Shown here: positions 1-64,000 of the stretch, piece after piece
How positions within the stretch are numbered: position 1 is the stretch's first letter
Layout: every line of letters begins with the position of its first letter
Assembly: GCA_043798915.1 (NCBI GenBank)
Contig: JAZDOG010000020.1
Location: 1 to 64,000 of the forward strand
Length of the DNA: 64,000 nt
From: Pseudomonadota bacterium
GTDB taxonomy: Bacteria; UBA10199; 2-02-FULL-44-16; JAAZCA01
Reading direction: 5' to 3'
Translations under genes and position numbers: made by a program
Notes under the pieces: generated by a model
Told to the model about the DNA's origin: nothing
The model's input: the letters and a program-made list of their open reading frames with translations, nothing else
Database searches by the model: none

Positions 1-10
1 CTGCATAATA

Positions 11-114
11 TAGTGACGTTTCCCTCCCCTTTGTAAGGGGAGGGTCAGGGTGGGGTAGACCGCCGTTTCAATGCTGATCTACCTCCCCTATCCCCTCCTT
101 ACAAAGGAGGGGAA
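11..114. repeat. REP-like quasi-palindromic element, copy 1
   Basis: Arms ttccctcccctttgtaaggggaggg and cccctccttacaaaggaggggaa. It is the reverse complement of 9246-9349 with 2 mismatches in 104 bp. Outer imperfect inverted repeat: ctgcataatatagtgac (1-17) / gtcactataatctgcag (132-148). Confidence 0.9.
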
Positions 115-277
115 AATGCTTGCCGTAAATTGTCACTATAATCTGCAGGACTCAATAGTGCTAATTCTGGCAGAATGTCAATGAGTTATGAGGTCCAGGC
201 GATATCCGCGCAATTTTAGCAACTTCTCGACAAGATTGCCGATAATAACTAAGGGGAGTGATGTGAGGAGTTTAAAG

Positions 278-667
278 ATGCATATCAGGTCCGTTCTCTT
301 GGTCCTCGCAGGCCTCAGCGTGCTCTTCATCGCCTCCACGGCGCTTGCAGCCGGCAATTGCCCCGAAAGCGCGGACAGCCTCCAGGGATATGCGGGGTGC
401 ATGGCCCAGGTTCGCGGAGGCGCAGTGCTCCGTGGCTCCGGCGGATATGGGGCCAATCTCGATGCCGACCACAGGGCCCTTCTCTCCGCCATGGGGAGGA
501 ATGACGGTATGCCTCCGCAGGTCATGCCGGTCGCCCCTGTGACGTACCCCCTGCTCTTTAGCCCCTACTCATACATATACGCCGGCGCGAACCCCTACAT
601 CTGGGCCTCTGCCAGTGTGCCATACGCGTTTTTCTCTATCTACGCGCCCTATCTGATCGTCCGCTGA
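278..667 (+). CDS. small putative secreted protein with Tyr/Pro-rich C-terminus
   Basis: GAGGAG RBS before ATG at 278; signal-peptide-like MHIRSVLLVLAGLSVLFIASTALA; no recognisable family. Confidence 0.6.
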   Translation: MHIRSVLLVLAGLSVLFIASTALAAGNCPESADSLQGYAGCMAQVRGGAVLRGSGGYGANLDADHRALLSAMGRNDGMPPQVMPVAPVTYPLLFSPYSYIYAGANPYIWASASVPYAFFSIYAPYLIVR

Positions 668-783
668 TGCAATAATCGTAACTATTACCAGGTGCATGCG
701 CCTTTTCATTTGCGCGGCCGGTGCTCAAAAACCCATTTTCAGCATCTCCGCATCTGAAACGGCCATATATTATTTTCTCCATT

Positions 784-1608
784 TCACTTCACATCAAGCT
801 TCATAAGCAAATAGCCCGCCCGCTCGAACGCATCCCTCTGAAGCAAGGCGCGTTCTTCAGCGTCAGAAATCTCCTCGAAGTCCGCGACGAATTTCGGACC
901 GACGTGTTTTTCAGATGCAAACTTCTCGGCGATCTTCTCCAGTCCTTCCTTCACGAGTCCATGCGACATGAACGGCTTGAAGGCATCGACCAAGGGATCG
1001 AGACCTCCCGGATAATTCTTGAGGCAATAGTAGATATCCCACGCGTCTTTTTCCTTCATGCGATCAGCGAGCGCCATACCTTTCATGACAATAAAGGGAA
1101 CAATCGACGCCACGCGCACGGTGACAGAATCCTTACCACCATCAGGGAGATATCCTTCGAGTTTGATTTCAACCGGATGCTCGAAAGCGAGATCGCAACC
1201 ACGTGCTTTGCGCGCGTGAACATCCTGAACCTTTTGATGTCTGTGTTTCTTCGTCGCTCCCTCATACTCACCGGCGAGGAGATCCACCTGAACCACGATC
1301 TCCTGTCCCTCGACAACAAGCTTTCGGAAGAAGATGAACGGCTGAGGACCTTCTTCGTAACCTCGGTCTTTGAGAAGTTTGAGGATCGTCTCATATCCTT
1401 CAGCCTCAATGCTGCGATGATTGAGTGCTAGGTCGACGTCCGTACTTCCCACGTGGGGAGATTCCTTCGACGGCAGAAGAAGCTCCGGAACCCAGCCGCC
1501 GACGAGCACGATGTCTTCGTGATAAGCACCGAGAAGATGCGTGAGTTCGAGCAGCACTGACCTCGCCGCGTGAACGGCGCGGGCCTCGTAATCTATTTTT
1601 GTCACCAT
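784..1608 (-). CDS. nucleotidyltransferase-fold protein, AbiEii-like type IV toxin
   Basis: IVLVGGW...GSTDVDL Pol-beta NTase motif and a KDAWDI motif; overlaps the end of the upstream AbiEi-like gene. Confidence 0.75.
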   Translation of the reverse strand: MVTKIDYEARAVHAARSVLLELTHLLGAYHEDIVLVGGWVPELLLPSKESPHVGSTDVDLALNHRSIEAEGYETILKLLKDRGYEEGPQPFIFFRKLVVEGQEIVVQVDLLAGEYEGATKKHRHQKVQDVHARKARGCDLAFEHPVEIKLEGYLPDGGKDSVTVRVASIVPFIVMKGMALADRMKEKDAWDIYYCLKNYPGGLDPLVDAFKPFMSHGLVKEGLEKIAEKFASEKHVGPKFVADFEEISDAEERALLQRDAFERAGYLLMKLDVK

Positions 1609-2654
1609 GTTGGTCGAACCTTCCTTTCCAAAATCGTCTGGGCCGCTTCGTCCCCGCGACCACGGAATCCTACGAGATCGAGATAGGCTTGAAGAGGAGA
1701 AACTATCTTCATTCCGTCAATTTCTTGCGAACCATAATAGACACCCGCATCCGAGGGAAAAGCAAGAACGACATTGGCCCCGCTCGTAACTGCTTTAAGT
1801 CCCAACTCTCGTGCAATGTCATCTGGATCACCGCTCACGTACGCCATCGCACGGTTTGATCTCACTGCCGGTGCATAACGTGAGGCTGCAGAAAATCCCA
1901 TGAGCGCATAAGGGATACCCTTCACGTCACAGAGTTTTGCAAGTTCGGCCTCAAATTCCGCAGGACTTTTGAGCGTGAAATATTCAAACCAGTTCTTGCG
2001 CGGCACATAAGCCACCGCCCATTTACCAAGAAGCACCTCGGCGTCTTTCAGGATAATCCCATCGTCATCCACGACGATCATTTCCTGATCTAAGAGAATC
2101 CTTTTCACATTGAACGCCTGACCGAGGCTCACGCCTGCTTCAGGGGCGAGCTTTGCTATGCGCCATTTCTTCTTTGGACCTTCGAGGAGGACGCGGAGCA
2201 CACGCGAGGCCTTCGGTGTGAAGAGCGAGCGTTGCTCACGCTTGGCCTTCGGTGAAGCGGGTTGCCCCGATCGTTCGATAAAAACGTCTCCGAAATTGAT
2301 TCGGCAATTGCCGGCGAAATCAACGAACCCGACATTCTCGGCCTCACAGATCGCGGCCGATTCTGCCGAGATATAAGGGGCCGCCACGACTCCATAGGCC
2401 TTCGGATAGGCGCGTTTGAGCATCAAAAGAGCGCCTACAGCCTCCCGCACGATTCGGGGCTGTCCACTCGACTTTACTTCGACGATAATCTCCAGTTTTC
2501 CCGTCGGAGTAGCCAGTTTTGCAAGAAAATCCCCATTAATTACCCCAGAAACAGCCAATTTCTCCATAGAATCGACAGAAATGGAAGTTCGCTCAAGACA
2601 GGTTTTTAAGGCCTCCTGAGCTTGAGTCTCCAATGTCTCCGCAGATACTTTCAT
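1602..2654 (-). CDS. AbiEi-family (AbiEi_2-like) antitoxin / transcriptional regulator
   Basis: VAAPYIS...GFVDFAGNC, an HTH-like LAPEAGVSLG segment and C-terminal VSPLQAYLDL...RGDEAA; paired with an NTase gene. Confidence 0.75.
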   Translation of the reverse strand: MKVSAETLETQAQEALKTCLERTSISVDSMEKLAVSGVINGDFLAKLATPTGKLEIIVEVKSSGQPRIVREAVGALLMLKRAYPKAYGVVAAPYISAESAAICEAENVGFVDFAGNCRINFGDVFIERSGQPASPKAKREQRSLFTPKASRVLRVLLEGPKKKWRIAKLAPEAGVSLGQAFNVKRILLDQEMIVVDDDGIILKDAEVLLGKWAVAYVPRKNWFEYFTLKSPAEFEAELAKLCDVKGIPYALMGFSAASRYAPAVRSNRAMAYVSGDPDDIARELGLKAVTSGANVVLAFPSDAGVYYGSQEIDGMKIVSPLQAYLDLVGFRGRGDEAAQTILERKVRPTW

Positions 2655-2665
2655 TATTTAGGCAC

Positions 2666-2685
2666 CTTTCAACATTTGCTGAAAG
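2666..2685. promoter_or_regulatory. palindromic putative autoregulatory operator of the AbiE-like pair
   Basis: ctttcaaca-tt-tgctgaaag, 9-bp arms with 1 mismatch, just upstream of the antitoxin ATG (2654). Confidence 0.45.
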
Positions 2686-2722
2686 CCATTATAACAATGA
2701 AAGCATCAAAATTCAAGTTTTT

Positions 2723-2840
2723 TCAGCTTGATGGGCAGACGTCACAATAGATGGGGTCAAGTTCGACGAGGCGCGCCTTGCGGCCGGTCTCTTCGCACGC
2801 GATAAGCGTAGAGTCACTACCACCGAACCATAATTCGACG
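2723..2840 (-). pseudogene. C-terminal fragment of an N4/N6 site-specific DNA methyltransferase
   Basis: Translates as ...WFGGSDSTLIACEETGRKARLVELDPIYCDVCPSS*, matching the FGGSGSTLIA..ELDP.YCD SAM-binding tail; no start codon or N-terminal part. Confidence 0.7.
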
Positions 2841-2859
2841 CGGGAATTTTCCTTAAAAT

Positions 2860-3048
2860 CCTCCCTCCCTTGATGGGTCGGCTCGCGCACACACTCGCCG
2901 ACACTTCGCCATTATATGGCCCTCCGTTCGGAGGGCCTAAGATCGCCGAAGGTCGAAGGGAGCTGGAGGGAGGGTGACCTTGCGAATTTCTTTCACCCGG
3001 TCGCCATGGCCACCCTCTCCCTGACCCTCTCCCATCGAGGGAGAGGGG
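2860..3048. repeat. REP-like inverted pair with a nested ~79-bp insert
   Basis: Right arm caccctctccctgaccctctcccatcgagggagagggg (3011-3048). Left arm split into 2860-2877 and 2957-2976 by an insert carrying the hairpin ggccctcc-gttc-ggagggcc. Confidence 0.7.
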
Positions 3049-3114
3049 ACATTGACAGCGAGCATTATTGCCGGATTAGGGCTAAGTAGCCGATGCGCAT
3101 CGCCGTTTTTTCCA

Positions 3115-4854
3115 TCAGGCGTCGCACGGCGCTTCCCCCTGTCCCGCAAAGAGATCGATGAAACGGGGAGTTCTGATCGCCTCGCTTATGCCGTCGATGA
3201 TCATCCTGTCCGGGTTTGAAAAATAGCACACGACGTCCATCTCCTCGACCGCCGAGAGCCGGTGGGAGACGGTGATCACCGTCGAATCCCTGAAGCGCTC
3301 TTTGATGTTTTTTAATATGCGCCGTTCGCTTGCCGAGTCCATCGAGGACATGGCTTCGTCGAGGATCAATATCTTCGGCTGTTTGATGAGGACCCTCGCG
3401 ATCGCGATCTTCTGCTTCTGTCCCTCGGAGAGGCGGCAGCCGCCCTCGCCGACGACCGTCGCGCAGCCGCGGGGGAGGCGTTTGGCGAAATCCTCCACGC
3501 CGGAAAGCCTCGCTGCTTCCCGGACGTCCTCCTCCGTGGCATCCTGACGGCCGTATCGGATGTTGTTTTCGATGCTGTCGTTCCAGAGCAGCGGTTCTTG
3601 AAGGGCCATGCCGATCCCGCCCCGCAGAGATGAAAAGGTGAGGTCTTTGAGATTCTGGCCGTCGATGAAGACGCCGCCCGCCCACGGCTCGTGCATCCTC
3701 AGGAACATCATCAGGATCGTCGTCTTCCCGCAGCCGGAGGGACCGACCAGGGCGATATGGCCGCCGCCCTCGATCTCGAAGCTGACGTCTTTGATGGCAG
3801 GGTCGCCCGGCCTGTATCCGAAGCTGACGTTTCGAAAGGCCAGCGTTCCTCTCTTGAACGTCGCCGGCCTGGCATCCGCCGCTTCGATGACGACGGAATC
3901 GTCATCGAGGATATCCGCCACCCTCCGGCATGACACGAGTCCCTCAATCGTCGATTGGAACAGGGAAACGACATTGCCATGCAGCCCCACGAGCTGCCGC
4001 AGATAGACCATGATGGCGGTGAGTGCTCCCAGCGTCATCTCGCCGTGGATAACCAGATAGCCTCCATAGAGGCCGATCAGGCCGTTCGCCAGAAGCGTTA
4101 TGCCTTGCGCCGAGACGCTCTGGGCCAGCGCAATTTTTGTGTTCCTCATCTCGACCGACATGCTCTCCAGCAGCAGGCCGAGGTATTTTTTTGTGCTCGA
4201 CGTTTCCCTGCCGAAGGCCTTGATGACCTTCATGTTCGAAAATGTCTCTTCCAGGAATATCAGTATCTTTTGCGACAGCTCGTTGAAATATTGCCAGATG
4301 AGTTTCAGCCTCTTCCTCATCCAGAACGACGGCAGATACAGGAAGAATGAGAGGCCCACCGCCAGCATCGCCATCTTCCAGTTGAGAGAGAAGACGATCG
4401 CGGTGATGAACAGGGCCCTGGGGATGAGGGCCAGCATCTGCGGCGGGGAGTCTGTTACAAAATTTGCCACGTTGGCGATGTCGTGGCGAACACTATAGAG
4501 ATTTTCGCCGGTGGACCTTGCCTGAAACCAGCCGAAGGAAAATCTCTGGAGGCAGTCAAAGACCTTCTTGTTGAGGTCAAAACCCACCGACAGCCTTACG
4601 GTTTTTTTCAGAAGCTGCGCCGCCGCGCCGGAAAGGCTCGTGGCTGCAAAGATTCCCCCGCCCAGGAGGGCCAGGACGACGACGGTCTTGAAATCCTTCC
4701 CAAGAATTCCATCATCGACGGCCATCTTTGTCAGATAGGGGTTGATAAGGCTCATGAGGGCGCCGGCGCCGCTCAGGACCAGTATGGAAAACCACTTCCC
4801 GCGATATGGGAGGATGAGCCTGGAAAATCTGAAGAAGAGCTTTGCGCTCGTCAT
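3115..4854 (-). CDS. ABC exporter, fused transmembrane and ATP-binding domains
   Basis: TM helices, Walker A GPSGCGKTT, signature LSEGQKQK, Walker B ILILDE; start at 4854 overlaps the upstream stop (ATGA); no C39 peptidase domain. Confidence 0.9.
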   Translation of the reverse strand: MTSAKLFFRFSRLILPYRGKWFSILVLSGAGALMSLINPYLTKMAVDDGILGKDFKTVVVLALLGGGIFAATSLSGAAAQLLKKTVRLSVGFDLNKKVFDCLQRFSFGWFQARSTGENLYSVRHDIANVANFVTDSPPQMLALIPRALFITAIVFSLNWKMAMLAVGLSFFLYLPSFWMRKRLKLIWQYFNELSQKILIFLEETFSNMKVIKAFGRETSSTKKYLGLLLESMSVEMRNTKIALAQSVSAQGITLLANGLIGLYGGYLVIHGEMTLGALTAIMVYLRQLVGLHGNVVSLFQSTIEGLVSCRRVADILDDDSVVIEAADARPATFKRGTLAFRNVSFGYRPGDPAIKDVSFEIEGGGHIALVGPSGCGKTTILMMFLRMHEPWAGGVFIDGQNLKDLTFSSLRGGIGMALQEPLLWNDSIENNIRYGRQDATEEDVREAARLSGVEDFAKRLPRGCATVVGEGGCRLSEGQKQKIAIARVLIKQPKILILDEAMSSMDSASERRILKNIKERFRDSTVITVSHRLSAVEEMDVVCYFSNPDRMIIDGISEAIRTPRFIDLFAGQGEAPCDA

Positions 4855-5891
4855 AGCAGCTCGCGGCCGGCCTCGGCATTCGCCAGATCGCAGAAATACT
4901 CCACGGGGGCGTCCATGCGGCCAGTTTCCAGAAAGGCGATCCCCGGGCATATCCGGCAGCGATCCCGCACGGCGCAGCCGCGGCATTTTGAATCTGGAGC
5001 GATTTCCGCGTTTCTGTGGCGCGAAAATGCTTCGAGCGCCGCGCCGAGCCCCGTTTCGAGGAGGCGAAAAGAAGGTTCCCTGATCAGATGGCAGAAGAAG
5101 GCCTTTCCATAAGGGTCGACGTTGACGCCGCCGCCTTTTCCCCCCTGACATCGGAAGAGGGACTCGCTATGATTCCTCCTGCCATCCTCAGGGCAGGGCC
5201 GTTTTTCGGCCTTCCCTCTGAGACTCAAAATTTCGGCCGGGGAAATCCTCAAGCCGCAAGGATGGGCGTCGCCGTTGAGCCGGCAAAAGAGTCTGGTCGA
5301 AAAGCCATGCGGAACGCCTGCCTTCTTTGCGAATGAGCGTATCCCTTCGATCTCCGCAAGATTGTCCTTCGTGACCTGCGTCTTGAGTTTCAGGGGGAGC
5401 CCTGCCCCGGCGGCCAGCTCGATGCCGCGCATCGCCTTTTCAAAAGAACCCCTCTTCTGCGATATCCTTTCATACAGCGCCCCGGTGACGGCGTTGAGCG
5501 TGATCTCGATCGCAAATGGCGGGTTCTTTTTGAGAAACCCGGCCATCTCCTCGTCCATCCGGTATCCGTTGGTGAAGATCGTGATGATGAAGCCCCTCCT
5601 CTTCGCAAAGGAATATATCTCCCGGAAATCCCCGCGCGTGAGGGGGTCGCCGCCGGTGAAACAGACCCAGAGGACTCCGGCGCGCCCCATCTCCTTGAGG
5701 ACGGCCTTCACCCCTTCCGTGCATAATTCCTTTGCGGTCGAGGCTGCGTTGTTGTGGCAATCGGCGAAGCAGTAATTGCAGTGGTAGTCGCAGCCGAAGG
5801 TCAGCTCGTATTGGCAGACACTCGGGCATCTCCTCGAGCTATTCTCGTGGTGTGCGCGGCGGCTGAATGTCTTGTACAAAATTTTCTTCAT
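4851..5891 (-). CDS. radical SAM/SPASM domain protein (RiPP maturase 3)
   Basis: CDYHCNYC motif, FTGGDP, TNG; SPASM cysteines FRC...FFC...CRGCAVRDRCRICPG...YFC. Confidence 0.9.
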   Translation of the reverse strand: MKKILYKTFSRRAHHENSSRRCPSVCQYELTFGCDYHCNYCFADCHNNAASTAKELCTEGVKAVLKEMGRAGVLWVCFTGGDPLTRGDFREIYSFAKRRGFIITIFTNGYRMDEEMAGFLKKNPPFAIEITLNAVTGALYERISQKRGSFEKAMRGIELAAGAGLPLKLKTQVTKDNLAEIEGIRSFAKKAGVPHGFSTRLFCRLNGDAHPCGLRISPAEILSLRGKAEKRPCPEDGRRNHSESLFRCQGGKGGGVNVDPYGKAFFCHLIREPSFRLLETGLGAALEAFSRHRNAEIAPDSKCRGCAVRDRCRICPGIAFLETGRMDAPVEYFCDLANAEAGRELL

Positions 5892-6790
5892 ACCCTCCTG
5901 ACAAACTCGATGACCCTCTTGTCCTTGACGAACCCGAGCCGGTAGCAGGGGAGGCGCTCCACCAGCTCATGGCAGAAGGAAACGGTTTTTTCGAGCCCGC
6001 ACTTGTCCCAGAAGGGAGGGAAGATGGCCGGAAACAGCATGTTGAAGGATTCGCCGGGGGCGGGCCTTCTCACCGTGTTTTTTCTTGCGGGATGGATGAA
6101 AAAGACCTTGTCGATCGGCGCTGACATTCGCAACATGGGGTAGTCGTTGTAGCTCCCGCGCCATGGTGAATTGTGCATCCGGTAGCCGCCGCCTTCCCTG
6201 CGAACGATGACCCGGTCATCGTTGAGTATCTTTGCGCCGCTGTTCTCTCTCCAAATCCTGGCCGTCGTGCTCTTTCCGCTTTGGGATTTTCCGGCGAAAA
6301 TCACGCCGCCGCAAATGGCGTCTCTGAGCGCTGCGGCATGGGCGATTATGCCGATGTCTCTCTGCGCCATATAGTTGATCAGGAGGACCTGCAGGAAATT
6401 ACAAACGACCTCACCTACAGTCCATTGGGGTATTTTGCCTTTGGACACCACGTGCGCCGTGGCCCTGTCACAGGCCTCATTGACGAAGGCGACCTGGCGG
6501 CGCGCCCTGTAAATATATGAATGATCCTTTTTCCCCCACCTCCAGTCTTCGTCGCCGCTCTCAAAGCGCCGCGTGATGAACAGGGATTCCACGCCGCGGA
6601 CCGCCGGCCTTCTCCTGGCCGCCTTCACGTCAATATAAATGTGCGGTTGTCCGTTCCCTTCGTAAAAGTAATGAGGTGGTTGATAGCCTGTCAAGCCTTC
6701 TATTTTCGGCTTGCTCTTGAGCCGGAGCTCGCAGTCGCCCTGCATGGAGACGATCAGACCGGCGATCTTCAATTTAATTCCCGTTTTCAT
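5888..6790 (-). CDS. HprK-related kinase (ScmC/PadeK-like)
   Basis: HAAA, Walker A GKSQSGKST and ILNDDR motifs in HPr-kinase order. Confidence 0.8.
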   Translation of the reverse strand: MKTGIKLKIAGLIVSMQGDCELRLKSKPKIEGLTGYQPPHYFYEGNGQPHIYIDVKAARRRPAVRGVESLFITRRFESGDEDWRWGKKDHSYIYRARRQVAFVNEACDRATAHVVSKGKIPQWTVGEVVCNFLQVLLINYMAQRDIGIIAHAAALRDAICGGVIFAGKSQSGKSTTARIWRENSGAKILNDDRVIVRREGGGYRMHNSPWRGSYNDYPMLRMSAPIDKVFFIHPARKNTVRRPAPGESFNMLFPAIFPPFWDKCGLEKTVSFCHELVERLPCYRLGFVKDKRVIEFVRRV

Positions 6791-7883
6791 ATCGCCGCAT
6801 CCTTTTCAGGGCGCGCTCCCGGCTTGCCGGGTCGCAGGCGGAGAAATCCTTCGCGTGCAGCCAGCCCATTGCCGGGCACCGTTTGCAATAAGGCTCAAGC
6901 CTGCATCGGCTGCACCCGCAGCCTTTGCTTCGCTCCGCATCCCTGGTCAGTTTTCTCAGCCTCATCCAGCCGCGGCGGAAACGCTTTCCAAGGATGTCAT
7001 ATCTCGGGTAATCGATCAACACGCACATCTTGAGTTTGCCGTCAGGGGTAATCGCCGCCTGGCGTTCGCCCGCGCCGCAACGGAAGAGCTTTGCGGGCCT
7101 CTTTCTATGAGAGATGTCATTGCGAGGAGCGAAGCGACGTGGCAATCCCGTGCTGACCACTGTTTCAAGGGGATCGCCACGTCGCCCTGCGGGTTCCTCG
7201 CGATGACAGCCGGGTTCGGAAACATTCCCATCAAGGGAGAGGGAACCCCTGTATTTATACGGCTCCATGGATCCATCCAGTCGCGGCGAAAGGGTGTCGT
7301 CGAGCCGGTGGAGCGCGCCCAGAGAAGAGGCGAAGGCGCGCACGTCATCTATTTCAATTTCATTTTCCTTCAAGAGGCACGTTTTGAATCCGAGCTTCAC
7401 GCCTTTGCGGTGAAGGTTCTTCACGGCACTGAACACCTTCTCCCTCGCTCCCCTGACGCCGGCGATTTTTTCGAACGCCGTCCGGCTCATTGCCGGCAGC
7501 GTGATGTCGATCTTGTTCGGATTCAGGCGGGCGAACTCCCGGGCCGCTCGCGCATCTATCAGCGACCCGTTGGTGTAGAGGATGAGCTGAAAACCCCTCC
7601 GTTTCGCGTGCCACATGATATCGAAGATGTCCTCCCTGAGGAGCGGCTCTCCGCCGGTGAACCCCAGATAGAGACAGCCGGCATCGCGGAGCTGGTCCAG
7701 AAGGGAGAACACCTCTCCTGTCGAAAGCTCGGGCCGGCGCTTGAACCCTTCCGGCACGTAACAGTGCCCGCAGCGGAAGTTGCAGCGATAGGTGAGTTCG
7801 AACATCACCCGGAGCGGGATGCCCCTCCTCGCCGCGCCCTCGCGGAGGCGGGCGTGGAAGTTATGATACGATCGATGGATCAT
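6774..7883 (-). CDS. radical SAM/SPASM domain protein (RiPP maturase 2)
   Basis: CNFRCGHC, FTGGEP, YTNG; SPASM FRC...KMC...CSRCRLEPYCKRCP...AC; contains an in-frame palindromic insert. Confidence 0.9.
   Translation of the reverse strand: MIHRSYHNFHARLREGAARRGIPLRVMFELTYRCNFRCGHCYVPEGFKRRPELSTGEVFSLLDQLRDAGCLYLGFTGGEPLLREDIFDIMWHAKRRGFQLILYTNGSLIDARAAREFARLNPNKIDITLPAMSRTAFEKIAGVRGAREKVFSAVKNLHRKGVKLGFKTCLLKENEIEIDDVRAFASSLGALHRLDDTLSPRLDGSMEPYKYRGSLSLDGNVSEPGCHREEPAGRRGDPLETVVSTGLPRRFAPRNDISHRKRPAKLFRCGAGERQAAITPDGKLKMCVLIDYPRYDILGKRFRRGWMRLRKLTRDAERSKGCGCSRCRLEPYCKRCPAMGWLHAKDFSACDPASRERALKRMRRYENGN
7115..7208. repeat. palindromic element inside the rSAM coding sequence
   Basis: Nested inverted arms tgtcattgcgagga/tcctcgcgatgaca and gcgacgtggcaatccc/gggatcgccacgtcgc. 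Confidence 0.85.
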
Positions 7884-8958
7884 TCATGCGCCGGAACGCC
7901 TTCTCCGCCATCCCGCAATAATAGGCTGCAGGGGCCTCCTCGTCGCCGGTCTCCAGAAAAGATGTGGCCGGGCAGATGCCGCAGAGGGGCCTGAGCCGGC
8001 AGCTGCGGCATCTGGATTTCGTTTTGAATTTTTCCTTCAGGAGTTTCGGAAACTCCTCGTAGAAACCCTGCCGAAAGGGCACCTGCTTCAGATCGACGCC
8101 GAACCTCCTGGTCAGGGGGCACATCTTCAAAAAGCCAAAAGGGTCTATCGTGAACCCCGTCTTCCATTTCTCGCAATGATAAAGATGCTCCCTGTCCTTG
8201 TCCTTCGCCGGCCTGCGTGCCCTCTTCCCGGAGGGTGCCCCCTCACAATATTTTTTCCACATATCCTTATCCTGCCTCCTGACATCCTCGATCTCTTCGA
8301 ACGTGAGTCTCAATTTCGTCGGCGCGAGGTCGCCGTTGAGCCTCGGCAAGATCATGGGGTCGTACTGGAAGCGATGTTTTTTCCGGTCCGGCGCGCCGGG
8401 GAGCCCATCGGCGAACGCCTTGATCCTTCCGATCTGATGCTGGTTCTGTTTCATGCAGTTCGTCTTGATCATGAAGGGAATCTTTTCGTCGAAGAGCCTC
8501 CCGATGTTTCTCATCGTGCGCGCAAACGAGCCCTTCACCTGCGTGATCTCCTCGTAGACGTCCGCGGTGATGCCGTTGAGCGTTATCTCGACGGACTCCG
8601 GGGGGGAGGCGGCGAGATGGGAGATGATTCTTTCAGTCAGGGCATGCGCGCCGGTGTAGATGGTGACGATGAATCCCTTCCTCCTGGCGTAGTCGTAGAG
8701 CTCCAGGAAATCGGGCCTCACGAGGGGGTCGCCGCCGGTGAAGACGAGCCAGAGGCAGCCCTCCTCGCGGAGCCCATCGAGGATCTCTTTCCAGCCTTTG
8801 GCGGGGAGCTCCCGTTTTCTGTCCTCGCTGCCCTTGCAGAAGCAATGTATGCAGTTGAGGTCGCAGCTGTAGGTCAAACTGATATATCCCTTGAGCGGGG
8901 CGCGCTTCTTCTTGCGGTGTACCCAATCGCAAAAATAGACATGGCTGCGGTTCTTCAT
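7861..8958 (-). CDS. radical SAM/SPASM domain protein (RiPP maturase 1)
   Basis: CDLNCIHC, FTGGDP; SPASM YHC...KMC...CRSCRLRPLCGICP...YYC; GGAG RBS before ATG 8958. Confidence 0.9.
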   Translation of the reverse strand: MKNRSHVYFCDWVHRKKKRAPLKGYISLTYSCDLNCIHCFCKGSEDRKRELPAKGWKEILDGLREEGCLWLVFTGGDPLVRPDFLELYDYARRKGFIVTIYTGAHALTERIISHLAASPPESVEITLNGITADVYEEITQVKGSFARTMRNIGRLFDEKIPFMIKTNCMKQNQHQIGRIKAFADGLPGAPDRKKHRFQYDPMILPRLNGDLAPTKLRLTFEEIEDVRRQDKDMWKKYCEGAPSGKRARRPAKDKDREHLYHCEKWKTGFTIDPFGFLKMCPLTRRFGVDLKQVPFRQGFYEEFPKLLKEKFKTKSRCRSCRLRPLCGICPATSFLETGDEEAPAAYYCGMAEKAFRRMNDPSIVS

Positions 8959-9006
8959 CAGAGACTCCGGGAAGAGCAATACGGAAGGTCAATGCCTTGG
9001 TAAGGC

Positions 9007-9210
9007 TCAGCTAGTTGCAGCATACCAGACGGGTTCTACACACATACCTATCGCCGTAAACTTCTCGTAGGGCGTCCAGCAAGAGGAGCTTTCGTTCCAG
9101 TATTGACCCCCGTAAACTGGGTCGCTCATACAGTTGCATTCCAGCACTGCCTGCTCGGGGTTGAGCTCCACGCGGGTGACCACCGGCCTGAATTTCGGTT
9201 TCTTGGGCAT
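9007..9210 (-). CDS. putative RiPP precursor peptide (67 aa)
   Basis: Strong RBS aaagggggggagat-ATG; basic leader MPKKPKFRPVVTRVELNPEQAVL; core with 4 Cys, 3 Trp, 4 Tyr and C-terminal Ser; lies between the PqqD-family gene and the first rSAM gene. Confidence 0.85.
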   Translation of the reverse strand: MPKKPKFRPVVTRVELNPEQAVLECNCMSDPVYGGQYWNESSSCWTPYEKFTAIGMCVEPVWYAATS

Positions 9211-9245
9211 ATCTCCCCCCCCTTTTGCAGAACAACTATAATAAC

Positions 9246-9349
9246 TTCCCCTCCTTTGTAAGGAGGGGACAGGGGAGGTAGATCAGCATTGAAACAGCGG
9301 TCTACCCCACCCTGACCCTCCCCTTACAAAGGGGAGGGAAACGTCACTA
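9246..9349. repeat. REP-like quasi-palindromic element, copy 2 (inverted relative to copy 1)
   Basis: 102/104 identical to the reverse complement of 11-114; its end overlaps the PqqD-family stop codon. Confidence 0.9.
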
Positions 9350-9631
9350 AACCAGGACCGCCTTGATCTCCTTTAAGTCCTTCAGGAGTTTTTTCATCTC
9401 CCTCTCCACCTCTTTGGGCGCGGAGCCAAACTCCTTCATGACCTTCTTTCCGATCCCCCCGGCCGTCGTCTTTCCGTCGATCATCTCCCAGACCCGCGAG
9501 GCCGGTTTGTTGAGCGTGTAGATGCAATTGAGCTCTTCCGAGGTCTTGTAGATGGGCAGGAGGATTGTCTCATCGCCGATCACGCGCGAGACCACGTCCG
9601 GATTCCTGCGCAGTATGGCGCCTTCACGCAT
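9347..9631 (-). CDS. PqqD-family RiPP recognition element (RRE)
   Basis: 94 aa; VVSRVIGDETILLP...IYTLN..ASRVWEMIDGK...LLKDL pattern; AGGAGGGG RBS. Confidence 0.9.
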   Translation of the reverse strand: MREGAILRRNPDVVSRVIGDETILLPIYKTSEELNCIYTLNKPASRVWEMIDGKTTAGGIGKKVMKEFGSAPKEVEREMKKLLKDLKEIKAVLV

Positions 9632-9720
9632 ATCCCCTCCTGTTGGAATGCCTTCCCCTGAATCCCGTGTATCTGACACGCGCGTATTTTTCAATAGATT
9701 TTTTGCCGGAGAGGTCCCCC

Positions 9721-10122
9721 TTAAGATTTTATCCATTGGTTCAGTCTGACCGCACCCCATATCCCAAGGCGGATCAGGGGGGCGAATACAACGATGGACC
9801 TGTTCACAAACCGATGCGCCCGGCTTGTCAGATTCACGACCGTGCCGTTCTTGAGGATTCCGACCACCTTTCCCAGACAGCGGTCCGGCGAGACGCATTC
9901 AGCGGTCCCGGATGTGTCGCCGCGCGCATAGAGGCGGTAGCCGCTGCCCTCTTTCGCCCTTCGAACGAGCCGGTGACAGACGAACTTCTCGCCGGCGCGG
10001 TACAGGATGATGTCCCCCACTTTCAGATCACCGATGGGGGCCTCTCTTATTATCAGGCGCTCGCCCTGCTTGATGAACGGCCACATGCTGAATCCGGCCG
10101 TATCGAAGAATGAAACCTCCAT
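9721..10122 (-). CDS. S24/S26-family (signal-peptidase-like) peptidase, candidate leader peptidase
   Basis: GFSMWPF (catalytic Ser), GDIILY, CHRL and ARGD motifs; no N-terminal TM anchor; AGGAG RBS. Confidence 0.85.
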   Translation of the reverse strand: MEVSFFDTAGFSMWPFIKQGERLIIREAPIGDLKVGDIILYRAGEKFVCHRLVRRAKEGSGYRLYARGDTSGTAECVSPDRCLGKVVGILKNGTVVNLTSRAHRFVNRSIVVFAPLIRLGIWGAVRLNQWIKS

Positions 10123-10165
10123 GGAAAATCTCCTGTTTCGGTATTGAATGGTGGTGGGATATATG

Positions 10166-10195
10166 CCTGACATCATGGACGTGTCAACTTCAGGA
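10166..10195 (+). repeat. 30-bp imperfect direct repeat, left copy
   Basis: cctgacatcatggacgtgtcaacttcagga, 26/30 identical to 12734-12763. Confidence 0.75.
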
Positions 10196-10450
10196 CATAG
10201 TGTGTGGGCGCGCCGGTTTGAAAAACCAGGTATTAAATTGTACGCACTTATAGCACTTTTTCAATATAACTACAAATTAGTTGATATAACCTCAATATTT
10301 GCGCTGTTATCACAAGTGAATTTGTGCAATGGTCTTTGTTGTTCTGTAAGTCACCACGATCTGGTATCTGTGCCTATACGGGTTGAGTTGTCACTTCCAT
10401 TGAAAGAGTGCTGAGCTGTTACGAAAGACGAAGAAAGGGGGGAAGGGGCT

Positions 10451-11671
10451 ATGGGTTTAAAGATGATCGCCTATACTGAACCAGAGATGGAGAAAATGCT
10501 CTCTGATCTCGAGACCGATAACGCCGAGCGAAAAGAATCCTTTCGGGGTGATGCGCCGACCAAGGTGCGCGAAGCCGTCTGTGCGTTTGCCAATGATTTG
10601 CCAAACCACGGCAAGCCAGGCATCGTCTTCGTCGGCGCGCGAGACGACGGAAATCCATCAGGGCTTGCGGTGACCGATGAGCTTCTTCGCCAGCTCGCAG
10701 ACATCAAGACTGATGGCAACATTGTTCCTCCGCCGACGCTGACTGTTTCGAAACACGTTCTTCAAGGCAAGGAAATGGCGGTCATAACCGTTTGGCCCTC
10801 TGATTCCCCACCCGTGAGCTACAAGGGCCATATTTGCATTCGTATCGGCCCACGCCGTTGCATTGCCTCAGCGCAGGACGAGCGGCTTTTAAACGAAAAG
10901 AGACGGCACGGGGATCGTCCATTTGACGTTCGGGCAGTTCCGTCGTCTGCTCTGACAGATCTGGATCGACGGCGATTTGAGGAAGAGTACTTGCCTGCCG
11001 CCTTTGCATCCGATGTCCTTGCCGCAAACGAGCGCAGTTACGAGCAACGCCTTGCTGCGACCAAAATGGTGGTTGCGGCTGATGAGCCGACACCCACCGT
11101 GCTCGGTCTCCTGGTGCTGAGTGTGCGAACGCGCGATTTCATTCCAGGGGCGTATGTTCAATTTTTGCGGATTGCCGGTCGGGAGCTCGCCGACCCCGTT
11201 TCGGATGAACAAGTGATTGACGGCTCTGTGGTGGATGTGCTCCGACGCATAGATGAAAAACTAAGCTCACATAATCGCACCGCGGTAGACCTGACAGGGG
11301 GAAGTCTGGAACGGCGCTCTTCCCTTTATCCAATGCCCGCCCTCCAGCAGCTCGTGCGCAATGCAATCATGCACCGAAGCTACGAAGCGACAAATGCCCC
11401 CGTGCGTGTGACATGGTATGACGACCGCATTGAAATCATCAACCCGGGCGGTCCCTATGGAGCTGTTACTAAGGAGAACTTTGGCCAGCCCGGCGTCAGC
11501 GATTACCGCAATCCCAGCCTTGCAGAAGCGCTGCGTGTTCTTGGCTTCGTGCAAAGATTCGGCGTAGGCATTGCCACAGCGCGCAGGGAACTACAGGCAA
11601 ACGGGAATCCGTTGCCCGAGTTCGAAGTTACTGCGTCACACGTCGGTGTCACTCTGAGGTCTGCAACATGA
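10451..11671 (+). CDS. Schlafen/AlbA_2 domain plus HATPase-like (RecG-associated) protein
   Basis: ETDNAERKES, VCAFANDL, GIVFVGARDDG (AlbA_2); LVRNAIMHRSY, DDRIEIINPGG, YRNPSLA, QRFGVG (HATPase_c_4-like). Confidence 0.85.
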   Translation: MGLKMIAYTEPEMEKMLSDLETDNAERKESFRGDAPTKVREAVCAFANDLPNHGKPGIVFVGARDDGNPSGLAVTDELLRQLADIKTDGNIVPPPTLTVSKHVLQGKEMAVITVWPSDSPPVSYKGHICIRIGPRRCIASAQDERLLNEKRRHGDRPFDVRAVPSSALTDLDRRRFEEEYLPAAFASDVLAANERSYEQRLAATKMVVAADEPTPTVLGLLVLSVRTRDFIPGAYVQFLRIAGRELADPVSDEQVIDGSVVDVLRRIDEKLSSHNRTAVDLTGGSLERRSSLYPMPALQQLVRNAIMHRSYEATNAPVRVTWYDDRIEIINPGGPYGAVTKENFGQPGVSDYRNPSLAEALRVLGFVQRFGVGIATARRELQANGNPLPEFEVTASHVGVTLRSAT

Positions 11672-12654
11672 AAACCATCGCCTTTTTTAACAACAAGGGT
11701 GGTGTAGGAAAAACCTCGCTAGTCTACCACCTTGCCTGGATGTACGCTGATCTCGGCCTCAGTGTGATCGCGGCGGATCTTGACCCACAAGCCAATCTCA
11801 CTACCATGTTCCTGGACGAGGACGCCCTCGAAGCGCTCTGGCCGGAGGGAATGCCAGGACGGACTATTCTCGCCCCGCTGCTGCCGCTTTTGGAGGGAAG
11901 AGGTGGAATAGAGGAACCACATGTCGAGGACATCGCTGGCATAGGGCTCGTAGCCGGAGATCTTGCGCTTTCCGGATTCGAAGACGAACTGAGCCAACGA
12001 TGGCCATACTGCCTTGAAGGCGATGCCCGAGCCTTCCGAGTAATAGGTGCGTTCCATCAGGTAATTGCGCTAGCAGCACAACGTCGCGCGGCCGACGTCG
12101 TTCTAATCGACGTTGGTCCAAATCTCGGCGCGATCAACCGCGCAGCCTTGATTGCTGCCGATCATGTAGCAATTCCCCTCGCTCCGGATCTTTTTTCTCT
12201 CAAGGGACTTCAAAACCTTGGGCCCCGCTTGCGGGAGTGGCGTAAGGGATGGACAGAGCGCCTTAAAAAGTCTCCTGTTGGATTGGAGTTGCCTCAAGGG
12301 CACATGGCTCCGCTGGGCTATGTCGTAATGCAGCATGCAGTTCGTCTCGATAGACCTGTGAAGGCTTATGATAAGTGGATGGTGCGAATCCCAAACGTGT
12401 ACCGTGAGGCGGTTCTTGCGGAGGTAAAGACCCAGACAGATGTCGCTATCAACCGAGATCCTTACTGTTTGTCCACATTGAAACACTATAGAAGCCTTAT
12501 GCCTCTCGCCCAAGAAGCACACAAACCCATGTTTTCGCTAAAAGCCGCCGACGGAGCGATCGGCGCTCATGCAAAATCTGTCCAAGACTGCTATCGTGAT
12601 TTTCGTGAGCTTGCTATCGAAATTGCAAAACGGGCTGGAGTCACATTGCCGTAA
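11668..12654 (+). CDS. ParA/Soj-family ATPase
   Basis: FFNNKGGVGKTS deviant Walker A, DLDPQANL, LIDVGPNLG; ATGA-coupled to the AlbA gene; no parB nearby. Confidence 0.9.
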   Translation: MKTIAFFNNKGGVGKTSLVYHLAWMYADLGLSVIAADLDPQANLTTMFLDEDALEALWPEGMPGRTILAPLLPLLEGRGGIEEPHVEDIAGIGLVAGDLALSGFEDELSQRWPYCLEGDARAFRVIGAFHQVIALAAQRRAADVVLIDVGPNLGAINRAALIAADHVAIPLAPDLFSLKGLQNLGPRLREWRKGWTERLKKSPVGLELPQGHMAPLGYVVMQHAVRLDRPVKAYDKWMVRIPNVYREAVLAEVKTQTDVAINRDPYCLSTLKHYRSLMPLAQEAHKPMFSLKAADGAIGAHAKSVQDCYRDFRELAIEIAKRAGVTLP

Positions 12655-12685
12655 TGGGGGTTAGCTTACGAACGGGAACGGTTGT

Positions 12686-13780
12686 TTGGTGGATGGCTAT
12701 GCAGAAATAGGTTTTTACATTGATAATGAGATACCTGCCGTCATGGATCTGTCAACTTCAGGATGCGATTGGAACTCTGTCGTTGAACATGCCATCGAAA
12801 ACGGCACGGCGACGCTCCTGTTTTCCCAATTGGCCTCGAAAGGGTTTCATGGCATGCCGCCGGCGGTCGTAGACCGCTTGAGGAAAATTTACTTATCCAC
12901 GCTCATCAGCAACCGGAGGATGATGGCCGATGCGGCCCATGCCGTGCAGCTGCTCGAAAACGGCGGCGTCAAGACTGTGCTCATAAAGGGGATGGCGATG
13001 CTGGCGGACGTCTATGAGGACGCCGCGCTGCGCCGGACCTCGGACGCCGATATCCTCATCCATTTTGAAGACCTGGATAGAGCGAAGAAGATTCTCATGT
13101 CCGACGGCTTTGCCTGCGATCCCTTGGCCGACAAGTCGTCCTTTGCGAACGAGCTGGGTTTTGGAAGAAAAAACACAGTCTTCGTTGAGGTCAGATGGGA
13201 CATGTGTCATCACGACCGCTTCCGGTTCTGCAACCGCTTCAGCATGGGGGGCATCTTCACGGGCGCCGCCGCCGCCGATCTCAATGGCGCCGCCGTAAAG
13301 ATTCCCTCCCCGGAATATCAATTGCTCATCGCCGCCTTTCACCAATCGTTTGTCCACCATTTTGAAAAAAAGATGTGGCTGTATGATATCGTGGCGATCG
13401 CTGACCGCTACGGCAAGGACTTGAGCTGGGAGAGAGTCGTGCAGCTCTCAGAAACCTGCGGAATGCGGCGCGCCCTCGCGTACACGTTCCTTCGCGCGCG
13501 CCGGGAGTTCAATTTCAGCATGAAGCTTCCGCTGGAGATATCGCGCCTCCGGGTCCGCCTGCTGGATGCCTGCTCGCGCCGCCGTTACGGTTTTCTTGTG
13601 GAACTTCTCCTGCTGGACTGCCTGAAAGATCTCCTTCTCTATGCCGCGGGCGTCCTCTGGCCTTCCGACGGCTGGCTCAAACACCACTACCGGACTTCGT
13701 CGACCAGACCCTGGCGCTTTCTGCATCCCTTTCTGGTCGCAGCGGGCGCCATCAAAAAAATCCTCGGGATATGGAGTTGA
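12686..13780 (+). CDS. nucleotidyltransferase family protein (NTP_transf_5-like, as in lasso/RiPP loci)
   Basis: VLIKG..LADVY...LRRTSDADILI, VEVRW and WLYDI motifs; start uncertain (12686 or ATG 12743). Confidence 0.85.
   Translation: MVDGYAEIGFYIDNEIPAVMDLSTSGCDWNSVVEHAIENGTATLLFSQLASKGFHGMPPAVVDRLRKIYLSTLISNRRMMADAAHAVQLLENGGVKTVLIKGMAMLADVYEDAALRRTSDADILIHFEDLDRAKKILMSDGFACDPLADKSSFANELGFGRKNTVFVEVRWDMCHHDRFRFCNRFSMGGIFTGAAAADLNGAAVKIPSPEYQLLIAAFHQSFVHHFEKKMWLYDIVAIADRYGKDLSWERVVQLSETCGMRRALAYTFLRARREFNFSMKLPLEISRLRVRLLDACSRRRYGFLVELLLLDCLKDLLLYAAGVLWPSDGWLKHHYRTSSTRPWRFLHPFLVAAGAIKKILGIWS
12734..12763 (+). repeat. 30-bp imperfect direct repeat, right copy
   Basis: cctgccgtcatggatctgtcaacttcagga; spans the likely ATG (12743) of the nucleotidyltransferase gene. 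Confidence 0.75.
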
Positions 13781-13783
13781 TGC

Positions 13784-14404
13784 ATGCTATATCAAAGAAT
13801 ATTGAGAAACCTTGCGCAGCTGGCGCAGGGCAAAATCAAGGCGCGAAAAATCCCTTCGAAGATAACCAATTTTATTCTCAGCTATAGTGAATCGCTCAGG
13901 CAGATCAAGAGAAGCAGATTCGCTATCGACGGCGTGATATTCAGGCCCGTTGAACCAAATGACGGATCGCGCTACGCCGAGTTTTTGCGCAATTATTATT
14001 TTCAGGAAGACATGCCTTACACAGGCGAGGCGGTAGCGGTCCCACATTGCAATGCGGAATACTTTTATCACGTCGCCGTGTATCAAAACAAGATCGTAGG
14101 AGGGGTGGGGATGGGCAGAATCCCGTCTGACACCGTTGACCTTTGGCGTATGGGAGGGTTGTCTGTTTTGCGTGATTTGCGCGGATACGGGATTGGCGAA
14201 AGGTTGCTGAAAACAGCAATTTCTGCCGTCGGGGAGGGGGACGCCATCATATTTCTCAATGTGGATAAAAATAATATGCCGGCGGTGAAATTATATAAGA
14301 AAGCCGGGTTTCATATGGCCGGCGGGCGGGAAAAAACCGTGATAAAAGATATCGGATACGCGCCGGGGAAAATAAGCATGGTGTTGGGGCGCATCCTCAA
14401 TTGA
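13784..14404 (+). CDS. GNAT-family N-acetyltransferase
   Basis: LSV...LRGYGIGERLL motif A and NMPAVKLYKKAGF motif B. Confidence 0.9.
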   Translation: MLYQRILRNLAQLAQGKIKARKIPSKITNFILSYSESLRQIKRSRFAIDGVIFRPVEPNDGSRYAEFLRNYYFQEDMPYTGEAVAVPHCNAEYFYHVAVYQNKIVGGVGMGRIPSDTVDLWRMGGLSVLRDLRGYGIGERLLKTAISAVGEGDAIIFLNVDKNNMPAVKLYKKAGFHMAGGREKTVIKDIGYAPGKISMVLGRILN

Positions 14405-14458
14405 TATGCTGCCATTGACGAGGATGGCGTAGTGTTTTTTTATGAGTTTCATGGGAAT

Positions 14459-16084
14459 TCAGATTTTCCCGTTCATCTCATATACATCAAAATGCCCGAT
14501 CTCCTTCACCTTTAAGAAATTGTCGAAGATGTAGGATTTGAGCAGCGGAAAATCGTCAAGGCCGTCGTAATTATCAGGATCAATTCTATGGAGGACCACT
14601 ATCTCGACTTCATTTTTTTTGAGGTCATCCACGATCCAATTGTCCAGCCTGGCATCGTAGACCTCCGGATACGTCAACCTCTTTGCGAATTCGACCAGCG
14701 GCTGGGGAGAAGGCTTGCCCAGCGCGCCATAGAGCATGGCAAATAAATATGGAAAGGTAAAAAAATTCCTGTCCTTTTTCCGAAGATAGCTGGCCAGATT
14801 GTCAATATTCTCCGCTTTGTACGGATTGTCTTCGGTCGATGACTCAGCCCATTTCATGGGCTGCAGGTTGGGTTCCTTCAGCGCATTGAGGGACATGATG
14901 GGGGTAATCCACCCGCTTTTGAAAGCGTATCTGACGCCCCTGACCGCACAGACTATGAGCAGCATGGACACCAGCACGATTAAAATCTTTCTTGGAGGAA
15001 TCTTCAATTCACTGCGAAGCACTCCGGCGCTTTCGGGTATGGACAAATCAAAAAAATGGAACAGGAGGCCCGTCTCAAGTGAAGCGACGATGCCCACGAA
15101 GGAATACGATGTGGGGTAGACGGAGGTGTAAAAGAAGAAAAGCTGAAAGAGGAAGGCGCCTATGCACAGGACGGAAGATATGAATGGGAGTCTCCATGAG
15201 GATCTCACCTTTTTAAAATTGCAGAAATACAATGCAACCACGACGGCCGGAACTGCGATGGTCAGCAATGCATATGGCTTGTGCATCTTCAGGGATTCGT
15301 TGAAAAGGGTTCCAAATCTTCCCGCGCCCACGCCGAATGGAAGGAGGATGTAATAACGCAGAAAATTATTGAGATCCGATTTATATACAAGCCAGGACAA
15401 AAAAAGCGAAGCCGCCGCAGAAATGCCAAGGAGGAAAACGGCGATGCGTCCCCATGCGGGCCTCGCTTCGGAAATCGATGCTGCGATGATCAGCATAAGA
15501 AATAAAGGGATGGCAAAAAAACCCGTGTTCTGCTTCCCCAATAGTGTTGCGAATGCAAAGATTCCGCCTGTGAAGAGAAGCGCCATGTTGATGATGGACC
15601 GCCGTGATTTGCCGCAGAGCGCGGGGAGGATGAGCGCTATCGCTATGAATGAGAACGCCAGCGATATCTGCTCCGGCACCGGTATGCCGAAGGGCGCATT
15701 GAACCAGATTGCGGTGAGGAAACCCGCGATGTACGACAGATATTTCTGTGGAAAGAGGATTCTGACCGTCATCATGCTGCAGAGCGTCGCGACGACACTC
15801 ATAGATGCCGCACAGACAAGGAACGCCACATAGTTGACGCCCAGGAGCTTGAAAAAAAGCGCCACAAGCCAGAACAACGCCAGGCTATGCTGGGAGACGA
15901 AGTCCTTGAACAGGATCTGGCCTGAGAATACCCTGTAACCGCCATCGAACGTCAATGCCGGGCTCAGCGGCATGGCAACCTGGCCTCCTATATAGCTCAC
16001 GATGAACGCCGCTGATAGTATGAGCAGGATCACCGCAAGATCAAGCAGCTTGGAGCTCAGACGCGACGGATTGCTATTTGCCAT
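14459..16084 (-). CDS. polytopic membrane protein, possibly GT-C-type glycosyltransferase
   Basis: About 12 hydrophobic segments; GYRVFSGQILFKDF loop; KQNTG motif; soluble C-terminal domain. Start set at MANSN because the longer ORF begins inside the MITE. Confidence 0.65.
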   Translation of the reverse strand: MANSNPSRLSSKLLDLAVILLILSAAFIVSYIGGQVAMPLSPALTFDGGYRVFSGQILFKDFVSQHSLALFWLVALFFKLLGVNYVAFLVCAASMSVVATLCSMMTVRILFPQKYLSYIAGFLTAIWFNAPFGIPVPEQISLAFSFIAIALILPALCGKSRRSIINMALLFTGGIFAFATLLGKQNTGFFAIPLFLMLIIAASISEARPAWGRIAVFLLGISAAASLFLSWLVYKSDLNNFLRYYILLPFGVGAGRFGTLFNESLKMHKPYALLTIAVPAVVVALYFCNFKKVRSSWRLPFISSVLCIGAFLFQLFFFYTSVYPTSYSFVGIVASLETGLLFHFFDLSIPESAGVLRSELKIPPRKILIVLVSMLLIVCAVRGVRYAFKSGWITPIMSLNALKEPNLQPMKWAESSTEDNPYKAENIDNLASYLRKKDRNFFTFPYLFAMLYGALGKPSPQPLVEFAKRLTYPEVYDARLDNWIVDDLKKNEVEIVVLHRIDPDNYDGLDDFPLLKSYIFDNFLKVKEIGHFDVYEMNGKI

Positions 16085-16173
16085 GCCATGCCCTTTGATG
16101 CGGTATCTAAGCTCAATTGAACCGCCGTGCATGCAAACATATTCCGGCGGGCAGTGCAACGGGACTTTGATGG

Positions 16174-16353
16174 TTACTAAGGAGAGCACATTATACCTCG
16201 CATCTTGCGGCCGCCAATGGCCTGCGACTGCGTCAGATTTCGCAAAAAGTGCTCAACGTAGCTTTGGCTACGCCTCCGCGCTTTTTGCTCATCTTCCTTG
16301 TCTCGGCTCATTGTCGTTGCAATCTGCGAGGTATAATGTGCTCTCCTTAGTAA
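16174..16353. mobile_element. MITE-like element, 180 bp, with perfect 29-bp terminal inverted repeats
   Basis: ttactaaggagagcacattatacctcgca / tgcgaggtataatgtgctctccttagtaa; internal hairpin cgtagc-tttg-gctacg; no transposase; possible TA target duplication. Confidence 0.85.
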
Positions 16354-16397
16354 AGGGCTTGTAATGAACGCTGAAACTGGTAAAACTGGGTTCTCCG

Positions 16398-17255
16398 ATG
16401 AATATCAAAAAAGAAATATTCGATAAGCTCATCTGCTTAGGCTGCCATTCGAACGGATTGACCCTTTGCGCCGATTTCTCAATCCGGTGCGCCAAATGTT
16501 TGCGCACATATCCGATCGTGAACGGAGTGTATTCCTTTGTCCCGGAGGAAGCGGTTTCCTTCAGCGAAGTGCCGAAAGAGATACGCGGCAATTATATCAG
16601 GGTTAAGAGGGCAGCCTACTTCGACGAGTCATTCATCCAAAAATTATACACGCATTATCATCGCTATGCGGGAAAGATGAGGAGCTTGTATGGCGGCGAT
16701 GGATCAACGTTGGATATCGGGTTTGGGGCGGGCGAGCATTATGAATTCATCCGCCCTGACGAAAAAGACGGACGATCATTTATCGGAGCAGATCGCGACA
16801 GGTTCAAATTGGAATACTTTTGCAGAAATCATCAGGATGTTCCGGTGTTTCAGGCGGATGCACTCGACCTGCCGTTTTCGGATGGCAGTTTTGATGTGGT
16901 GCAGCTCTTGGCAACCATAGAACATTTTGATATAAAAGGCGTCAACAGGGTTATCTCTGAAAGCCTGAGGGTTTTGAAGGCGAACGGGATCCTGATCGTA
17001 TGTTATCCGGCGGAAGGCAGCCTGCTGCTGAAGTGCTGCCGAAAGATCATGGGGGTCATTTTAAAGTTCAAGTCGGATTATGACATGGTGAAAGATCTGG
17101 CGCATACGCATGCGCATTTATCTTCCGCCGCTGAAACAAGAAAAGCTTTGAAGAGCAACGGGCAATTAAAAAACGTCGATTCATCATTCTACTTTCTGTC
17201 AATTCCAAATTTGCATTTATCACTTTTTATCAATGAAGTTTATAGAAAGATATAG
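16398..17255 (+). CDS. class I SAM methyltransferase with Trm112-like N-terminus
   Basis: CLGC...CAKC..YPIVNGV; LDIGFGAG; DALDLPFSDGSFD. Confidence 0.85.
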   Translation: MNIKKEIFDKLICLGCHSNGLTLCADFSIRCAKCLRTYPIVNGVYSFVPEEAVSFSEVPKEIRGNYIRVKRAAYFDESFIQKLYTHYHRYAGKMRSLYGGDGSTLDIGFGAGEHYEFIRPDEKDGRSFIGADRDRFKLEYFCRNHQDVPVFQADALDLPFSDGSFDVVQLLATIEHFDIKGVNRVISESLRVLKANGILIVCYPAEGSLLLKCCRKIMGVILKFKSDYDMVKDLAHTHAHLSSAAETRKALKSNGQLKNVDSSFYFLSIPNLHLSLFINEVYRKI

Positions 17256-17274
17256 CCGCCTTTGCAGGTAAAAT

Positions 17275-18792
17275 ATGACAATGAATCGCAATAAAATATT
17301 GCTTGTTTATCCAAAGGTGGGGATGAGCGGTTCCTTTGCGTGTCATCTTCCTTTGAGCCTTCTCTATGCGGCGGCGGATTCCATCAAGGCTGGATTCGAG
17401 GTGGATATTGTCGATGTGAGGCTTTGTCCGCAGAAATGGAAGGAAGCCATCTCTGCGAAGATATCTTCCGGCACGATTTTGGCCGGGCTGAGCGTCATGA
17501 CGGGCACGCCGATAAAAAATGCCCTTGAGATCTCCAGGTGGATCAGGAGTTCTTATTCCCATGTGAAGGTTGTCTGGGGAGGGCCCCACGCCGCTTTCAA
17601 CGGCGCCGAGATTTTAAGGGAAAGGAGCATAGATTATGTCGTCAGCGGCTATGGTTCGCTGCCCCTGTCCAGGATTGCCAGGTTCCTGAGGGGCGACAAA
17701 GATGCATTGCAACTTGAGGACATATCCGGCCTGTCATATCGCAAAAACGGCTCTATCATGTCGGTGCCGAGGGAAAATAAATTTGAGCTGATCAATTATA
17801 AAGACATTCCATACCACCTTATAGAAAAAGACCTTGGCCGCTATGGCCAGCTGGACAACGGCGAGATCATTTTCCCAATGTATAGCGTGGTAGGCTGCCC
17901 GTATCACTGCGCATTTTGTTCTTCCCCGGCTCAGTATAGGGATTTTACAAACAAGTACGAACGCATTTCATCGCAGGAGGTGGTCGACCATATCGAATTT
18001 GTTAAAAACGGGTATGGCGCCGAATATATATATTTCATCGATGATGATTCGTTCGTCAATCTTGAACATGTGACAAAAATAATCGACGAGGTCAACAGCA
18101 GGGCGCTCAAGGTGCGCCTGGGTTTCAGGGGGGCCAGGATCGATGAGATCAAAAAAATGGATGACGAATATCTGGAAAAGCTGGTCGATGTCGGAACTGA
18201 CATCCTTCATGTCGGTGCTGAATCAGGCTCGCAAAGGATGCTCGATCTGATACGAAAGGATATCACCGTCGATGATATTATTTTCGTAAATAAAAAGATG
18301 GCGCGCCATAGCAGGATCGTTACCACATATAACTGGATAGTCGGGCTGCCGGGGGAGACGGAGGGCGATTTGCGCAAGACGAGGGAGCTGATCATGACAC
18401 TGCTGGGCGACAACCCGACTGCGATAATTGTCATGCCCAATAAATACCGCCCCTTGCCAGGAACAGAGCTGTATGAACACGCGTTGAGACACGGCTATAA
18501 AAAACCTGCCAGGCTGGAAGACTGGATCGACAGAGAGGCGGAGGGAAGCTGGCGGATGCCGTGGTATACAAAAGAGACGGCAAAGATGATAGATATGATG
18601 CAGGTGACTTCATTTTTTATAGACGACAAAATATTCAAGGTGCGGACAGGCAGGACATTGAAGTTTCTCCTGGCGCGCCTGGTCTCCTGGATATATGCCC
18701 CGATAGCCAGGTTGAGATTTAAGCATGGTTTCTCAGGGATGCTAGTTGAACACAAATTGTTCCAATGGTCGGTCTCCGCCTTCCGAAAATAA
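17275..18792 (+). CDS. cobalamin-binding radical SAM protein
   Basis: LPLSLLY, VVWGGPH B12-binding domain; GCPYHCAFC; IDDDSF; GAESGS; GLPGET. Confidence 0.9.
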   Translation: MTMNRNKILLVYPKVGMSGSFACHLPLSLLYAAADSIKAGFEVDIVDVRLCPQKWKEAISAKISSGTILAGLSVMTGTPIKNALEISRWIRSSYSHVKVVWGGPHAAFNGAEILRERSIDYVVSGYGSLPLSRIARFLRGDKDALQLEDISGLSYRKNGSIMSVPRENKFELINYKDIPYHLIEKDLGRYGQLDNGEIIFPMYSVVGCPYHCAFCSSPAQYRDFTNKYERISSQEVVDHIEFVKNGYGAEYIYFIDDDSFVNLEHVTKIIDEVNSRALKVRLGFRGARIDEIKKMDDEYLEKLVDVGTDILHVGAESGSQRMLDLIRKDITVDDIIFVNKKMARHSRIVTTYNWIVGLPGETEGDLRKTRELIMTLLGDNPTAIIVMPNKYRPLPGTELYEHALRHGYKKPARLEDWIDREAEGSWRMPWYTKETAKMIDMMQVTSFFIDDKIFKVRTGRTLKFLLARLVSWIYAPIARLRFKHGFSGMLVEHKLFQWSVSAFRK

Positions 18793-18841
18793 TTTAGACG
18801 TCCCGCAAGGGAACTTCTGCCGAAATCAAGTGATTTGCTCA

Positions 18842-19375
18842 TCAACGCCTTCTCGGTGCATGGTATCTCGCCGGGGTTCTTTCAATGGTCTTGGGGGCCT
18901 CCGGCGTTTTTACCGGGATCGGCGCAATGTATCTCGCTGGGACTCTTTGAATGGTCTCATGAGCTTCAGGGGCCTCCGGCGTTTTTACTTCCTCGGCTGG
19001 GAGTTGAGGCTCTTCGTATTTTCCCTTGGTGCGCACGTCCTCCTGATAATACTGCCCTTTAGTCCTCACATCCTCGCCGTAATAGCTGCCATTGACGCGT
19101 TCGCTCTGGATCCCTGACGGCGCCTGTGGATAGGGCACCGTTGTCTCGATATCCCGCCGCGGCGGGGCATTGGATATTGAAGAATTGATGATCGGCGAAA
19201 TCACCTGGCCGATGCCCGTGGTCTGGCCGGCCACTGGGTTGGTTCCGGTTATGGCGCCGCCCGTATCCTGCCTCTGTGCGAAAACAGTCGTACTTACGGA
19301 CAGGTCAAATATAAACACTATAATTGCTATTGAGTGAGATACCTTCATTAATGATAGAATAGCATGTGATGTCAC
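18842..19375 (-). CDS. putative secreted low-complexity protein with internal repeats
   Basis: Signal-like N-terminus ending VFA; YYxEDVRTKG x2 and VKTPEAP...TIxRxPARYxAP x2. Confidence 0.6.
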   Translation of the reverse strand: MTSHAILSLMKVSHSIAIIVFIFDLSVSTTVFAQRQDTGGAITGTNPVAGQTTGIGQVISPIINSSISNAPPRRDIETTVPYPQAPSGIQSERVNGSYYGEDVRTKGQYYQEDVRTKGKYEEPQLPAEEVKTPEAPEAHETIQRVPARYIAPIPVKTPEAPKTIERTPARYHAPRRR

Positions 19376-19505
19376 CGATTGTCAAATATAGCAGGAGTGA
19401 TTTTGCTTGGCATTTCAAGTAATTAGGATGGTTGTCCAATAAGTTTGATTTAGATGAATGATGATGTTATCTTGATATAGCAAGGTATTTCAAAGTGAGG
19501 TCATT

Positions 19506-20678
19506 TTGCTGCGCTTCAGACAAATAATAAAGAACCCCGAAAAGGATAAGCAGCCAGAGGAAAAGAGGGGTTCGGTCTCATTTTCAGAGCTGCGGGATCA
19601 AAAGGAATTCCCCGCACAGGGGCCGCCTGCGCAGGAACCGCGCGCACAGGAGCCGGCCAAAGAGGAGCCAAAAGCTGCAGACTCGATAAATTTGCGGCTC
19701 TTCGATGTAAAAGAGCAGGGCAAGCAAATGTCCCCGCCCAAAGATGATCTGCCGTCGATTTCGGATGCGGTCTCCGCGTTCGATACGTATACGAAGATGG
19801 CCGATTTCTTGAGCGGGGTTACCGGCCGGCTTGTGCGCGCGGAGCCGGTCACTTATGATGAGATTGAGGCCCAGGTTGAAAATCTGCTGGCCGAAACCAA
19901 AGAACACCCGGATCAGACGCAGCTGTTGATAGAGGTGGACACTCCCGAGGATTACCCCGTAGGGCATATGGTCTGCGTCTGCATCCTGGCGCTCAGGATG
20001 GGCATGGAGCTCAATTTTAGCCATGAAAAGCTGATGACTATGGGAATAGGGGCTTCGCTGTTTGACGTTGGAATGATCAAATTGCTGGACATCGCAAGTG
20101 TGGGACGCAATGTCAGCCCGCTCGAATTTGACGAGGTGAGGAAGCATCCTGAATACAGTGTGAATGTGATCAGACAGATCAAAGGCATGCCTGAGGCGGC
20201 TGTCGAGATTGCGATGCAGCACCACGAGCGCCCCGACGGGAAAGGCTATCCGTACGGTTTGCGCGCGGGGCAGATTTCCGAGCTTGCAAAAGTTGTGATG
20301 CTTGCCGACGTCTATGTGGCCTTGACTCACTCAAGGCCGAAGAGGGCGGGTGTGACGCCCCACGATGCGATCAAAGAGCTTTTGCAGGGCCCCCGTCTTT
20401 TCAGCCCCCATGTCCTGAAGGCGCTTCTGCGCGTTATCACGGTGTACCCCATCGGCACCTGGGTTGAACTCAATTCGCGCGATGTGGGGCGAGTCGTAAA
20501 GCTCAACCACGAACAGCCGCTGCGCCCCATAATTGAAGTCGTGTGCGACTATCGGGGCCAGAGGATGGAATCAAAAAATGTGGTAAATCTGAACGAACGC
20601 CCTCAGCTCTATATCACCGGCGTGGTGGAAAAGGATCATGTGAAAAAATGGGGCCTGGATGAGCTGGTCCTCGCTTGA
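19506..20678 (+). CDS. HD-GYP domain protein with degenerate HD motif
   Basis: HHERPDGKGYP and LADVYVAL present, but LFDVG replaces LHD; YPIGTWVELN C-terminal domain; TTG start. Confidence 0.85.
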   Translation: MLRFRQIIKNPEKDKQPEEKRGSVSFSELRDQKEFPAQGPPAQEPRAQEPAKEEPKAADSINLRLFDVKEQGKQMSPPKDDLPSISDAVSAFDTYTKMADFLSGVTGRLVRAEPVTYDEIEAQVENLLAETKEHPDQTQLLIEVDTPEDYPVGHMVCVCILALRMGMELNFSHEKLMTMGIGASLFDVGMIKLLDIASVGRNVSPLEFDEVRKHPEYSVNVIRQIKGMPEAAVEIAMQHHERPDGKGYPYGLRAGQISELAKVVMLADVYVALTHSRPKRAGVTPHDAIKELLQGPRLFSPHVLKALLRVITVYPIGTWVELNSRDVGRVVKLNHEQPLRPIIEVVCDYRGQRMESKNVVNLNERPQLYITGVVEKDHVKKWGLDELVLA

Positions 20679-20709
20679 TTTGCCCGCCTTTTGTGGCTTT
20701 AGTTTATTC

Positions 20710-20737
20710 GCCGACCCGTTCAAGGTCGGCCTTTTTA
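20710..20737 (+). terminator. putative intrinsic terminator
   Basis: gccgacc-cgttcaa-ggtcggc followed by cttttt, downstream of the HD-GYP gene. Confidence 0.6.
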
Positions 20738-20841
20738 TCCTCCTGCGATTCTGCGAGTGAGACCATGCTTGCAAAAAACAGGAAGGAACCATAAACATAA
20801 CAGGTTCAGGGATTTGGCTGTTTTTATCCAGGAGCGCTGGG

Positions 20842-22275
20842 ATGAAGGTTTTTGTGGCAGGCGGGGCGGGTTTTATCGGGAGCAACCTGATCGCGCGATT
20901 GCTCAGCGGCTATTCATTATTTGCGGCCGTCATTTTGGCGGCAGTCGTGCTTCGCCTGTATTGTCTCGGCGAAAGGACCTTGGGGGTGGACGAAGCGACC
21001 GCTTTGTTGACTGCCTCTCCTTCCGTCAAGGATATATGGCTGAACTCGTTTTATCAGCACCTGATATCTCAAAGTCACTTGCCAGCTTACTTCTGGCTGC
21101 TGCATTTCTGGATGCTCCTCGGAAAAAGCGAAATTGTCGTGAGGCTGCCCTCGGTCATAATGGGGCTGGCTGCATTTCCTCTGATGTACTCAACAATGGT
21201 AAAGCTGTATGATAGCAAAGCCGCAAAAATAGCATGTGTGCTCCTTGCGTTTTCATGGCTCCACATCCGATATTCGCAGGAAGCAAGGATGTATTCCTTG
21301 ATGGTGTTCCTCAGCCTTTTGTCCTTCTATTTCTTCGTGAGAGCAATTCAGCAAAATCAGCGCCGCCATTGGCTGGCCTACGTCTTCTTTACCGCAATCA
21401 ATTTGTTTACGCACATCTTTTGCCTCATCCTGCCTTTAACTCAACTCATTTATCTCGTATTTTTTTATAAGGGGAATAAGAAAAAGATCGCGCCATATGC
21501 CATCCTGACTTTGCTCACTTGTCTTTTAATCATGTTTGTTATCCACAACTCATATCTGATGGCTATGACGGCTAATGTCAGAGCCGCACGAGACATTCAT
21601 TTCATGCCGTCCGTGCTGGCAGGTCTCAGCTCCGGCCATCCAAGCCTTCCGTTGGGATATATTTCAATTCCGCTCTTCTTGGCGATTCTCTGTAAACCCA
21701 TTTATCGGGCGATCAGAGAGCGCCAGACCGAATCCATCCTGCTCATCGTTCATTTTGCGATTCCGTTTTTTACCATCGCAGCATTGTCCATGCTCTCAAC
21801 GAAAATTTTCATCCGCTATGTCATATTTCTGCTTCCGTTCTATCTCATGCTCGTTGCCATGGCTATCTCGAGCATAAAAACGGTCATGCTTGGAAGGGCG
21901 CTCGTCATTCTGATCATTCTGCTCAATGTTGTTCAGCTTCATCATCATTATCGTTATGAAGAAGAGCCCTGGAGAGAGGTGGGACGTTTCCTTGAGCAAA
22001 GAACAGCGCCAGATGATGCGATTGTCGTCATCCCGGGGTATTACTGGATCGCATTGGATTATTATTACAAGGGGGGCAACGAGAAGCTGGGGCTTATAAC
22101 GGGGGCGGGTGGGAATCTTGATTCGATTGAGCGGTTGCATAGAAAAAAGAATGTATGGCTTATTTGCGACCCGTCTCTAAATGATTACTGTGTAAATTTA
22201 GTTGGCAAACTTTCGCAAAGCCCTGCGGCGCAATCGGAATTTCCCAGCGTGTTTTATGTCAGACGCTCTGAGTGA
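20842..22275 (+). CDS. GT-C (ArnT/PMT, GT39-like) glycosyltransferase with epimerase-like first 21 residues
   Basis: LGVDEA, P.YFWLL, RLPSV, YSQEARMY motifs; many TM helices; starts MKVFVAGGAGFIGSNLIARLL. Confidence 0.85.
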   Translation: MKVFVAGGAGFIGSNLIARLLSGYSLFAAVILAAVVLRLYCLGERTLGVDEATALLTASPSVKDIWLNSFYQHLISQSHLPAYFWLLHFWMLLGKSEIVVRLPSVIMGLAAFPLMYSTMVKLYDSKAAKIACVLLAFSWLHIRYSQEARMYSLMVFLSLLSFYFFVRAIQQNQRRHWLAYVFFTAINLFTHIFCLILPLTQLIYLVFFYKGNKKKIAPYAILTLLTCLLIMFVIHNSYLMAMTANVRAARDIHFMPSVLAGLSSGHPSLPLGYISIPLFLAILCKPIYRAIRERQTESILLIVHFAIPFFTIAALSMLSTKIFIRYVIFLLPFYLMLVAMAISSIKTVMLGRALVILIILLNVVQLHHHYRYEEEPWREVGRFLEQRTAPDDAIVVIPGYYWIALDYYYKGGNEKLGLITGAGGNLDSIERLHRKKNVWLICDPSLNDYCVNLVGKLSQSPAAQSEFPSVFYVRRSE

Positions 22276-22310
22276 GCTGCAGGCCAGGTTTCATTGCAAA
22301 ATGCTTCATT

Positions 22311-23705
22311 TTATACATTGTCCCTCTCCGCCTGCGTTCTGGCCTTGCGCAGGAATCGGGAAATTATAAGAGGCAGCGTTTTGAAGAAAATCAGGATGTC
22401 CTTCGCCAGCGACCAGTTATCTATGTATTTGAGATCAAGTTCCATGGCCATGTCGAAGGCAACCTTTCCGGAGCTGTGTATCTGCCGGTAACAGGTGAGC
22501 CCCGGTTTCATCGAAAGACGCCGGCGCTGCCAGCCGTGAGCGTATAGCTCGACTTCAGCGGGGATATGCGGACGCGGGCCGATAAAACTCATTTCACCCA
22601 TGAGGATGTTGAACAGCTGCGGCAGCTCGTCCATGCCGGATTTTCTCAAGAATCTGCCGATCATCGTGACCTTGGAGCCGTCGGTCATCGAGCGGAACTT
22701 ATAGAGCCTGAATGGGCGGCCGCGAAGACCGATCCTCTTCTGAGCGTAGAACACCGGCCCCTTCGAGCTGAGCTTTATTGAGAGGGCGATGATCAGGAAC
22801 AGCGGGGACAGGAACACCAGAAATAGTGCGGCGAAAAATACATCAAGAAAATACTTCACGACCATCTGCCAGTTGAGCGGAGGCGCGGTTCTGAAGACCA
22901 GAAACGGCAGACCGTTGATCTCTTCGATTGCAAGGTGCGAAAGCGACAGCTCAAGAAAATCGGTGGCGAGCCAGGTTTCGACCCCCTCCTCCTCGCAGAT
23001 GAACATCGCATTCTCAACGTCGGGCAGCGTCCTCCGTTGCACGTTGAATATGACCTGATCGGCGGGATGACGATGAAGGACCTGCCGTATTCCGGACAGT
23101 TCGCCGAGGATCGGGATCCCGCCGACGTCGCCAGCTGCCCTGTCATCATGAGCCAGACAGATAGCGCCGACCACCTTTAAGCCAAGCTCGCTGTGTGCAG
23201 ATATGAGGTGGGCGAGGGATGTCAGGGCATTGTGAGGCCCGACCATGATCGCGTGCCTTAAGTTTTTTCCCCGGCGTCTTGAGAGGGTCAAGTAACCCTC
23301 GATCGCTCCATCTTTGGCAATCAAAAATAAAAAGTTTATTATCGCGAAGCCGATGATCAGGGAGCGACTTATCTCTGCCACCTGAAACAGGTAGCTTATG
23401 GCCACCAAAAGCACCGTGCCTTCGACGGAACTCTTGAATATTACCCTTGCATCTCTCACAAATCGCCGGCCGTGATGTGGAGGGTAGAGGCCGTTTAAGT
23501 TGCTCAGCAACGGCCAGAGGAGACATGAGATGATAAATATGGCGGAATAATACTCAAAACTGGCGAGCCTCCCCAGATATTCGAAGCTCTGCGTGGTGGA
23601 GATGCTATCCCTCACGCGATAAGCGATCACAAAGGAAGCGGCCGTTATTGCCGCATCCAGAAGGTTATTAAGGCGTTTATAGATATGATGTTGTTCGCGA
23701 AACAT
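22311..23705 (-). CDS. priming polyprenyl-phosphate sugar phosphotransferase (WcaJ/WbaP family)
   Basis: KGPVFYAQKRIG, YKFRSM, DELPQLFNILMGEMSFIGPRP, DLKYIDNWS. Confidence 0.92.
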   Translation of the reverse strand: MFREQHHIYKRLNNLLDAAITAASFVIAYRVRDSISTTQSFEYLGRLASFEYYSAIFIISCLLWPLLSNLNGLYPPHHGRRFVRDARVIFKSSVEGTVLLVAISYLFQVAEISRSLIIGFAIINFLFLIAKDGAIEGYLTLSRRRGKNLRHAIMVGPHNALTSLAHLISAHSELGLKVVGAICLAHDDRAAGDVGGIPILGELSGIRQVLHRHPADQVIFNVQRRTLPDVENAMFICEEEGVETWLATDFLELSLSHLAIEEINGLPFLVFRTAPPLNWQMVVKYFLDVFFAALFLVFLSPLFLIIALSIKLSSKGPVFYAQKRIGLRGRPFRLYKFRSMTDGSKVTMIGRFLRKSGMDELPQLFNILMGEMSFIGPRPHIPAEVELYAHGWQRRRLSMKPGLTCYRQIHSSGKVAFDMAMELDLKYIDNWSLAKDILIFFKTLPLIISRFLRKARTQAERDNV

Positions 23706-23934
23706 GTGTCTCTATGGTCTGTTATCATACTCGCTATTTACTGCACAAGGGCAATTGGGTTCCTAAAGGGGCAATGGAGTCCAGTAAGATACAAATATGA
23801 TTATGCCTTTACATCTGGCAAATAATATTCTATCTCTATGATATTAATAAGAAAAAGGGTTGGAGATAGCGGGCACTGAAAAGCTGTTTTTATAGTCGGC
23901 CGCCGCACTAGGTGGGCTGGCTTTGGCGAGCATA

Positions 23935-25098
23935 ATGAAGATTGCCTTGATAAACACCATCAGCAAGACCGTGGATCGGCCGCGTCATTGGTGGCAATTA
24001 TTCGGGTCAACGCTGAAAAAACCTCTCAAAACCGATGCAGGAATCAACTTTCTAAGGATGGCAGACGCGATTGCCTGTTTGGGCAATGAGTGTCACGTGT
24101 TTGTGTCAGATGTGTATCGTCCCTGTGAATCTGTGCACAAAAATGCCGCATTGAAAATCCACTATTTGGAGACGATTGCACGGTTCTTTTTTCCGCCAGC
24201 GTATTGCCCATTATTAAAGGGATTGTATGAAAAGCTTAAAAAAAGCAATTACGACATAATACAATCCTCGGATTTGATGCAGCCCTCGACTGTCATCGCC
24301 GCGCTTGCGGCGAAGCGCATTTTTGTGTGGCAGGAGCAGGACCAGTTTTCAAGTCGTGTTTTTTTGCGCCTGTTGCAAATGATATATTTCAATACCCTGG
24401 GCCGCTGGATCGCGAAAAAGACTTTTTTCATTCCCAGAAGCATTGCCGCCCAACACTTTCTTGGTGAACTGGGCTATAGGAATATTCTCGAGGTTATACC
24501 AAGCGGGGTGGACACCCTGGGCACATTTCATCCAACCGGGTTGCCTGAAGAATATTTATTGGTGGTGAGCAGAATCGCTGCCGACAAGGGGTTCGATCTC
24601 CTTTTGGCTGCCGTGAGATTGGTGGTGAAGGAAGTGCCTTCGATAAAACTGCTGATCAAGGGGGATGGTCCGTATCGTTCCGCGGTTGAAGAGGCGCTGA
24701 AGAAACTGGCTCTGGAGCGAAATGTGTTTATAGACGATGCCATTGCCTCGCAGACAGAACTGAACGATGTTTACAATCGTGCAATGCTGACAATAATCTC
24801 CACGGAGGGCGGCCTGTTTCCGTTCGTGGCCTTGGAGAGTTTTGCCGCAGGCAAGCCGATTGTTTCTTCCTTTGCGCGCGCACTCAAAGGACTTATTGTT
24901 AATAATCAGACTGGGTTTATAGTCAACACCGCGGAAGAGATGGCGGACCGGATCGTGTACCTTGTAGAAAATGAGAGTGAGCGCAAAAGGATGGGCGAGG
25001 AGGCATTAAAGCTCTCAAAGAATTATGATCTGCAACACGTCGCGCACAGGTTTGACAAACTATATCGCGGCATAAAAGCCGGAGCCGACAATGATTGA
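23935..25098 (+). CDS. glycosyltransferase family 4
   Basis: VSRIAADKG, GDGP, FPFVALESFAAGKPIV. Confidence 0.88.
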   Translation: MKIALINTISKTVDRPRHWWQLFGSTLKKPLKTDAGINFLRMADAIACLGNECHVFVSDVYRPCESVHKNAALKIHYLETIARFFFPPAYCPLLKGLYEKLKKSNYDIIQSSDLMQPSTVIAALAAKRIFVWQEQDQFSSRVFLRLLQMIYFNTLGRWIAKKTFFIPRSIAAQHFLGELGYRNILEVIPSGVDTLGTFHPTGLPEEYLLVVSRIAADKGFDLLLAAVRLVVKEVPSIKLLIKGDGPYRSAVEEALKKLALERNVFIDDAIASQTELNDVYNRAMLTIISTEGGLFPFVALESFAAGKPIVSSFARALKGLIVNNQTGFIVNTAEEMADRIVYLVENESERKRMGEEALKLSKNYDLQHVAHRFDKLYRGIKAGADND

Positions 25099-26620
25099 TC
25101 CGGAGCTGAAAATATATATATTGGCGCCGCTGTTCTATCTGCTGTTGTTTGCCGCCGTTGGTTCCATCCTGGCCACTAGTCCGGATATCGCTTTTGTGAT
25201 GACGGGCATTATTTTGTTTCTGATATTCTTTCTTCATACGAAGGAGGGCGTGTTCTTTTACTCGGTCTATCTGGCTTTTGAAGAGACGATACTTCAGCAT
25301 ATACCGGGCGCCTCGTTCCTCTTTATAAAATATTCGGGCGACCTGATGATCACCATGCTGGCGCTGGCGGTGTTCACCAAGCTCGCTACCAGAAGATACA
25401 CTCTCCAGATAGTAATGTGGAATCCCATCAACAAGCCGCTTCTCATCTTTGTCGGCCTTGCCATCCTGTCTGCTCTCATAAATGAAGTTCCCTTTTTTCC
25501 TGCATTTGCGGGCATGAGACAGCTGCTGAGATTCGTTGTTTTATTCTATCTCATAACAATCATAAGCACGTCGGAGTGGGATTCGAGAACGGTGCGCAGC
25601 CTGCTTGCCGTTCTGGCGTGCGTTGTAGTGATTCAGGCCTTAATCGGTTATGCTCAAGCGATTTTAGGCCCCGGATCCTCGTTCAATCATTTTCTGTCGC
25701 CGGGGAGGAGCTACTTTTACGAGGGCATATGGATCTCGGGCGGACTGTCATGGGCCGACTCCAAAGGGGTGTACGGCACAATGTTGAGCAAGAACACGTA
25801 TGGTGTTTTCATGATGAGTGTTTCCGTGTTTATATTGGGCATGCTTCAAATGGCGAAACAAAACAGGGAGCGGTATATGCTGATTTTGGTCATTGCGGCC
25901 CCCTGCATATTATTATCGTATGCACGACAGTCAATGTATGGTTTTCTTATTGGTGGAGCTGCCATATCCATTGTTGTGCGAAACAAGAGGCTCCTTATTG
26001 CGATCATCATGATGGCATCGCTGCTGGTGCTGTTGGCCAGGCACCAGGCATTTGAGGATCCAAAGATCTCTGAAGAAGCAACCATCTCTCAACGATTCGT
26101 TTCGACATTCCATAAACCATATATAAAGAGGAGCATGGCCGGTGACAGATTGTTCGTTGCCACAAAAATTACGCCGAAGCTATTTGCCAGCAAATACATC
26201 TTCCTGGGCCTTGGTCCCGCAGCATTCGGTTCCGCAGTAGGTTCCGCCATCGGCTATCTTGAAGGCTATAAAAAAATGGGTGTTCCTACGATATCTGCGA
26301 TCGTGAGCGATGTCGGGTTTGTGTCGCTGTTGGGTCAGTTTGGCATCATCGGACTGGGGGCGATGATGATGATTTTTGTGCGGCTTTTTGTTTCAATTTA
26401 CCATTTGCATAAAAACAGCGATGACGAGTTCTTCAGGGGGATGGCTCTGGGCTCAATGGGGCTGCTTTGCGCCTTTATTATCACCAATTTTGGCTATGTA
26501 AATTTTGAACTGCGTCAGTGCTCATTCTGTTTCTGGCTGTTGCTGGCCCTGACGCTGACATATTGGGGCAAGGATACTGTCGCGAAGCTGGGCTTGGCTG
26601 AAGGAGATGAGAAGAGATAA
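25091..26620 (+). CDS. O-antigen ligase / Wzy-like polymerase
   Basis: Multi-TM protein; GTMLSKNTYG, LSYARQS, GLGPAAF, LGQFGIIG pattern. Confidence 0.7.
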   Translation: MIDPELKIYILAPLFYLLLFAAVGSILATSPDIAFVMTGIILFLIFFLHTKEGVFFYSVYLAFEETILQHIPGASFLFIKYSGDLMITMLALAVFTKLATRRYTLQIVMWNPINKPLLIFVGLAILSALINEVPFFPAFAGMRQLLRFVVLFYLITIISTSEWDSRTVRSLLAVLACVVVIQALIGYAQAILGPGSSFNHFLSPGRSYFYEGIWISGGLSWADSKGVYGTMLSKNTYGVFMMSVSVFILGMLQMAKQNRERYMLILVIAAPCILLSYARQSMYGFLIGGAAISIVVRNKRLLIAIIMMASLLVLLARHQAFEDPKISEEATISQRFVSTFHKPYIKRSMAGDRLFVATKITPKLFASKYIFLGLGPAAFGSAVGSAIGYLEGYKKMGVPTISAIVSDVGFVSLLGQFGIIGLGAMMMIFVRLFVSIYHLHKNSDDEFFRGMALGSMGLLCAFIITNFGYVNFELRQCSFCFWLLLALTLTYWGKDTVAKLGLAEGDEKR

Positions 26621-27621
26621 TGAAGAAGCCGTCAAGCGCCATCGTAGCTGTCACTTGCCGATGCAACGGTCGTTGTGTCATGTGCAATATATGGCGCAAC
26701 GCCAGGAAAAAAGAATTGAAGGCTGAAGATTTTGCGAGGTTGCCCGAGTCGCTTTCGATCATAAACATAACAGGAGGAGAGCCTTTCCTGAGGGAGGATC
26801 TTGTCGAGATCATCTCCGTGCTCAACGACAGGTGCGGAGGCCCAAGGTTTGTCATTTCGACCAACGGGTTGAGGCCGGACCTCATTGAGGCTCAGCTGAA
26901 AAAAATGCGATGGTCCGGGCTGCGTCTTGGTGTCAGGGTGTCGGTCGACGGCGTCGGTCAGACGCACGATGCCGTCAGAGGCGTCGAGGGCGCATTTGAC
27001 CGCGCGATGGAGACGGTCGACGTCCTGAAAAGACTCAAGGTGCGGGACGCAGGCATCGCTTTCACCATTTTGAAAGAGAATGCGCACCAGCTCAAGGCTG
27101 TCTATGATCTTTCGCGCAGGCTGGGCGTTCAATTTACGGTCTCAGCGGCGCAGAATTCCGAAATATATTTTGGCGTCAATGCGCTGCCCCCTGCCAGTGG
27201 AGGCAAGATAATTCAAGATCAAATGGAGGCTGTCATCAGGGACCAGCTTGCTCGATTCAACATCAAGGATTGGTTCCGGGCATACTATCTCTTTGGGCTT
27301 CACCGGCACATGGTTGGAAAAAGCCTTGCAGGGTGGTGCGGTGCGGCGCAGGATTTTTTCTTTATGGATCCCGAGGGCAATATCTATATCTGCCCCCTTC
27401 ACGACATGAAGCTCGGAAATATATGCGAGTCTGCATTTGGCGATATCTGGTCATCGCTATCGGCCGACAAAGCCAGGGCATTTGCGCAGACGTGTTCGCG
27501 CAAATGCTGGATGACATGCACTGTTACGCCCTATATAAGGAGGCGTTTTCTCAGGGTGCTTTGCTGGATCGCCGCTAATAAAATTGCGGTCCATTGCGGA
27601 AAAAACGTAATGAGACAATGA
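26620..27621 (+). CDS. radical SAM/SPASM-twitch protein (polysaccharide-locus type)
   Basis: CNGRCVMC, ITGGEPF, STNG; C-terminal WCGAA...IYICP...CSRKCWMTC. Confidence 0.88.
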   Translation: MKKPSSAIVAVTCRCNGRCVMCNIWRNARKKELKAEDFARLPESLSIINITGGEPFLREDLVEIISVLNDRCGGPRFVISTNGLRPDLIEAQLKKMRWSGLRLGVRVSVDGVGQTHDAVRGVEGAFDRAMETVDVLKRLKVRDAGIAFTILKENAHQLKAVYDLSRRLGVQFTVSAAQNSEIYFGVNALPPASGGKIIQDQMEAVIRDQLARFNIKDWFRAYYLFGLHRHMVGKSLAGWCGAAQDFFFMDPEGNIYICPLHDMKLGNICESAFGDIWSSLSADKARAFAQTCSRKCWMTCTVTPYIRRRFLRVLCWIAANKIAVHCGKNVMRQ

Positions 27622-28874
27622 AAATCCAGAAATTGAAAATAATCCAGGCAAATAATTATTTTTATTATCGCGGCGGCGCTGAGAGTTGTTATTTTGCCAT
27701 CATGCGCCTTCTCGCAAGCATGGGGCACGATGTCTTCCCGTTTTCAACCAAAAACAAATTCAACTGCGCTTCTCCGTACGAGAGCTGTTTTGCAGAGACG
27801 TTTGATCCGGACGCGCTGCGTTTGTTGCCGCTGCCTGATAAAATCGGCATGGCCCTGAGAACGATCTATTCCTTTGAGACGAAGAGGCGCATGTCTCGTT
27901 TTTTGGAGAGAACCAGCCCCGATCTAGCGCATTGCCACAACATATACGGTGCGCTTTCCCCCTCGGTGCTGTGCGCTTTTAAGGAACGAGGATTGCCCGT
28001 CGTCATGACGGTTCACGACGTGAAGCTGCTCTGCCCCAACCACAGGATGTATATTGAGCATGCGGCATGCGAGAGGTGTAAAATCAACAGATTCTACAAT
28101 TGTGCGTTCCATAAGTGCATGGGCCAGTCCATGGCCGCAAGCGTGCTGGGCTGCGTTGAATCGTATATCCACCGTTTTCTTAAGGTTTATCGCAGAAATG
28201 TGGACGTGTTCATAACGCCGAGCGTTTTTTTGAGGGCAAAGCTCATCGAATACGGATTCCCTGCTGACCAGATCATCAGTGTGCCTAATTTTATCAATGT
28301 TGGCGTGTATTCTCCTGATTACGAATATGGCGATTATGTGATCTTCTTTGGCAGGCTGGAGGAAACAAAGGGGCTTAATATATTGATGGACGCCGCTTCT
28401 GAGTTGAAGGGTGTTGTCAAGATTGTGGTGGCTGGCAGCGGACCTATGGAGGCAGATTTGCGACGGAGAATCGTCGAACGGGATGTCGACAATGTGCGGT
28501 TGTTGGGCAATGTGGAACACGGCAAGGGGTTGATTGATCTGATCAGGAATTCGATGTTCAGCGTCGTCCCTTCCATATGGCATGAAAACTTCCCGCAGTC
28601 GATTCTCGAATCCTATGCCTGTGGCAAGCCGGTAATAGGGGCAAATATCGGGGGCATCCCTGAGATGATCGATGATGGAGAAACCGGAATGCTCTTCCAG
28701 GCGTCTGATGCGGAAGATCTGGCTAAAAAAATCAGATTTATGATCGGGAATAGATCGTTGGTCGCACAGATGGGCAGGGCGGCAAGAAAAAAGGTGATGG
28801 ATGAGTATTTGCCGGAGATACATTACGAACGCATGTGCGCAGTGTATAGCAAGCTTTTGGGAAATCGACAATGA
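27618..28874 (+). CDS. glycosyltransferase family 4
   Basis: RGGAE, HCHNIY, FGRLEETKG, ENFPQSILESYACGKPV. Confidence 0.92.
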   Translation: MKIQKLKIIQANNYFYYRGGAESCYFAIMRLLASMGHDVFPFSTKNKFNCASPYESCFAETFDPDALRLLPLPDKIGMALRTIYSFETKRRMSRFLERTSPDLAHCHNIYGALSPSVLCAFKERGLPVVMTVHDVKLLCPNHRMYIEHAACERCKINRFYNCAFHKCMGQSMAASVLGCVESYIHRFLKVYRRNVDVFITPSVFLRAKLIEYGFPADQIISVPNFINVGVYSPDYEYGDYVIFFGRLEETKGLNILMDAASELKGVVKIVVAGSGPMEADLRRRIVERDVDNVRLLGNVEHGKGLIDLIRNSMFSVVPSIWHENFPQSILESYACGKPVIGANIGGIPEMIDDGETGMLFQASDAEDLAKKIRFMIGNRSLVAQMGRAARKKVMDEYLPEIHYERMCAVYSKLLGNRQ

Positions 28875-29959
28875 ATATTGCAATGATAGGCATCAGGTCT
28901 CTGGGTTTTACAGCAGGGATCGACAGCTATGTGACAGAGGTCGCGATGCGTTTGGCAAAAAAGGGCCATTGCATCACCGTTTTATGCCGGTCCGGATATG
29001 TGGTCACGAAGAATCATAATGACATCCATGTTGTCGCTGTCCGCACAATAAAAAACAAATATTTAGGCACACCCCTGTATGCCTTCTTTTCAACGATCTA
29101 TGTCCTGACGCACAGATTCGATGTCATAAGCTATCACGGCCTGGGCTCTGCCGGGTTTTCTTTTTTGCCAAGGCTCTTCGGCAGAAAGGTCACGGTTACA
29201 ATCCATGCCCTTGATTGGGAGGGGAAGAAATGGAGTTTTTTCAGCCGGAAGGTGTTGTGTCTGGCGGCGACGATGGCCATCAGGTTTTCAAATTGCACCA
29301 CCGTTGTTTCAAGGTATGTAAAAGAGTATTTTGAAAATCATCACAATCGCAATGTGACCTACATACCCAACGGGACATCCGATGCGATTCCCAGAGAACC
29401 GGAATTGATCAAGGAATATGGTCTGAAAGATGGGAACTATATTTTATTTCTGGGAAGACTGGCACCCGGGAAGGGATGTGAATATTTGATGGATGCTTTT
29501 GGGCGGCTGAAATTGGATCTCAAGCTTGTAATTGCAGGCGATGCCATCAACGAAAGAGAATATGTTGAGTCGCTGAGAAAAATGGGCGGCAAAAACATCA
29601 TCTTCACCGGCTGGGTTCAGGGGCCTATCAAGGAGGAGCTGCTGTCGAATGCGTATCTGTTTATCCAGCCGTCGGAGCTGGAAGGCATGTCGGGCGTACT
29701 TTTGGAGGCGATGAGCTACGGACGGTGTATCGTTGCAAGCGACATACCGCAAAATCTGGAAGTCATTGGCGAAACCGGTTTTTCATTCAGGAGCGGAGAC
29801 GCCGATGATTTGAAACGCATTATTGAGTTCCTTGTAGAAAATAAAGAAAAAGCAAGAAGCCATGGCAATCTTGGAAAGGAACGAGTTCTGAGGTGTTATC
29901 ACTGGGATAGAATAGCGGACGAGTGGCAGAAGACATACTGTGCTGTCCTGGGGAATTGA
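28871..29959 (+). CDS. glycosyltransferase family 4
   Basis: LFLGRLAPGKG, EGMSGVLLEAMSYG. Confidence 0.92.
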   Translation: MNIAMIGIRSLGFTAGIDSYVTEVAMRLAKKGHCITVLCRSGYVVTKNHNDIHVVAVRTIKNKYLGTPLYAFFSTIYVLTHRFDVISYHGLGSAGFSFLPRLFGRKVTVTIHALDWEGKKWSFFSRKVLCLAATMAIRFSNCTTVVSRYVKEYFENHHNRNVTYIPNGTSDAIPREPELIKEYGLKDGNYILFLGRLAPGKGCEYLMDAFGRLKLDLKLVIAGDAINEREYVESLRKMGGKNIIFTGWVQGPIKEELLSNAYLFIQPSELEGMSGVLLEAMSYGRCIVASDIPQNLEVIGETGFSFRSGDADDLKRIIEFLVENKEKARSHGNLGKERVLRCYHWDRIADEWQKTYCAVLGN

Positions 29960-29961
29960 GG

Positions 29962-30891
29962 ATGCCTGGAGTGGCCAATTTGCTGAATCCTGAATTGATA
30001 GATTTCCTGGCATGTCCCGATTGTCATGGCGACATTCTCAGCGCGGAAACTCATTTGATATGTTGTCATTGCAGGCGAAAATATAATATTGAAAAAGGAA
30101 TACCTGTTCTATACCCCATGACCATTGACATCGATCACTTGAAGGAGGAGGAGAAGCTTGCAAGTCTGATGCAACAACCTCCTTCAAGCAGAAAAGATCG
30201 TTTTCAGGCTTCACAATGGAATCTTTCGAAGCAGGAATTCTGGGAAGTGGTGAGAAAAAATATTGCCCCTCCGCCAAGGTCCATTGTCAACCTTGGGTGC
30301 GGTTACGATTCACATTTTGAGCACTTTGAACAAGAAGGCTATATGTTTGTCAATTTCGATATCGTCCGCACGATGCTTGATAAGTTGAACAAGGATTATG
30401 GAGCCAGATCGTGCGTTGCGGGTGATATCAACCGGGCGCCTTTCAAAAAAAATGTGTTTGATTATGTTGTCTCGATAGATCTGATCCACCACGAAATCAA
30501 AAACCTTTTCAAGCTGATCGAATCCTTCCGCGATCTGTTGAAGCCGGGCGGCTTGCTTTTTCTGGAAGACCCCAATGCCTGGGGACTGTTTCAAATGGCA
30601 AAATCGATAATGCTCCCACAGCCCCTCTATAAATTTCTGCGATCTTCCTTTCACGGCTTAAGACATTCCACGCATCGACCGGCCGATTACGAATTTCCCA
30701 CCAGCGTCTGGCGCGTAAAAAGCATTCTTCGTGATCATGGCTTTTCCAATATCACAGTTTATTCGCATAGCGCCTATCCATGTATTGGCGAAGTCGGTTA
30801 TCGTATTTTCAAGGAATTAGGCCGGGTTCAATGGGTTCGTAAATATCATAATTACCATTACATGCTGAGTGCAGAAAAAACGCCGGGATAG
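29962..30891 (+). CDS. Trm112-like plus class I SAM methyltransferase
   Basis: LACPDC...CCHC..YNIEKGIP; VNLGCG; LKPGG. Confidence 0.85.
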   Translation: MPGVANLLNPELIDFLACPDCHGDILSAETHLICCHCRRKYNIEKGIPVLYPMTIDIDHLKEEEKLASLMQQPPSSRKDRFQASQWNLSKQEFWEVVRKNIAPPPRSIVNLGCGYDSHFEHFEQEGYMFVNFDIVRTMLDKLNKDYGARSCVAGDINRAPFKKNVFDYVVSIDLIHHEIKNLFKLIESFRDLLKPGGLLFLEDPNAWGLFQMAKSIMLPQPLYKFLRSSFHGLRHSTHRPADYEFPTSVWRVKSILRDHGFSNITVYSHSAYPCIGEVGYRIFKELGRVQWVRKYHNYHYMLSAEKTPG

Positions 30892-31008
30892 AATTGCCGA
30901 ATATTGATGAAGACTCTACCAGACATCGCTGGACTTTCCTCCTGGTATTTTTTATAAAAGGGGCCGCCGGGTTTTGCGACAATTTAAAGCCCAGAAGAGT
31001 AAAACAGC

Positions 31009-31620
31009 ATGAAGTTATTGAGCTATCTCAGGAAAATGCCCATAGACTTGGGTCAGAAGGAGTTCCGCCTTTGCACGAAGGGCTCTTTGATCGCCATGGA
31101 ACTCTCCGGCGAGGGAAACAATGGAAAAGCGCTCGATGCTGGTTGTGGAGACGGGTTTTGGAGTGAAAAACTGAAAAAAGCGGGATGGCAGGTGACATCC
31201 ATCGATCTGAAAAGCGACTATTCCGGGTGCATTGATCATGATCTCAACCTGGATATGCCGATTCCCGACAACAGCTTTGACCTCGTTGTTTCAACCTCGG
31301 TGATCGGATATTTATCACGGCCGGAGCATTTCATAAAAGAAATCAGAAGGGTGCTCAAACCAGAAGGCATATTTATAATCACAACCCCCAATTGCAATTT
31401 TTGGCTCAATTATATTCTTGGGATTTTTGGCTATTCCCTCAAAGGCTTTCTGGATTCCACCCAGAAGAACTTTTTTTATTTCGAAGAAATAGAAAGGCTG
31501 TTTCCAAATGAAAAGATATTAGGCTATTTTCCATACTTCCTGGCCAAGGCCAGAATATCAAAATTTGTCGGCCTGCTCTCTCCGACATTTATTGTGGTTG
31601 GTAAAAAAGGTTCATGCTGA
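31009..31620 (+). CDS. class I SAM methyltransferase
   Basis: LDAGCGDG, DNSFDLV, RVLKPEG. Confidence 0.88.
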   Translation: MKLLSYLRKMPIDLGQKEFRLCTKGSLIAMELSGEGNNGKALDAGCGDGFWSEKLKKAGWQVTSIDLKSDYSGCIDHDLNLDMPIPDNSFDLVVSTSVIGYLSRPEHFIKEIRRVLKPEGIFIITTPNCNFWLNYILGIFGYSLKGFLDSTQKNFFYFEEIERLFPNEKILGYFPYFLAKARISKFVGLLSPTFIVVGKKGSC

Positions 31621-31635
31621 GGCGATGCTGAAAAT

Positions 31636-32439
31636 ATGGTCAAAACCATCAAAGCTTTTTTTAAAATAAAGGAAGCCGCAAAGGAGATAGCCTTGAGGTC
31701 GGAGTTATTTTATTACATTTATTTAAAATATAAGGGGGCGCACAAGCAATCGATATGCCCCGGGTTTATTCCGCCGAACGCGGTTTTAACAACCGAACAA
31801 GAATATAAAGATGCATTGAATAAAATTAAATCCTCAGGCCTTATTCCACATATCGATCTGCCCAAAAATTGGGACAGTTTAGGAGCATTGTATCAGGTAT
31901 TAAAACAAACCGGCAAAAGCGCATCGATTCTCGATGCGGGCGGACAATTATATTCAGTTATTTTGCCGTGGCTATTTCTGTATGGGTATAAAGATCTGAC
32001 ATCCCTCGATTTGGCATTTTTAGGAAAAATCACACGCGGACCAATCAATTATAAATATGGAGATATAACCTGCACAGATTTTAAGAATGCCAGCTTTGAT
32101 GCGGTCACTTGTTTGAGCGTAATTGAACACGGAGTAAACGTAGAAGAATATTTCAGAGAAATGTCGCGCATCATCAAGCCCGGTGGAATACTGATCACGT
32201 CGGTCGATTATTGGGAATCCCCGGTTGACACTAAAGGCCAGGTTGCATTTGGCGTTCCGATACATATTTATACGCCCGATGAAATCCTGGAGGCAATCAA
32301 TGTTGCAAAAAAATACAACTTCGAATTGGTGGGGGATGTTGAATTAAAATGCAAAGACAGGGTTGTTGAGTGGAATGGGCTAAAATTTACGTTCATCTAT
32401 TTTACCCTGCGACGGAAAACAAACAAGGACGCCAGCTGA
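31636..32439 (+). CDS. class I SAM methyltransferase
   Basis: ILDAGG, SFDAVTCLSVIEHG, IKPGG. Confidence 0.85.
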   Translation: MVKTIKAFFKIKEAAKEIALRSELFYYIYLKYKGAHKQSICPGFIPPNAVLTTEQEYKDALNKIKSSGLIPHIDLPKNWDSLGALYQVLKQTGKSASILDAGGQLYSVILPWLFLYGYKDLTSLDLAFLGKITRGPINYKYGDITCTDFKNASFDAVTCLSVIEHGVNVEEYFREMSRIIKPGGILITSVDYWESPVDTKGQVAFGVPIHIYTPDEILEAINVAKKYNFELVGDVELKCKDRVVEWNGLKFTFIYFTLRRKTNKDAS

Positions 32440-32440
32440 C

Positions 32441-33640
32441 ATGAAAATAGGCATATTTGTAGATATATTGACGAACAAGAAAACGGGTGTCGAATACTAT
32501 ACGCAGAACCTGCTGCAGCATCTGCTGGAAATGGACATAAAAAACCAATATTGCCTTATACGGCACGACGGAGTCGGGGTCGATTTTGAATCTGAAAAAA
32601 AATATACGGAAATAGTCTGTAAAAAGAGGAATCAGTCGATATTGTTCCTGCGCAGGTTTATCAATGTGTTGCCGCGACAAATAACCCTGACCGTAATCAG
32701 GCAGATATTGAAATTCGTGCCGTCAATTTATTATTCCACCAACAAGAAGTTGAGGTCATTTGATATTTTGTTTTCGCCTAATTTTGGCTTGGAGCTGGAG
32801 ACCAATCCCCGCGCATATCAGATCGTCATCGTATATGACATAACTCCCATCCGCGTGCCTCAATGCCATAACAAAGAGGTGGGCATATTTTTCAATGCTG
32901 TCTTAGGCGATATTCTGAAGAAGGCGGACAAGATAATTGCCATAAGCGAATTTACAAAGCGCGATCTGATAACGCATTATGGCATTGTTGAGGAAAAAAT
33001 CAGCGTGATCTATCCTGGTTTAAACCGGCACATGACGCGGACGCCCAAAAGTTGCGATATTGTCAAAAAGTATAATCTTCCTGAAGATTTTATTCTCAGT
33101 TTTGGAACGCTTGAACCGAGAAAAAATGCCATTGCCGTCGTGAAATCATTCGCTCTGTTAAAGAAAGATGGGCGCAGGGAAATGCTTGTCATAGCTGGCA
33201 GAAAAGGATGGGGTTACGAGGACGTCTTTGTAACACTCAAACAGTTGGGGTTGGAGAAAAGTGTCTTGTTTACGGGGTATGTCGATGAGGAGGACGTTCC
33301 GGGACTTTATGGCGCGGCGAGATTGCTCGTGTACCCGGCCCTTTACGAAGGGTTCGGGCTCCCTGTAATAGAGGCGATGTCATGCGGGTGCCCGGTGATC
33401 ACATCCAGCACATCCTCGCTTCCTGAGGCGGGAGGGGATGCGGCGCTATACATCGATCCGACTGATGAAAAACAAATTTATGAAGCCATGAAAAAAGTGA
33501 TCGGTTCAGAAGAATTGAGGGGAGATATGATCATGAAGGGGCTCATTCAGGCATCCAAATTCAACTGGGATGAATCGGCCAGGAAGGTCATCAAAATCTT
33601 TGAAGAAGCAGAAAGGGCCATGCATAATGAACGAATCTGA
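32441..33640 (+). CDS. glycosyltransferase family 4 (mannosyltransferase-like)
   Basis: [23 protein letters not shown]. Confidence 0.92.
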
Positions 33641-35150
33641 TACAGGTGGAAGTGCGTTTCTTGTCACGTTTATAAATGTCCCCGGACATAAGACGGTGAC
33701 GACGACAAATCTGCCGCCCATCGGTATTCTGTCTATGTCCGCATGCTTGAAAAAAGAGGGGAACCGGGCAGATTTTATAGATGCGGATGCATGCAGGTAT
33801 GGCATCGATCAACTGATAAGTCTCCTGAGGAAAAGGGCCCCCGATCTGATCGGCATCACCATGAACGTCGGACATGTATATGCTGCAGCAAAATACATCC
33901 GGGCGATCAAGGGAGAATTTCCAGGAATTCCGATTGTCATAGGGGGCCCGTATGTGAGCGTAACACAGAAACAGATCCTCAATGAGTTTCCGGAAGCCGA
34001 TTATGCCGTCGCGTATGAGGGCGAGCATGCGATAGTCGAACTCGTCGCCGTTCTAAAGGGCACAAGAAAGATCGAAACGGTCCGAAATCTTGTCTATCGT
34101 AAAGGCTGCGATATTAAAATTAACGAAAATGAGAGAATTGTGGACATCGATGCATTGCCGTTGCCGGACTATGGACTTATAAAACATTTGCTTGGAAAGT
34201 ATAGGGGAGTCTACCCCACGATTGCGAGGCCATCTATAGGCGTGATGTGCAGCAGGGGGTGTCCGTTTCATTGCGGGTTCTGTTCGAGCCCGAGCCTTTG
34301 GGGGAGCAAGGTAATATTCCGAAACATAGATGCGGTCATCGATGAAATAAAAATGCTGAGGGACACGCTGGCCGTCAAAGAGGTCTTCTTTCACGATGAC
34401 ACCTTGAATGTGAGGCCCGGCTGGTTTATTGAATTGTGCGACGCGATAATCAAGAGCGGCCTCAATGAGCAGATATATTTCAAATGCGCCCTGAGGGTCA
34501 ACAAAGCCATGTTGAGCGAAGAGCTCCTGATAAAGGCAAAACAGGCAAATTTCTGGATGATTTTCTATGGCGTCGAGAACGGAAACCAGGAGATGTTGAA
34601 TCGCATGAACAAGGGAACGACGATCGAAGAGATAGAGCGTGCGTTCAAGCTGACGAGGGGTTGTGGCATTTGTACCTATGCGTTATTGATCGTTGGCTAC
34701 CCTGGGGAGACCAAGGGGACATTTGCCGACTCATTGGCGCTGCTGGAGAAAATAATGCCGGATTTTTCAGGGTTTGCGGCTGCCATACCCATTCCGGGCA
34801 CTGAAATGCACAGGATTGCTCTTGAGCAAGGATTAATATCTGTGACCGATTTCAAAAACTATCAATATGGCGACATAATAATGGGGACCAGCGAACTTGA
34901 AACGAGGGACATTGCAGCTTCTGTGAACAAGGGCTATGACGAAATCAGCAGACTGGCATCGTCCACAAAATTCAAAAAAATGACGGAGGCTTTTGGCCAG
35001 GAGAGATTTCACAGGATGGTCGATGGGCCATTTTACTGTGAGAGACGCCAATTTAAATTGCGCATCAAACAGATGAGAAGGTGTCTGAGGGCTGCGCCGT
35101 TTCTGTTGGCCATAAAAAGGAAGATAGGAAAACGCCATGAACTGTATTAG
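33627..35150 (+). CDS. cobalamin-binding radical SAM protein
   Basis: PPIGIL, IVIGGPY, EGE; SRGCPFHCGFC; GVENGN; GYPGET. Confidence 0.9.
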   Translation: MNESDTGGSAFLVTFINVPGHKTVTTTNLPPIGILSMSACLKKEGNRADFIDADACRYGIDQLISLLRKRAPDLIGITMNVGHVYAAAKYIRAIKGEFPGIPIVIGGPYVSVTQKQILNEFPEADYAVAYEGEHAIVELVAVLKGTRKIETVRNLVYRKGCDIKINENERIVDIDALPLPDYGLIKHLLGKYRGVYPTIARPSIGVMCSRGCPFHCGFCSSPSLWGSKVIFRNIDAVIDEIKMLRDTLAVKEVFFHDDTLNVRPGWFIELCDAIIKSGLNEQIYFKCALRVNKAMLSEELLIKAKQANFWMIFYGVENGNQEMLNRMNKGTTIEEIERAFKLTRGCGICTYALLIVGYPGETKGTFADSLALLEKIMPDFSGFAAAIPIPGTEMHRIALEQGLISVTDFKNYQYGDIIMGTSELETRDIAASVNKGYDEISRLASSTKFKKMTEAFGQERFHRMVDGPFYCERRQFKLRIKQMRRCLRAAPFLLAIKRKIGKRHELY

Positions 35151-36078
35151 ATTCAATCTGATTGCGATGTGTTCGGTGGCATCGATTGCTCTGCTTTTGG
35201 TGTGGAGGTACGACTGGTCCACGATATTCGACAATTACAACAAGTGCAAAGATGCCGAGTTGAATGAAGTGGATGGCTATCCAGGCAGAGTCAGATGGTT
35301 TTGGTCGTATGTGCGCCTATTGTGGTGGAGAAGATCGCTGCGCGATCCAGCTCGGATAGAAGAAAATGCTTATAGAAAAAAAGTCGTGCCGGGTTTCCCC
35401 GGGATATTCTATTCGACGGCGAATGATCTTGCCTGCCTGTTCGAAGAGATTTTTTTGTTGAAATATTATTACTTTGAGGCGTCGTCCTCCGAGCCATTTA
35501 TAGTGGATTGCGGCGGCAATATCGGCGTGAGCGTCATATTTTTCAAGATGCTTTATCCAAATGCAAAGATACTGGCATTTGAACCGAGCCGCAGAAATTT
35601 CGAGGCATTGAAAAAGAATATAGTCAGCAATAATTTAAAGGATGTGGAGATTGTCAATAAAGCACTGTCGGACAGGGAAGGTCCTTCATGGCTTCATGGC
35701 GCAGGGCTTGCTCTGGGTTCGATGATAATAGAGAGAGACGGGCAGAAGGAGGGACAGAAAGAGGAAATACATACGGTTCGCCTGTCGGATTATGTGGATC
35801 GAGAAATAGATCTTTTGAAGCTCGACATCGAGGGAATGGAAGCGGTTGTAATTCAGGATCTGGCCGATAATGACAAGCTGAAATTTATCAAGGAAATGGT
35901 GATAGAGGTTCATTATGAGGAAAATGAGCTGGAGGGCAATTTTTCCAAACTCATAAATCTATTTGAGGGAAATGGTTTTGTCTATCAGGTCAGGGGACAA
36001 AAGCTAATTCCGGTTTATAAAGAAAAATTGAGTTATATCATTCTCGTTCAGGCGTATAACAGGAGATTCAGAAATTGA
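35137..36078 (+). CDS. FkbM-family methyltransferase
   Basis: IVDCGGNIG, AFEP, LLKLDIEGME. Confidence 0.9.
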   Translation: MNCIRFNLIAMCSVASIALLLVWRYDWSTIFDNYNKCKDAELNEVDGYPGRVRWFWSYVRLLWWRRSLRDPARIEENAYRKKVVPGFPGIFYSTANDLACLFEEIFLLKYYYFEASSSEPFIVDCGGNIGVSVIFFKMLYPNAKILAFEPSRRNFEALKKNIVSNNLKDVEIVNKALSDREGPSWLHGAGLALGSMIIERDGQKEGQKEEIHTVRLSDYVDREIDLLKLDIEGMEAVVIQDLADNDKLKFIKEMVIEVHYEENELEGNFSKLINLFEGNGFVYQVRGQKLIPVYKEKLSYIILVQAYNRRFRN

Positions 36079-36093
36079 AGGCGGCGGAGGGAA

Positions 36094-37557
36094 TCAATTT
36101 CCCAGGGTAGTGTAATTGCCGAACCGAAGCTTTTTTGGAAGCTGCATATCCTTCAGGGATTCTATGCCTTTGAATATTCCTGCGGACTTGAGCAGAACGA
36201 GGTAGGCCGCTGCCGTGGCCATGAATATAAAAATTCTCAAGATAATGCCGAATTGGCTGATGCAAAATAAATTGAGCGAAAGGATGCCGCCCGAAAATAT
36301 TATCTTTAGCAGCGGGACCATCTGCACCGGCATTCCGTGCCGGCTGATATCGTAGCTCACCCATAAGAAGCTGATATACTGAAGGAGGATTGCCGATAAA
36401 ACGGCGCCCGGCAGCCCGATCAATTTTACCAGACAAATCAGAATGAAAAGATAAAAAAGCGCCATAGATCCAGTGATCATTGATGATCTCTTAAATCTTT
36501 CCAGGTACACCAATGTGTAGCTGACGATGTGGTTCAGAATTCTTCCGGGAACTACAAAGGCGAACATGGCAAGCAGGGCGCCGCTGTCCGCATATTTCTG
36601 GCCAAGGAGCACAGCGATAAACTCCCTTGCAAAGGATGCCAGAAAAAACACCACGGGAAGCAAAACGATGAGCGAGAGTCGCAATATATCATTCAGAAAA
36701 ACCCTGCCTCGTTCCCTCGTCATCGAATTGAGCGTTGGTATAACGAAAGGTCCGATCGGAAAAAACCCGTAAAAGATCAAGACAATAGCCAGGCATGCCC
36801 GATATGATGCGAGCAGCGATGTGGTAAGAATTCCGCTGATAATTATTACATCCAGATACTCCGTTGCCGCAAAAGCGATGTTCCCCGGCGCCGTTTCCAG
36901 CGCGCCGCGTATGATCCATCCTTTGTCGATTTCAGATTTTCCGGACAGCTTTCTGAGCGTGATGCCCAATGCCATTATCAGCGCAACGGAGACACCCAGT
37001 ATCTGTGCAAATATTATTCCGCTCACCCTCAGGCCGGACCATAAAAAAAATAAGAGCGAGATCAATATGATCACTTCCCGCGGGAGGCACACCTTGAGAG
37101 CAAAGGCCTTGAATTGGTTGAGGCCCGTGAAGGTCCACTCGTAAAATGAAATCAGTGAATACAGGATGTAGAGGATTGCTGACAGGCGGATGAGGTCTAC
37201 GGCATATGGAATGTCATATATTGTGGCAATTGACGGTGCGGAAAGGAAAAGGACAAGCGCAAAAAACATGGTTATGAGACCATAGAGTTTTAAATTGAAG
37301 CGATAATAGGAAGCTGCTTTTGGGTTATCGCTTTCATGATATTGGGATATGCTCTTGATCGTCATGAGGGGCATGCCGATATTGGACACAGAGTTGAATA
37401 AACCCACAATTGCAAAGATCAGGGCCCAGAGGCCATAGTCAGTCTTGGACAGGACGCGGATGATAATCACGCTGCATACGAACGCGATGATCCTCAAAAG
37501 TATGCTGTTGAACGCGCTATAAAATATATTTTTTATAAATGTTGTGACGGGATTCAT
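36094..37557 (-). CDS. wzx: polysaccharide flippase
   Basis: About 12-14 TM helices; RVLSKTDYGLW, VLLGQKY MATE-like pattern; located in a polysaccharide locus. Confidence 0.8.
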   Translation of the reverse strand: MNPVTTFIKNIFYSAFNSILLRIIAFVCSVIIIRVLSKTDYGLWALIFAIVGLFNSVSNIGMPLMTIKSISQYHESDNPKAASYYRFNLKLYGLITMFFALVLFLSAPSIATIYDIPYAVDLIRLSAILYILYSLISFYEWTFTGLNQFKAFALKVCLPREVIILISLLFFLWSGLRVSGIIFAQILGVSVALIMALGITLRKLSGKSEIDKGWIIRGALETAPGNIAFAATEYLDVIIISGILTTSLLASYRACLAIVLIFYGFFPIGPFVIPTLNSMTRERGRVFLNDILRLSLIVLLPVVFFLASFAREFIAVLLGQKYADSGALLAMFAFVVPGRILNHIVSYTLVYLERFKRSSMITGSMALFYLFILICLVKLIGLPGAVLSAILLQYISFLWVSYDISRHGMPVQMVPLLKIIFSGGILSLNLFCISQFGIILRIFIFMATAAAYLVLLKSAGIFKGIESLKDMQLPKKLRFGNYTTLGN

Positions 37558-37572
37558 TTGTTTATGGACACC

Positions 37573-38442
37573 TCAATCGTGGAAACAGGGAGGATGGGCC
37601 TCGCGGCGTATCAGAAAATAGCGCGGTGGTTCATAGTGATTCTCGGCCGAGAAGGGCTTGGCGAATGACCCGCCGGCCAGATCGTTCCGAACGAAGAAGG
37701 CATTGACGCCGGACAGACCGCAGCCGACGAGCGCATAGCCAAGCTCCTGTCCCAGGAGCTCAAAGGCCTTCAGGCTTGCGCCAAAATAAATTGTTTCATT
37801 GCAAACCTTGCCCGGCGCATAATCCACCTTCCAATCCACATCGGGCGGAAAAGTGGCATTGTATTCTATCACTACGGCGCGCGGCCTGAAAGACCCGAGC
37901 GCCTTCCACACCCAGTAGGTGTTGCGGTCTATGTCCAAGGACAGAAGGTCGAATTCCGCAGGGACCTTCATTTCCCGCAAAATATGTTCGATGTTCGCCG
38001 CAGTGACACATGCGTCAGCCAGCTTCAACCGGCCATCGGCCAACGGGGTCCGGAAGCATTGGCGAATGGCCTCTGCTGAAACAGCGCTGCCTTCCACCCA
38101 AAGGCCATTCCATCCCTGTGACAGAAGGTAGGCCGTGTTGTTCTCCTGTCCGTCGCCTGCTGCTATTTCGACGAAGAAGCGGTTGCTTACCCCAATGCGG
38201 CGGAAGATCTCCGCCAGAATGCCATCCTCGCCGCTCTGCGAAAAAACCTGAAACTCATGCCGGTTCAATTTCCCGGGCTCGCGATATTTTTCCTGCTGAA
38301 GAAGGGTAAAATGCGTGTATTGATTCAGCTGCTGGAGCGTCTGGTTCTGCACGTTTGATTCCAGACTTATGAGAGAACTGGCAATTTGGCGAAGCTCTCG
38401 AATGGCGGGAAGCCTGTGATAGAGGTGGCGCAGCCAACCCAT
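37573..38442 (-). CDS. FkbM-like putative methyltransferase
   Basis: FSQSGEDGIL, FVEIAAGDG, DLLSLDID, VVIEYN, GASL. Confidence 0.75.
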   Translation of the reverse strand: MGWLRHLYHRLPAIRELRQIASSLISLESNVQNQTLQQLNQYTHFTLLQQEKYREPGKLNRHEFQVFSQSGEDGILAEIFRRIGVSNRFFVEIAAGDGQENNTAYLLSQGWNGLWVEGSAVSAEAIRQCFRTPLADGRLKLADACVTAANIEHILREMKVPAEFDLLSLDIDRNTYWVWKALGSFRPRAVVIEYNATFPPDVDWKVDYAPGKVCNETIYFGASLKAFELLGQELGYALVGCGLSGVNAFFVRNDLAGGSFAKPFSAENHYEPPRYFLIRREAHPPCFHD

Positions 38443-38621
38443 AATCTCCCCCTTCAGCGCCCTCGGCGCGCAACCACTGGAATTTACAAGAACTATCTCA
38501 AAATGACAAGGATGTATTTTGTGACTTTTTCAATAAGGCACTGTCCACTGATTCAAGGAAATGTTACAATCGGCCGAAGGCAAGTTTGGGGCAAGTTGTA
38601 TAAAAAGGCGAAATATCACTG

Positions 38622-39413
38622 GTGATTTCCACGACACATGACTGGCCTCCGAATTCGCTTCTGGGGCATGGCGGCAAGCGCTCGATCCCGAGCGTGTCAA
38701 AATACTGCGACCATCTGGGTTGCACGGGTCCTCTTGTCCTCGATGTCGGCTGCGGCGATGGTATCGTGGTGAGAGAGCTTTGCAGGCGGGGTCTGAAGGC
38801 GGTCGGCGTCGATCGTCTTGCCGGGGCATGGGAGGGGTTGCCTGCTCTCGTAGCCGACGCTTTCCATCTTCCATTTCCCGACTGCTCCTTTGACGCGGCA
38901 GGCTGTTTCGCCGTCCTCGAACATCTGGCGGAGCCGGCGCTCATCCTGAAAGAAATAGCGCGGGTGACAAGGCCGGGCGGCAGGATTGTAATAGGATGCC
39001 CCAACATGCGAGCTGTTTTCCTGCTGCATCCGGGGCATTTTGTGACCCACCGCGGCGGCCTCAGACAGAGGTTTGTAAATTTGATTGTCTATTTGAAAAC
39101 GCTTTTTAGAGCCCTTGGCTCAAAGGACATTCCGTTTGAAATCATGCCCCCCCCTGATATGACAAAAATACCACAGGGCGCCTCCGACTATAATGCATTA
39201 TGCGCAACCAACTTCGTTACAGTCAAATATGCCCTCAGAAGACTCAATCTGAAGATAGTCTACATATCCGCAGGCATGGAATATTCAAAAGGCATTTTGA
39301 AGATTATTCTGGTCAGAATCATCGACAAAATTCCTGTTGTCAGAGAATTGTTTGGTGGAATGTTCGTTGTTGCCGTAAAGAGGGAATGCGGCAGAAAGAG
39401 CGGAGGCCGATGA
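38622..39413 (+). CDS. class I SAM methyltransferase
   Basis: VLDVGCGDG, LPFPDCSFD, VLEHL, RPGG; start uncertain. Confidence 0.85.
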   Translation: MISTTHDWPPNSLLGHGGKRSIPSVSKYCDHLGCTGPLVLDVGCGDGIVVRELCRRGLKAVGVDRLAGAWEGLPALVADAFHLPFPDCSFDAAGCFAVLEHLAEPALILKEIARVTRPGGRIVIGCPNMRAVFLLHPGHFVTHRGGLRQRFVNLIVYLKTLFRALGSKDIPFEIMPPPDMTKIPQGASDYNALCATNFVTVKYALRRLNLKIVYISAGMEYSKGILKIILVRIIDKIPVVRELFGGMFVVAVKRECGRKSGGR

Positions 39414-39474
39414 CAGGGCATGCTCATGGGAGTCGCGCTTTGAGGCGGTTCACAGCCGTCGGATCGGAGTCCGT

Positions 39475-40986
39475 GTGAAGATATGTTGTGTGCAACGGGA
39501 TTATCATTCTGGAAAAATCCATCCATTGCAGTGGAATGGCGATCATCAGGTTCAATATTGCAGCGAATCGCGAGGTTTAAATCCCGATCGTTATTTGAAG
39601 ATGCTCTCCCAGTCAGACGTCATCGTTCGGCTTAAATTATCCCAACTGCCATTGCCTCCCACCCTGCTTGAAAATTTATTGAGCCTGTGGCTGAAGAATA
39701 AATTTTACGTGAAATGCACCGGCAGTCAGATTTTATTGGACAGCCTGTGTATAGAGATATTTGGCAATGAGGCGGTGCGGTCCGTCAAACTTCAGAAACA
39801 TCGTTTTTTAGAGGACGGAGCGCTGAATGCCTTCGTGGACAGCCGCGCGGTGCCCTATTGGATGAGCTTGGAGGAACAGCGTTTTTATCTGTTGGACAAT
39901 TTTGATCGATATTATTCAAAACCGAACACCTATATCATAGAGACGACGCCTTTTTGCAATCTCAAGTGTGTCAAATGCCCCCATCATTCGATGAGGTTGC
40001 CACGCCCGGCGGCAGGGGCCAAGCCCCTGCCGGGGCAGGCGTTCATGACGCTCGAGGAGTGGAAATATATTATAGATATGGTGAGCGAAGTTTCCCGCAA
40101 CGCCCCGCAGCCGCCAGGCATATTCCCGGCCGTCCGCGGCGAGTGCCTTATGAATAAGGATATTATCCCGATGGTCGCCTATGCAGCGAACAGCGGCCAT
40201 ATCGTAAAAATTATCACCAATGGCAATCTTCTGACTGAAGACAAGGCCAAAGGCCTCATCGATGCCGGCCTTGGTTCCATCATCTTCAGTTTAGATGCAG
40301 TCAATGAATCACAATATGACAAACTGCAACCCGGTGGCAGTTATCGGGACGTCGTCAGGAACATAGAGAGGCTGCTGAAGCTCAGGGGCGGCATGAAAAG
40401 GCCATCCGTCGGTGTACTGTGCTGCCAAACACCTGAGAACCAGGATGATTTTCAAGAGTATCTCCGACGTTGGGAGGGGCAGGTGGATACTGTCACCGCC
40501 TCTGTCTGTTATGACATAGAGAAAGGTTTTCGACCATGGAAGGTTTTTTATCCTGTCGCAGATCGATACCCGTGTATCTATCTGTGGGGTTCCATGCTGA
40601 TTCATGCAGATGGCGGGATGGCGCTCTGCGGAATTGATGTGTCCCGAAAATATAACCTGGGCAATATCTTCAAAGGGGATCTGCTTTCAATCTGGAACAG
40701 CGAAAAAATCCATCGCCTGCGCGAATACCAGATGAGCGACAAAAGAAAAGAGGGTTTGTGCCAGGAGTGCATATGCTGGACGAATCCCTATTTTATCGAA
40801 AAAATAGATGGCGACAGGAGCTGGACTATAGGCCCGCAGAACATGTCGATATCGCACTATCGGCCAAAACCGCTCGGCGAACGCGCCGCCGTTCGAACCA
40901 AAAAGCTGTTGCTCGGTCTCGGCGTTCCCAGTGGTATCATCGGCCGTCTTCGAAAATTTTATTTCAAACTTGGAAGGCGACATTGA
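39475..40986 (+). CDS. radical SAM/SPASM-twitch protein with N-terminal extension
   Basis: CNLKCVKC, ITNG, FSLDA; C-terminal PCIYLW...ALCG...CQEC. Confidence 0.85.
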   Translation: MKICCVQRDYHSGKIHPLQWNGDHQVQYCSESRGLNPDRYLKMLSQSDVIVRLKLSQLPLPPTLLENLLSLWLKNKFYVKCTGSQILLDSLCIEIFGNEAVRSVKLQKHRFLEDGALNAFVDSRAVPYWMSLEEQRFYLLDNFDRYYSKPNTYIIETTPFCNLKCVKCPHHSMRLPRPAAGAKPLPGQAFMTLEEWKYIIDMVSEVSRNAPQPPGIFPAVRGECLMNKDIIPMVAYAANSGHIVKIITNGNLLTEDKAKGLIDAGLGSIIFSLDAVNESQYDKLQPGGSYRDVVRNIERLLKLRGGMKRPSVGVLCCQTPENQDDFQEYLRRWEGQVDTVTASVCYDIEKGFRPWKVFYPVADRYPCIYLWGSMLIHADGGMALCGIDVSRKYNLGNIFKGDLLSIWNSEKIHRLREYQMSDKRKEGLCQECICWTNPYFIEKIDGDRSWTIGPQNMSISHYRPKPLGERAAVRTKKLLLGLGVPSGIIGRLRKFYFKLGRRH

Positions 40987-40988
40987 CT

Positions 40989-42104
40989 ATGACCGATGAG
41001 TCGCCGATGAGCAATCAGGTTTATCAACTGCCTTCTCGCATTCCAGAGCTCGACGGCCTGCGTGCGATAGCCGTGCTGGCTGTGATGAGCGCTCATGCGG
41101 GGCTTCCCGGCTTCGCACGGGGTGGTGTGGGTGTTTATCTTTTTTTCGTGCTTTCAGGATTTCTCATCACCGGAATTCTCCTGGATGCTGACAAGGGTAA
41201 AGGGTATTTCAAAAACTTTTACGCTCGGCGTGCGCTTCGCATTTTTCCGATTTATTACATGACATTTGCGTTTCTATTGGCGCTGGCCTTTCTTCAGGGC
41301 TTGAAAACAAGCGATTGGCCCTGGTATCTTGCCTATGCTCAAAATTATCTTTTCATCTTCAAACATTTTCCGCCGAATTTCCCCAGCTGCTTTAATCATA
41401 CCTGGTCCCTGGCCGTCGAGGAGCAGTTTTATTTCATATGGCCATTCCTCATTGGGATCCTCGGAAAAAGACGAGTGTTCATCGTCTCCCTGATCTTCAT
41501 CCCTTTGGCCATCGGCTTGCGTTGCTTTCATATCCAGGCAATCTTTGGTCCCGAGGTTTGGACGCTGCCCGTGAATCTGAATTCGCTCGGCGGGGGGGCG
41601 GCGCTGGCAGTGGCGGTCCGTACCTTTGACCGGGAAACCCTGAAGAAAGTCTGCCGTGCGCTCTTCCTTGGTGGTGCGATCGCCTGGGTTGTGATTCAGA
41701 TATTCGTGAGCCCATATGGAATGGGCTGGCTTGAGCTTGGAATGGTTTGCTGCACTACAATAACATTCACCGGGCTCGTTGGAACAGCTGTGCTGTCACC
41801 GCCGTCGCTACTATCCGGTTTTCTTAGCCTTGGCTGGATGCGCTATATCGGCAAAATCAGTTATGGATTATATCTGTACCACCCGCTGGTTTTTCTTTTG
41901 ATGTGGCACTTGTTCAGGGGGCAAGTGGTCAGGCCAGATCATGGCAAGGGTGTGATCCTTTTGTTGGTCCTGGCCAAATTCGGTTTGACTTTCGTTGCAG
42001 CCTCCTTATCATGGCTCCTTTTGGAAAAGCGCATGAATGGTTTCAAGAAGAAGTTTGAATATACCAGAGTCACCCTGAGCCGCATTGCCCAAGCTCCGAT
42101 GTAA
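40989..42104 (+). CDS. acyltransferase family 3 (OafA-like O-acyltransferase)
   Basis: LDGLRAIA, FFVLSGFLIT, FYARRALRI, HTWSLAVEEQFY, GKISYGLYLYH. Confidence 0.93.
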   Translation: MTDESPMSNQVYQLPSRIPELDGLRAIAVLAVMSAHAGLPGFARGGVGVYLFFVLSGFLITGILLDADKGKGYFKNFYARRALRIFPIYYMTFAFLLALAFLQGLKTSDWPWYLAYAQNYLFIFKHFPPNFPSCFNHTWSLAVEEQFYFIWPFLIGILGKRRVFIVSLIFIPLAIGLRCFHIQAIFGPEVWTLPVNLNSLGGGAALAVAVRTFDRETLKKVCRALFLGGAIAWVVIQIFVSPYGMGWLELGMVCCTTITFTGLVGTAVLSPPSLLSGFLSLGWMRYIGKISYGLYLYHPLVFLLMWHLFRGQVVRPDHGKGVILLLVLAKFGLTFVAASLSWLLLEKRMNGFKKKFEYTRVTLSRIAQAPM

Positions 42105-42150
42105 GGAGTTAGCGGATGCGAGGGTGCTTGTTGAAGGGTGAGAACAGGAG

Positions 42151-43575
42151 GTGTTGATGTGCTCAGCTGATGGTGAAACAGGAACGAGGAAGAGCTTCAT
42201 CGCTGCGACCATAAAGTTTTTTTCGTCATGGCGTGGAATGCATTTTTTTATCTTGGCATTTGTTATGGCGGTTGCCTTTTCTTTTATTTTTCCGCAAAAA
42301 ATTGAATATGATTCCACGCAGTATGAGCATCTTGGATGGAACATTTCCCAGGGAAACGGTTTGTCAGATGCCTCGGCAGCGCCTTTTGTGCCGACCTCAG
42401 GCCGCGAGCCGGTCTATCCGCTCTTTATCAGTTTGTTTTATCTTTTTTTTGGAAGACATCCGGAAATTGTGCTGGTAGCCCAGTCGCTGTTGCATGCAAC
42501 CACTGCTCTTTTGATCTACCGGCTGGCCTGTCGATGGTTTTCCTTAAGCGTGGCCGGTCTGGCCGGCTTTCTGACCGCTGTGGATCCAACCCTTTATGGT
42601 TTTTGCAGCTACTTGCTGACAGAACCCCTGGCTCTCTTTTTGCTGGCCTCGTTCGTCTATTTGGCGGTTTTCGTGCGAGAGCGGAATGGTCTGGCTTTCT
42701 CCTTGGCGGGGGGGGCACTGCTCGGCGCTTTGGCGCTTTGTCGTGCGGTGTTTATGTTTTTGCCGGTTGTTTTTTTTGTGTTTATGGTGTTTTCGCGTTT
42801 TCCATCAAAACTTGGAAAAAGGATCGTTTATGGGATGATTCTGATCCTTGTTTTTATGAGTGTTCTTTCGCCATGGTTGTATAGGAATAAAAAGGCATTC
42901 GGTGTTGCTTTTATCACCGCGCGTTCAGGCGAGATGCTTTTGTGGAAGGCGTTGAGGACAGAGCACTCCCCAAGGGAAATGCTCGTGGATCTTGTTTATG
43001 GAACATCGGATACTCTGGGCCGAAAATTATTTCCCGATGATTATTCGAGGATGAATATCAGCGGGGAACATGGTCCGGAAAACGTATATCCCATTGGCGT
43101 AGAGAGATATATGCGGTATCTTGCCGATGGGTACTCTGAGCTTGAGGCCGATCGCCTGCTTCGAATCGATGCGATTAGGATAATTATAAAACGCCCCTTT
43201 AAATACATCGCTCAGTGTTTTGTCGACGCGTGGAAGCTCTCTTTTTTTGAGATAGTTCCATTTGCCTACTCAACACGGTTCAATCAGTTGATGCAAAGGG
43301 GAGATTGTCTGTTAGGCTTGGGGACCGCCCTGAGGATACTGCTTCGTTATGTGTATTCATGGCTGATAATTTTATTGGCTGTCAAAGGATTTCTGGAAGT
43401 CCAAAAAGAATGGAGACGAAAATGTCTGTTGCTGGTACCAATTATTTATACGATAGGGACGGCCATTCCATTTGATGTTAGCGGGAGATACGTCTATCCT
43501 GCATTGCCATTTATCCTGATTTTAGCATCGGTATCGGTTGTCAATTTCATTGAAAGAAAACAGCCGTCTTTGTAA
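42151..43575 (+). CDS. GT-C (ArnT/GT39-like) glycosyltransferase, paralog A
   Basis: DSTQY, REPVYPLF, LLTE, PWLYRN, RYVYP; start uncertain. Confidence 0.8.
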   Translation: MLMCSADGETGTRKSFIAATIKFFSSWRGMHFFILAFVMAVAFSFIFPQKIEYDSTQYEHLGWNISQGNGLSDASAAPFVPTSGREPVYPLFISLFYLFFGRHPEIVLVAQSLLHATTALLIYRLACRWFSLSVAGLAGFLTAVDPTLYGFCSYLLTEPLALFLLASFVYLAVFVRERNGLAFSLAGGALLGALALCRAVFMFLPVVFFVFMVFSRFPSKLGKRIVYGMILILVFMSVLSPWLYRNKKAFGVAFITARSGEMLLWKALRTEHSPREMLVDLVYGTSDTLGRKLFPDDYSRMNISGEHGPENVYPIGVERYMRYLADGYSELEADRLLRIDAIRIIIKRPFKYIAQCFVDAWKLSFFEIVPFAYSTRFNQLMQRGDCLLGLGTALRILLRYVYSWLIILLAVKGFLEVQKEWRRKCLLLVPIIYTIGTAIPFDVSGRYVYPALPFILILASVSVVNFIERKQPSL

Positions 43576-43593
43576 AACCGCATTTCATGAGAG

Positions 43594-44505
43594 TCAGGGT
43601 TTCTCCGATTTTGTGAGCATGGACAGCGTTCTATCGGGGAGCGCGACGCCATTCTGTTCAGCCAAAAACCCCATTGCCATTATTATAGAGACGGCAATCA
43701 AAAAAAAGCTCGCCAGCGATATTGCGAAACGAGCCTGGGCCGAATATATGGCCAACAGGATCATGAATGCGCCGGTTATTGACATTGCAGTGATCAAGGC
43801 GAGAAATGCCTTGATCGGATTATAGAGCAGGATTGCCCTCACTATAAGCTGGAGCGTCCACAGCACGTCCCTTTTGAATTTAATCTTGCTTTTGCCCTTT
43901 CTTGCGAAATACGTTATCGGCGTGTGCGCGACGAATCTGCCGGAGAGGAGGCTGACCAAGGTGATCGTTGTCGTGATGGAGAAGCCGCCACACAGCACTC
44001 GCCAGAAGTCGGTGAAGATATCCTTTCTTATTACGCGCATGCCGCTGTTTACATCCGGTATGGAGCGGCCGGTCGCAGATTCGCACAGCATGCGGAAGAA
44101 TATACGAGCTATTCGCAGGATTATGTTTCCATGATATATCTTTCCTTGTCTGGCCCCGACCAGCATGTCGAGATTCCTGTCGGCCAGGCTCTGCACCATT
44201 TCTGGCAAAACCTCCACCGGGTATGTTCCATCGGCATCTATCATGGCGATGATTTCGTGTTTTGCGTTTGCGACTCCTGTCTTTACGGAATTGCCGTACC
44301 CTATGTTGCAGGGGTGTCTGAAGACTCTCGCCCCGGCCTCCTCCGACATTCGGGCTGTTTCATCGGCGGAGCCGTCGTCCACGACGATGAGCTCAGCCTC
44401 GATATCGGAGGAATCAAATGCCAGTTTGAGTTTTTCAAGCATTTCAGCAATATGCGGGCCCTCATTGAGGGCCGGGATAACAACGGAGACTCCTAACCGT
44501 TTCAT
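43594..44505 (-). CDS. glycosyltransferase family 2 (polyprenol-phosphate type)
   Basis: VVIPALNE, VVDDGSAD, IDADGTY, DVNSGMR; two C-terminal TM helices. Confidence 0.92.
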   Translation of the reverse strand: MKRLGVSVVIPALNEGPHIAEMLEKLKLAFDSSDIEAELIVVDDGSADETARMSEEAGARVFRHPCNIGYGNSVKTGVANAKHEIIAMIDADGTYPVEVLPEMVQSLADRNLDMLVGARQGKIYHGNIILRIARIFFRMLCESATGRSIPDVNSGMRVIRKDIFTDFWRVLCGGFSITTTITLVSLLSGRFVAHTPITYFARKGKSKIKFKRDVLWTLQLIVRAILLYNPIKAFLALITAMSITGAFMILLAIYSAQARFAISLASFFLIAVSIIMAMGFLAEQNGVALPDRTLSMLTKSEKP

Positions 44506-44516
44506 AATTTTACCCC

Positions 44517-45737
44517 CTACTTAAGATTGCGCATGTGCTGAGCCAGCTCAACAGACGGCAACAGCTCCTCAGCGATATGTTTTCCGATAAGCTCCGATGT
44601 TTCTTCAGTGGGATGGCTGGTGTCATCGAAAAAAATGTCGCGCGGACGCATTATTTTTTTGCCCCATTTTTCCAGATCGATCACCTGCAATCCACGCTGC
44701 TTTGCCAATCGGCGCAGGTCGAAGTTATACTGTTCAATAAGCTTTGCAAGGACATAGGGATTGTTTGTATAGGGCGGCAGAAAGCCGACCTTAAAGGCCC
44801 TTTCGCTCGGCTCTTCCTCCATGATATAAAGGCTTGGTATTGTGATTATGACTACCTTGCTTCCCACCGATTGCATTTCATCTATGATCTTTGCAATATC
44901 CTTCAAAAATTTTGGGTTGTATCCTTCTGCGCTGTGAACCTGCGGTGCATTTTTGTCGGGAGCCATTGCCCTCCTGAGCCATCCCTGCGATTCAATTTTC
45001 CGCATGCCTATAACCAGATTGGCAAGTCTCATGAAAGCGCTTCTCGCAAGTCGGAAACTCGCTAAATAGCTTTCAATTCCTCCAGCCGGACCTTCCTCCC
45101 ATATGGAATTCCATCCAAGATATATTGTTGTGATTTCAGGTCGAAGCTCCTTCATTTTTTCTATGTTGAGGAGGACGTCCTTTGGTCGATAGCCTTCAAC
45201 ACCGGCATTGACGACCTCAATCCTTTTACCCCGGTTGCGAAGTTCGCGTTCCAACGCTCTCGGGTAGGAATATTTGTCAAATAACGACCGAAATGTGCAT
45301 GAATCGCCGATAGTCAGAATCCTCGGTTGGCTGTGCGTCTTGTCTATCTCGGGTCCTTTGAATCCATCGCTGTTTATCTGATATATGATTTCATCCTGAT
45401 TGAAATTTAATTGAGAGGCTCGGTCGGTTAAATGTTTGACGGCCAAAAATCGCCCTGAATATTCTTTTGCGTTGACTGTTTGTTCCAATGTTCTCGAGAT
45501 TCCAGGCCTCAAAACCCAGCTGAGCGATGGATGTTTCGGGTCTGGCATCTCATATTCGTTCAAATCTGGTGTTGCAGCGAGGTTCAAAAAAGTTTTGATT
45601 TCGTCACGAAAGACGAATGCGAGGCGCGAACCGCCTTCTATAATTATTCCTGTCAATACAATCACAAGGAAGATAAACAAGAACCGAACGTCGTGCGAGC
45701 GTCTTTTAGCGTTCTTTATTTTCCCTCCGTCAGCCAT
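44517..45737 (-). CDS. SGNH/GDSL hydrolase family protein
   Basis: IGDSCT, NAGVEG, GWN, DTSHP; N-terminal TM helix. Confidence 0.85.
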   Translation of the reverse strand: MADGGKIKNAKRRSHDVRFLFIFLVIVLTGIIIEGGSRLAFVFRDEIKTFLNLAATPDLNEYEMPDPKHPSLSWVLRPGISRTLEQTVNAKEYSGRFLAVKHLTDRASQLNFNQDEIIYQINSDGFKGPEIDKTHSQPRILTIGDSCTFRSLFDKYSYPRALERELRNRGKRIEVVNAGVEGYRPKDVLLNIEKMKELRPEITTIYLGWNSIWEEGPAGGIESYLASFRLARSAFMRLANLVIGMRKIESQGWLRRAMAPDKNAPQVHSAEGYNPKFLKDIAKIIDEMQSVGSKVVIITIPSLYIMEEEPSERAFKVGFLPPYTNNPYVLAKLIEQYNFDLRRLAKQRGLQVIDLEKWGKKIMRPRDIFFDDTSHPTEETSELIGKHIAEELLPSVELAQHMRNLK

Positions 45738-45797
45738 GTTGTTGTCAGGGGCTGGTCTTCGCGAGATAATTTTATATTGAGCACATGCTTTAAAGCG

Positions 45798-46583
45798 TCA
45801 GGCCTTTTCGGCCAGGACTGTCCATGACATGTCATTGCAATGAACCAGTCTGATGTTTTTCAAGGGCAGCCCTTCCGTGAGGCCGAGGACCTCGTCCCTC
45901 TTCCAGTAGTGGCAAATGCTTGGAATGAGCTGGTCAAAAACAATTCCCTCCACATTTCTGAAGGGCATCTGTTGTAAATGGCGGAAGTATTCTTCTTTAT
46001 TGGGAAATAACAAATATAGCTTCAATATGCAGGCAAGCATTTTTGCGAGCAGGTGATTCAACATGGGCGGCATTCGCGACGTAAGGTGAATTCTCAATGG
46101 GTCAAAAAGCTTCACGTACGTTTCATTTCCTTCATAGGCATACACGTATACGATTAAAGCGCCTCCTCTTTTCAAAGCGCGCACTAGGTTCTCCAGCGCC
46201 CGGCGAGGGTCCGCCAGGCAATGGACCACGCCGATTGAAAAGACTATGTCGAACCTGTCCTGGAAATCGATGTCATAGATCGATCGAAAGGCAACCTCGC
46301 AGTTGGAAAAGCCTTCCAGATTGCTTTTTGCCGCGGCCACCGTCCTGTGATCGTGATCGAACGCATAGCCGGAAGCAGCCCCGGCTTTGAGGGCAAAGAA
46401 GCTGTTGCGCCCGTTCCCGCAGCCGGCATCCATAAAGCTCTTTCCCTTGAATATGGAGGGGTAGAGGCCTCCGGACCAGCGCCGGAACTGCTCTTCATTG
46501 ATCGGCATGATTTCTCTAAATAAATTCCACTCGTAGCCGAACTGTTTTTCGGTTCCAATCGGATGGTCGCTGTTTTTTTTCAT
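45798..46583 (-). CDS. class I SAM methyltransferase
   Basis: FGYEW, MDAGCGNGR, FDIVFSIGVVH. Confidence 0.88.
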   Translation of the reverse strand: MKKNSDHPIGTEKQFGYEWNLFREIMPINEEQFRRWSGGLYPSIFKGKSFMDAGCGNGRNSFFALKAGAASGYAFDHDHRTVAAAKSNLEGFSNCEVAFRSIYDIDFQDRFDIVFSIGVVHCLADPRRALENLVRALKRGGALIVYVYAYEGNETYVKLFDPLRIHLTSRMPPMLNHLLAKMLACILKLYLLFPNKEEYFRHLQQMPFRNVEGIVFDQLIPSICHYWKRDEVLGLTEGLPLKNIRLVHCNDMSWTVLAEKA

Positions 46584-46724
46584 GTTTCTCGCTTTTTTCG
46601 GTTTCTTTATGCAAAATCTAGAGTAATACTGCTGAATTGATACAGCTCATCCGTAAATGTAGCAAAAACTCAGTGTTATGAAAAGAACTTTATAATATAA
46701 AACAGAACATTATCAAGCACACCC

Positions 46725-47711
46725 ATGCCAGCGGCAAAAAAAATATTGATAAACGGCGGCGTCGGCTTCATCGGGTATCACCTCTCCAAAAAGCTCCTGG
46801 ACGATGGCCACGATGTCGTCATCTACGATGCCTTTATAAATTATATCCCGGCGGATAAAAGCACATATGCGCTTTATCTGCATGCTCGTCTGGCCGATCT
46901 GGACAAGCGCGTTGAGATCATCAGGGGCGATATAAAAGATGTCGATCATCTGATAAAGACCATCAAAGAACACAGGCCGGAGGTTTTGATAAATCTGGCT
47001 GCCGTTCCGATCGCCACGGCGTCCAATGAAATGCCCTGGGAGCTGATCGAGGTGAATCTCGAGGGCACCATTGCAATTTTGGACGCTATCCGGTCGACCG
47101 ATTCGGTGAGGCGTTTCGTCTATACCTCCTCGAGCTTTGTCTATGGCAATTTTAAAAAGGAACCGGCGGATGAAAACCACATCACGGAACCGATAGATAT
47201 TTACGGTGGCACAAAGCTGGCGGGGGAGATCCTGACAAAAACCATAGGAAAAAAATTTGGCATCGAATATACAATCATCAGGCCGTCTGCGGTGTACGGG
47301 CCGACCGACGCCAACCGGCGGGTGACGCAAATATTTGTGGAGAATGCCCTGAGCGGCAAACCCCTGATTTTGCACGACGGCGGTTCGGGCAGGCTGGATT
47401 TCTCCTGTGTGATGGATGTGGCGGACGGGTTTGCCCTGGCGGCCCTTTCTCCAAAGGCCAGAAACGAGACATTCAACATCACCTGTGGCGAGGGCCGCAG
47501 CATGAGGAGCTTCGCCGAAATTTTGCAAAGGCTGGTCCCTGGCGTAAAAATTATCGAGCGGCCTTCCGATGACATCAGGCCGGAACGAGGGGCCCTGGAT
47601 ATCTCCAAGGCCAGAAGATTGTTGGGGTACAATCCCAAATATCCGCTCGAAAAGGGAATGGAAGAATATGTCAGATATGTGAAGGATTCCGGCATACTGT
47701 CAAAATTATGA
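46725..47711 (+). CDS. NAD-dependent epimerase/dehydratase
   Basis: GGVGFIG, SSSFVYG, YGGTK. Confidence 0.92.
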   Translation: MPAAKKILINGGVGFIGYHLSKKLLDDGHDVVIYDAFINYIPADKSTYALYLHARLADLDKRVEIIRGDIKDVDHLIKTIKEHRPEVLINLAAVPIATASNEMPWELIEVNLEGTIAILDAIRSTDSVRRFVYTSSSFVYGNFKKEPADENHITEPIDIYGGTKLAGEILTKTIGKKFGIEYTIIRPSAVYGPTDANRRVTQIFVENALSGKPLILHDGGSGRLDFSCVMDVADGFALAALSPKARNETFNITCGEGRSMRSFAEILQRLVPGVKIIERPSDDIRPERGALDISKARRLLGYNPKYPLEKGMEEYVRYVKDSGILSKL

Positions 47712-48817
47712 TCCCATTATCCGTCATAGACGTAGGGGACGAGGAGCTGAGGGCCGTAAAAGAGGTGCTCGATTCAGGCTGGTTGACCGAGGGCGTCAAA
47801 AACAGGGAATTTGAAGAACGATTCGCCGAATATATAGGCGTCAAAAAGGCGGTCGCCCTGAATTCCTGCACTTCGGCACTTTTCCTGGCTGTCAAAGCCC
47901 TGAATATCACAGGGGAAGTCATTTTGCCCAGCTTCACATTTGTCGCCTCCGCCAACGCAGTGGTCACGGCTGGGGCCATGCCGGTTTTTGCCGACGTGAA
48001 TTACGAGACGTGCAATATCGACCCACACGACATAGAGAAAAAAATCACCAAAAGGACGCAAGCGATCATGCCGGTCCATTTTGGCGGTCTCCCGGCCGAG
48101 ATGGAAGCGATCGTCGGGATAGCCCGGAAACATAATTTGCGCATCATCGAGGATTCCGCTGAGACTATCGGCGGTGAATACGGCGGAAAAAAAACCGGCA
48201 GCTATGACATAGGTTGCTTCTCTTTCTTTCCAACCAAAAGCATGACCACTGGAGAGGGGGGCATGCTGACCACCGGCGACGCCGATCTCTCGGAGAAGAT
48301 AAAAACACTGGCAGGTCATGGTGTTTCAAAAGGCGATCATAAAAACAAAAAAGGGGAAAAGCCGTGGTCCAGGGAGGCTGTTCTTGCGGGCTACAATTTC
48401 CGGATGAGCGATATCCTCGCCGCCATAGGTGTCGAGCAGCTCAAAAAAATTGAAAAAATGAACAGCCTGAGGAGACAGCATGCAGGATATTTGACTGCTG
48501 GCCTTGCCGGGCTGGGCATCGATCTGCCGGTGGAGAGCGCCGGCTGCAGGCACGTCTATCAGATGTACACTGTTAAAACGGGCAGAGAAAGAGACCGGGT
48601 TGTTTTGAGGTTGAGGGAAATGGGCGTGGGCGCGTCCGTTCATTTTGATCCGCCGGCTCACCTGCAGCCGTATTACATGGATAACTTCGGATGCAGGAGG
48701 GGCGACCTGCCGGCAACCGAGCGATTGGCGGACTCTATATTGACCCTGCCGATGTATCCGCAGATGAAAAGGCCGGATCTCGATTTTATAATCTCCGCCA
48801 TGAAGGAGGTCCTGTGA
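47708..48817 (+). CDS. DegT/DnrJ/EryC1/StrS aminotransferase
   Basis: NSCTSAL, IEDSAE, FSFFPTKSMTTGEGG, GYNFRM. Confidence 0.93.
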   Translation: MIPLSVIDVGDEELRAVKEVLDSGWLTEGVKNREFEERFAEYIGVKKAVALNSCTSALFLAVKALNITGEVILPSFTFVASANAVVTAGAMPVFADVNYETCNIDPHDIEKKITKRTQAIMPVHFGGLPAEMEAIVGIARKHNLRIIEDSAETIGGEYGGKKTGSYDIGCFSFFPTKSMTTGEGGMLTTGDADLSEKIKTLAGHGVSKGDHKNKKGEKPWSREAVLAGYNFRMSDILAAIGVEQLKKIEKMNSLRRQHAGYLTAGLAGLGIDLPVESAGCRHVYQMYTVKTGRERDRVVLRLREMGVGASVHFDPPAHLQPYYMDNFGCRRGDLPATERLADSILTLPMYPQMKRPDLDFIISAMKEVL

Positions 48818-49728
48818 TTGTGGACGACCATCGGAAATTCAACATGCCTTATGTTGTAGTCTTTGTGCCCGCGCACAACGAGGAGGGCTCGATCGGTCGG
48901 GTGATCGAGGCGATCGATAAGAGTTACCGCGGCGATGCCCCCCGCGACTATGTTTTGGATATCGTGGTGGTGGACGACGGATCCAGCGATGAGACTGCAC
49001 GGATAGCCAGGCAGATGAAGGTCAAGAGGGTCATCAGCCATCCGTACAATAGGGGTCTGGGGGCGGCCACAAGGACCGGGATGCAGGTCGCCTATGAGAT
49101 GGAAGCGGATGTCGCCGTCAAGATAGACGCCGACTTTCAACACGATCCTGAGGATATCGAGCGCGTTATCCGTCCGATTCTTGAGGACAGGGCTGACTGC
49201 GTGTTCGGCTCAAGATTTCTCGGGGGCCTTCAATACAAGATGCCATTGTACCGCTCTCTGGGGAATAAATTTTTCGGCTGGATGACGGGCACGATCATCA
49301 AGCAAAAGGTCACGGACGGGCAGACCGGCCTGATGGCATTCAACAGGAGATATCTTTCGAGATTCACAATTTTAAGGGATTACAACGAAACCCAGCAGCT
49401 GATCATAGATTCCTGGGGGAAGGGCATGAGGGTCATAGAGGTCTCGGTGCTGTTTCACAAGCGCGTTTCCGGACAATCATTTATCTCCTGGAAATATCCC
49501 CTTGAAGTCATCCCTTCGATTCTAAGGGCCTGCGCGCATGCAAACCCTTTAAGGGTATTCCTGACTCTGGGGCTTGCGGTGACGCTGACCGGAGTGCTCA
49601 TCGCTGCCGCGTGGATCTCCGGCTTGACTCGGTTTCCTGGAGATGCCGCCGCCTCGATACTGATCGTCGTGGGGGCGCAGATAATCCTTTTTGGTTTTCT
49701 TGCCGATATCATCAAATTCAATCGCTAG
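48814..49728 (+). CDS. glycosyltransferase family 2 (polyprenol-phosphate type)
   Basis: VPAHNEE, VDDGSSD, IDADFQH; two C-terminal TM helices; AAGGAGGT RBS before GTG. Confidence 0.9.
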   Translation: MIVDDHRKFNMPYVVVFVPAHNEEGSIGRVIEAIDKSYRGDAPRDYVLDIVVVDDGSSDETARIARQMKVKRVISHPYNRGLGAATRTGMQVAYEMEADVAVKIDADFQHDPEDIERVIRPILEDRADCVFGSRFLGGLQYKMPLYRSLGNKFFGWMTGTIIKQKVTDGQTGLMAFNRRYLSRFTILRDYNETQQLIIDSWGKGMRVIEVSVLFHKRVSGQSFISWKYPLEVIPSILRACAHANPLRVFLTLGLAVTLTGVLIAAAWISGLTRFPGDAAASILIVVGAQIILFGFLADIIKFNR

Positions 49729-49742
49729 ATGGGAAAGGCGGA

Positions 49743-51119
49743 ATGAACATGAAGTTTTTTTCAACAAGACAGGGGATGATCGTTTTTGTTCTGGGGTTCC
49801 TCATGGTGATGGTGATGGCCTTTTGCTTCAGGTGGGCGCCCATTTACGATGCTGCGCAATACGAACATCTCGGCTGGAACCTCTCGCAGGGGAACGGGCT
49901 TTCAAATTCCATCGCGCCGCCCTTTGTTCTGACGGCCGATCGCGAGCCTCTGTACCCGTTTTTTATCAGCATCATTTACAGAATATTCGGGCGCCATTAC
50001 GGGTGTGTCTATATTGCGCAGGGTTTCCTCGTCGCCCTCTCCTCCTTGTTGACATTCAAGCTGGCCGGGCGCTTTTTTTGCCAGCGCATAGCCTTCCTGG
50101 CCGGCATCCTTGTGGCGGCAGACCCCACCATCTCGGGTTTTGCCGGCCAGTTCTGGACAGAGTCGCTTGCTCTTTTTCTCCTGATCTCCTTCATCTATAT
50201 GATGGCTGTCTTCAAGGAAGAGCGTCCATTTCTCTTTGCGCTATCAGGAGGCGCGCTGATTGGCCTTCTGACTCTTTGCCGCGCCGTGTTTATGCTCATG
50301 CCTCTGGCCGTTGCGGCGTTGTTGATCTTTTCAAAACATCAGCCGTTGAAAAAGCGGCTGCTTCAGGTTGTCGCGCTGATGGCCGCCTTCACAATTATCG
50401 TGGGGCCCTGGATATATCGAAACAAAAAGGAATTCAATGTTCCGTCCATCACGACTCGCTCTGGCCATCTGCTTCTGTGGCGGGCCTTGAGGACAGAGTA
50501 CACGCCGAAGGATATGCTGATACATCTTTCATATGGTGCCTCCGACACTCTGGGACGCAGGCTTTTTCCCGGTGAATATTCACGGATGTCGGTGAGGGGT
50601 GTCTGGGGGCCTGAAAATATATATGAGAAGGGCGCAAGGATGTATCTTGACTATCTTGCCAGGGGGTATTCCGAATTTGAAGCGGATCGCATGCTTCAAC
50701 TCGAAGCCGTCAATATTATCAAAAAGCACCCGGCCATGTATGTGCTTCAGTCCTTTCTGGAATTGTGGAAGCTTTCTTTCTTTGAAGTCGTCCCTTTTGC
50801 ATATTCAGACAAGTACAAACAGCTGATGCAGGGCGGGGCAACATTTTATGTCATAGGAAAAATGCTTCGCGTGGGGCTTCGTTATTATTACTCATGGCTG
50901 ATCATCGCCCTGGCTGCTGTGGGTTTAATCAGAGGCCACCGCAGTCTGGATGGCAGGAAATCGGTATTTCTGCTGCCGATAGTTTATGTGATTATCACCG
51001 CCATGCCTTTAAATGCCGGCCCGAGATACCTGTGTCCGGCCCTGCCATTTATCATGATCTTTGCCGCAGCGGCGTTTTTTGATCAAGACCTGTCCGGTTT
51101 TAAGGAGCGTAGCCCGTAA
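49743..51119 (+). CDS. GT-C (ArnT/GT39-like) glycosyltransferase, paralog B
   Basis: DAAQYEHLGWN, REPLYPFF, PWIYRN; colinear with 42151-43575. Confidence 0.8.
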   Translation: MNMKFFSTRQGMIVFVLGFLMVMVMAFCFRWAPIYDAAQYEHLGWNLSQGNGLSNSIAPPFVLTADREPLYPFFISIIYRIFGRHYGCVYIAQGFLVALSSLLTFKLAGRFFCQRIAFLAGILVAADPTISGFAGQFWTESLALFLLISFIYMMAVFKEERPFLFALSGGALIGLLTLCRAVFMLMPLAVAALLIFSKHQPLKKRLLQVVALMAAFTIIVGPWIYRNKKEFNVPSITTRSGHLLLWRALRTEYTPKDMLIHLSYGASDTLGRRLFPGEYSRMSVRGVWGPENIYEKGARMYLDYLARGYSEFEADRMLQLEAVNIIKKHPAMYVLQSFLELWKLSFFEVVPFAYSDKYKQLMQGGATFYVIGKMLRVGLRYYYSWLIIALAAVGLIRGHRSLDGRKSVFLLPIVYVIITAMPLNAGPRYLCPALPFIMIFAAAAFFDQDLSGFKERSP

Positions 51120-51135
51120 GGGCTATGTCTGATTC

Positions 51136-51888
51136 ATGATATTCATAATCCTTCCCGCCTACAATGAAGAGAAACATGTTTCATCTCTGCTTCAAATGAT
51201 CGACTTGAGTCTAAAGGAATACAGCCATGAATATAAGGCCATTTTAGTGGATGATGGTTCAACGGATGACACGGTCAAGATCGCAAGATCGTTTGGGGGG
51301 CTGATGCCTGTCGCGGTCATTTCCCACGACAAAAATATGGGATTGGGTGAGGCCATCAAAACGGGTCTCGTTCATGTCGTTCAAGCGGCTGTTGACAATG
51401 ATGTCATAATCACGATGGACGCGGACAACACACACGCCGCCGGCCTCATCATGCGCTTGAACCGCAATATCTGGGAGGGATGCGATGTGGTGATTGCCTC
51501 TCGCTATGTAAAGGGGGCTCAGGTCATTGGGGTCCCGCTCTCAAGAGGGTTCTTGAGCCTTGGGGCGAACATTTTGTTAAGAGTCCTTTTTCATATTCGA
51601 GGGATACGGGATTACACATGTGGTTACCGTGCTTATCGGGTCTCTTTATTGAAGAAGGCGTTTGAAAAATACGGCGATATATTCGTATCGGAATCGGGAT
51701 TTTGCTGCCAGATAGACATCCTGCTTAAATTGAGGGCATTTCAGCCTGTTATCAGCGAGGTGCCTATCATCTTAAGGTATGACCATCGCAAGGCCATATC
51801 GAAAATGAATGTAAAACAAACGATCAAGGACACATTAAAGTTAATATCCAAACAATTCTTCAAAACCAGCCACCATTCCGATCAATAA
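51136..51888 (+). CDS. glycosyltransferase family 2 (DPM-synthase-like)
   Basis: LPAYNEE, VDDGSTD, MDADNTH, DYTCGYRAY. Confidence 0.92.
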   Translation: MIFIILPAYNEEKHVSSLLQMIDLSLKEYSHEYKAILVDDGSTDDTVKIARSFGGLMPVAVISHDKNMGLGEAIKTGLVHVVQAAVDNDVIITMDADNTHAAGLIMRLNRNIWEGCDVVIASRYVKGAQVIGVPLSRGFLSLGANILLRVLFHIRGIRDYTCGYRAYRVSLLKKAFEKYGDIFVSESGFCCQIDILLKLRAFQPVISEVPIILRYDHRKAISKMNVKQTIKDTLKLISKQFFKTSHHSDQ

Positions 51889-51917
51889 AGGCTCGAAGGC
51901 GATAAAAAACGAAACAT

Positions 51918-52838
51918 ATGAATGAAAAAAATCTAAAATGTCCTGTTTGTAATTCTAAAAATATAATCATCAAATATAGAGAAGGGAAAGAAAAACCAAG
52001 CTTGGAGATAGGGTATGCCCGTGCCGGGGTAATTTCAGAATTATATAAATGCAAAGGATGCGGTGTTAAATTCACAAATGTTTTAATTAATTTTGATAAA
52101 AATATTTATGCTTCTGGCAATGATGTAATTTATAAAAGATCGGAGCGTGCCAGAAAGTTAACATTTAAAAAAGATATTGAAAACCTCTTAAAGAAATTTA
52201 GAGGCGCAAAGGGAGGTATTTTAGACGTCGGCTGCGGACCGGGCTATTTTTTAGAAATTGTTAAAGAAAAAGGATTTAAGGCCGATGGGATTGATCTTTC
52301 AACTGCAGATTGTGCCGAAGCCAATTCAAAAGGATTGAACGTTTATTGCACAGATTTCATGAATTTCTGTGAAAAGAATAAAGACAAAAAATATGATTTA
52401 ATTACAATGTGGGATTTTATAGAACACGTTGAAAATCCTCAAGAGGTAATGGTTAATTGTCATAATATTCTTAATATTGACGGCAAATTAGTAATAAGCA
52501 CGCCTGACGCAGGAAGTTTATTTGCAAAAATAATGGGCAGAAGATGGTGGAATCTTCTGAGCATGCATCTATTATATTTTAATAAAAGAAGCATAAAATA
52601 CCTTCTTGAAAACAATGGATTCAGGGTTTTGGATATTGGATCTTATTCCAGGATTTTAAATATCAAGCATGGTTTAAATTGGTTAAACAGATATCCTGGT
52701 TTGTTTAAAATTGCAGAGTTCTTTATAGCTTTATTGGGAATAGATAAGCTTAATCTGCCTCTTAATTTCTTTGATAGCATGATAGTCTACGCTGAGAAGA
52801 AAGAACCGCTATCCAAGCAAGGCCATCTTGCGCTTTAA
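51918..52838 (+). CDS. class I SAM methyltransferase with Zn-ribbon, AT-rich gene
   Basis: CPVC...CKGC; LDVGCGPG; WDFIEHV. Confidence 0.88.
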   Translation: MNEKNLKCPVCNSKNIIIKYREGKEKPSLEIGYARAGVISELYKCKGCGVKFTNVLINFDKNIYASGNDVIYKRSERARKLTFKKDIENLLKKFRGAKGGILDVGCGPGYFLEIVKEKGFKADGIDLSTADCAEANSKGLNVYCTDFMNFCEKNKDKKYDLITMWDFIEHVENPQEVMVNCHNILNIDGKLVISTPDAGSLFAKIMGRRWWNLLSMHLLYFNKRSIKYLLENNGFRVLDIGSYSRILNIKHGLNWLNRYPGLFKIAEFFIALLGIDKLNLPLNFFDSMIVYAEKKEPLSKQGHLAL

Positions 52839-53948
52839 TATCTTAAGGATCCTCTCGCATGCCCTTCCATCCCCAAAAGGATTCTTGCCGGTCGTTTTCG
52901 GGGGTCTATCCAGCCACTTCATGGCCAATGCAACGATGTCATCTTTTTTCGTTCCGACGATCCGCCCCATGCCGGAGGCTGCGAGCTCCGGGCGTTCAGT
53001 CCTTTTCCTCATCACTATCACGGGCACCCCAAATGACGGCGCCTCTTCCTGTATCCCGCCTGAATCCGTGAGCACGAGAGCGGAACGCGCGAGCAGATAT
53101 AGCAGCGGTTCGTATTCCAATGGTTCTACCAGATAGAGATGTTCGTGGTCAGAGAGTATCTTTCTCACAGTCCCGCGCACATTGGGGTTTGGATGGACGG
53201 GAAATACGCATCTGATGTCACAGCGGCTTTCTAAAAGTGAATGGATGGCATGGCAGATGGATTCCAGTTCCTTTCCAAAGCTCTCCCTCCTGTGGGCAGT
53301 TATGAGCACCAGCTTGCCGAAGGATTTTCCTGTCAGATTCAATTTGTACCTGTCCATGAAAAAATCGGTCCATTTTTTACTTTTCTTGGTGTCTTGAAGG
53401 CGGCGATTAATATATTTCAAGGAATCGACGACTGTATTGCCTGTCACAAATATTCGCTTGGATGAAATGCCCTCGTTCAAAAGGTTCTGCTTCGCGATAC
53501 TTGTCGGCGCGAAGCAGATGTCGGCCAGGCGGTCGATAAGAACTCTATTGATCTCCTCAGGAAATGGGTTGTCGAAATGGAAGGAACGCAGGCCCGCCTC
53601 CACGTGGGCGATTGGGATGCCCTTGTAGGCGGCAGCGATCGCTGTCATCACGGCTGTTGTGGTGTCGCCATGGACGATCACTAAAGAAGGCCTGGTCTTA
53701 TCCAGGAAGGGCCCTAGCTGACCGAGGGCTCGGCTTGAGAATCTGGTCAGATCTTGATCGTCCTCCATTAAGTCGAAATCGATATCAGGTTTGATCTCAA
53801 AGAGGTCGAGCACCTGATCCAGCAGATGACGATGCTGGGACGTGACGCAGACCGTAGTTAGGAATGACCTCTCCCTTTTTAATTTGAGAATCAGAGGGGC
53901 CAGCTTGATGGCCTCAGGCCTTGTGCCAAAGACGAAACATATCTTCAT
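52809..53948 (-). CDS. wecB: UDP-N-acetylglucosamine 2-epimerase (non-hydrolysing)
   Basis: GTRPEAIKLAP, HGDTTT, HVEAGLRS, HRRE, TDSGGIQEEAP, NPFGDG. Confidence 0.95.
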   Translation of the reverse strand: MKICFVFGTRPEAIKLAPLILKLKRERSFLTTVCVTSQHRHLLDQVLDLFEIKPDIDFDLMEDDQDLTRFSSRALGQLGPFLDKTRPSLVIVHGDTTTAVMTAIAAAYKGIPIAHVEAGLRSFHFDNPFPEEINRVLIDRLADICFAPTSIAKQNLLNEGISSKRIFVTGNTVVDSLKYINRRLQDTKKSKKWTDFFMDRYKLNLTGKSFGKLVLITAHRRESFGKELESICHAIHSLLESRCDIRCVFPVHPNPNVRGTVRKILSDHEHLYLVEPLEYEPLLYLLARSALVLTDSGGIQEEAPSFGVPVIVMRKRTERPELAASGMGRIVGTKKDDIVALAMKWLDRPPKTTGKNPFGDGRACERILKILKRKMALLG

Positions 53949-53980
53949 AGCTCAAAATCTCTTTCTAAAGGCCATCTTCA

Positions 53981-55669
53981 TTATTTATCAAGACGATATA
54001 GTTTAAAATGTGCAGTCTGCACCACAAGAGTCAAATTGAACGTCTGAAAAATCCTCTGATAGTCTGGAGCGAACTCATTATCAAAATAGCCTGAATAACT
54101 TGACAAAAAAAGCGGTTTTTTGTCTTCGAGGAGACCGCGCACAAGCTCATCCGTTGCCAACGGGACAGCCGGGGGAAATATTTTGCCCTTGAAGTAGAAT
54201 TGCAGATCGGCATAGGCCACGTTTGGCGAGACTGCGATAAATGTCACGTTTTTGGAACGTCCCACCTGATGCGTAAATAGTATCGGTTCGAAATCAGAAA
54301 TCAGGAAAGAACCATCCGGCAATTTATTCTTCATAAAGTCCAGATAATCCCGCTTGAGCGTTTCAAATGGCGGATGAGAGTATGAATAGGCGAAGGGAAT
54401 GAAGGTCAGGAGACCGATAAATATTACGGCTGGCGCTTTTTTAAAAAATCGGCCTATCCCTGCTGCCGCAGACAAGATTATGATCGGAGCGACGGGAAGC
54501 ATGTAACACGTGCTTTGTGAGAAGAGAAACACATGCGGCAGGTAATATGCCGCAAAAAAAATGGCAGAAAAAAAGAAAAAAGGTCTATCCCTTCGATAAA
54601 ACTGGACGAGTCCAAAGACAGCAAAGAGCCAGATGATAATTGCGAGAGCTATTTGATCGGGCCGAGCCGATAAAATAGTGGAGGGTTCCGCTCCTGTCGA
54701 GGAAATAAGGTTATATAATATATTTGAACTTGCTCCGTATGCTGGCCTGGAAGCGTAACTCAAGGAAAATGGTCTCTGGATATTGGCCGTGAAATGTGTC
54801 CAGTAAGAATAACCAGTGAGCAACGGCGAACCGAATTCTCTCCATTGATAATAAAAGAGTCCCGCCAATGGAATAATGGCGCCTAGCAAAAGACTTGCGC
54901 TCCTTTTAAGTTTGAATTCCCGCTCGTTCTGCATCAGGAGATAAACAACCGCCGCTGGTACCGCGGCTATGGCGAGATAACGGACGGCCGCCGCGAAACC
55001 AAGCAGGAAACCCGCGATCATCAGCTTTGCTGTGCCGGTCTTTTTATCGGCAAGCAAAAGCAATGCCCCTAAAACAAGAAACAGCGGCGCCATCATGGGC
55101 AATATAATCCGGCTATTGGAGATATGAAGGGGTGAAAACGAAAGGAGCAGAAGAGCCAGCAAGGCAGTTTGCTCATCCGCGATTTTCCGCCCCAAGCGAT
55201 ATATTATGAGGAGCGAAAGAATTCCCAAAAGAAGGGGGCAAAAAACACCCGCCCCAAGATCGCTGCCAAATACGAGGTAAAAAGGCGCAAGCATCATAGA
55301 AAAACCTGGGGCCTTGCTCATCGGGTGATCTGTCTGGTTAATAGGGACGGATAAGGTGCCCGAACTTATAAGCTCTGCCGCAGGAACGGCGTAGTGAACA
55401 CTGTCAAAACTTACCATCTCTTCAAATCCACGGCTAGCGGAAACGACCCTTAATAAAATCGCACTAATCAAAATGACACAATAAAACATCTTATTGATCC
55501 TGATCGAAGAAAATTTAAAGCGATGTTTCAAGAAAAAGAAGACAGTGAAGAGCAAAGCGGCAAGGACCAACCCCTTTTCAAGCAAGCGGAGCTGATAGAC
55601 AGTCCAGGGCAGGAGCTGATGGTCCAGGCTCAGATGTTTTTGAACGAAAAATTCAAGTGGATGCATCAT
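53981..55669 (-). CDS. GT-C (ArnT/GT39-like) glycosyltransferase
   Basis: DSVHY, PGFSMML, multiple TM helices, FGSPL..GY. Confidence 0.75.
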   Translation of the reverse strand: MMHPLEFFVQKHLSLDHQLLPWTVYQLRLLEKGLVLAALLFTVFFFLKHRFKFSSIRINKMFYCVILISAILLRVVSASRGFEEMVSFDSVHYAVPAAELISSGTLSVPINQTDHPMSKAPGFSMMLAPFYLVFGSDLGAGVFCPLLLGILSLLIIYRLGRKIADEQTALLALLLLSFSPLHISNSRIILPMMAPLFLVLGALLLLADKKTGTAKLMIAGFLLGFAAAVRYLAIAAVPAAVVYLLMQNEREFKLKRSASLLLGAIIPLAGLFYYQWREFGSPLLTGYSYWTHFTANIQRPFSLSYASRPAYGASSNILYNLISSTGAEPSTILSARPDQIALAIIIWLFAVFGLVQFYRRDRPFFFFSAIFFAAYYLPHVFLFSQSTCYMLPVAPIIILSAAAGIGRFFKKAPAVIFIGLLTFIPFAYSYSHPPFETLKRDYLDFMKNKLPDGSFLISDFEPILFTHQVGRSKNVTFIAVSPNVAYADLQFYFKGKIFPPAVPLATDELVRGLLEDKKPLFLSSYSGYFDNEFAPDYQRIFQTFNLTLVVQTAHFKLYRLDK

Positions 55670-55765
55670 GTTAAGGGTATCGCTAAAAACCGCATTTGCA
55701 AGGCAAAGTTTCTCCTAAGGAAATCATTGCCAAGGAGCCGCCTTTTAAGTATAAAGCCGTCGCTT

Positions 55766-56761
55766 ATGAAACGCGCCTTAATCACAGGGATAACCGGCCA
55801 GGATGGTTCTTATCTGGCAGAGCTTCTGCTGCAGAAGGGCTATAGTGTGTACGGCGTTGTTCGGCTTTCGCGCACCTATGGTTTTGAAAACATAAAAGGA
55901 ATCCTCGACCGGATCACGCTGCTTGATGCTGACCTGTTGGAGCACACATCGCTGACCGCTCTATTGGAAGATGTTGAGCCTGACGAGGTGTACAACCTGG
56001 GCTCATTGTCCTATGTGCCAACATCATGGAAGATGCCGGTATTGATGGCAGAGATAAATGCCGTTGGCGTCGGTCGCATCCTGGAAGCCATTCGGTGCGT
56101 GAATCCCAAAATAAGATTTTACCAGGCCTCCAGCAGCGAGATGTTTGGGGCTGTCAAGGAAGTTCCGCAAAACGAGGATACGCCGTTCAATCCGGTCAAC
56201 CCCTATGCGGTCGCGAAGGTCTATGGCCATCACATCACACGAATATACCGTGAGGCTTATGGTCTCAATGCCTGCAGTGGCATCCTTTTTAATCACGAAT
56301 CCCCGCGCCGCGGCCTGCAGTTTGTCACCAGAAAAGTAACCAGGGGCGTCGCACAGATCAAACTCGGGCAGGCCAAGGAGATATGCCTGGGGAATTTAGA
56401 AGCCAAGAGGGATTGGGGGTATTCCCCTGATTACGTGGAGGCGATCTGGATGATGCTGCAGCAGCGGAAACCCGACGACTACGTCATCGCAACCGGAAAA
56501 ACGCGCAGCGTCGAAGAACTGCTGGACTGTGCCTTTAGCTATATCCGCCGCCCATGGCGGGAACACGTCAGGATTGATCCAAAGATGAAAAGGCCAGTCG
56601 ATGTAAATCTGCTCGTGGGCGATGCGAGCAAGGCCAAACAGCATTTAAATTGGTCGCCGAAGAAGACTTTTCAAGAGATGATCTGGGAAATGGTAGAGGC
56701 TGACATCAGAGATCTCACCGATAATCGACAGGGTATGTCGCCCATCAGCACGGCCGGGTAA
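55766..56761 (+). CDS. gmd: GDP-mannose 4,6-dehydratase
   Basis: ALITGITGQDGSYLAE, FYQASSSEMFG, GILFNHESPRRG, FVTRK, KRDWG. Confidence 0.95.
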   Translation: MKRALITGITGQDGSYLAELLLQKGYSVYGVVRLSRTYGFENIKGILDRITLLDADLLEHTSLTALLEDVEPDEVYNLGSLSYVPTSWKMPVLMAEINAVGVGRILEAIRCVNPKIRFYQASSSEMFGAVKEVPQNEDTPFNPVNPYAVAKVYGHHITRIYREAYGLNACSGILFNHESPRRGLQFVTRKVTRGVAQIKLGQAKEICLGNLEAKRDWGYSPDYVEAIWMMLQQRKPDDYVIATGKTRSVEELLDCAFSYIRRPWREHVRIDPKMKRPVDVNLLVGDASKAKQHLNWSPKKTFQEMIWEMVEADIRDLTDNRQGMSPISTAG

Positions 56762-56771
56762 GGCGCGGCCG

Positions 56772-57902
56772 TCACGACCTGACCTGACAGCCGACTTTTT
56801 CCCGAGATGCCTTCAGGTAGATGGCCTTCAGAGTTTCGCAGTATAATCGATAATCGTATTTTTCTTCGATCAGGCGCCGGGCTTGCGCCCCGATATTGCC
56901 ACAGAGGCGGTTGTCCTCCAGAAGGCCGGCAATGGAACCTGCAAATTTATTAAAATCATCCTCGATTATTATATTCTCCCCATGCACTACATCCAGGCCC
57001 TCGGCGCCCTTGCTGGAAGACACGGTTGCCTTGCCCATGGCCATATATTCGAGAATCTTGAGCCTGCTGCCGGATCCATACCGGAGCGGCGCTATGCAGA
57101 CCCGCGCCTTCTGCACATAGGGGCGCACGTCCTCCACCCGGCCCAGAAATTTCACGTTGGGCGGCGCCGGCATATTCAATGACCCTCCACCCAATATGTG
57201 GAATTCGGCATTTACCCGCGGCGCTATATCCTCGCAGATGATGCGAACTGCGTCGATATTTGGAAAATAGATCAGAGAGCCCATAAACAGGACGATCCTG
57301 CCGTCGTTGGAGCTCGTTTGATATCTGTCTATGTCCAGGCAGTTGGGGATATAGCTGATGCGCCCTTTCAGCTGAGGCAACTTGCCCAGGATGATATCCC
57401 GATCGGCGGTCGAACAAACGATGACATGGGATGATCTGTTCAGCGCTGCAAGTTCATACTTGGTGGCGCGGCTGAGCAGCCATCCCTTCAGCGTTTTTTT
57501 TAAAGGGACCCGTCTGAGGGTGGGTCCTCGGTGCATTTCGTATTCCGCAAGCTTCCAATACACATTGTGTTCATCCAGGACAACCGGCACGCCCGGGAAC
57601 TGGGCCGCAAGAGCAAAGAGGGATGGATGCTCGACTTGGATGATGTCGGGCTGTTCATCGATCCCGATCGGTTTGAAGGAGGTCCGATAGTAACTGGTCA
57701 GCCGTTTGATTCTGGAGGACAACCCCTCGGGAAACAGCCGGTGATGAAATTTAACCCCGGCTATCGCCGGAACATCTGGATCAAAGGTGGAAAGCACAGA
57801 CACCTGCGCTATTTGCGAGCACATCTGTGCCAGACTATGGACCCGCAGCGGGAATCCACCCCCAAAAGGGTTGCAGCTGGTGGTTATGATGAGCACCTTC
57901 AT
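56772..57902 (-). CDS. glycosyltransferase family 4
   Basis: DEHNV, FMGSLIYFPN, GSGSRLKILEYMAMG. Confidence 0.9.
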   Translation of the reverse strand: MKVLIITTSCNPFGGGFPLRVHSLAQMCSQIAQVSVLSTFDPDVPAIAGVKFHHRLFPEGLSSRIKRLTSYYRTSFKPIGIDEQPDIIQVEHPSLFALAAQFPGVPVVLDEHNVYWKLAEYEMHRGPTLRRVPLKKTLKGWLLSRATKYELAALNRSSHVIVCSTADRDIILGKLPQLKGRISYIPNCLDIDRYQTSSNDGRIVLFMGSLIYFPNIDAVRIICEDIAPRVNAEFHILGGGSLNMPAPPNVKFLGRVEDVRPYVQKARVCIAPLRYGSGSRLKILEYMAMGKATVSSSKGAEGLDVVHGENIIIEDDFNKFAGSIAGLLEDNRLCGNIGAQARRLIEEKYDYRLYCETLKAIYLKASREKVGCQVRS

Positions 57903-58966
57903 CGTGCGCTTTCTATGACGCGAAACAGGATTTCCTCAAACAAAGACCAATTGTATTTTTTTAGGATCAATTCCTTCGCATTGTCGCCGATGCTCTGACC
58001 CAGGTCAGCGCCGGCGATCAGCGCCCTTATCTTATCGGCAAAGCCGGCTTCGGTATCGGCGACCAGGCAATTTTTGTTGTTTTCAAGTTCCGGGATTCCC
58101 AGCAGGGCAAATGGAGTGACCACCGTGGGTTTTCCATAAGCCATCATCTGCAGGACCTTTTCCAGAATTCCAACGCCGCGCCAGATTGGAGCGATGCATA
58201 TATCCGATGCGCTGATGTATGGCCCCAAGTTGTCCACGAATCCCCTGAAGTCGACGTTGTCTTTGAATGGGATGTCCAGCTTGCCTCTGCCTGCCAGAAT
58301 TATTTTTGCCTCCGGAAAGGAAGGCGCCAGCCTGTCATTGATGAAATTTGCAGCCTCCAGGTTGGGAAAGTAGTTGTAGGAGCCAAGAAAAAGAATTATT
58401 TTTATGTCAACCGGCAGTCCAAGCATGTTGCGCGCCTCGGCCTTGGCGATTGAATTGACATCGTCGAAATCTACGCACGTCGGAATGACTTCGACTGTAT
58501 TTTCATTGAAACCCATCCGGATATAGGCGATCCTGTCGGTCTCCGAGACCGTGATGATCTTCTTTGTTTTTCCAAGGAGGTTTTTTTCGGGAAGGATATT
58601 CCTCAGCCTGAAGAAATAACCCGCGTTCAAATTTCTGCACAGGAGTTCGGGGTTGCCGTGGCTGTCGAATATGAAAGGGCGTCGCAGTTTCTTCGCAATT
58701 ATGCTGCCGATGAGCGCATGCCTGCCCTGACTCGCAAAGACGATGTCCACGTCGTCGAATAAATCGCAATTCAAGAACAGCGCTTTGAACAATTCAGCAA
58801 GGCGTTCGACAATTTTGAATGGGCGGTCGAAAATCGGATGCGGGCTGTGAAGCAGGGTCGAGGGCAGGGCTGTCAGGGAGTGCCTCTTCGAGAGGACCAT
58901 CATGAGGCTTGGAATGCGCGCAATCGTGTTGCGCTCATTCTGCTCTGGAATGAATAATATTTTCAT
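57899..58966 (-). CDS. glycosyltransferase family 4
   Basis: FLGSYNYFPN, GVGILEKVLQMMAYGKP; start at MKILFIP. Confidence 0.88.
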   Translation of the reverse strand: MKILFIPEQNERNTIARIPSLMMVLSKRHSLTALPSTLLHSPHPIFDRPFKIVERLAELFKALFLNCDLFDDVDIVFASQGRHALIGSIIAKKLRRPFIFDSHGNPELLCRNLNAGYFFRLRNILPEKNLLGKTKKIITVSETDRIAYIRMGFNENTVEVIPTCVDFDDVNSIAKAEARNMLGLPVDIKIILFLGSYNYFPNLEAANFINDRLAPSFPEAKIILAGRGKLDIPFKDNVDFRGFVDNLGPYISASDICIAPIWRGVGILEKVLQMMAYGKPTVVTPFALLGIPELENNKNCLVADTEAGFADKIRALIAGADLGQSIGDNAKELILKKYNWSLFEEILFRVIESAR

Positions 58967-58982
58967 TATAAAAGGCGCGCCA

Positions 58983-59366
58983 TTATCGATTGTGCTTGTT
59001 TTGCCAGCTCTTATAAAATGCGCTGCTCTCCTTTGTGATGTCGATATCGAGCAGCGAATGACAAAAGGAAACGATGCCGAGCAGTGCCGCGACAACCCAC
59101 AGAATTGCCTTTGCCCAGCTCCATACGGAAAATTTGTTTCTTATGAATGTGAGGCATAGAAAGGGGATGAAGATGATGGGCAGGATGAACAGATAGGTGA
59201 TTCTGAAATCGGATGGAATCTTGAACCAAAGGAGCAGCCAGGCAAAGATCAACATTGTGTTGACGGATATGTATATTGAATCGCGATTTAATTTCATAAA
59301 TCTGATTTTTTCCAAGAGTTCATCCGCGTTCCTTGGCCCGATTTGATTCCTCGTTGAGACAGTCAA
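58983..59366 (-). CDS. small hypothetical membrane protein
   Basis: Three hydrophobic segments; fills the gap between manC and a GT4 gene on the same strand; start uncertain. Confidence 0.5.
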   Translation of the reverse strand: MTVSTRNQIGPRNADELLEKIRFMKLNRDSIYISVNTMLIFAWLLLWFKIPSDFRITYLFILPIIFIPFLCLTFIRNKFSVWSWAKAILWVVAALLGIVSFCHSLLDIDITKESSAFYKSWQNKHNR

Positions 59367-60270
59367 TCACTTCCTTCGGAGGGCTTATTTTGCCCGACGC
59401 ATATAATTTTGCAACAATCTCCCATCCGCCCACGTCGGACCAGCCGACGTCGAGCGGGAGCACGATTGCGCGATCGATCTTTTCCATCAGGGCGCGATCG
59501 ATGGAGATGCCGGGCGATTCATTAAAAAAAACGCACAGCGAGTCCTGGTCAACGATGCCATCTTCAATTTTCAGTTTCAGAGCGCAGGAGGCGATGTCAG
59601 GCGCATGTTTTTTTATAAGGCGCATCAGGACATCCGTCCGCCACACGAACATGCCGCTGTTCCAGAAGTAACAGCCTTCGCGGATATACTTCACGGCGGA
59701 TTTACGGTCGGGTTTTTCGACGAAACGATCGACCTCAAATGCCCCGTCCGGCCTTTTTTTGCCGCGCTTTATGTATCCATATTCCTGGGAAGGATGATTC
59801 GGGGTGATGCCAAGGATCAGCGGGGATTTCTCAGAATCAGCCAACGCTATGGCCCTCCTCATGATATCTATGTATTCCCCGTATTCCCCGGTTTTTTCGA
59901 TGAGGTGGTCCGATGGCGCGGCAACCAAAACGGCATCCCGGTCTCGCGAGGCAACGATGGCGCCTGCGAGGGCTATGGCAGGGGCGGTGTTTTTTCTGAA
60001 AGGCTCGCCTATTATATTTGAAGAGGGAATCTGCCGCAGCTGTTCTTTGACCAGGGGTATGTATTCTTTGTTTGTGGAGACAAGGCATCGCTCAGGCGGC
60101 ACCAGCCGGAGCATGCGCTCGCATGTCTCCTGAATCATCGTGCGTTTTGGATGCGTTATGGGGAGGAATTGCTTGGGTTTCCGGGATGTGCTGTAAGGGG
60201 TGAACCTCACGCCTTCGCCACCGGCCAAGATCAAGACATAGGTTCTCTCCGAGACCGGTTTTTTCACCAT
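59320..60270 (-). CDS. manC: mannose-1-phosphate guanylyltransferase
   Basis: ILAGGEGVRF, PKQFL, NTAPAI, PSDH, FVEKP, WNSGMF, WSDVG. Confidence 0.93.
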   Translation of the reverse strand: MVKKPVSERTYVLILAGGEGVRFTPYSTSRKPKQFLPITHPKRTMIQETCERMLRLVPPERCLVSTNKEYIPLVKEQLRQIPSSNIIGEPFRKNTAPAIALAGAIVASRDRDAVLVAAPSDHLIEKTGEYGEYIDIMRRAIALADSEKSPLILGITPNHPSQEYGYIKRGKKRPDGAFEVDRFVEKPDRKSAVKYIREGCYFWNSGMFVWRTDVLMRLIKKHAPDIASCALKLKIEDGIVDQDSLCVFFNESPGISIDRALMEKIDRAIVLPLDVGWSDVGGWEIVAKLYASGKISPPKEVIDCLNEESNRAKERG

Positions 60271-60399
60271 GGGGAGGGATAGATTTTTGATTGCGCTATG
60301 TCAATGACGCAGTACGGTTCGGATAATGAAAGCCCTTGAATAAATTATGGATATGCTGTATTTATGATATGCTGGATGAGTTGGAAACGGGGACATGCC

Positions 60400-61284
60400 A
60401 TGTACAAAGCCTATTGGTCGCTCAGCATCAAGCCGTTTGAAAACACCCCTGATCCCCAGTTCATGTTCAACTCCGCAAAGCACGAAGAGGCCCGGATGCG
60501 CATGCTGTATGCAGCGCATGAGCGCAAGGAGGGCGCGCTCCTCACGGGCGAGTATGGGAGCGGCAAAACGGTTTTATCCCGGGTGTTGCTCAACACCCTG
60601 GCTCGGGATGAGAAATACAGGACAGTTTTGATCCTGAATCCCAAGGTCTCTCATTCCGAAATGCTCAAGGAGATCCTGTTCCAGCTGGGCGAACCAGCCA
60701 CCGACGGCAGCAGGATGGCCCTGCAGTATCAATTGGGGCGGCGGCTGGAGGGGTTGGCCGATGAGGACAGAAGCGCGGTCATAATCATCGATGAAGCCCA
60801 GGTTATGGATGCCAATGATTTCAATGAGTTAAGACTGCTCTTGAATTTCAAACGAAGCGATCGCTTCCTCTTTACGCTCCTTTTGGTCGGTCAGACCGAT
60901 CTCAAGGAGAAGATACTGTCGATAGAGCCTCTGAAGCAGAGGCTGGCCATGCGGTACCACCTGAGCGCCCTGGATGAGGCGGAGACGGCGGGATATATAG
61001 AGCACAGGTTGGGCATCGCAGGCAGAAGAAAGCTGACCTTCAGTCAAGAGGCTTCAAAGCTGGTATATCAGGGCTCCGAAGGGATACCGCGCAGGATCAA
61101 CAACATTTGCGACTATTGCCTGTTGATCGGTTTTGGAAGAAAGGCGAGCCAGATAAGCGCGGGCATCGTTGAGGATGCCCTGAAAGACCTCGAAGAGAAT
61201 GTCTGCGAAAAGAAGGAAGAGAGGGGCAAATGGTCAGGATTGCTGAAATCGTGCGCGAAGAGATTGGTGCCGACGAGACTCTGA
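60400..61284 (+). CDS. ExeA/GspA-family AAA ATPase
   Basis: PFENTPDP, LTGEYGSGKT, IIDEAQ, LVGQ, GIPRRINNICD. Confidence 0.92.
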   Translation: MYKAYWSLSIKPFENTPDPQFMFNSAKHEEARMRMLYAAHERKEGALLTGEYGSGKTVLSRVLLNTLARDEKYRTVLILNPKVSHSEMLKEILFQLGEPATDGSRMALQYQLGRRLEGLADEDRSAVIIIDEAQVMDANDFNELRLLLNFKRSDRFLFTLLLVGQTDLKEKILSIEPLKQRLAMRYHLSALDEAETAGYIEHRLGIAGRRKLTFSQEASKLVYQGSEGIPRRINNICDYCLLIGFGRKASQISAGIVEDALKDLEENVCEKKEERGKWSGLLKSCAKRLVPTRL

Positions 61285-62360
61285 TCCCGGACCGCGCGCC
61301 AGCGCAAGAGCAGCGCGATTCGACTCCGCGCGAGAAGGATGTGAACTTCAGGCTTTCGTCTTCTCTGGCGGATGAGATGATGAACAGGCAGGTCGCATCG
61401 GCGCAGACGGGCGATGTCGAAGGCCATGATTACAGCCTGAACGAACACACCGAAAAAAACTATGCGCGCCTGCTCGTCGTGGCCAGGGAAGTGATGCGCA
61501 ATGCAGAGAACGGCCTTCCTCTCGATTGCCGCAGCGTTGAACGGGCCGCGGGCGACCTCATCGATGAATTTGTGAGCGGAAATGAGCAGCTGATCGCCGC
61601 TGCCTGTTCGCCGGTCAAGGGGGATGAAAATTATCTTTATGCGCACATCGTGAATGTCACCATATTGTCTCTGGCGATGGGCATGGACCAGAAGCTGAAT
61701 ATTTCAAAATTGATCGATCTGGGTGTCTCGAGCTTTTTTCACGACGTCGGAATTACAAGGGTCCTCCATCTTGTGAATAAGCAGGATTATTTGAGTCCGT
61801 CCGAAAAGGGATTGGTGAGAGAGCACCCCATGTTCGGAGTGGAAATTCTCAAGAAGACATCTGGCATCAGCGACACCGTTCTCAAGGTTGTCTATCAGGA
61901 GCATGAGCGCCTTGACGGCTCCGGCTATCCTGAGGGGATCACCGATGCAGGGAAGCTTGACGAATGCTCGCGCATAGTGGCTGTGGCGGACGTGTTTGAA
62001 GCGATCACGCACAGGCGCCCGCATCGCGACGGTGTTTTGCCGCACGAGGCGATGAAGCGCATGCTGGGCAGCGAAGAGGTCGTCAAATTTGACTCCGGGG
62101 TGCTCAAATCGCTGGTGAATCGCGTGGGGATATATCCGGTCGGGAGCTGGGTCAGGCTATCGAATGGAGAGGTGGCCAGGGTCGTGGGGCTGAATGCGGG
62201 GCGGGCCCTGAAGCCCAAAGTAAAAGTGATATTCGACAAGGACGGGTGGAAATTGCGGGAGGCGAGGCTGCTGAATATGGCCGATTGTGACGCAATCCAG
62301 ATCGTAAAGCTGGTTGGCGACAGCGAGCTCAATGGATATTTTAATAGAAGTTTGATATAA
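61230..62360 (+). CDS. HD-GYP domain protein (c-di-GMP phosphodiesterase-like)
   Basis: FHDVG, EHERLDGSGYP, VADVFEA, YPVGSWVRL. Confidence 0.9.
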   Translation: MVRIAEIVREEIGADETLIPDRAPAQEQRDSTPREKDVNFRLSSSLADEMMNRQVASAQTGDVEGHDYSLNEHTEKNYARLLVVAREVMRNAENGLPLDCRSVERAAGDLIDEFVSGNEQLIAAACSPVKGDENYLYAHIVNVTILSLAMGMDQKLNISKLIDLGVSSFFHDVGITRVLHLVNKQDYLSPSEKGLVREHPMFGVEILKKTSGISDTVLKVVYQEHERLDGSGYPEGITDAGKLDECSRIVAVADVFEAITHRRPHRDGVLPHEAMKRMLGSEEVVKFDSGVLKSLVNRVGIYPVGSWVRLSNGEVARVVGLNAGRALKPKVKVIFDKDGWKLREARLLNMADCDAIQIVKLVGDSELNGYFNRSLI

Positions 62361-62405
62361 AGATCAGAGTCTTTTATACTGAGTCAGTTTTTACGCAAGG
62401 CGGGG

Positions 62406-63158
62406 GTGTTTGTGAGGTTCTTTTCTCTCAGCGTTGTCGTTTTCATAATCATGGTCGCCAGCGCGGGTTGTGCCACCTATGCTCACACTCAAGGTAAACA
62501 TGCGCCCGCAGCTGCGTCTGCGAAGGGCGAATTAGCTGCAGTTCCTGCCATGCCGCCGAAGATCATGCCTTACAGGATAAACGTGGGAGATGTTATCGAG
62601 GTCTCCGTGTGGCGGACCAAGGACATGGACAAGGACGTCATCGTCAGGCCCGACGGCGTCATATCATATCCTCTCGTGGGCGATGTCCCTGTCGTGGGTC
62701 TGACGCTGACTGAACTGGACCGCAAGCTCACCACGGACCTCAAGGCGTTTATCCGGAATCCGATCGTCTCCATCGCGATAAAGAAATTTGGAGGCACAAA
62801 GGTTATCATCCTGGGCGAGGTGAAGGCGCCTGGCGTCTATACGCCATCGGGTCAGGGAAGCGTCCTCGAGCTGATCGCCTTGGCCGGCGGTTTTACGGAC
62901 GATGGGGTCCGGAGCAGGACGCTCCTGATACGAGGCGGGCTTGAGAGTCCGAGACCCATTCCTCTGAACCTCGCTGCGGCGCTTGCGCGGGGCGATCAGG
63001 ACGAAAATCCGCCCCTGATGCCGAATGACATAGTCTATGTGCCGAAGAGCGCCACGGCCTCGTTCAATTATATCATGAAGCAGATAACTCCTGTGCTGTC
63101 CAACTTCCTGCTGGGCACGACGATCGCCAACGATTTCGGCTGGCGCGGGACGCGATAG
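62406..63158 (+). CDS. wza: polysaccharide export lipoprotein
   Basis: Lipobox SAGC; YRINVGDVIEVSVW, VRPDGVISYPLVG, LGEV..PG SLBB domain. Confidence 0.9.
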   Translation: MFVRFFSLSVVVFIIMVASAGCATYAHTQGKHAPAAASAKGELAAVPAMPPKIMPYRINVGDVIEVSVWRTKDMDKDVIVRPDGVISYPLVGDVPVVGLTLTELDRKLTTDLKAFIRNPIVSIAIKKFGGTKVIILGEVKAPGVYTPSGQGSVLELIALAGGFTDDGVRSRTLLIRGGLESPRPIPLNLAAALARGDQDENPPLMPNDIVYVPKSATASFNYIMKQITPVLSNFLLGTTIANDFGWRGTR

Positions 63159-63175
63159 CGGGCGTCTAAAAAATA

Positions 63176-64000
63176 ATGCAGAGACTGGAATTCAACCTCT
63201 CCGATTATTGGCGCATCGTCAGGCGTCGGAAAGCTGTCATCATCGCTTCCGCGCTGTTTGTGACGGCTATTGTCTTTTATAAAAATTATACAACACCCCC
63301 GCTCTTCAAGGCCTCAGCCGTGGTAATGGTGGAGATGGCCACTTCGCTCATGACGGGCGCCCGCGATTACTATTATCCTTATGAAGGGGATTTTTTTGAG
63401 ACGCAGCAGCATGTCATTGCCAGCAAGCCGGTGGGCGAGGAGGCAGGAAGGTACATCGGGCTCATAAGCGAGACGACGCCTGCGGAGGAGCGCGACAGGA
63501 TCGCGGCTGGGCTGGCCGGCAGCGTCAACGCCGATAAAGTGGGTTCGACCAACCTCATCAGCATAAACGCCACGGCCGTGGAGGCCGGGAAGGCGGCTGC
63601 GATTGCCAACGCCATTGCCCACGGTTATCAGGTCTGGAGTTTGAAAAACAGAAACGAACAGGCGCGCAAAGTCAGGGAATTCGTGGAGGGCCAGCTCAAA
63701 GAGACAGGCGCGCGTCTTGCCGAAGGGGAAGATACGCTCAAAAAATTTCAGGAATCTTCGGAGGAGGCCGGCCAGATCACGGCGCTCCAGTCTCAGCTGA
63801 TGAACCTCCAGGTGGATATGGCCACCCTGCTTCAGCAGTATACCGAACAGCATCCGGATGTGATCGAACAGCGGGCAAGGATTGCCGAGGTGAAGGAGGA
63901 GATGGCAAGGAATCCGGGGCTGCAACTCGAGTACGCGCGCTTGAAGCGCGAGGTCGACACGAACAACGCGCTTTATTCCAATTTGAGACAGCGGTATCAG
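63176..64000 (+). CDS. wzc: polysaccharide co-polymerase (Wzc/GumC family), truncated by window end
   Basis: MQRLEFNLSDYWRIVRRRK, TM helix, TPLFKASA, YTEQHPDV coiled-coil; open to the end of the window. Confidence 0.85.
   Translation, partial: MQRLEFNLSDYWRIVRRRKAVIIASALFVTAIVFYKNYTTPPLFKASAVVMVEMATSLMTGARDYYYPYEGDFFETQQHVIASKPVGEEAGRYIGLISETTPAEERDRIAAGLAGSVNADKVGSTNLISINATAVEAGKAAAIANAIAHGYQVWSLKNRNEQARKVREFVEGQLKETGARLAEGEDTLKKFQESSEEAGQITALQSQLMNLQVDMATLLQQYTEQHPDVIEQRARIAEVKEEMARNPGLQLEYARLKREVDTNNALYSNLRQRYQ

Follow-up and report, generated by a model that had tools for sequence, protein, structure and literature searches.

A probable RiPP gene cluster with three radical SAM enzymes and a kinase-like protein, in a peptide family without a described product

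The window analysed here, a stretch of 64,000 nucleotides, carries eight genes in one orientation on its minus strand at 3115-10176, as judged from open reading frames and from Pfam and NCBIfam matches. They encode, in order, a signal-peptidase-I-like peptidase, a PqqD/RRE protein, a 67-aa precursor, rSAM1, rSAM2, a kinase-like protein, rSAM3 and an ABC exporter. The features of the region are:

9721..10176, minus strand: signal-peptidase-I-like peptidase (S24/S26 clan, archaeal/SipW type), putative leader peptidase (TIGR02228, Peptidase_S24)
9347..9631, minus strand: discrete PqqD-family RiPP recognition element, 94 aa (PF05402)
9007..9210, minus strand: precursor peptide, 67 aa (homologues with a common leader and differing core)
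7861..8979, minus strand: rSAM1, with a SPASM-like seven-Cys C-terminal domain (Radical_SAM, 68.2 bits)
6774..7883, minus strand: rSAM2, second paralogue (Radical_SAM, 89.7 bits)
5888..6790, minus strand: ScmC-family (PF27840) P-loop protein of PEPCK/HPr-kinase fold, putative peptide kinase (Pfam annotation, AF2 fold)
4851..5891, minus strand: rSAM3, third paralogue (Radical_SAM, 76.7 bits)
3115..4854, minus strand: MsbA/HlyB-type ABC exporter, permease and ATPase fused, 579 aa (ABC_membrane, ABC_tran)
10451-12654: AlbA_2/HATPase_c_4 gene and ParA-like gene, between the operon and the nucleotidyltransferase
12686..13780, plus strand: PF14907 nucleotidyltransferase (141.8 bits), probably a tailoring enzyme, transcribed separately from the operon
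13784..14404, plus strand: GNAT acetyltransferase (Acetyltransf_1, E 8.8e-15), pathway membership doubtful

All the genes named in the initial annotation exist at or near the coordinates first assigned to them. The end-to-end overlap that it described for the last five operon genes, from rSAM1 to the exporter, is likewise borne out by four overlaps of 4-23 nt (rSAM1/rSAM2, 23 nt; rSAM2/kinase, 17 nt; kinase/rSAM3, 4 nt; rSAM3/ABC, 4 nt, ATGA). Reading frames are open in all eight genes, overlaps and ribosome-binding sites are intact, and the GC content of the cluster (57.7%) equals that of the genome. The ribosome-binding site of the precursor gene is strong. Within the PqqD ORF (9347-9898) the likely start is ATG 9631, behind AGGAGG, and within the exporter ORF (3115-5151) it is ATG 4854, which overlaps the rSAM3 stop; candidate starts are TTG 8979 or ATG 8958 for rSAM1, and 10176, or 10122 behind AGGAG, for the peptidase. 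An AbiEi/AbiEii pair flanks the exporter.

On sequence grounds, the 67-aa peptide is a real precursor and a member of a large family. A conserved leader (residues 1-24; motif PKF.P..T.V.LNPEQAVL.C.C) is followed by C25-x-C27, C44, C57 and a C-terminal S67. The leader is common to the homologues and the core differs: across 37 aligned members the leader and three Cys are invariant and the core is variable. A profile search returned 834 representative proteins at E≤0.001, 680 of them at E≤1e-10. Among the best 150 of these 834 representatives, C-x-C is present in 150/150 and is followed by Y, W or F in 140, and the C-terminal residue is S or T in every case (S in 143, T in 7), while Ser and Thr make up 18% of residues overall. 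The same terminal residues were seen in 45 of 47 unique peptides from fetched loci. Cys spacing in the family is regular, with medians of 22, 13 and 19 residues. The window's own precursor has Met, and no aromatic residue, after CxC.

To follow the cluster across genomes, we took 20 close loci, mostly from Omnitrophota, that had 5 kb or more of flanking sequence to either side. The PqqD gene was present in 19, the ABC exporter in 16, the nucleotidyltransferase in 12 and the peptidase in 8, this last count coming from a single-sequence query. A conserved small peptide, on whose presence in homologous loci the initial annotation had made its case depend, is kept in 18. The number of radical SAM genes was three in 14 loci, four in two, two in three and one in one. 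A survey of neighbourhood conservation found these genes, in this order, in many independent loci, so the arrangement goes far beyond chance.

The PqqD protein matches PF05402 at 39.7 bits (cut-off 23.4) and is 47-63% identical to 23 orthologues. Co-folding of this RRE with the leader gave a score of 0.50, compared with 0.00 for the best of three controls, with at least 95% of contacts in agreement between runs and a partner pLDDT of at least 54. This amounts to weak support: of 157 solved complexes 116 pass the mark, as do 2 of 215 mismatched pairs, scores of 0.60 or below take in 18 of the 157 solved complexes and both passing mismatches, and the pass may reflect likeness to RRE-leader complexes that have already been solved. 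The peptidase matches TIGR02228 (archaeal-type signal peptidase I) best, at E 1.8e-10 and 40.9 bits, under the cut-off of 51.85, and Peptidase_S24 at E 1.1e-4; the G.SM.P serine is present in 23 of 24 orthologues, and H50-R51 and D69 in all of them. The ABC exporter, which has no peptidase domain, scores best on type I secretion and MsbA-like NCBIfam models, in each case under the cut-off.

The three radical SAM enzymes score 68-90 bits on Radical_SAM in Pfam, and none reaches a curated NCBIfam cut-off. They are 28-34% identical to one another and fall into three separate orthologous clades (rSAM1, 33 sequences, support 99; rSAM2, 35 sequences, support 98; rSAM3, 39 sequences, support 99). Each paralogue has CX3CX2C and seven conserved C-terminal Cys; in the rSAM1 clade the former is found in 32/33 and C269, C287, C324, C327, C333, C336 and C355 in 33/33, and in the rSAM3 clade both are found in 39/39. 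An AF2 model of rSAM1 (pLDDT 89.9) had SkfB, SuiB, PqqE and CteB as its top fold matches. Sequence matches to solved proteins cover the radical SAM core only, and fold matches span the whole length (E 1.5e-14 to 4e-11, identity 15-20%). By both measures, the nearest solved proteins are the peptide maturases SkfB (6efn), CteB (5wgg/5why), SuiB (5v1q), PqqE (6c8v) and anSME (4k36), which share the fold at full length. Of the original description as three rSAM/SPASM enzymes, the three paralogues, the seven-Cys domain and the fold stand, and the Pfam SPASM model misses all three at E≤0.01; we retain the SPASM call because of the seven Cys in each paralogue and the fold, rather than the Pfam model. 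Like sactipeptide- and ranthipeptide-type maturases, these enzymes combine a seven-Cys C-terminal domain with a Cys-rich substrate, but at that level of identity, without a fused N-terminal RRE and with three distinct paralogues for one precursor. Enzymes and Cys do not pair off one to one, because single-rSAM relatives also have three-Cys precursors.

The kinase-like protein is assigned to PF27840, named ScmC, by precomputed annotation. It scores 22-30 bits on HprK-related and ScmC NCBIfam models, and no solved protein matched it significantly in sequence. Its AF2 model (pLDDT 89.5) matched PEPCK (1.4e-6) and HPr kinase 1knx (2e-4) in Foldseek, with ScmC-like domains fused to PqqD or Peptidase_S24 among the structural neighbours. 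In all 26 sequences compared, Walker A (S169, G172, K173, S174) and N190-D191-D192-R193 are unchanged. The initial view of an HprK-like kinase agrees with fold, P-loop and NDDR. In paeninodin and pseudomycoidin, HprK-type kinases phosphorylate the terminal Ser; the pseudomycoidin enzyme, PsmK, requires D158/D159 for activity (PMC6993621). The invariant last Ser/Thr of the precursor is probably phosphorylated too, the site being placed solely by analogy with these lasso peptides.

The nucleotidyltransferase, the only copy in the genome (tblastn, E≤1e-5), has G102, D120, D122, H219 and D234 (G...DxD...D) invariant in 29 relatives, and in 24/38 well-flanked loci a relative is encoded no more than 10 kb from the kinase. 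As first described, it and the GNAT gene, which begins 3 nt downstream of it, lie divergently from the operon, on the other strand and upstream; the description had left out that 2.5 kb and two unrelated genes intervene. The latter, AlbA_2/HATPase_c_4 and ParA-like, occur in none of the 80 related loci. GNAT relatives occur in 3/80 loci and in 0/20 of the close, well-flanked ones, so the earlier suggestion of an acetylated product finds no comparative support.

The closest characterised system, which the initial annotation does not mention, is that of the linear polyphosphorylated peptides (LPP; Popov et al., Nat Commun 2026, PMC13381572; LppA/B/K/S/N/D). It shares with the window cluster a set of peptidase, RRE, kinase, nucleotidyltransferase and exporter (LppS, LppB, LppK, LppN, LppD), LppS being the leader peptidase, as well as a precursor whose leader is conserved and whose C-terminal part varies (PMC13381572). 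The text of that paper mentions no radical SAM enzyme, whereas the window cluster has three of the rSAM/SPASM type; the leader motif of LPP, YxxPxVLxHQxIxFETxxS, is unlike ours; and LppK phosphorylates Ser3 of the core and not the C-terminus, where the window family has its invariant Ser/Thr (PMC13381572). The Cys-rich core with CxC is a further difference, and LPP are reported as restricted to Bacillota (PMC13381572), in contrast to the mostly Omnitrophota relatives here. With paeninodin (PadeK) and pseudomycoidin (PsmK, PsmN) the cluster shares a Ser-ending precursor, an HprK-type kinase with a DD metal site, an uncharacterised nucleotidyltransferase with DxD, an ABC exporter and an RRE that is a discrete protein of PqqD type (PMC6993621). 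It departs from them in its signal-peptidase-type leader peptidase and in that any macrocyclisation would be by radical SAM enzymes. Asn_synthase had no match on the window's contig, and the lasso B2 protease family PF13471 was not found in the genome (97% complete); the proposal of a lasso-type tailoring set without a lasso cyclase is thus upheld.

We consider it likely that the region is an intact, complete biosynthetic gene cluster for a RiPP family without a described product, making and exporting a precursor-derived peptide after RRE-guided rSAM modification, C-terminal phosphorylation and leader removal. In this scheme the 67-aa precursor would be made and its conserved leader held by the discrete PqqD protein. 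The core with its Cys would next be modified by three radical SAM/SPASM-type enzymes of distinct function, most likely with Cys-derived thioether cross-links, C-C cross-links being the main alternative. The ScmC-family protein would then phosphorylate the invariant C-terminal Ser/Thr, as in paeninodin and pseudomycoidin, and the PF14907 nucleotidyltransferase may put a further group on the phosphate, in the way that pseudomycoidin receives a PsmN-dependent hexose (PMC6993621). The leader would be removed by the signal-peptidase-I-like enzyme, as by LppS, and the product exported by the ABC transporter. The kind of cross-link and the sites of phosphorylation and cleavage are all inferred.

The same genes could carry out other chemistry, and we regard it as rather unlikely that the rSAMs instead join the aromatic residue that follows CxC through C-C or C-O cross-links, or act as epimerases, leaving the Cys as disulfides or metal ligands. 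The aromatic in 140 of the best 150 precursors would suit this, as would fold matches that cover the C-C cross-linkers SuiB and PqqE and the epimerase EpeE beside thioether synthases, and a Cys number that does not track rSAM number; against it, three invariant, regularly spaced Cys are typical of Cys-donor cross-linked peptides, and the window's precursor has Met at the aromatic position. Somewhat less probable is that the ScmC protein acts as an internal Ser/Thr kinase, or as an ATP-dependent scaffold or adenylating partner of the rSAMs, the terminal Ser/Thr then serving export or recognition by another enzyme. Such a role would fit the Ser3 target of LppK (PMC13381572), the position of the gene between rSAM2 and rSAM3, overlapping both, and its low NCBIfam scores, but is at odds with a terminal Ser/Thr in 150/150 of the best precursors and with the terminal-Ser kinases of paeninodin and pseudomycoidin, including the need of PsmK for the Asp pair (PMC6993621) that is invariant here together with the P-loop.

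A decaying or silent copy, with rSAM2 broken by a repeat and mobile or defence-type insertions parting the tailoring genes from the operon, appears improbable. An in-frame palindromic repeat is inserted in rSAM2 at about 7112-7210, the AlbA_2 and ParA-like genes separate the tailoring genes from the operon, and the AbiEi/AbiEii pair lies beside the exporter; yet the repeat falls in a linker of varying length among orthologues with all catalytic Cys kept, and open frames, intact overlaps and ribosome-binding sites and a genome-like GC content speak against disruption. To judge by its model names, SynChlorMet, a bioinformatically defined cassette (TIGR04248-TIGR04251, PF27840), brings together a PqqD-related protein, a P-loop protein of the ScmC family and several rSAM/SPASM enzymes. 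The resemblance to it noted initially holds at family level, through the PF27840 kinase-like protein, and the best NCBIfam matches of this and of the PqqD protein are ScmC and ScmD. However, all four equivalog models fall far under their cut-offs (ScmC, TIGR04249, 29.9 against 125; ScmD 18.7 against 100; best ScmE 74.6 and best ScmF 69.7, each against 400), so this is not that cassette, from which the cluster also differs in its three rSAMs, peptidase, exporter and identifiable precursor. With the small ORF beside the enzymes in 18/20 close loci and defining a large family, SynChlorMet proper, in which that ORF is not a substrate, is very improbable.

The cluster is a real but uncharacterised variant of a kind of system already known, within a precursor family of 834 representatives. 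In line with the initial statement that no characterised product was known for this architecture, our literature searches found no paper describing one. Glycosyltransferase or polysaccharide genes adjoin 17 of the 20 close, well-flanked loci, and the LPP clusters also lie in polysaccharide loci (PMC13381572). The peptide probably works in concert with the exopolysaccharide machinery encoded next to it.

The ORF listing and the Pfam and NCBIfam scans bore out a minus-strand operon whose genes, from rSAM1 through the ABC exporter, overlap end to end by 23, 17, 4 and 4 nt once start sites had been inspected. PqqD has its start 90 nt downstream of the peptidase gene. The operon and the plus-strand genes beside it are listed here.

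9721-10176, minus strand, signal-peptidase-I-like peptidase (TIGR02228, archaeal-type signal peptidase I, and Peptidase_S24)
ATG at 9631, minus strand, PqqD (PF05402), 94 aa, start behind AGGAGG; shortened by start site inspection
9007-9210, minus strand, precursor, a 67-aa ORF with a strong G-rich ribosome-binding site
7861-8979, minus strand, rSAM1
6774-7883, minus strand, rSAM2
5888-6790, minus strand, 300-aa kinase-like protein, without a match in the local Pfam copy
4851-5891, minus strand, rSAM3
ATG at 4854, minus strand, fused ABC exporter, 579 aa, start overlapping the rSAM3 stop as ATGA; shortened by start site inspection
10451-11671, plus strand, AlbA_2/HATPase_c_4 protein, between operon and nucleotidyltransferase
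11668-12654, plus strand, ParA-like ATPase, overlapping the AlbA_2/HATPase_c_4 gene
12686-13780, plus strand, PF14907 nucleotidyltransferase (141.8 bits)
13784-14404, plus strand, GNAT, after the nucleotidyltransferase

The initial annotation had the nucleotidyltransferase and GNAT lying divergently from the operon. They do occupy the opposite strand, but the AlbA_2/HATPase_c_4 and ParA-like genes (10451-12654) intervene, so that the operon and the nucleotidyltransferase do not form a directly divergent pair. Neither intervening gene was found in any of the 80 related loci that we fetched around relatives of the kinase-like protein (L-numbers below), and seven other contigs of the genome carry AlbA_2 paralogues. 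The 136-nt gap directly preceding the precursor gene contains a hairpin with a 10-bp stem and a promoter-like site (9235-9269, minus strand), which may set a separate transcript level for that gene. No sequencing run, and no holder of RNA, was listed for 5000-10200. Just downstream of the exporter gene is a pair resembling the AbiEi/AbiEii type IV toxin-antitoxin system (784-2654, minus strand); AbiEii genes also sit inside two related clusters (L017:6622-7404 and L035:6494-7540).

The precursor is real and founds a large family. An initial search returned three relatives with unrelated cores and a common leader, M[PG][KR][KR]PKF[KR]P.[VI]T.V[EK]LNPEQAVL.C.C, and a scan of all ORFs in the 80 loci turned up 47 distinct peptides carrying the leader motif, 45 of which end in Ser or Thr; C-x-C follows the leader in 37 and CC in 7. 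Across a 37-member alignment, F7, P9, L16, P18, E19, Q20, A21, V22, C25, C27 and C44 (numbered as in the window's peptide) do not vary, and the remainder of the core is variable. At E ≤ 0.001 a profile of this alignment matched 834 proteins, each representing one 50%-identity cluster; 680 of them matched at E ≤ 1e-10. Among the best 150 of these 834, all have C-x-C, 140 carry Y, W or F after it, the number of Cys ranges from 3 to 6 (mode 4), and every C-terminus is Ser (143) or Thr (7), Ser and Thr together making up 18% of these peptides overall. Since most profile matches stop well before the profile's C-terminus, the terminal residue is not what selects them. Cys spacing is regular: the median distances are 22 residues between CxC and the third Cys, 13 up to the fourth, and 19 between the last Cys and the C-terminus. 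An NCBIfam scan of the 37 aligned precursors gave no meaningful family, the best matches (E 0.087 and 0.14) involving one member each.

For the peptidase, the best NCBIfam match was TIGR02228 (E 1.8e-10), at 40.9 bits below its cut-off of 51.85, with Peptidase_S24 matched at E 1.1e-4. The Ser of G.SM.P is present in 23 of 24 family members, and every member has an H-R and, further on, an Asp, an arrangement that we take to match the Ser/His/Asp of SipW-type signal peptidases. PqqD scored 39.7 bits against PF05402 (cut-off 23.4) and is 47-63% identical to its orthologues, in keeping with the very conserved leader; a PDB sequence search with it returned nothing significant (TbiB1 at E 0.38 and the 'PqqD family protein' 9x8z at E 0.6). 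When PqqD was co-folded with precursor residues 1-40, the score was 0.50 and that of the best control 0.00, the runs agreeing in at least 95% of contacts with a partner pLDDT of at least 54. Of 157 solved complexes 116 pass the co-fold mark, as do 2 of 215 mismatched pairs; among passes, scores of 0.60 or less come from just 18 of the 157 solved complexes and from both passing mismatches. The prediction thus lends weak support to binding of the leader by PqqD, and the pass may reflect likeness only, because RRE-leader complexes have already been solved.

The three rSAMs are 28-34% identical to one another, and a tree built on the 149 rSAM ORFs of all loci puts them in three separate clades (33, 35 and 39 rows; local support 99, 98 and 99), so the trio is old and non-redundant. 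Each clade keeps CX3CX2C and seven C-terminal Cys, which for rSAM1 are C269, C287, C324, C327, C333, C336 and C355, kept in 33/33. They follow the pattern C-x17/18-C ... CX2CX5CX2C ... C, the seven-Cys SPASM pattern for two auxiliary clusters; the Pfam SPASM model matched none of the three at E ≤ 0.01, and none reached a curated NCBIfam cut-off. By sequence, the closest solved proteins are SkfB, PqqE, SuiB and CteB, in alignments spanning the rSAM core only; the AlphaFold2 model of rSAM1 (pLDDT 89.9) has the fold of SPASM and Twitch maturases, matching SkfB (1.5e-14), SuiB, PqqE, CteB and anSME over its full length. The idea of one rSAM per invariant Cys was not supported: precursors with three Cys also occur in the single-rSAM relatives L055, L064 and L076. 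An in-frame nested palindromic repeat occupies 7112-7210 in the variable linker of rSAM2 (residues about 221-256), with arms 7115-7128/7195-7208 and 7134-7149/7170-7185; contigs C53, C12, C3, C48, C91 and C35 of the same genome carry partial copies, and the repeat is distinct from an element at 16174-16349.

Turning to the kinase-like protein, precomputed annotation assigns it to PF27840, a family named ScmC, as it does 97 of 101 homologues (counted from the table). Its structural model (pLDDT 89.5) matches PEP carboxykinases (E 1.4e-6) and the HPr kinase/phosphatase 1knx (E 2e-4), and a PDB sequence search found no match at E ≤ 1. The P-loop residues S169, G172, K173 and S174 and the stretch N190-D191-D192-R193 are invariant in 26 kinase-like sequences; in PsmK, a kinase of phosphorylated lasso peptides, D158/D159 are required for activity, according to PMC6993621. 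The nucleotidyltransferase keeps G102, D120, D122, H219 and D234 in 29 of 29 relatives; D134/D136 of PsmN are likewise reported as required (PMC6993621). Among structural neighbours of the kinase-like protein in Atlas clusters, the ScmC-like fold occurs in proteins of about 410 aa fused to PqqD (mostly Bacillota) or with Peptidase_S24 (Bacteroidota); such fusions would link kinase, RRE and peptidase.

The architecture recurs. We defined a close set of 20 loci in which the kinase match reaches E < 1e-45 and each flank measures at least 5 kb; PqqD was present in 19, a leader-bearing ORF in 18, the ABC exporter in 16, the nucleotidyltransferase in 12, the peptidase in 8 and the GNAT in none; these are undercounts, as the 80 loci were annotated with single-sequence phmmer queries (the PF14907 gene of L036, for example, was caught by Pfam only). 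Three rSAMs were found in 14 of the 20, four in two, two in three and one in one. Several loci (L037, L043, L044 and L052) have a gene order identical to the window's. Over all 80 loci a GNAT was seen in 3. Eighteen more distant, well-flanked loci, in Deltaproteobacteria, Aminicenantes, Nitrospirota, KSB1 and Chloroflexi, look like a simpler cousin: 14 have one rSAM and 17 have PqqD, and the peptidase and the nucleotidyltransferase occur in 12 each. In many related loci an ORF of 470-535 aa without a Pfam match at 1e-12, absent from the window, lies just upstream of PqqD, and in L018, L021, L024 and L043 between peptidase and PqqD.

470-535-aa ORF in related loci: L015:1548-3080, L018:5288-6766, L021:4493-6034, L024:6845-8320
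470-535-aa ORF in further loci: L034:1302-2714, L043:6054-7574, L047:1893-3497, L052:6042-7478

Within the window's phylum, 7 of 93 genomes, the window's included, encode a kinase relative, those of the other 6 (of 92) being 26-36% identical. For all cluster proteins the closest relatives are in Omnitrophota (44-63% identity). Horizontal spread of the cluster is plausible. A recent transfer from Omnitrophota was not established: the GC content of the cluster, 57.7%, equals that of the genome, related loci lie at 35-51%, and no branch of the kinase tree with support of at least 95 places the window's kinase in any clade.

The cluster partly works like LPP (the linear polyphosphorylated peptides of Bacillota) and phosphorylated lasso peptides, but fails their defining features. 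[quoted passage not shown] In contrast, the LPP leader motif is YxxPxVLxHQxIxFETxxS and that found here M.KKPKF.P..T.V.LNPEQAVL.C.C, without the aromatic residue three positions before Pro, and the LPP product is linear, whereas this operon contains three rSAM/SPASM-type genes. A terminal Ser/Thr, the putative kinase substrate by comparison with paeninodin-type lasso precursors, is present in 150/150 of the best of 834 representatives. Unlike in paeninodin-type loci, no gene in 3115-14404 has a family match to an Asn-synthetase-like macrolactam cyclase or a transglutaminase-like B2 protease. The initial annotation was right that the lasso cyclase is absent: Asn_synthase matches lie solely on contigs C35, C67, C49, C28 and C76, with none on the window's contig, and the B2 protease PF13471 was not found in the genome (97% complete). 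Its comparison with the SynChlorMet cassette survives at the Pfam level, at which the cluster is a cousin of that cassette and the kinase-like protein belongs to the broader family PF27840 ScmC, but all four equivalog models fell far under their cut-offs (ScmC 29.9 vs 125, ScmD 18.7 vs 100, best ScmE 74.6 vs 400 and best ScmF 69.7 vs 400).

The family is real, large and uncharacterised, and the window holds one ordinary member. We found no paper on this architecture among open-access literature and bioRxiv preprints; passages from metagenome surveys in the Omnitrophota literature contain no description of the cluster, and the PF14907 literature consisted of one unrelated phosphonate paper. Two maturation logics that have been studied apart become linked here, namely radical SAM cross-linking and the signal-peptidase/RRE/kinase/nucleotidyltransferase kit of LPP and phosphorylated lasso peptides. 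A set of three conserved, non-redundant rSAM paralogues for one short peptide holds the promise of new cross-link chemistry. The precursor family is recognisable by its invariant leader, CxC and terminal Ser/Thr, and hundreds of clusters from uncultured lineages are thereby directly testable by heterologous expression.

The analysis shows the gene set, conserved catalytic motifs, folds, a recurrent architecture, and precursors that share three invariant Cys and a terminal Ser/Thr; precedent suggests a maturation pathway. PqqD would bind the precursor leader and the rSAMs would cross-link the core, most likely through thioethers in view of the invariant Cys and the SkfB/CteB-like folds. The ScmC-family protein may phosphorylate the terminal Ser/Thr, analogous to PadeK and PsmK in lasso peptides, and the nucleotidyltransferase may add to the terminal phosphate, analogous to PsmN-dependent hexosylation. 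The signal-peptidase-like enzyme, analogous to LppS, would cut off the leader and may do so after the C-x-C, and the ABC transporter would export the product. Weighing against this pathway are the site used by LppK, which phosphorylates Ser3 and not the terminus (PMC13381572), the three-Cys precursors of single-rSAM relatives, the in-frame repeat in rSAM2, and the position of the nucleotidyltransferase outside the operon.

The remaining window, from 14.4 to 64 kb, is a polysaccharide locus (GC 49% vs 57.7% in the operon) with GT1, GT2 and GT4 enzymes, PMT_2-type membrane transferases, Bac_transf, a flippase, Poly_export and Wzz. A neighbour survey of the 20 close loci drew on 161 unlabelled ORFs, each 220 aa or longer. 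Read from its tables, 17 of the loci have one or more glycosyltransferase or polysaccharide genes within 10 kb, and 9 have Poly_export, GNVR or Wzy_C; in several (L017, L040, L043 and L052) a GT1 of 520-560 aa falls within the operon or directly follows it. The same habit is described for LPP and paeninodin clusters in Bacilli (PMC13381572), and the repeated occurrence of both the rSAM peptide family and LPP in exopolysaccharide loci points to a putative surface or biofilm role. A more specific reading, which we consider improbable, is that the terminal Ser/Thr phosphate of a radical-SAM-bridged peptide serves as a handle for a glycan, added through the nucleotidyltransferase and neighbouring glycosyltransferases, yielding a peptide-phosphoglycan conjugate that would be part of, prime or cap the exopolysaccharide, and not a free antibiotic-like peptide.

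A GT-C-like membrane protein (14459-16189) was considered as a conserved partner of the nucleotidyltransferase and dropped, as it has no similarity to the PMT_2 proteins beside the nucleotidyltransferase/peptidase in L043 and L040 (E 3.0 and 0.058). Genes for an AAA_22 ATPase, an HD_5 protein, Poly_export and Wzz/GNVR, located in the window at 60364-64000 and 19506-20678, recur as a set beside the peptide clusters of L018, L024, L027, L030 and L047. Apart from the peptide operon, the polysaccharide locus carries four further radical SAM genes on the plus strand (17275-18792, 26620-27618, 33570-35147 and 39475-40983), two of them B12-binding and two with a Pfam SPASM match.

Follow-up and report, generated by a model that had tools for sequence, protein, structure and literature searches.

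A predicted radical-SAM RiPP precursor family with an invariant leader and a hypervariable, serine-ending core, encoded beside PqqD, three radical-SAM enzymes and an HPr-kinase-like protein

The operon and its precursor gene

The window analysed here, a 64,000-nt stretch of contig JAZDOG010000020.1 (assembly GCA_043798915.1), contains one minus-strand operon encoding an S24/S26-type peptidase, a PqqD-family protein, a candidate precursor peptide, three radical-SAM enzymes, a protein of the HPr-kinase/PEPCK fold and an ABC exporter (Table 1). The operon genes overlap or abut on the same strand, and the gap upstream of the precursor gene spans 136 nt and holds a palindromic repeat of approximately 100 nt. 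This repeat has 75 matches in its own genome, many of them at contig ends, with near-identical copies between unrelated flanks; it folds with a z-score of -4.08 and matches no Rfam family at the gathering score. A dedicated attenuator or regulatory hairpin between pqqD and the precursor gene was considered and rejected, because the element is repeated genome-wide. A sigma-70-like match upstream of the S24/S26-type peptidase gene is a possible operon promoter. Regarding the gene starts, that of PqqD (also aligned with its homologues, 14 members in all) was chosen by homology, radical-SAM enzyme A starts with TTG at 8979 (alternative ATG at 8958), and the likely start of the ABC exporter at 4854 overlaps the stop of radical-SAM enzyme C. 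For the exporter, the NCBIfam models of the HlyB/MsbA type all fall below cut-off, and none of the genes scores above the cut-off of a curated NCBIfam model.

Table 1. Features of the operon and its surroundings in the window
Feature	Position	Strand	Basis
ABC exporter, fused permease and ATPase, without peptidase domain	3115..4854	minus	PF00664, PF00005
Radical-SAM enzyme C, SPASM-like C-terminal Cys motif	4851..5891	minus	PF04055, 3.1e-21
P-loop protein of the HPr-kinase/PEPCK fold, a candidate to phosphorylate the C-terminal Ser	5888..6790	minus	motifs, predicted fold
Radical-SAM enzyme B, SPASM-like C-terminal Cys motif	6774..7883	minus	PF04055, 3.1e-25
Radical-SAM enzyme A, SPASM-like C-terminal Cys motif	7861..8979	minus	PF04055, 1.3e-18
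Precursor peptide gene	9007..9210	minus	67 aa and stop
Core, residues 24-67: C25/C27, hypervariable body with C44 and C57, Ser67	9010..9141	minus	conservation
Leader, residues 1-23 (MPKKPKFRPVVTRVELNPEQAVL)	9142..9210	minus	ten invariant positions
Palindromic repeat between pqqD and precursor, ~100 nt	9246..9346		75 genome matches
PqqD-family protein (standalone RRE), 94 aa from Met at 9631	9347..9631	minus	PF05402
S24/S26-type serine peptidase, candidate leader peptidase	9721..10176	minus	TIGR02228, PF00717, both sub-cut-off
Sigma-70-like promoter match, possible operon promoter	10237..10264	minus	TTGAAA-16-TACAAT, 10/12 positions, consensus match only
PF14907 nucleotidyltransferase, probable accessory gene	12686..13780	plus	PF14907, 3.6e-41

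The ATG at 9210 opens a frame that ends at 9007 and translates as MPKKPKFRPVVTRVELNPEQAVLECNCMSDPVYGGQYWNESSSCWTPYEKFTAIGMCVEPVWYAATS, a peptide with Cys at positions 25, 27, 44 and 57, Trp at positions 38, 45 and 62, and four Tyr. A sequence-only reading had claimed a 67-residue frame with these residues, and the minus-strand translation matches it exactly; the location it gave was right, and the strand had to be corrected to minus. Where the same reading saw a very strong ribosome-binding site, the purine run AAAAGGGGGGGGAGAT lies immediately 5' of the ATG. This ATG is favoured over an in-frame TTG at 9235 because relatives share the same Met (M[PSG][RK]KPKF...). In a protein atlas, the precursor matches only clusters of "hypothetical protein", with scores of at most 0.89 and structural TM values of at most 0.40, which serve as leads only.

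A large family with a conserved leader and a variable core

A family profile made from the window peptide and three relatives was searched against 1.84 billion proteins and recovered 776 representative proteins with E ≤ 0.001, of which 518 reach E ≤ 1e-10. The representatives are sequence clusters at 50% identity, and the family comprises at least 776 such clusters, mostly in uncultured Omnitrophota. A recovery on this scale places the reading frame far beyond chance. That it could be an accidental open frame or a mis-called gene would agree with its shortness and with the outcome of the domain scans, in which it matched 0 Pfam and 0 NCBIfam families, but this view is refuted by the 776 representatives together with the conserved start, C-terminus and neighbours, and its probability is negligible.

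Among the best 150 of the 776, a near-invariant leader (KPKFxPxITRVKLNPEQAVL) is followed by xCxC and then by a hypervariable core, and the leader motif is present in 150 of 151 proteins among the best relatives. Alignment of 91 precursors revealed a mean column identity of 25% overall, and ten leader positions (M1, F7, P9, L16, N17, P18, E19, Q20, A21 and L23) are invariant in all 91. The combination of a conserved leader and a variable core, set as a test beforehand, is therefore present in an extreme form. Homologues also lie beside RRE and radical-SAM genes: PqqD is found in 19 of 28 related loci and all three radical-SAM types in 14 of the 28, with the kinase-like gene accompanying them in 12 of those 14. 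Enzyme genes are absent from the fetched flanks in 9 of the 28 loci. Among the loci that lack the full set, several lie on short contigs or in genomes that carry the enzyme genes elsewhere. The claim of a precursor peptide whose leader is conserved and whose core varies, adjoined by PqqD (RRE) and radical-SAM genes, is upheld by these comparisons.

Some genomes carry several unlinked precursor genes and only one enzyme locus; one genome (G061) combines six precursor loci with a single kinase-like gene. One locus (L031) has five tandem precursor genes. The genome of the window has a single precursor copy, a second having been rejected since the other match reached only E = 0.65. The system is patchy among relatives, occurring in 2 of 60 and absent from all 12 of the same family. 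These distributions bear on another explanation, that the peptide, like PqqA or MftA, yields an intracellular cofactor or is a small regulatory protein, and does not give rise to an exported natural product. The PQQ and mycofactocin pathways also combine PqqD with SPASM radical-SAM enzymes, and MftC and PqqE are among the top NCBIfam matches, all below cut-off. Cofactor precursors have conserved cores, however, in contrast to the hypervariable core found here; moreover, several divergent copies exist in some genomes, an exporter and a peptidase lie within the operon, and the patchy occurrence suits an accessory trait. The cofactor explanation is considered very improbable, and it is held with high confidence that the peptide is a real RiPP precursor served by this gene set.

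A putative boundary between leader and core was placed at residues 23/24, where conservation drops; the sequence-only reading had proposed a cleavage site near QAVL/ECNC. Within the leader, the invariant F7 and P9 of "KFRP" fit a recognition motif. The presumed partner, PqqD, matches PF05402 at E = 6.3e-10, above the Pfam cut-off. Co-folding of PqqD with leader residues 1-40 scored 0.51 against 0.21 for the best control, which is rated as weak support: 116 of 157 solved complexes and 2 of 215 mismatched pairs attain the mark applied, and scores of 0.60 or less came from only 18 of the 157 solved complexes and from both of the mismatches. Contact agreement among the runs was at least 96%, with a partner pLDDT of at least 54. 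Because RRE-leader complexes have already been solved, the score may reflect likeness. In one lineage (G061; L014, L020, L022 and L024), PqqD, a linker and the precursor are fused in frame. The joined frame is open for 101-190 codons, and each 100 codons of the linker contain 7-13 stops in the other two frames; a TTA Leu codon replaces the usual precursor Met codon in L022. Independent metagenome proteins (P0254, P0256 and P0257) carry the same fusion. These natural PqqD-precursor fusions speak for a functional connection. In the proposed pathway, the standalone PqqD would bind the leader through F7, P9 and the LNPEQAVL stretch and present the core to the enzymes.

The family cores are 40-75 residues long and contain Cys, and their fixed points are an initial xCxC, then one or two more Cys, and Ser as the last residue. 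The xCxC motif occurs in 150 of 150 relatives, and Cys conservation is limited to C25, C27 and one later Cys, which is C44 in the 91-precursor alignment. Of the four core Cys named by the sequence-only reading, these three are accordingly confirmed as conserved and the remaining one is without conservation; the Trp and Tyr residues on its list fall within the hypervariable part and are unconserved. From C3 to the last Cys, the preferred spacing is 13 residues (22/96). The position right after CxC, the sole aromatic position that is conserved, is Y, W or F in 131 of 148 cores and otherwise H, S, I, P, A, V or L, and the next conserved position is Gly in 105 of 148. The window peptide departs from the family at both, having Met in place of the aromatic residue and Pro in place of Gly.

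At the other end of the core, the last residue is Ser in 142, Thr in 5 and another residue in 3 of 150 relatives, and these three exceptions look truncated or frameshifted. Among 39 precursors from the 28 loci, the C-terminal residue is Ser in 35, Thr in 3 and Leu in 1. Ser makes up only 12.9% of core residues, implying that the terminal Ser is selected and not compositional; Ser and Thr together account for 22%. The last three residues follow a small-x-small pattern, with A, T, S or G at -3 in 122 of 148 and S or T at -1 in 148 of 148 after filtering. The C-terminal Ser did not figure in the sequence-only reading, nor did the HPr-kinase-like gene, the S24/S26 peptidase and the PF14907 nucleotidyltransferase.

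Predicted maturation of the core

All three radical-SAM enzymes contain CX3CX2C and a C-terminal CX2CX5CX2C, with seven C-terminal Cys in a SPASM-like pattern, the SPASM motif being CX2CX5CX3C. The Pfam SPASM model gave no match at E ≤ 0.01 in these proteins, and NCBIfam cut-offs are unmatched as well, so that the enzyme assignments stand at the level of the superfamily and of motifs. The nearest solved chains to enzyme A are SkfB, followed by PqqE and by 5v1q, which we take to be the Lys-Trp cross-linking enzyme SuiB. The three enzymes would install cross-links on the invariant Cys, and sulfur-to-carbon thioethers of the sactipeptide/ranthipeptide kind are the most likely product. That the product bears Cys-based radical-SAM cross-links is proposed tentatively, at slightly below even confidence. 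The sequence-only reading had further suggested that each of the enzymes may form a different link. A competing and rather unlikely explanation is that these enzymes make no Cys thioethers at all, but form C-C or C-O links at the aromatic residue following CxC, or catalyze epimerisation or methylation, with the Cys serving in disulfides or metal binding. It draws on the frequency of that aromatic residue and of the Gly after it, on the separate conservation of three enzymes, which suggests three different reactions, on the third rank of 5v1q among the solved chains, and on the preferred 13-residue spacing, which would suit a disulfide loop. Against it, the aromatic position is Met in the window peptide and one of several non-aromatic residues in others; the two leading Cys are invariant, and the nearest solved chain, SkfB, forms thioethers. 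The usual layout of sactipeptides, with N-terminal Cys donors and variable acceptors, also speaks for thioethers as the preferred reading.

The kinase-like protein gave 0 sequence matches to solved structures at E ≤ 1, and its predicted fold was therefore used. The model (pLDDT 86.1) retrieved PEPCK at 9e-7 and HprK/P (1kkl_C) at 4.3e-5 in Foldseek. The NCBIfam models ScmC (E = 3.4e-7; 29.9 bits vs a cut-off of 125) and HprK_rel_B (E = 5.5e-5; 22.4 vs 200) match below cut-off, and the Walker A motif (GKSxxGKST) and LNDDR are invariant or nearly so. PF27840 is precomputed on relatives of this protein and may bear on the claim of novelty. An HPr-kinase homologue, predicted to be a kinase, and a Ser-ending precursor are thus both present, the last residue being Ser or Thr in 147 of 150 relatives. 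A PF14907 nucleotidyltransferase gene lies 2.5 kb off on the opposite strand, outside the operon in the window and with two unrelated genes between. In 7 related loci, a member of the same family occurs in the flanks that were fetched; in one (L023) it forms a fusion with the S24 peptidase, and in another (L010) the two are fused in the opposite domain order.

In the lasso peptide pseudomycoidin, the D158A/D159A substitution in the kinase PsmK abolishes C-terminal Ser phosphorylation, and the nucleotidyltransferase PsmN subsequently attaches hexose to the phosphate (PMC6993621). Lasso nucleotidyltransferases sometimes occur as fusions with the B2 leader peptidase (PMC8498205). By analogy, the C-terminal Ser, the kinase-like protein, the peptidase and PF14907 resemble the apparatus for terminal Ser phosphorylation and phosphoglycosylation of paeninodin/pseudomycoidin-type lasso peptides. 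The C-terminal Ser may be phosphorylated, a proposal given about even odds, and the PF14907 nucleotidyltransferase, where present, may extend the phosphate.

An unlikely alternative, though of some weight, is a RiPP precursor whose terminal Ser is not the target of the kinase-fold protein. This protein could then be an ATP-dependent scaffold or could activate another Ser or Thr of the S/T-rich core, and the terminal Ser would have a different role, such as recognition by one of the radical-SAM enzymes, by the exporter or by the peptidase, or the joining of another group via its carboxylate. Kinase and Ser are connected solely by analogy, the ScmC and HprK_rel_B scores are far under their cut-offs, PEPCK ranks above HprK/P in the fold search, the small-x-small C-terminus could be a signal to the peptidase or the exporter, and the cores are rich in Ser and Thr. 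However, only Thr replaces the terminal Ser (5/150), and a hydroxyl group is therefore indicated; the Walker A and Asp-Asp motifs are conserved, as expected of an active phosphotransferase; and in lasso peptides, the HPr-kinase homologue, the nucleotidyltransferase and the C-terminal Ser have been tied to terminal phosphorylation by experiment.

The S24/S26-type peptidase matches TIGR02228 (archaeal-type signal peptidase I) with 40.9 bits vs a cut-off of 51.85 and PF00717 with 22.4 bits vs 23.3, and it gave 0 sequence matches to solved structures at E ≤ 1. S26 archaeal/ER signal peptidases I have the Ser in an SMxP box, the His in an HR box and the Asp in a GD box, and the peptidase has the corresponding residues as a GxSMxP Ser, an HR His and a GD Asp, each without variation across 11 of 11 orthologues. 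S26 peptidases follow a small-residue rule at the cleavage site; cleavage before C25 would fit this rule poorly because residue 24 (-1) is Glu here. In the proposed pathway, the peptidase would remove the leader near L23/C25 and the ABC transporter would export the product. That the S24/S26 protein is the leader peptidase is given about even odds.

Relation to known systems and implications

One of the closest known layouts is that of the SynChlorMet cassette (SCM; TIGR04248-TIGR04251), which likewise combines PqqD (ScmD), an HPr-kinase-like protein (ScmC) and several PqqE-like radical-SAM/SPASM enzymes (ScmE and ScmF). The SCM models match weakly, and all below cut-off: in addition to ScmC, ScmD reaches 18.7 vs 100, ScmE at best 74.6 vs 400 and ScmF at best 69.7 vs 400. 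In contrast to the two radical-SAM enzymes of SCM, the present operon has three, together with an S24/S26 peptidase, an ABC exporter and an identified precursor family. To our knowledge, the precursor of the SCM cassette is described as unknown. Paeninodin/pseudomycoidin lasso peptides share a Ser-ending precursor, an HPr-kinase homologue, a standalone RRE (B1/PqqD), an ABC exporter and an uncharacterised nucleotidyltransferase, for which fusion with the leader peptidase is known. The present operon differs in having three radical-SAM enzymes, a serine peptidase and far longer cores, and in that phosphorylation here is only predicted; in Pfam and NCBIfam scans, a lasso cyclase (Asn-synthetase-like) and a B2 cysteine protease were absent among the operon proteins.

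Sactipeptide and ranthipeptide maturases (SkfB, AlbA, StsB and the SCIFF maturases) are similar with respect to the extra C-terminal Cys clusters, the Cys at the core start, the leader dependence and the RRE. Their RRE is an N-terminal domain, whereas it is a separate protein here; one precursor is accompanied by three conserved enzymes here, and the thioethers are predicted. The StsB model scores at most 81 vs 625 and AlbA at most 51.8 vs 850, with matches spanning the radical-SAM core only (approximately residues 25-190), and the GeoRSP radical-SAM model gives at best 77.7 bits vs a cut-off of 400. In its invariant leader, hypervariable cores, one enzyme set and many dispersed precursors, the family recalls the prochlorosin libraries, although radical-SAM enzymes take the place of the lanthipeptide synthetase and the window's own genome is single-copy.

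In the literature searched, whose scope had subscription-journal radical-SAM RiPP atlases outside it, there was no description of the precursor family, no occurrence of the leader string LNPEQAVL or of the term "SynChlorMet", and no paper joining an HPr kinase with radical SAM, a precursor peptide and PqqD, or with SPASM RiPPs. The consulted portions of the Omnitrophota literature on radical-SAM RiPPs are general BGC surveys and say nothing on the precursor family; what is listed for PF14907 concerns phosphonates, and what is listed for precursor peptides of Omnitrophica is unrelated. Within these bounds, we read the precursor system as a previously undescribed radical-SAM RiPP. The explanation as a whole, namely a RiPP precursor of a large uncharacterised family with the proposed pathway of PqqD, radical-SAM enzymes, kinase, peptidase and exporter, is considered likely. 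The fully joined form is offered with clearly less than even confidence: a new RiPP class in which three SPASM-type enzymes link CxC to the body, the kinase-fold enzyme and PF14907 phosphorylate or phosphoglycosylate the terminal Ser, a homologue of ER/archaeal-type signal peptidases cuts the leader, some Omnitrophota use one enzyme set for dispersed precursors, and one lineage has fused PqqD to its substrate.

The chemistry of Omnitrophota, which are uncultured, is little known; with its sharply defined leader and compact enzyme set, the system could be rebuilt in E. coli. Peptide-library engineering looks for just such an invariant leader joined to a hypervariable core, and the PqqD-precursor fusions provide a natural test of leader recognition in cis. 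The precursor family also suggests what type of substrate the distantly related SCM cassette may act on. The system pairs predicted radical-SAM cross-linking with an apparent C-terminal Ser phosphorylation module that has so far come from lasso peptides; if confirmed, this module would be a portable tailoring unit common to different RiPP classes.

The precursor family

The ATG-started open reading frame of the minus strand (9210 to 9007) translates to the same 67 residues as the peptide quoted in the sequence-only reading, and a purine run (AAAAGGGGGGGGAGAT) lies immediately 5′ of its ATG. An alternative in-frame TTG at 9235 would give a 74-aa product; the relatives share the first Met of the 67-residue version (M[PSG][RK]KPKF), which places the start at 9210. 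A word-indexed search yielded three relatives, and the resulting four-sequence profile, run against 1.84 billion representatives, matched 776 of them with E≤0.001, of which 518 also pass E≤1e-10, with lengths of 38–102 aa among the matches listed.

The best 150 of the 776 (including the related proteins P0001–P0003), together with P0004 from the word-indexed search, formed a set of 151. PE[QE]A[VIL]L occurs in 150 of these, the exception reading LNSEQAVL, and xCxC follows in all 150 motif carriers. In 150 sequences of this set, the last residue is Ser (142), Thr (5), Ala (2) or Gln (1), and the three not ending in Ser or Thr are short or frameshifted in appearance. The core contains two Cys in 2 sequences, three in 51, four in 80, five in 14 and six in 3. 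Across 91 aligned precursors, M1, F7, P9, L16, N17, P18, E19, Q20, A21, L23, C25, C27 and C44 are invariant, and mean column identity is 25%. After removal of three sequences (≤55 aa or without a Ser/Thr end), 148 cores remained, in which the residue directly after CxC is Tyr in 88, Trp in 23 and Phe in 20, with Gly three positions further on in 105. The median gap from C27 to the next Cys is 22 residues; in the 96 cores with two or more Cys beyond the CxC pair, the first and last of these most commonly stand at a distance of 13 (22 of 96). As Ser makes up only 12.9% of core residues, its presence at the terminus of 95% of sequences is not compositional. The window peptide itself is atypical in having Met for the aromatic residue after CxC and Pro for the Gly; its position 24 is Glu, a position occupied by Ala, Ser or Thr in 111 of the 148 members.

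These patterns support the earlier identification of a leader/core precursor. The Trp and Tyr residues listed with it are not conserved, and that list omits the most informative features, which are the terminal Ser together with the kinase-like protein, peptidase and nucleotidyltransferase. A sub-family was also seen (L031:8210-12119 and loci L027–L030) in which the leader reads ...ITRVKLNPEQAVLSCC, CC replaces CxC and the cores are shorter; at L031, five such genes are interleaved with nitroreductase and GGDEF genes in 4 kb, with no enzyme genes within the flanks.

The operon, its enzymes and possible leader recognition

Features of the operon, its surroundings and related fusions
Feature	Coordinates	Strand	Basis or remark
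S24/S26-type peptidase	10176-9721	-	TIGR02228 40.9 bits (cut-off 51.85); PF00717 22.4 (cut-off 23.3)
PqqD	9631-9347	-	PF05402, E 6.3e-10
Precursor	9210-9007	-	ORF and relatives
Radical-SAM enzyme A	8979-7861	-	PF04055
Radical-SAM enzyme B	7883-6774	-	PF04055
Kinase-like protein	6790-5888	-	weak matches: ScmC 3.4e-7, HprK_rel_B 5.5e-5
Radical-SAM enzyme C	5891-4851	-	PF04055
ABC exporter	4854-3115	-	PF00664 and PF00005
PF14907 nucleotidyltransferase	12686-13780	+	2.5 kb from the operon, beyond two unrelated genes
GNAT	13784-14404	+	adjoins the PF14907 gene, same side
PqqD-linker-precursor fusions	L014:7151-7990, L022:8868-9623, L024:9536-10258, L020:3393-3950		in-frame, genome G061

From enzyme A to the ABC exporter, successive genes overlap by 4 to 23 bases, and a sigma-70-like match, by consensus only, is found at 10264-10237 (-). 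No model reached its curated NCBIfam cut-off for any operon protein. Directly downstream of the exporter are AbiEi antitoxin-like (PF09952) and AbiEii toxin-like (PF08843) genes (784-2654, -), and an AbiEii gene also adjoins the precursor at L025. On the other side, genes for a class-I methyltransferase and for a B12-binding radical-SAM protein are neighbours, and a PMT_2 membrane glycosyltransferase gene follows at some distance (16398-18792 and 20842-22275, both +); this stretch may form a modification locus of its own. An approximately 100-nt palindromic repeat (TTCCCCTCCTTTGTAAGGAGGGGA ... GGGGAGGGAAACGTCAC) occurs at 9246-9346, between pqqD and the precursor (fold z = -4.08), at 14-114, and at L033–L039. 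It has 75 matches in its own 2.3-Mb genome, many at contig ends, with copies 82-99% identical and flanks unrelated; no Rfam family reached threshold. The repeat resembles MITE or REP elements and probably breaks the assembly.

Regarding the radical-SAM enzymes, A, B and C each contain CX3CX2C around residue 35 and CX2CX5CX2C towards the C-terminus. Among orthologues above 200 bits, the former is kept in 13/14 (A), 16/16 (B) and 14/14 (C), and the latter in 14/14, 13/16 and 13/14, at least one missing case (L005) lying at a contig end. Two further Cys upstream and one downstream give seven auxiliary Cys on reading the sequence, which we take to be the SPASM layout save that CX2C replaces the CX3C of the canonical motif; the Pfam SPASM model gave no match at E≤0.01 in the operon proteins. 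Among solved chains, enzyme A is closest to SkfB (2.3e-9), PqqE (1.1e-7) and 5v1q (4.7e-7). Enzymes A, B and C all lack an N-terminal RRE domain, consistent with PqqD being a separate protein.

Regarding leader recognition, the PqqD frame in genome G061 is open through a Lys/Glu/Arg-rich linker into leader and core at L014, L020, L022, L024 and partly L017. Upstream of the leader, this frame is open for 101-190 codons, and the other two frames have 7-13 stops in the last 100 linker codons. At L022 the usual precursor Met codon is TTA, so that there is no separate start there, and P0253 and P0258 likewise have Leu at this position. The same architecture appears in gene calls from other metagenomes (P0254, 261 aa; P0256, 289 aa; P0257, 214 aa, PF05402 precomputed), all three belonging to the 6 hits obtained on scoring 8000 candidates. 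Since the PqqD parts are all very similar, the fusions are one lineage, of marine Omnitrophota. We know of no described RiPP with an RRE fused to its own substrate. Co-folding of the window PqqD with leader residues 1-40, both as alignments, weakly supports the pairing (0.51 versus 0.21 for the best control): the mark is reached by 116/157 solved complexes and 2/215 mismatches, and scores ≤0.60 include only 18/157 solved complexes and both mismatches. The runs share at least 96% of contacts, with partner pLDDT of at least 54, and complexes similar to this one are already solved.

The kinase-like protein was modeled from 13 sequences (mean pLDDT 86.1, pTM 0.87). Foldseek placed PEP carboxykinases first (1oen, E 9.0e-7, TMq 0.43) and HprK/P 1kkl_C at rank 44 (E 4.3e-5, TMt 0.52); PEP carboxykinase and HprK/P have a common fold. 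Walker A residues G167, S169, G172, K173 and T175 are invariant in 13/13, as are D191 and R193 of LNDDR, and D192 and H211 are nearly so. All relatives are called 'hypothetical protein', mostly from Omnitrophota, with precomputed PF27840. In the peptidase, G28, S30, M31 and P33 (SMxP box), H68, R69 and D87 are kept in 11/11 orthologues, and a Ser-His-Asp arrangement is that of the archaeal/ER type of signal peptidase I. PF14907 genes are found in the flanks of L006, L007, L010, L011, L021 and L023. Fusions of the S24/S26 peptidase with PF14907 occur in both domain orders (L023:12333-14012, S24 first; L010:2432-4384, PF14907 first), and at L021:6211-8268 the fusion partner of the peptidase is a PMT_2 membrane glycosyltransferase domain.

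Distribution of related loci

A scan with one genome per species gave 29 loci, 23 labeled Candidatus Omnitrophota and the others Verrucomicrobiota, Elusimicrobia, delta proteobacterium, Planctomycetales, NPL-UPA2 and WOR-3. A strict motif search recovered 39 precursors in 28 loci (L026 failed the motif), ending in Ser (35), Thr (3) or Leu (1). When stop-to-stop frames of the loci were searched by phmmer with the window's proteins, all three radical-SAM types, each with a separate best match to A, B or C, were found in 14/28 loci, 12 of which also carry the kinase-like gene; PqqD was found in 19/28. L007 and L008 are near-identical and hence not independent. Nine of the 28 have no enzyme genes within the flanks, among them L003, L004, L016, L017, L025, L029 and L031, of which L004 and L017 are contigs under 4 kb; the flanks of L027 hold only the peptidase and one radical-SAM gene. 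The orphan precursor at L003:9986-10261 (85% leader identity), on a 303-kb contig of genome G062, is flanked by birA-like and bioB-like genes within a biotin operon.

G061, with six precursor loci, carries its single kinase-like gene (E 1.3e-149) on a different contig, and G063, which contains the five tandem precursors of L031, has one elsewhere in the genome; none was found in genomes G062 and G064. These single genes away from the precursors suggest that one enzyme set can serve dispersed precursors. The window's own genome has one precursor copy. As matches occur in 2/60 of its relatives and in 0/12 of the same family, the system is an accessory, patchily distributed trait. A precursor match with an in-frame TGA in a same-order relative (G018:C45:1298-1483, -) could be a decayed copy, or its stop could be read through.

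Proposed pathway and relation to known systems

What the sequences show directly is the leader/core architecture and its invariant positions, the recurrence of the gene set, the preservation of the catalytic motifs, and the fusions; the pathway built on them here is a candidate. PqqD would bind the precursor leader, and A, B and C would cross-link the core via its invariant Cys. The likeliest radical-SAM product would be a thioether, given that Cys donors lie at the core N-terminus and that the closest solved enzyme is thioether-forming. The peptidase would remove the leader somewhere between L23 and C25, and the ABC transporter would export the product. At -1, Glu24 of the window peptide suits an S26 enzyme poorly, although most family members have Ala, Ser or Thr there. 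By analogy with the published PsmK/PsmN precedent (PMC6993621), the kinase-like protein would place a phosphate on the hydroxyl of the last residue, and PF14907 may build on it. In pseudomycoidin biosynthesis, the D158A/D159A change inactivates the kinase PsmK, and the uncharacterised nucleotidyltransferase PsmN attaches a hexose to that phosphate (PMC6993621); lasso nucleotidyltransferases of the PsmN kind are in some cases fused to the leader peptidase B2 (PMC8498205).

Among curated systems the SynChlorMet cassette, built from similar types of parts, comes closest; the operon misses each of the four SynChlorMet models by a wide margin and is therefore not a member. It is not a GeoRSP system either (77.7 against 400), and its enzymes do not fall into any recognised family of sactipeptide maturases, StsB and AlbA scoring far under their cut-offs. 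The operon has no cyclase or B2 protease and is thus not a lasso cluster. No description of the precursor family was found in the searchable literature; an earlier bioinformatic mention, for example in a subscription-journal atlas of radical-SAM RiPPs or with PF27840, may exist. The three elements of the pseudomycoidin-type module appear to recur here, whereas the peptidase and the predicted core chemistry are different. By this analogy, the operon appears to work like a radical-SAM RiPP pathway joined to a lasso-style C-terminal tailoring module.
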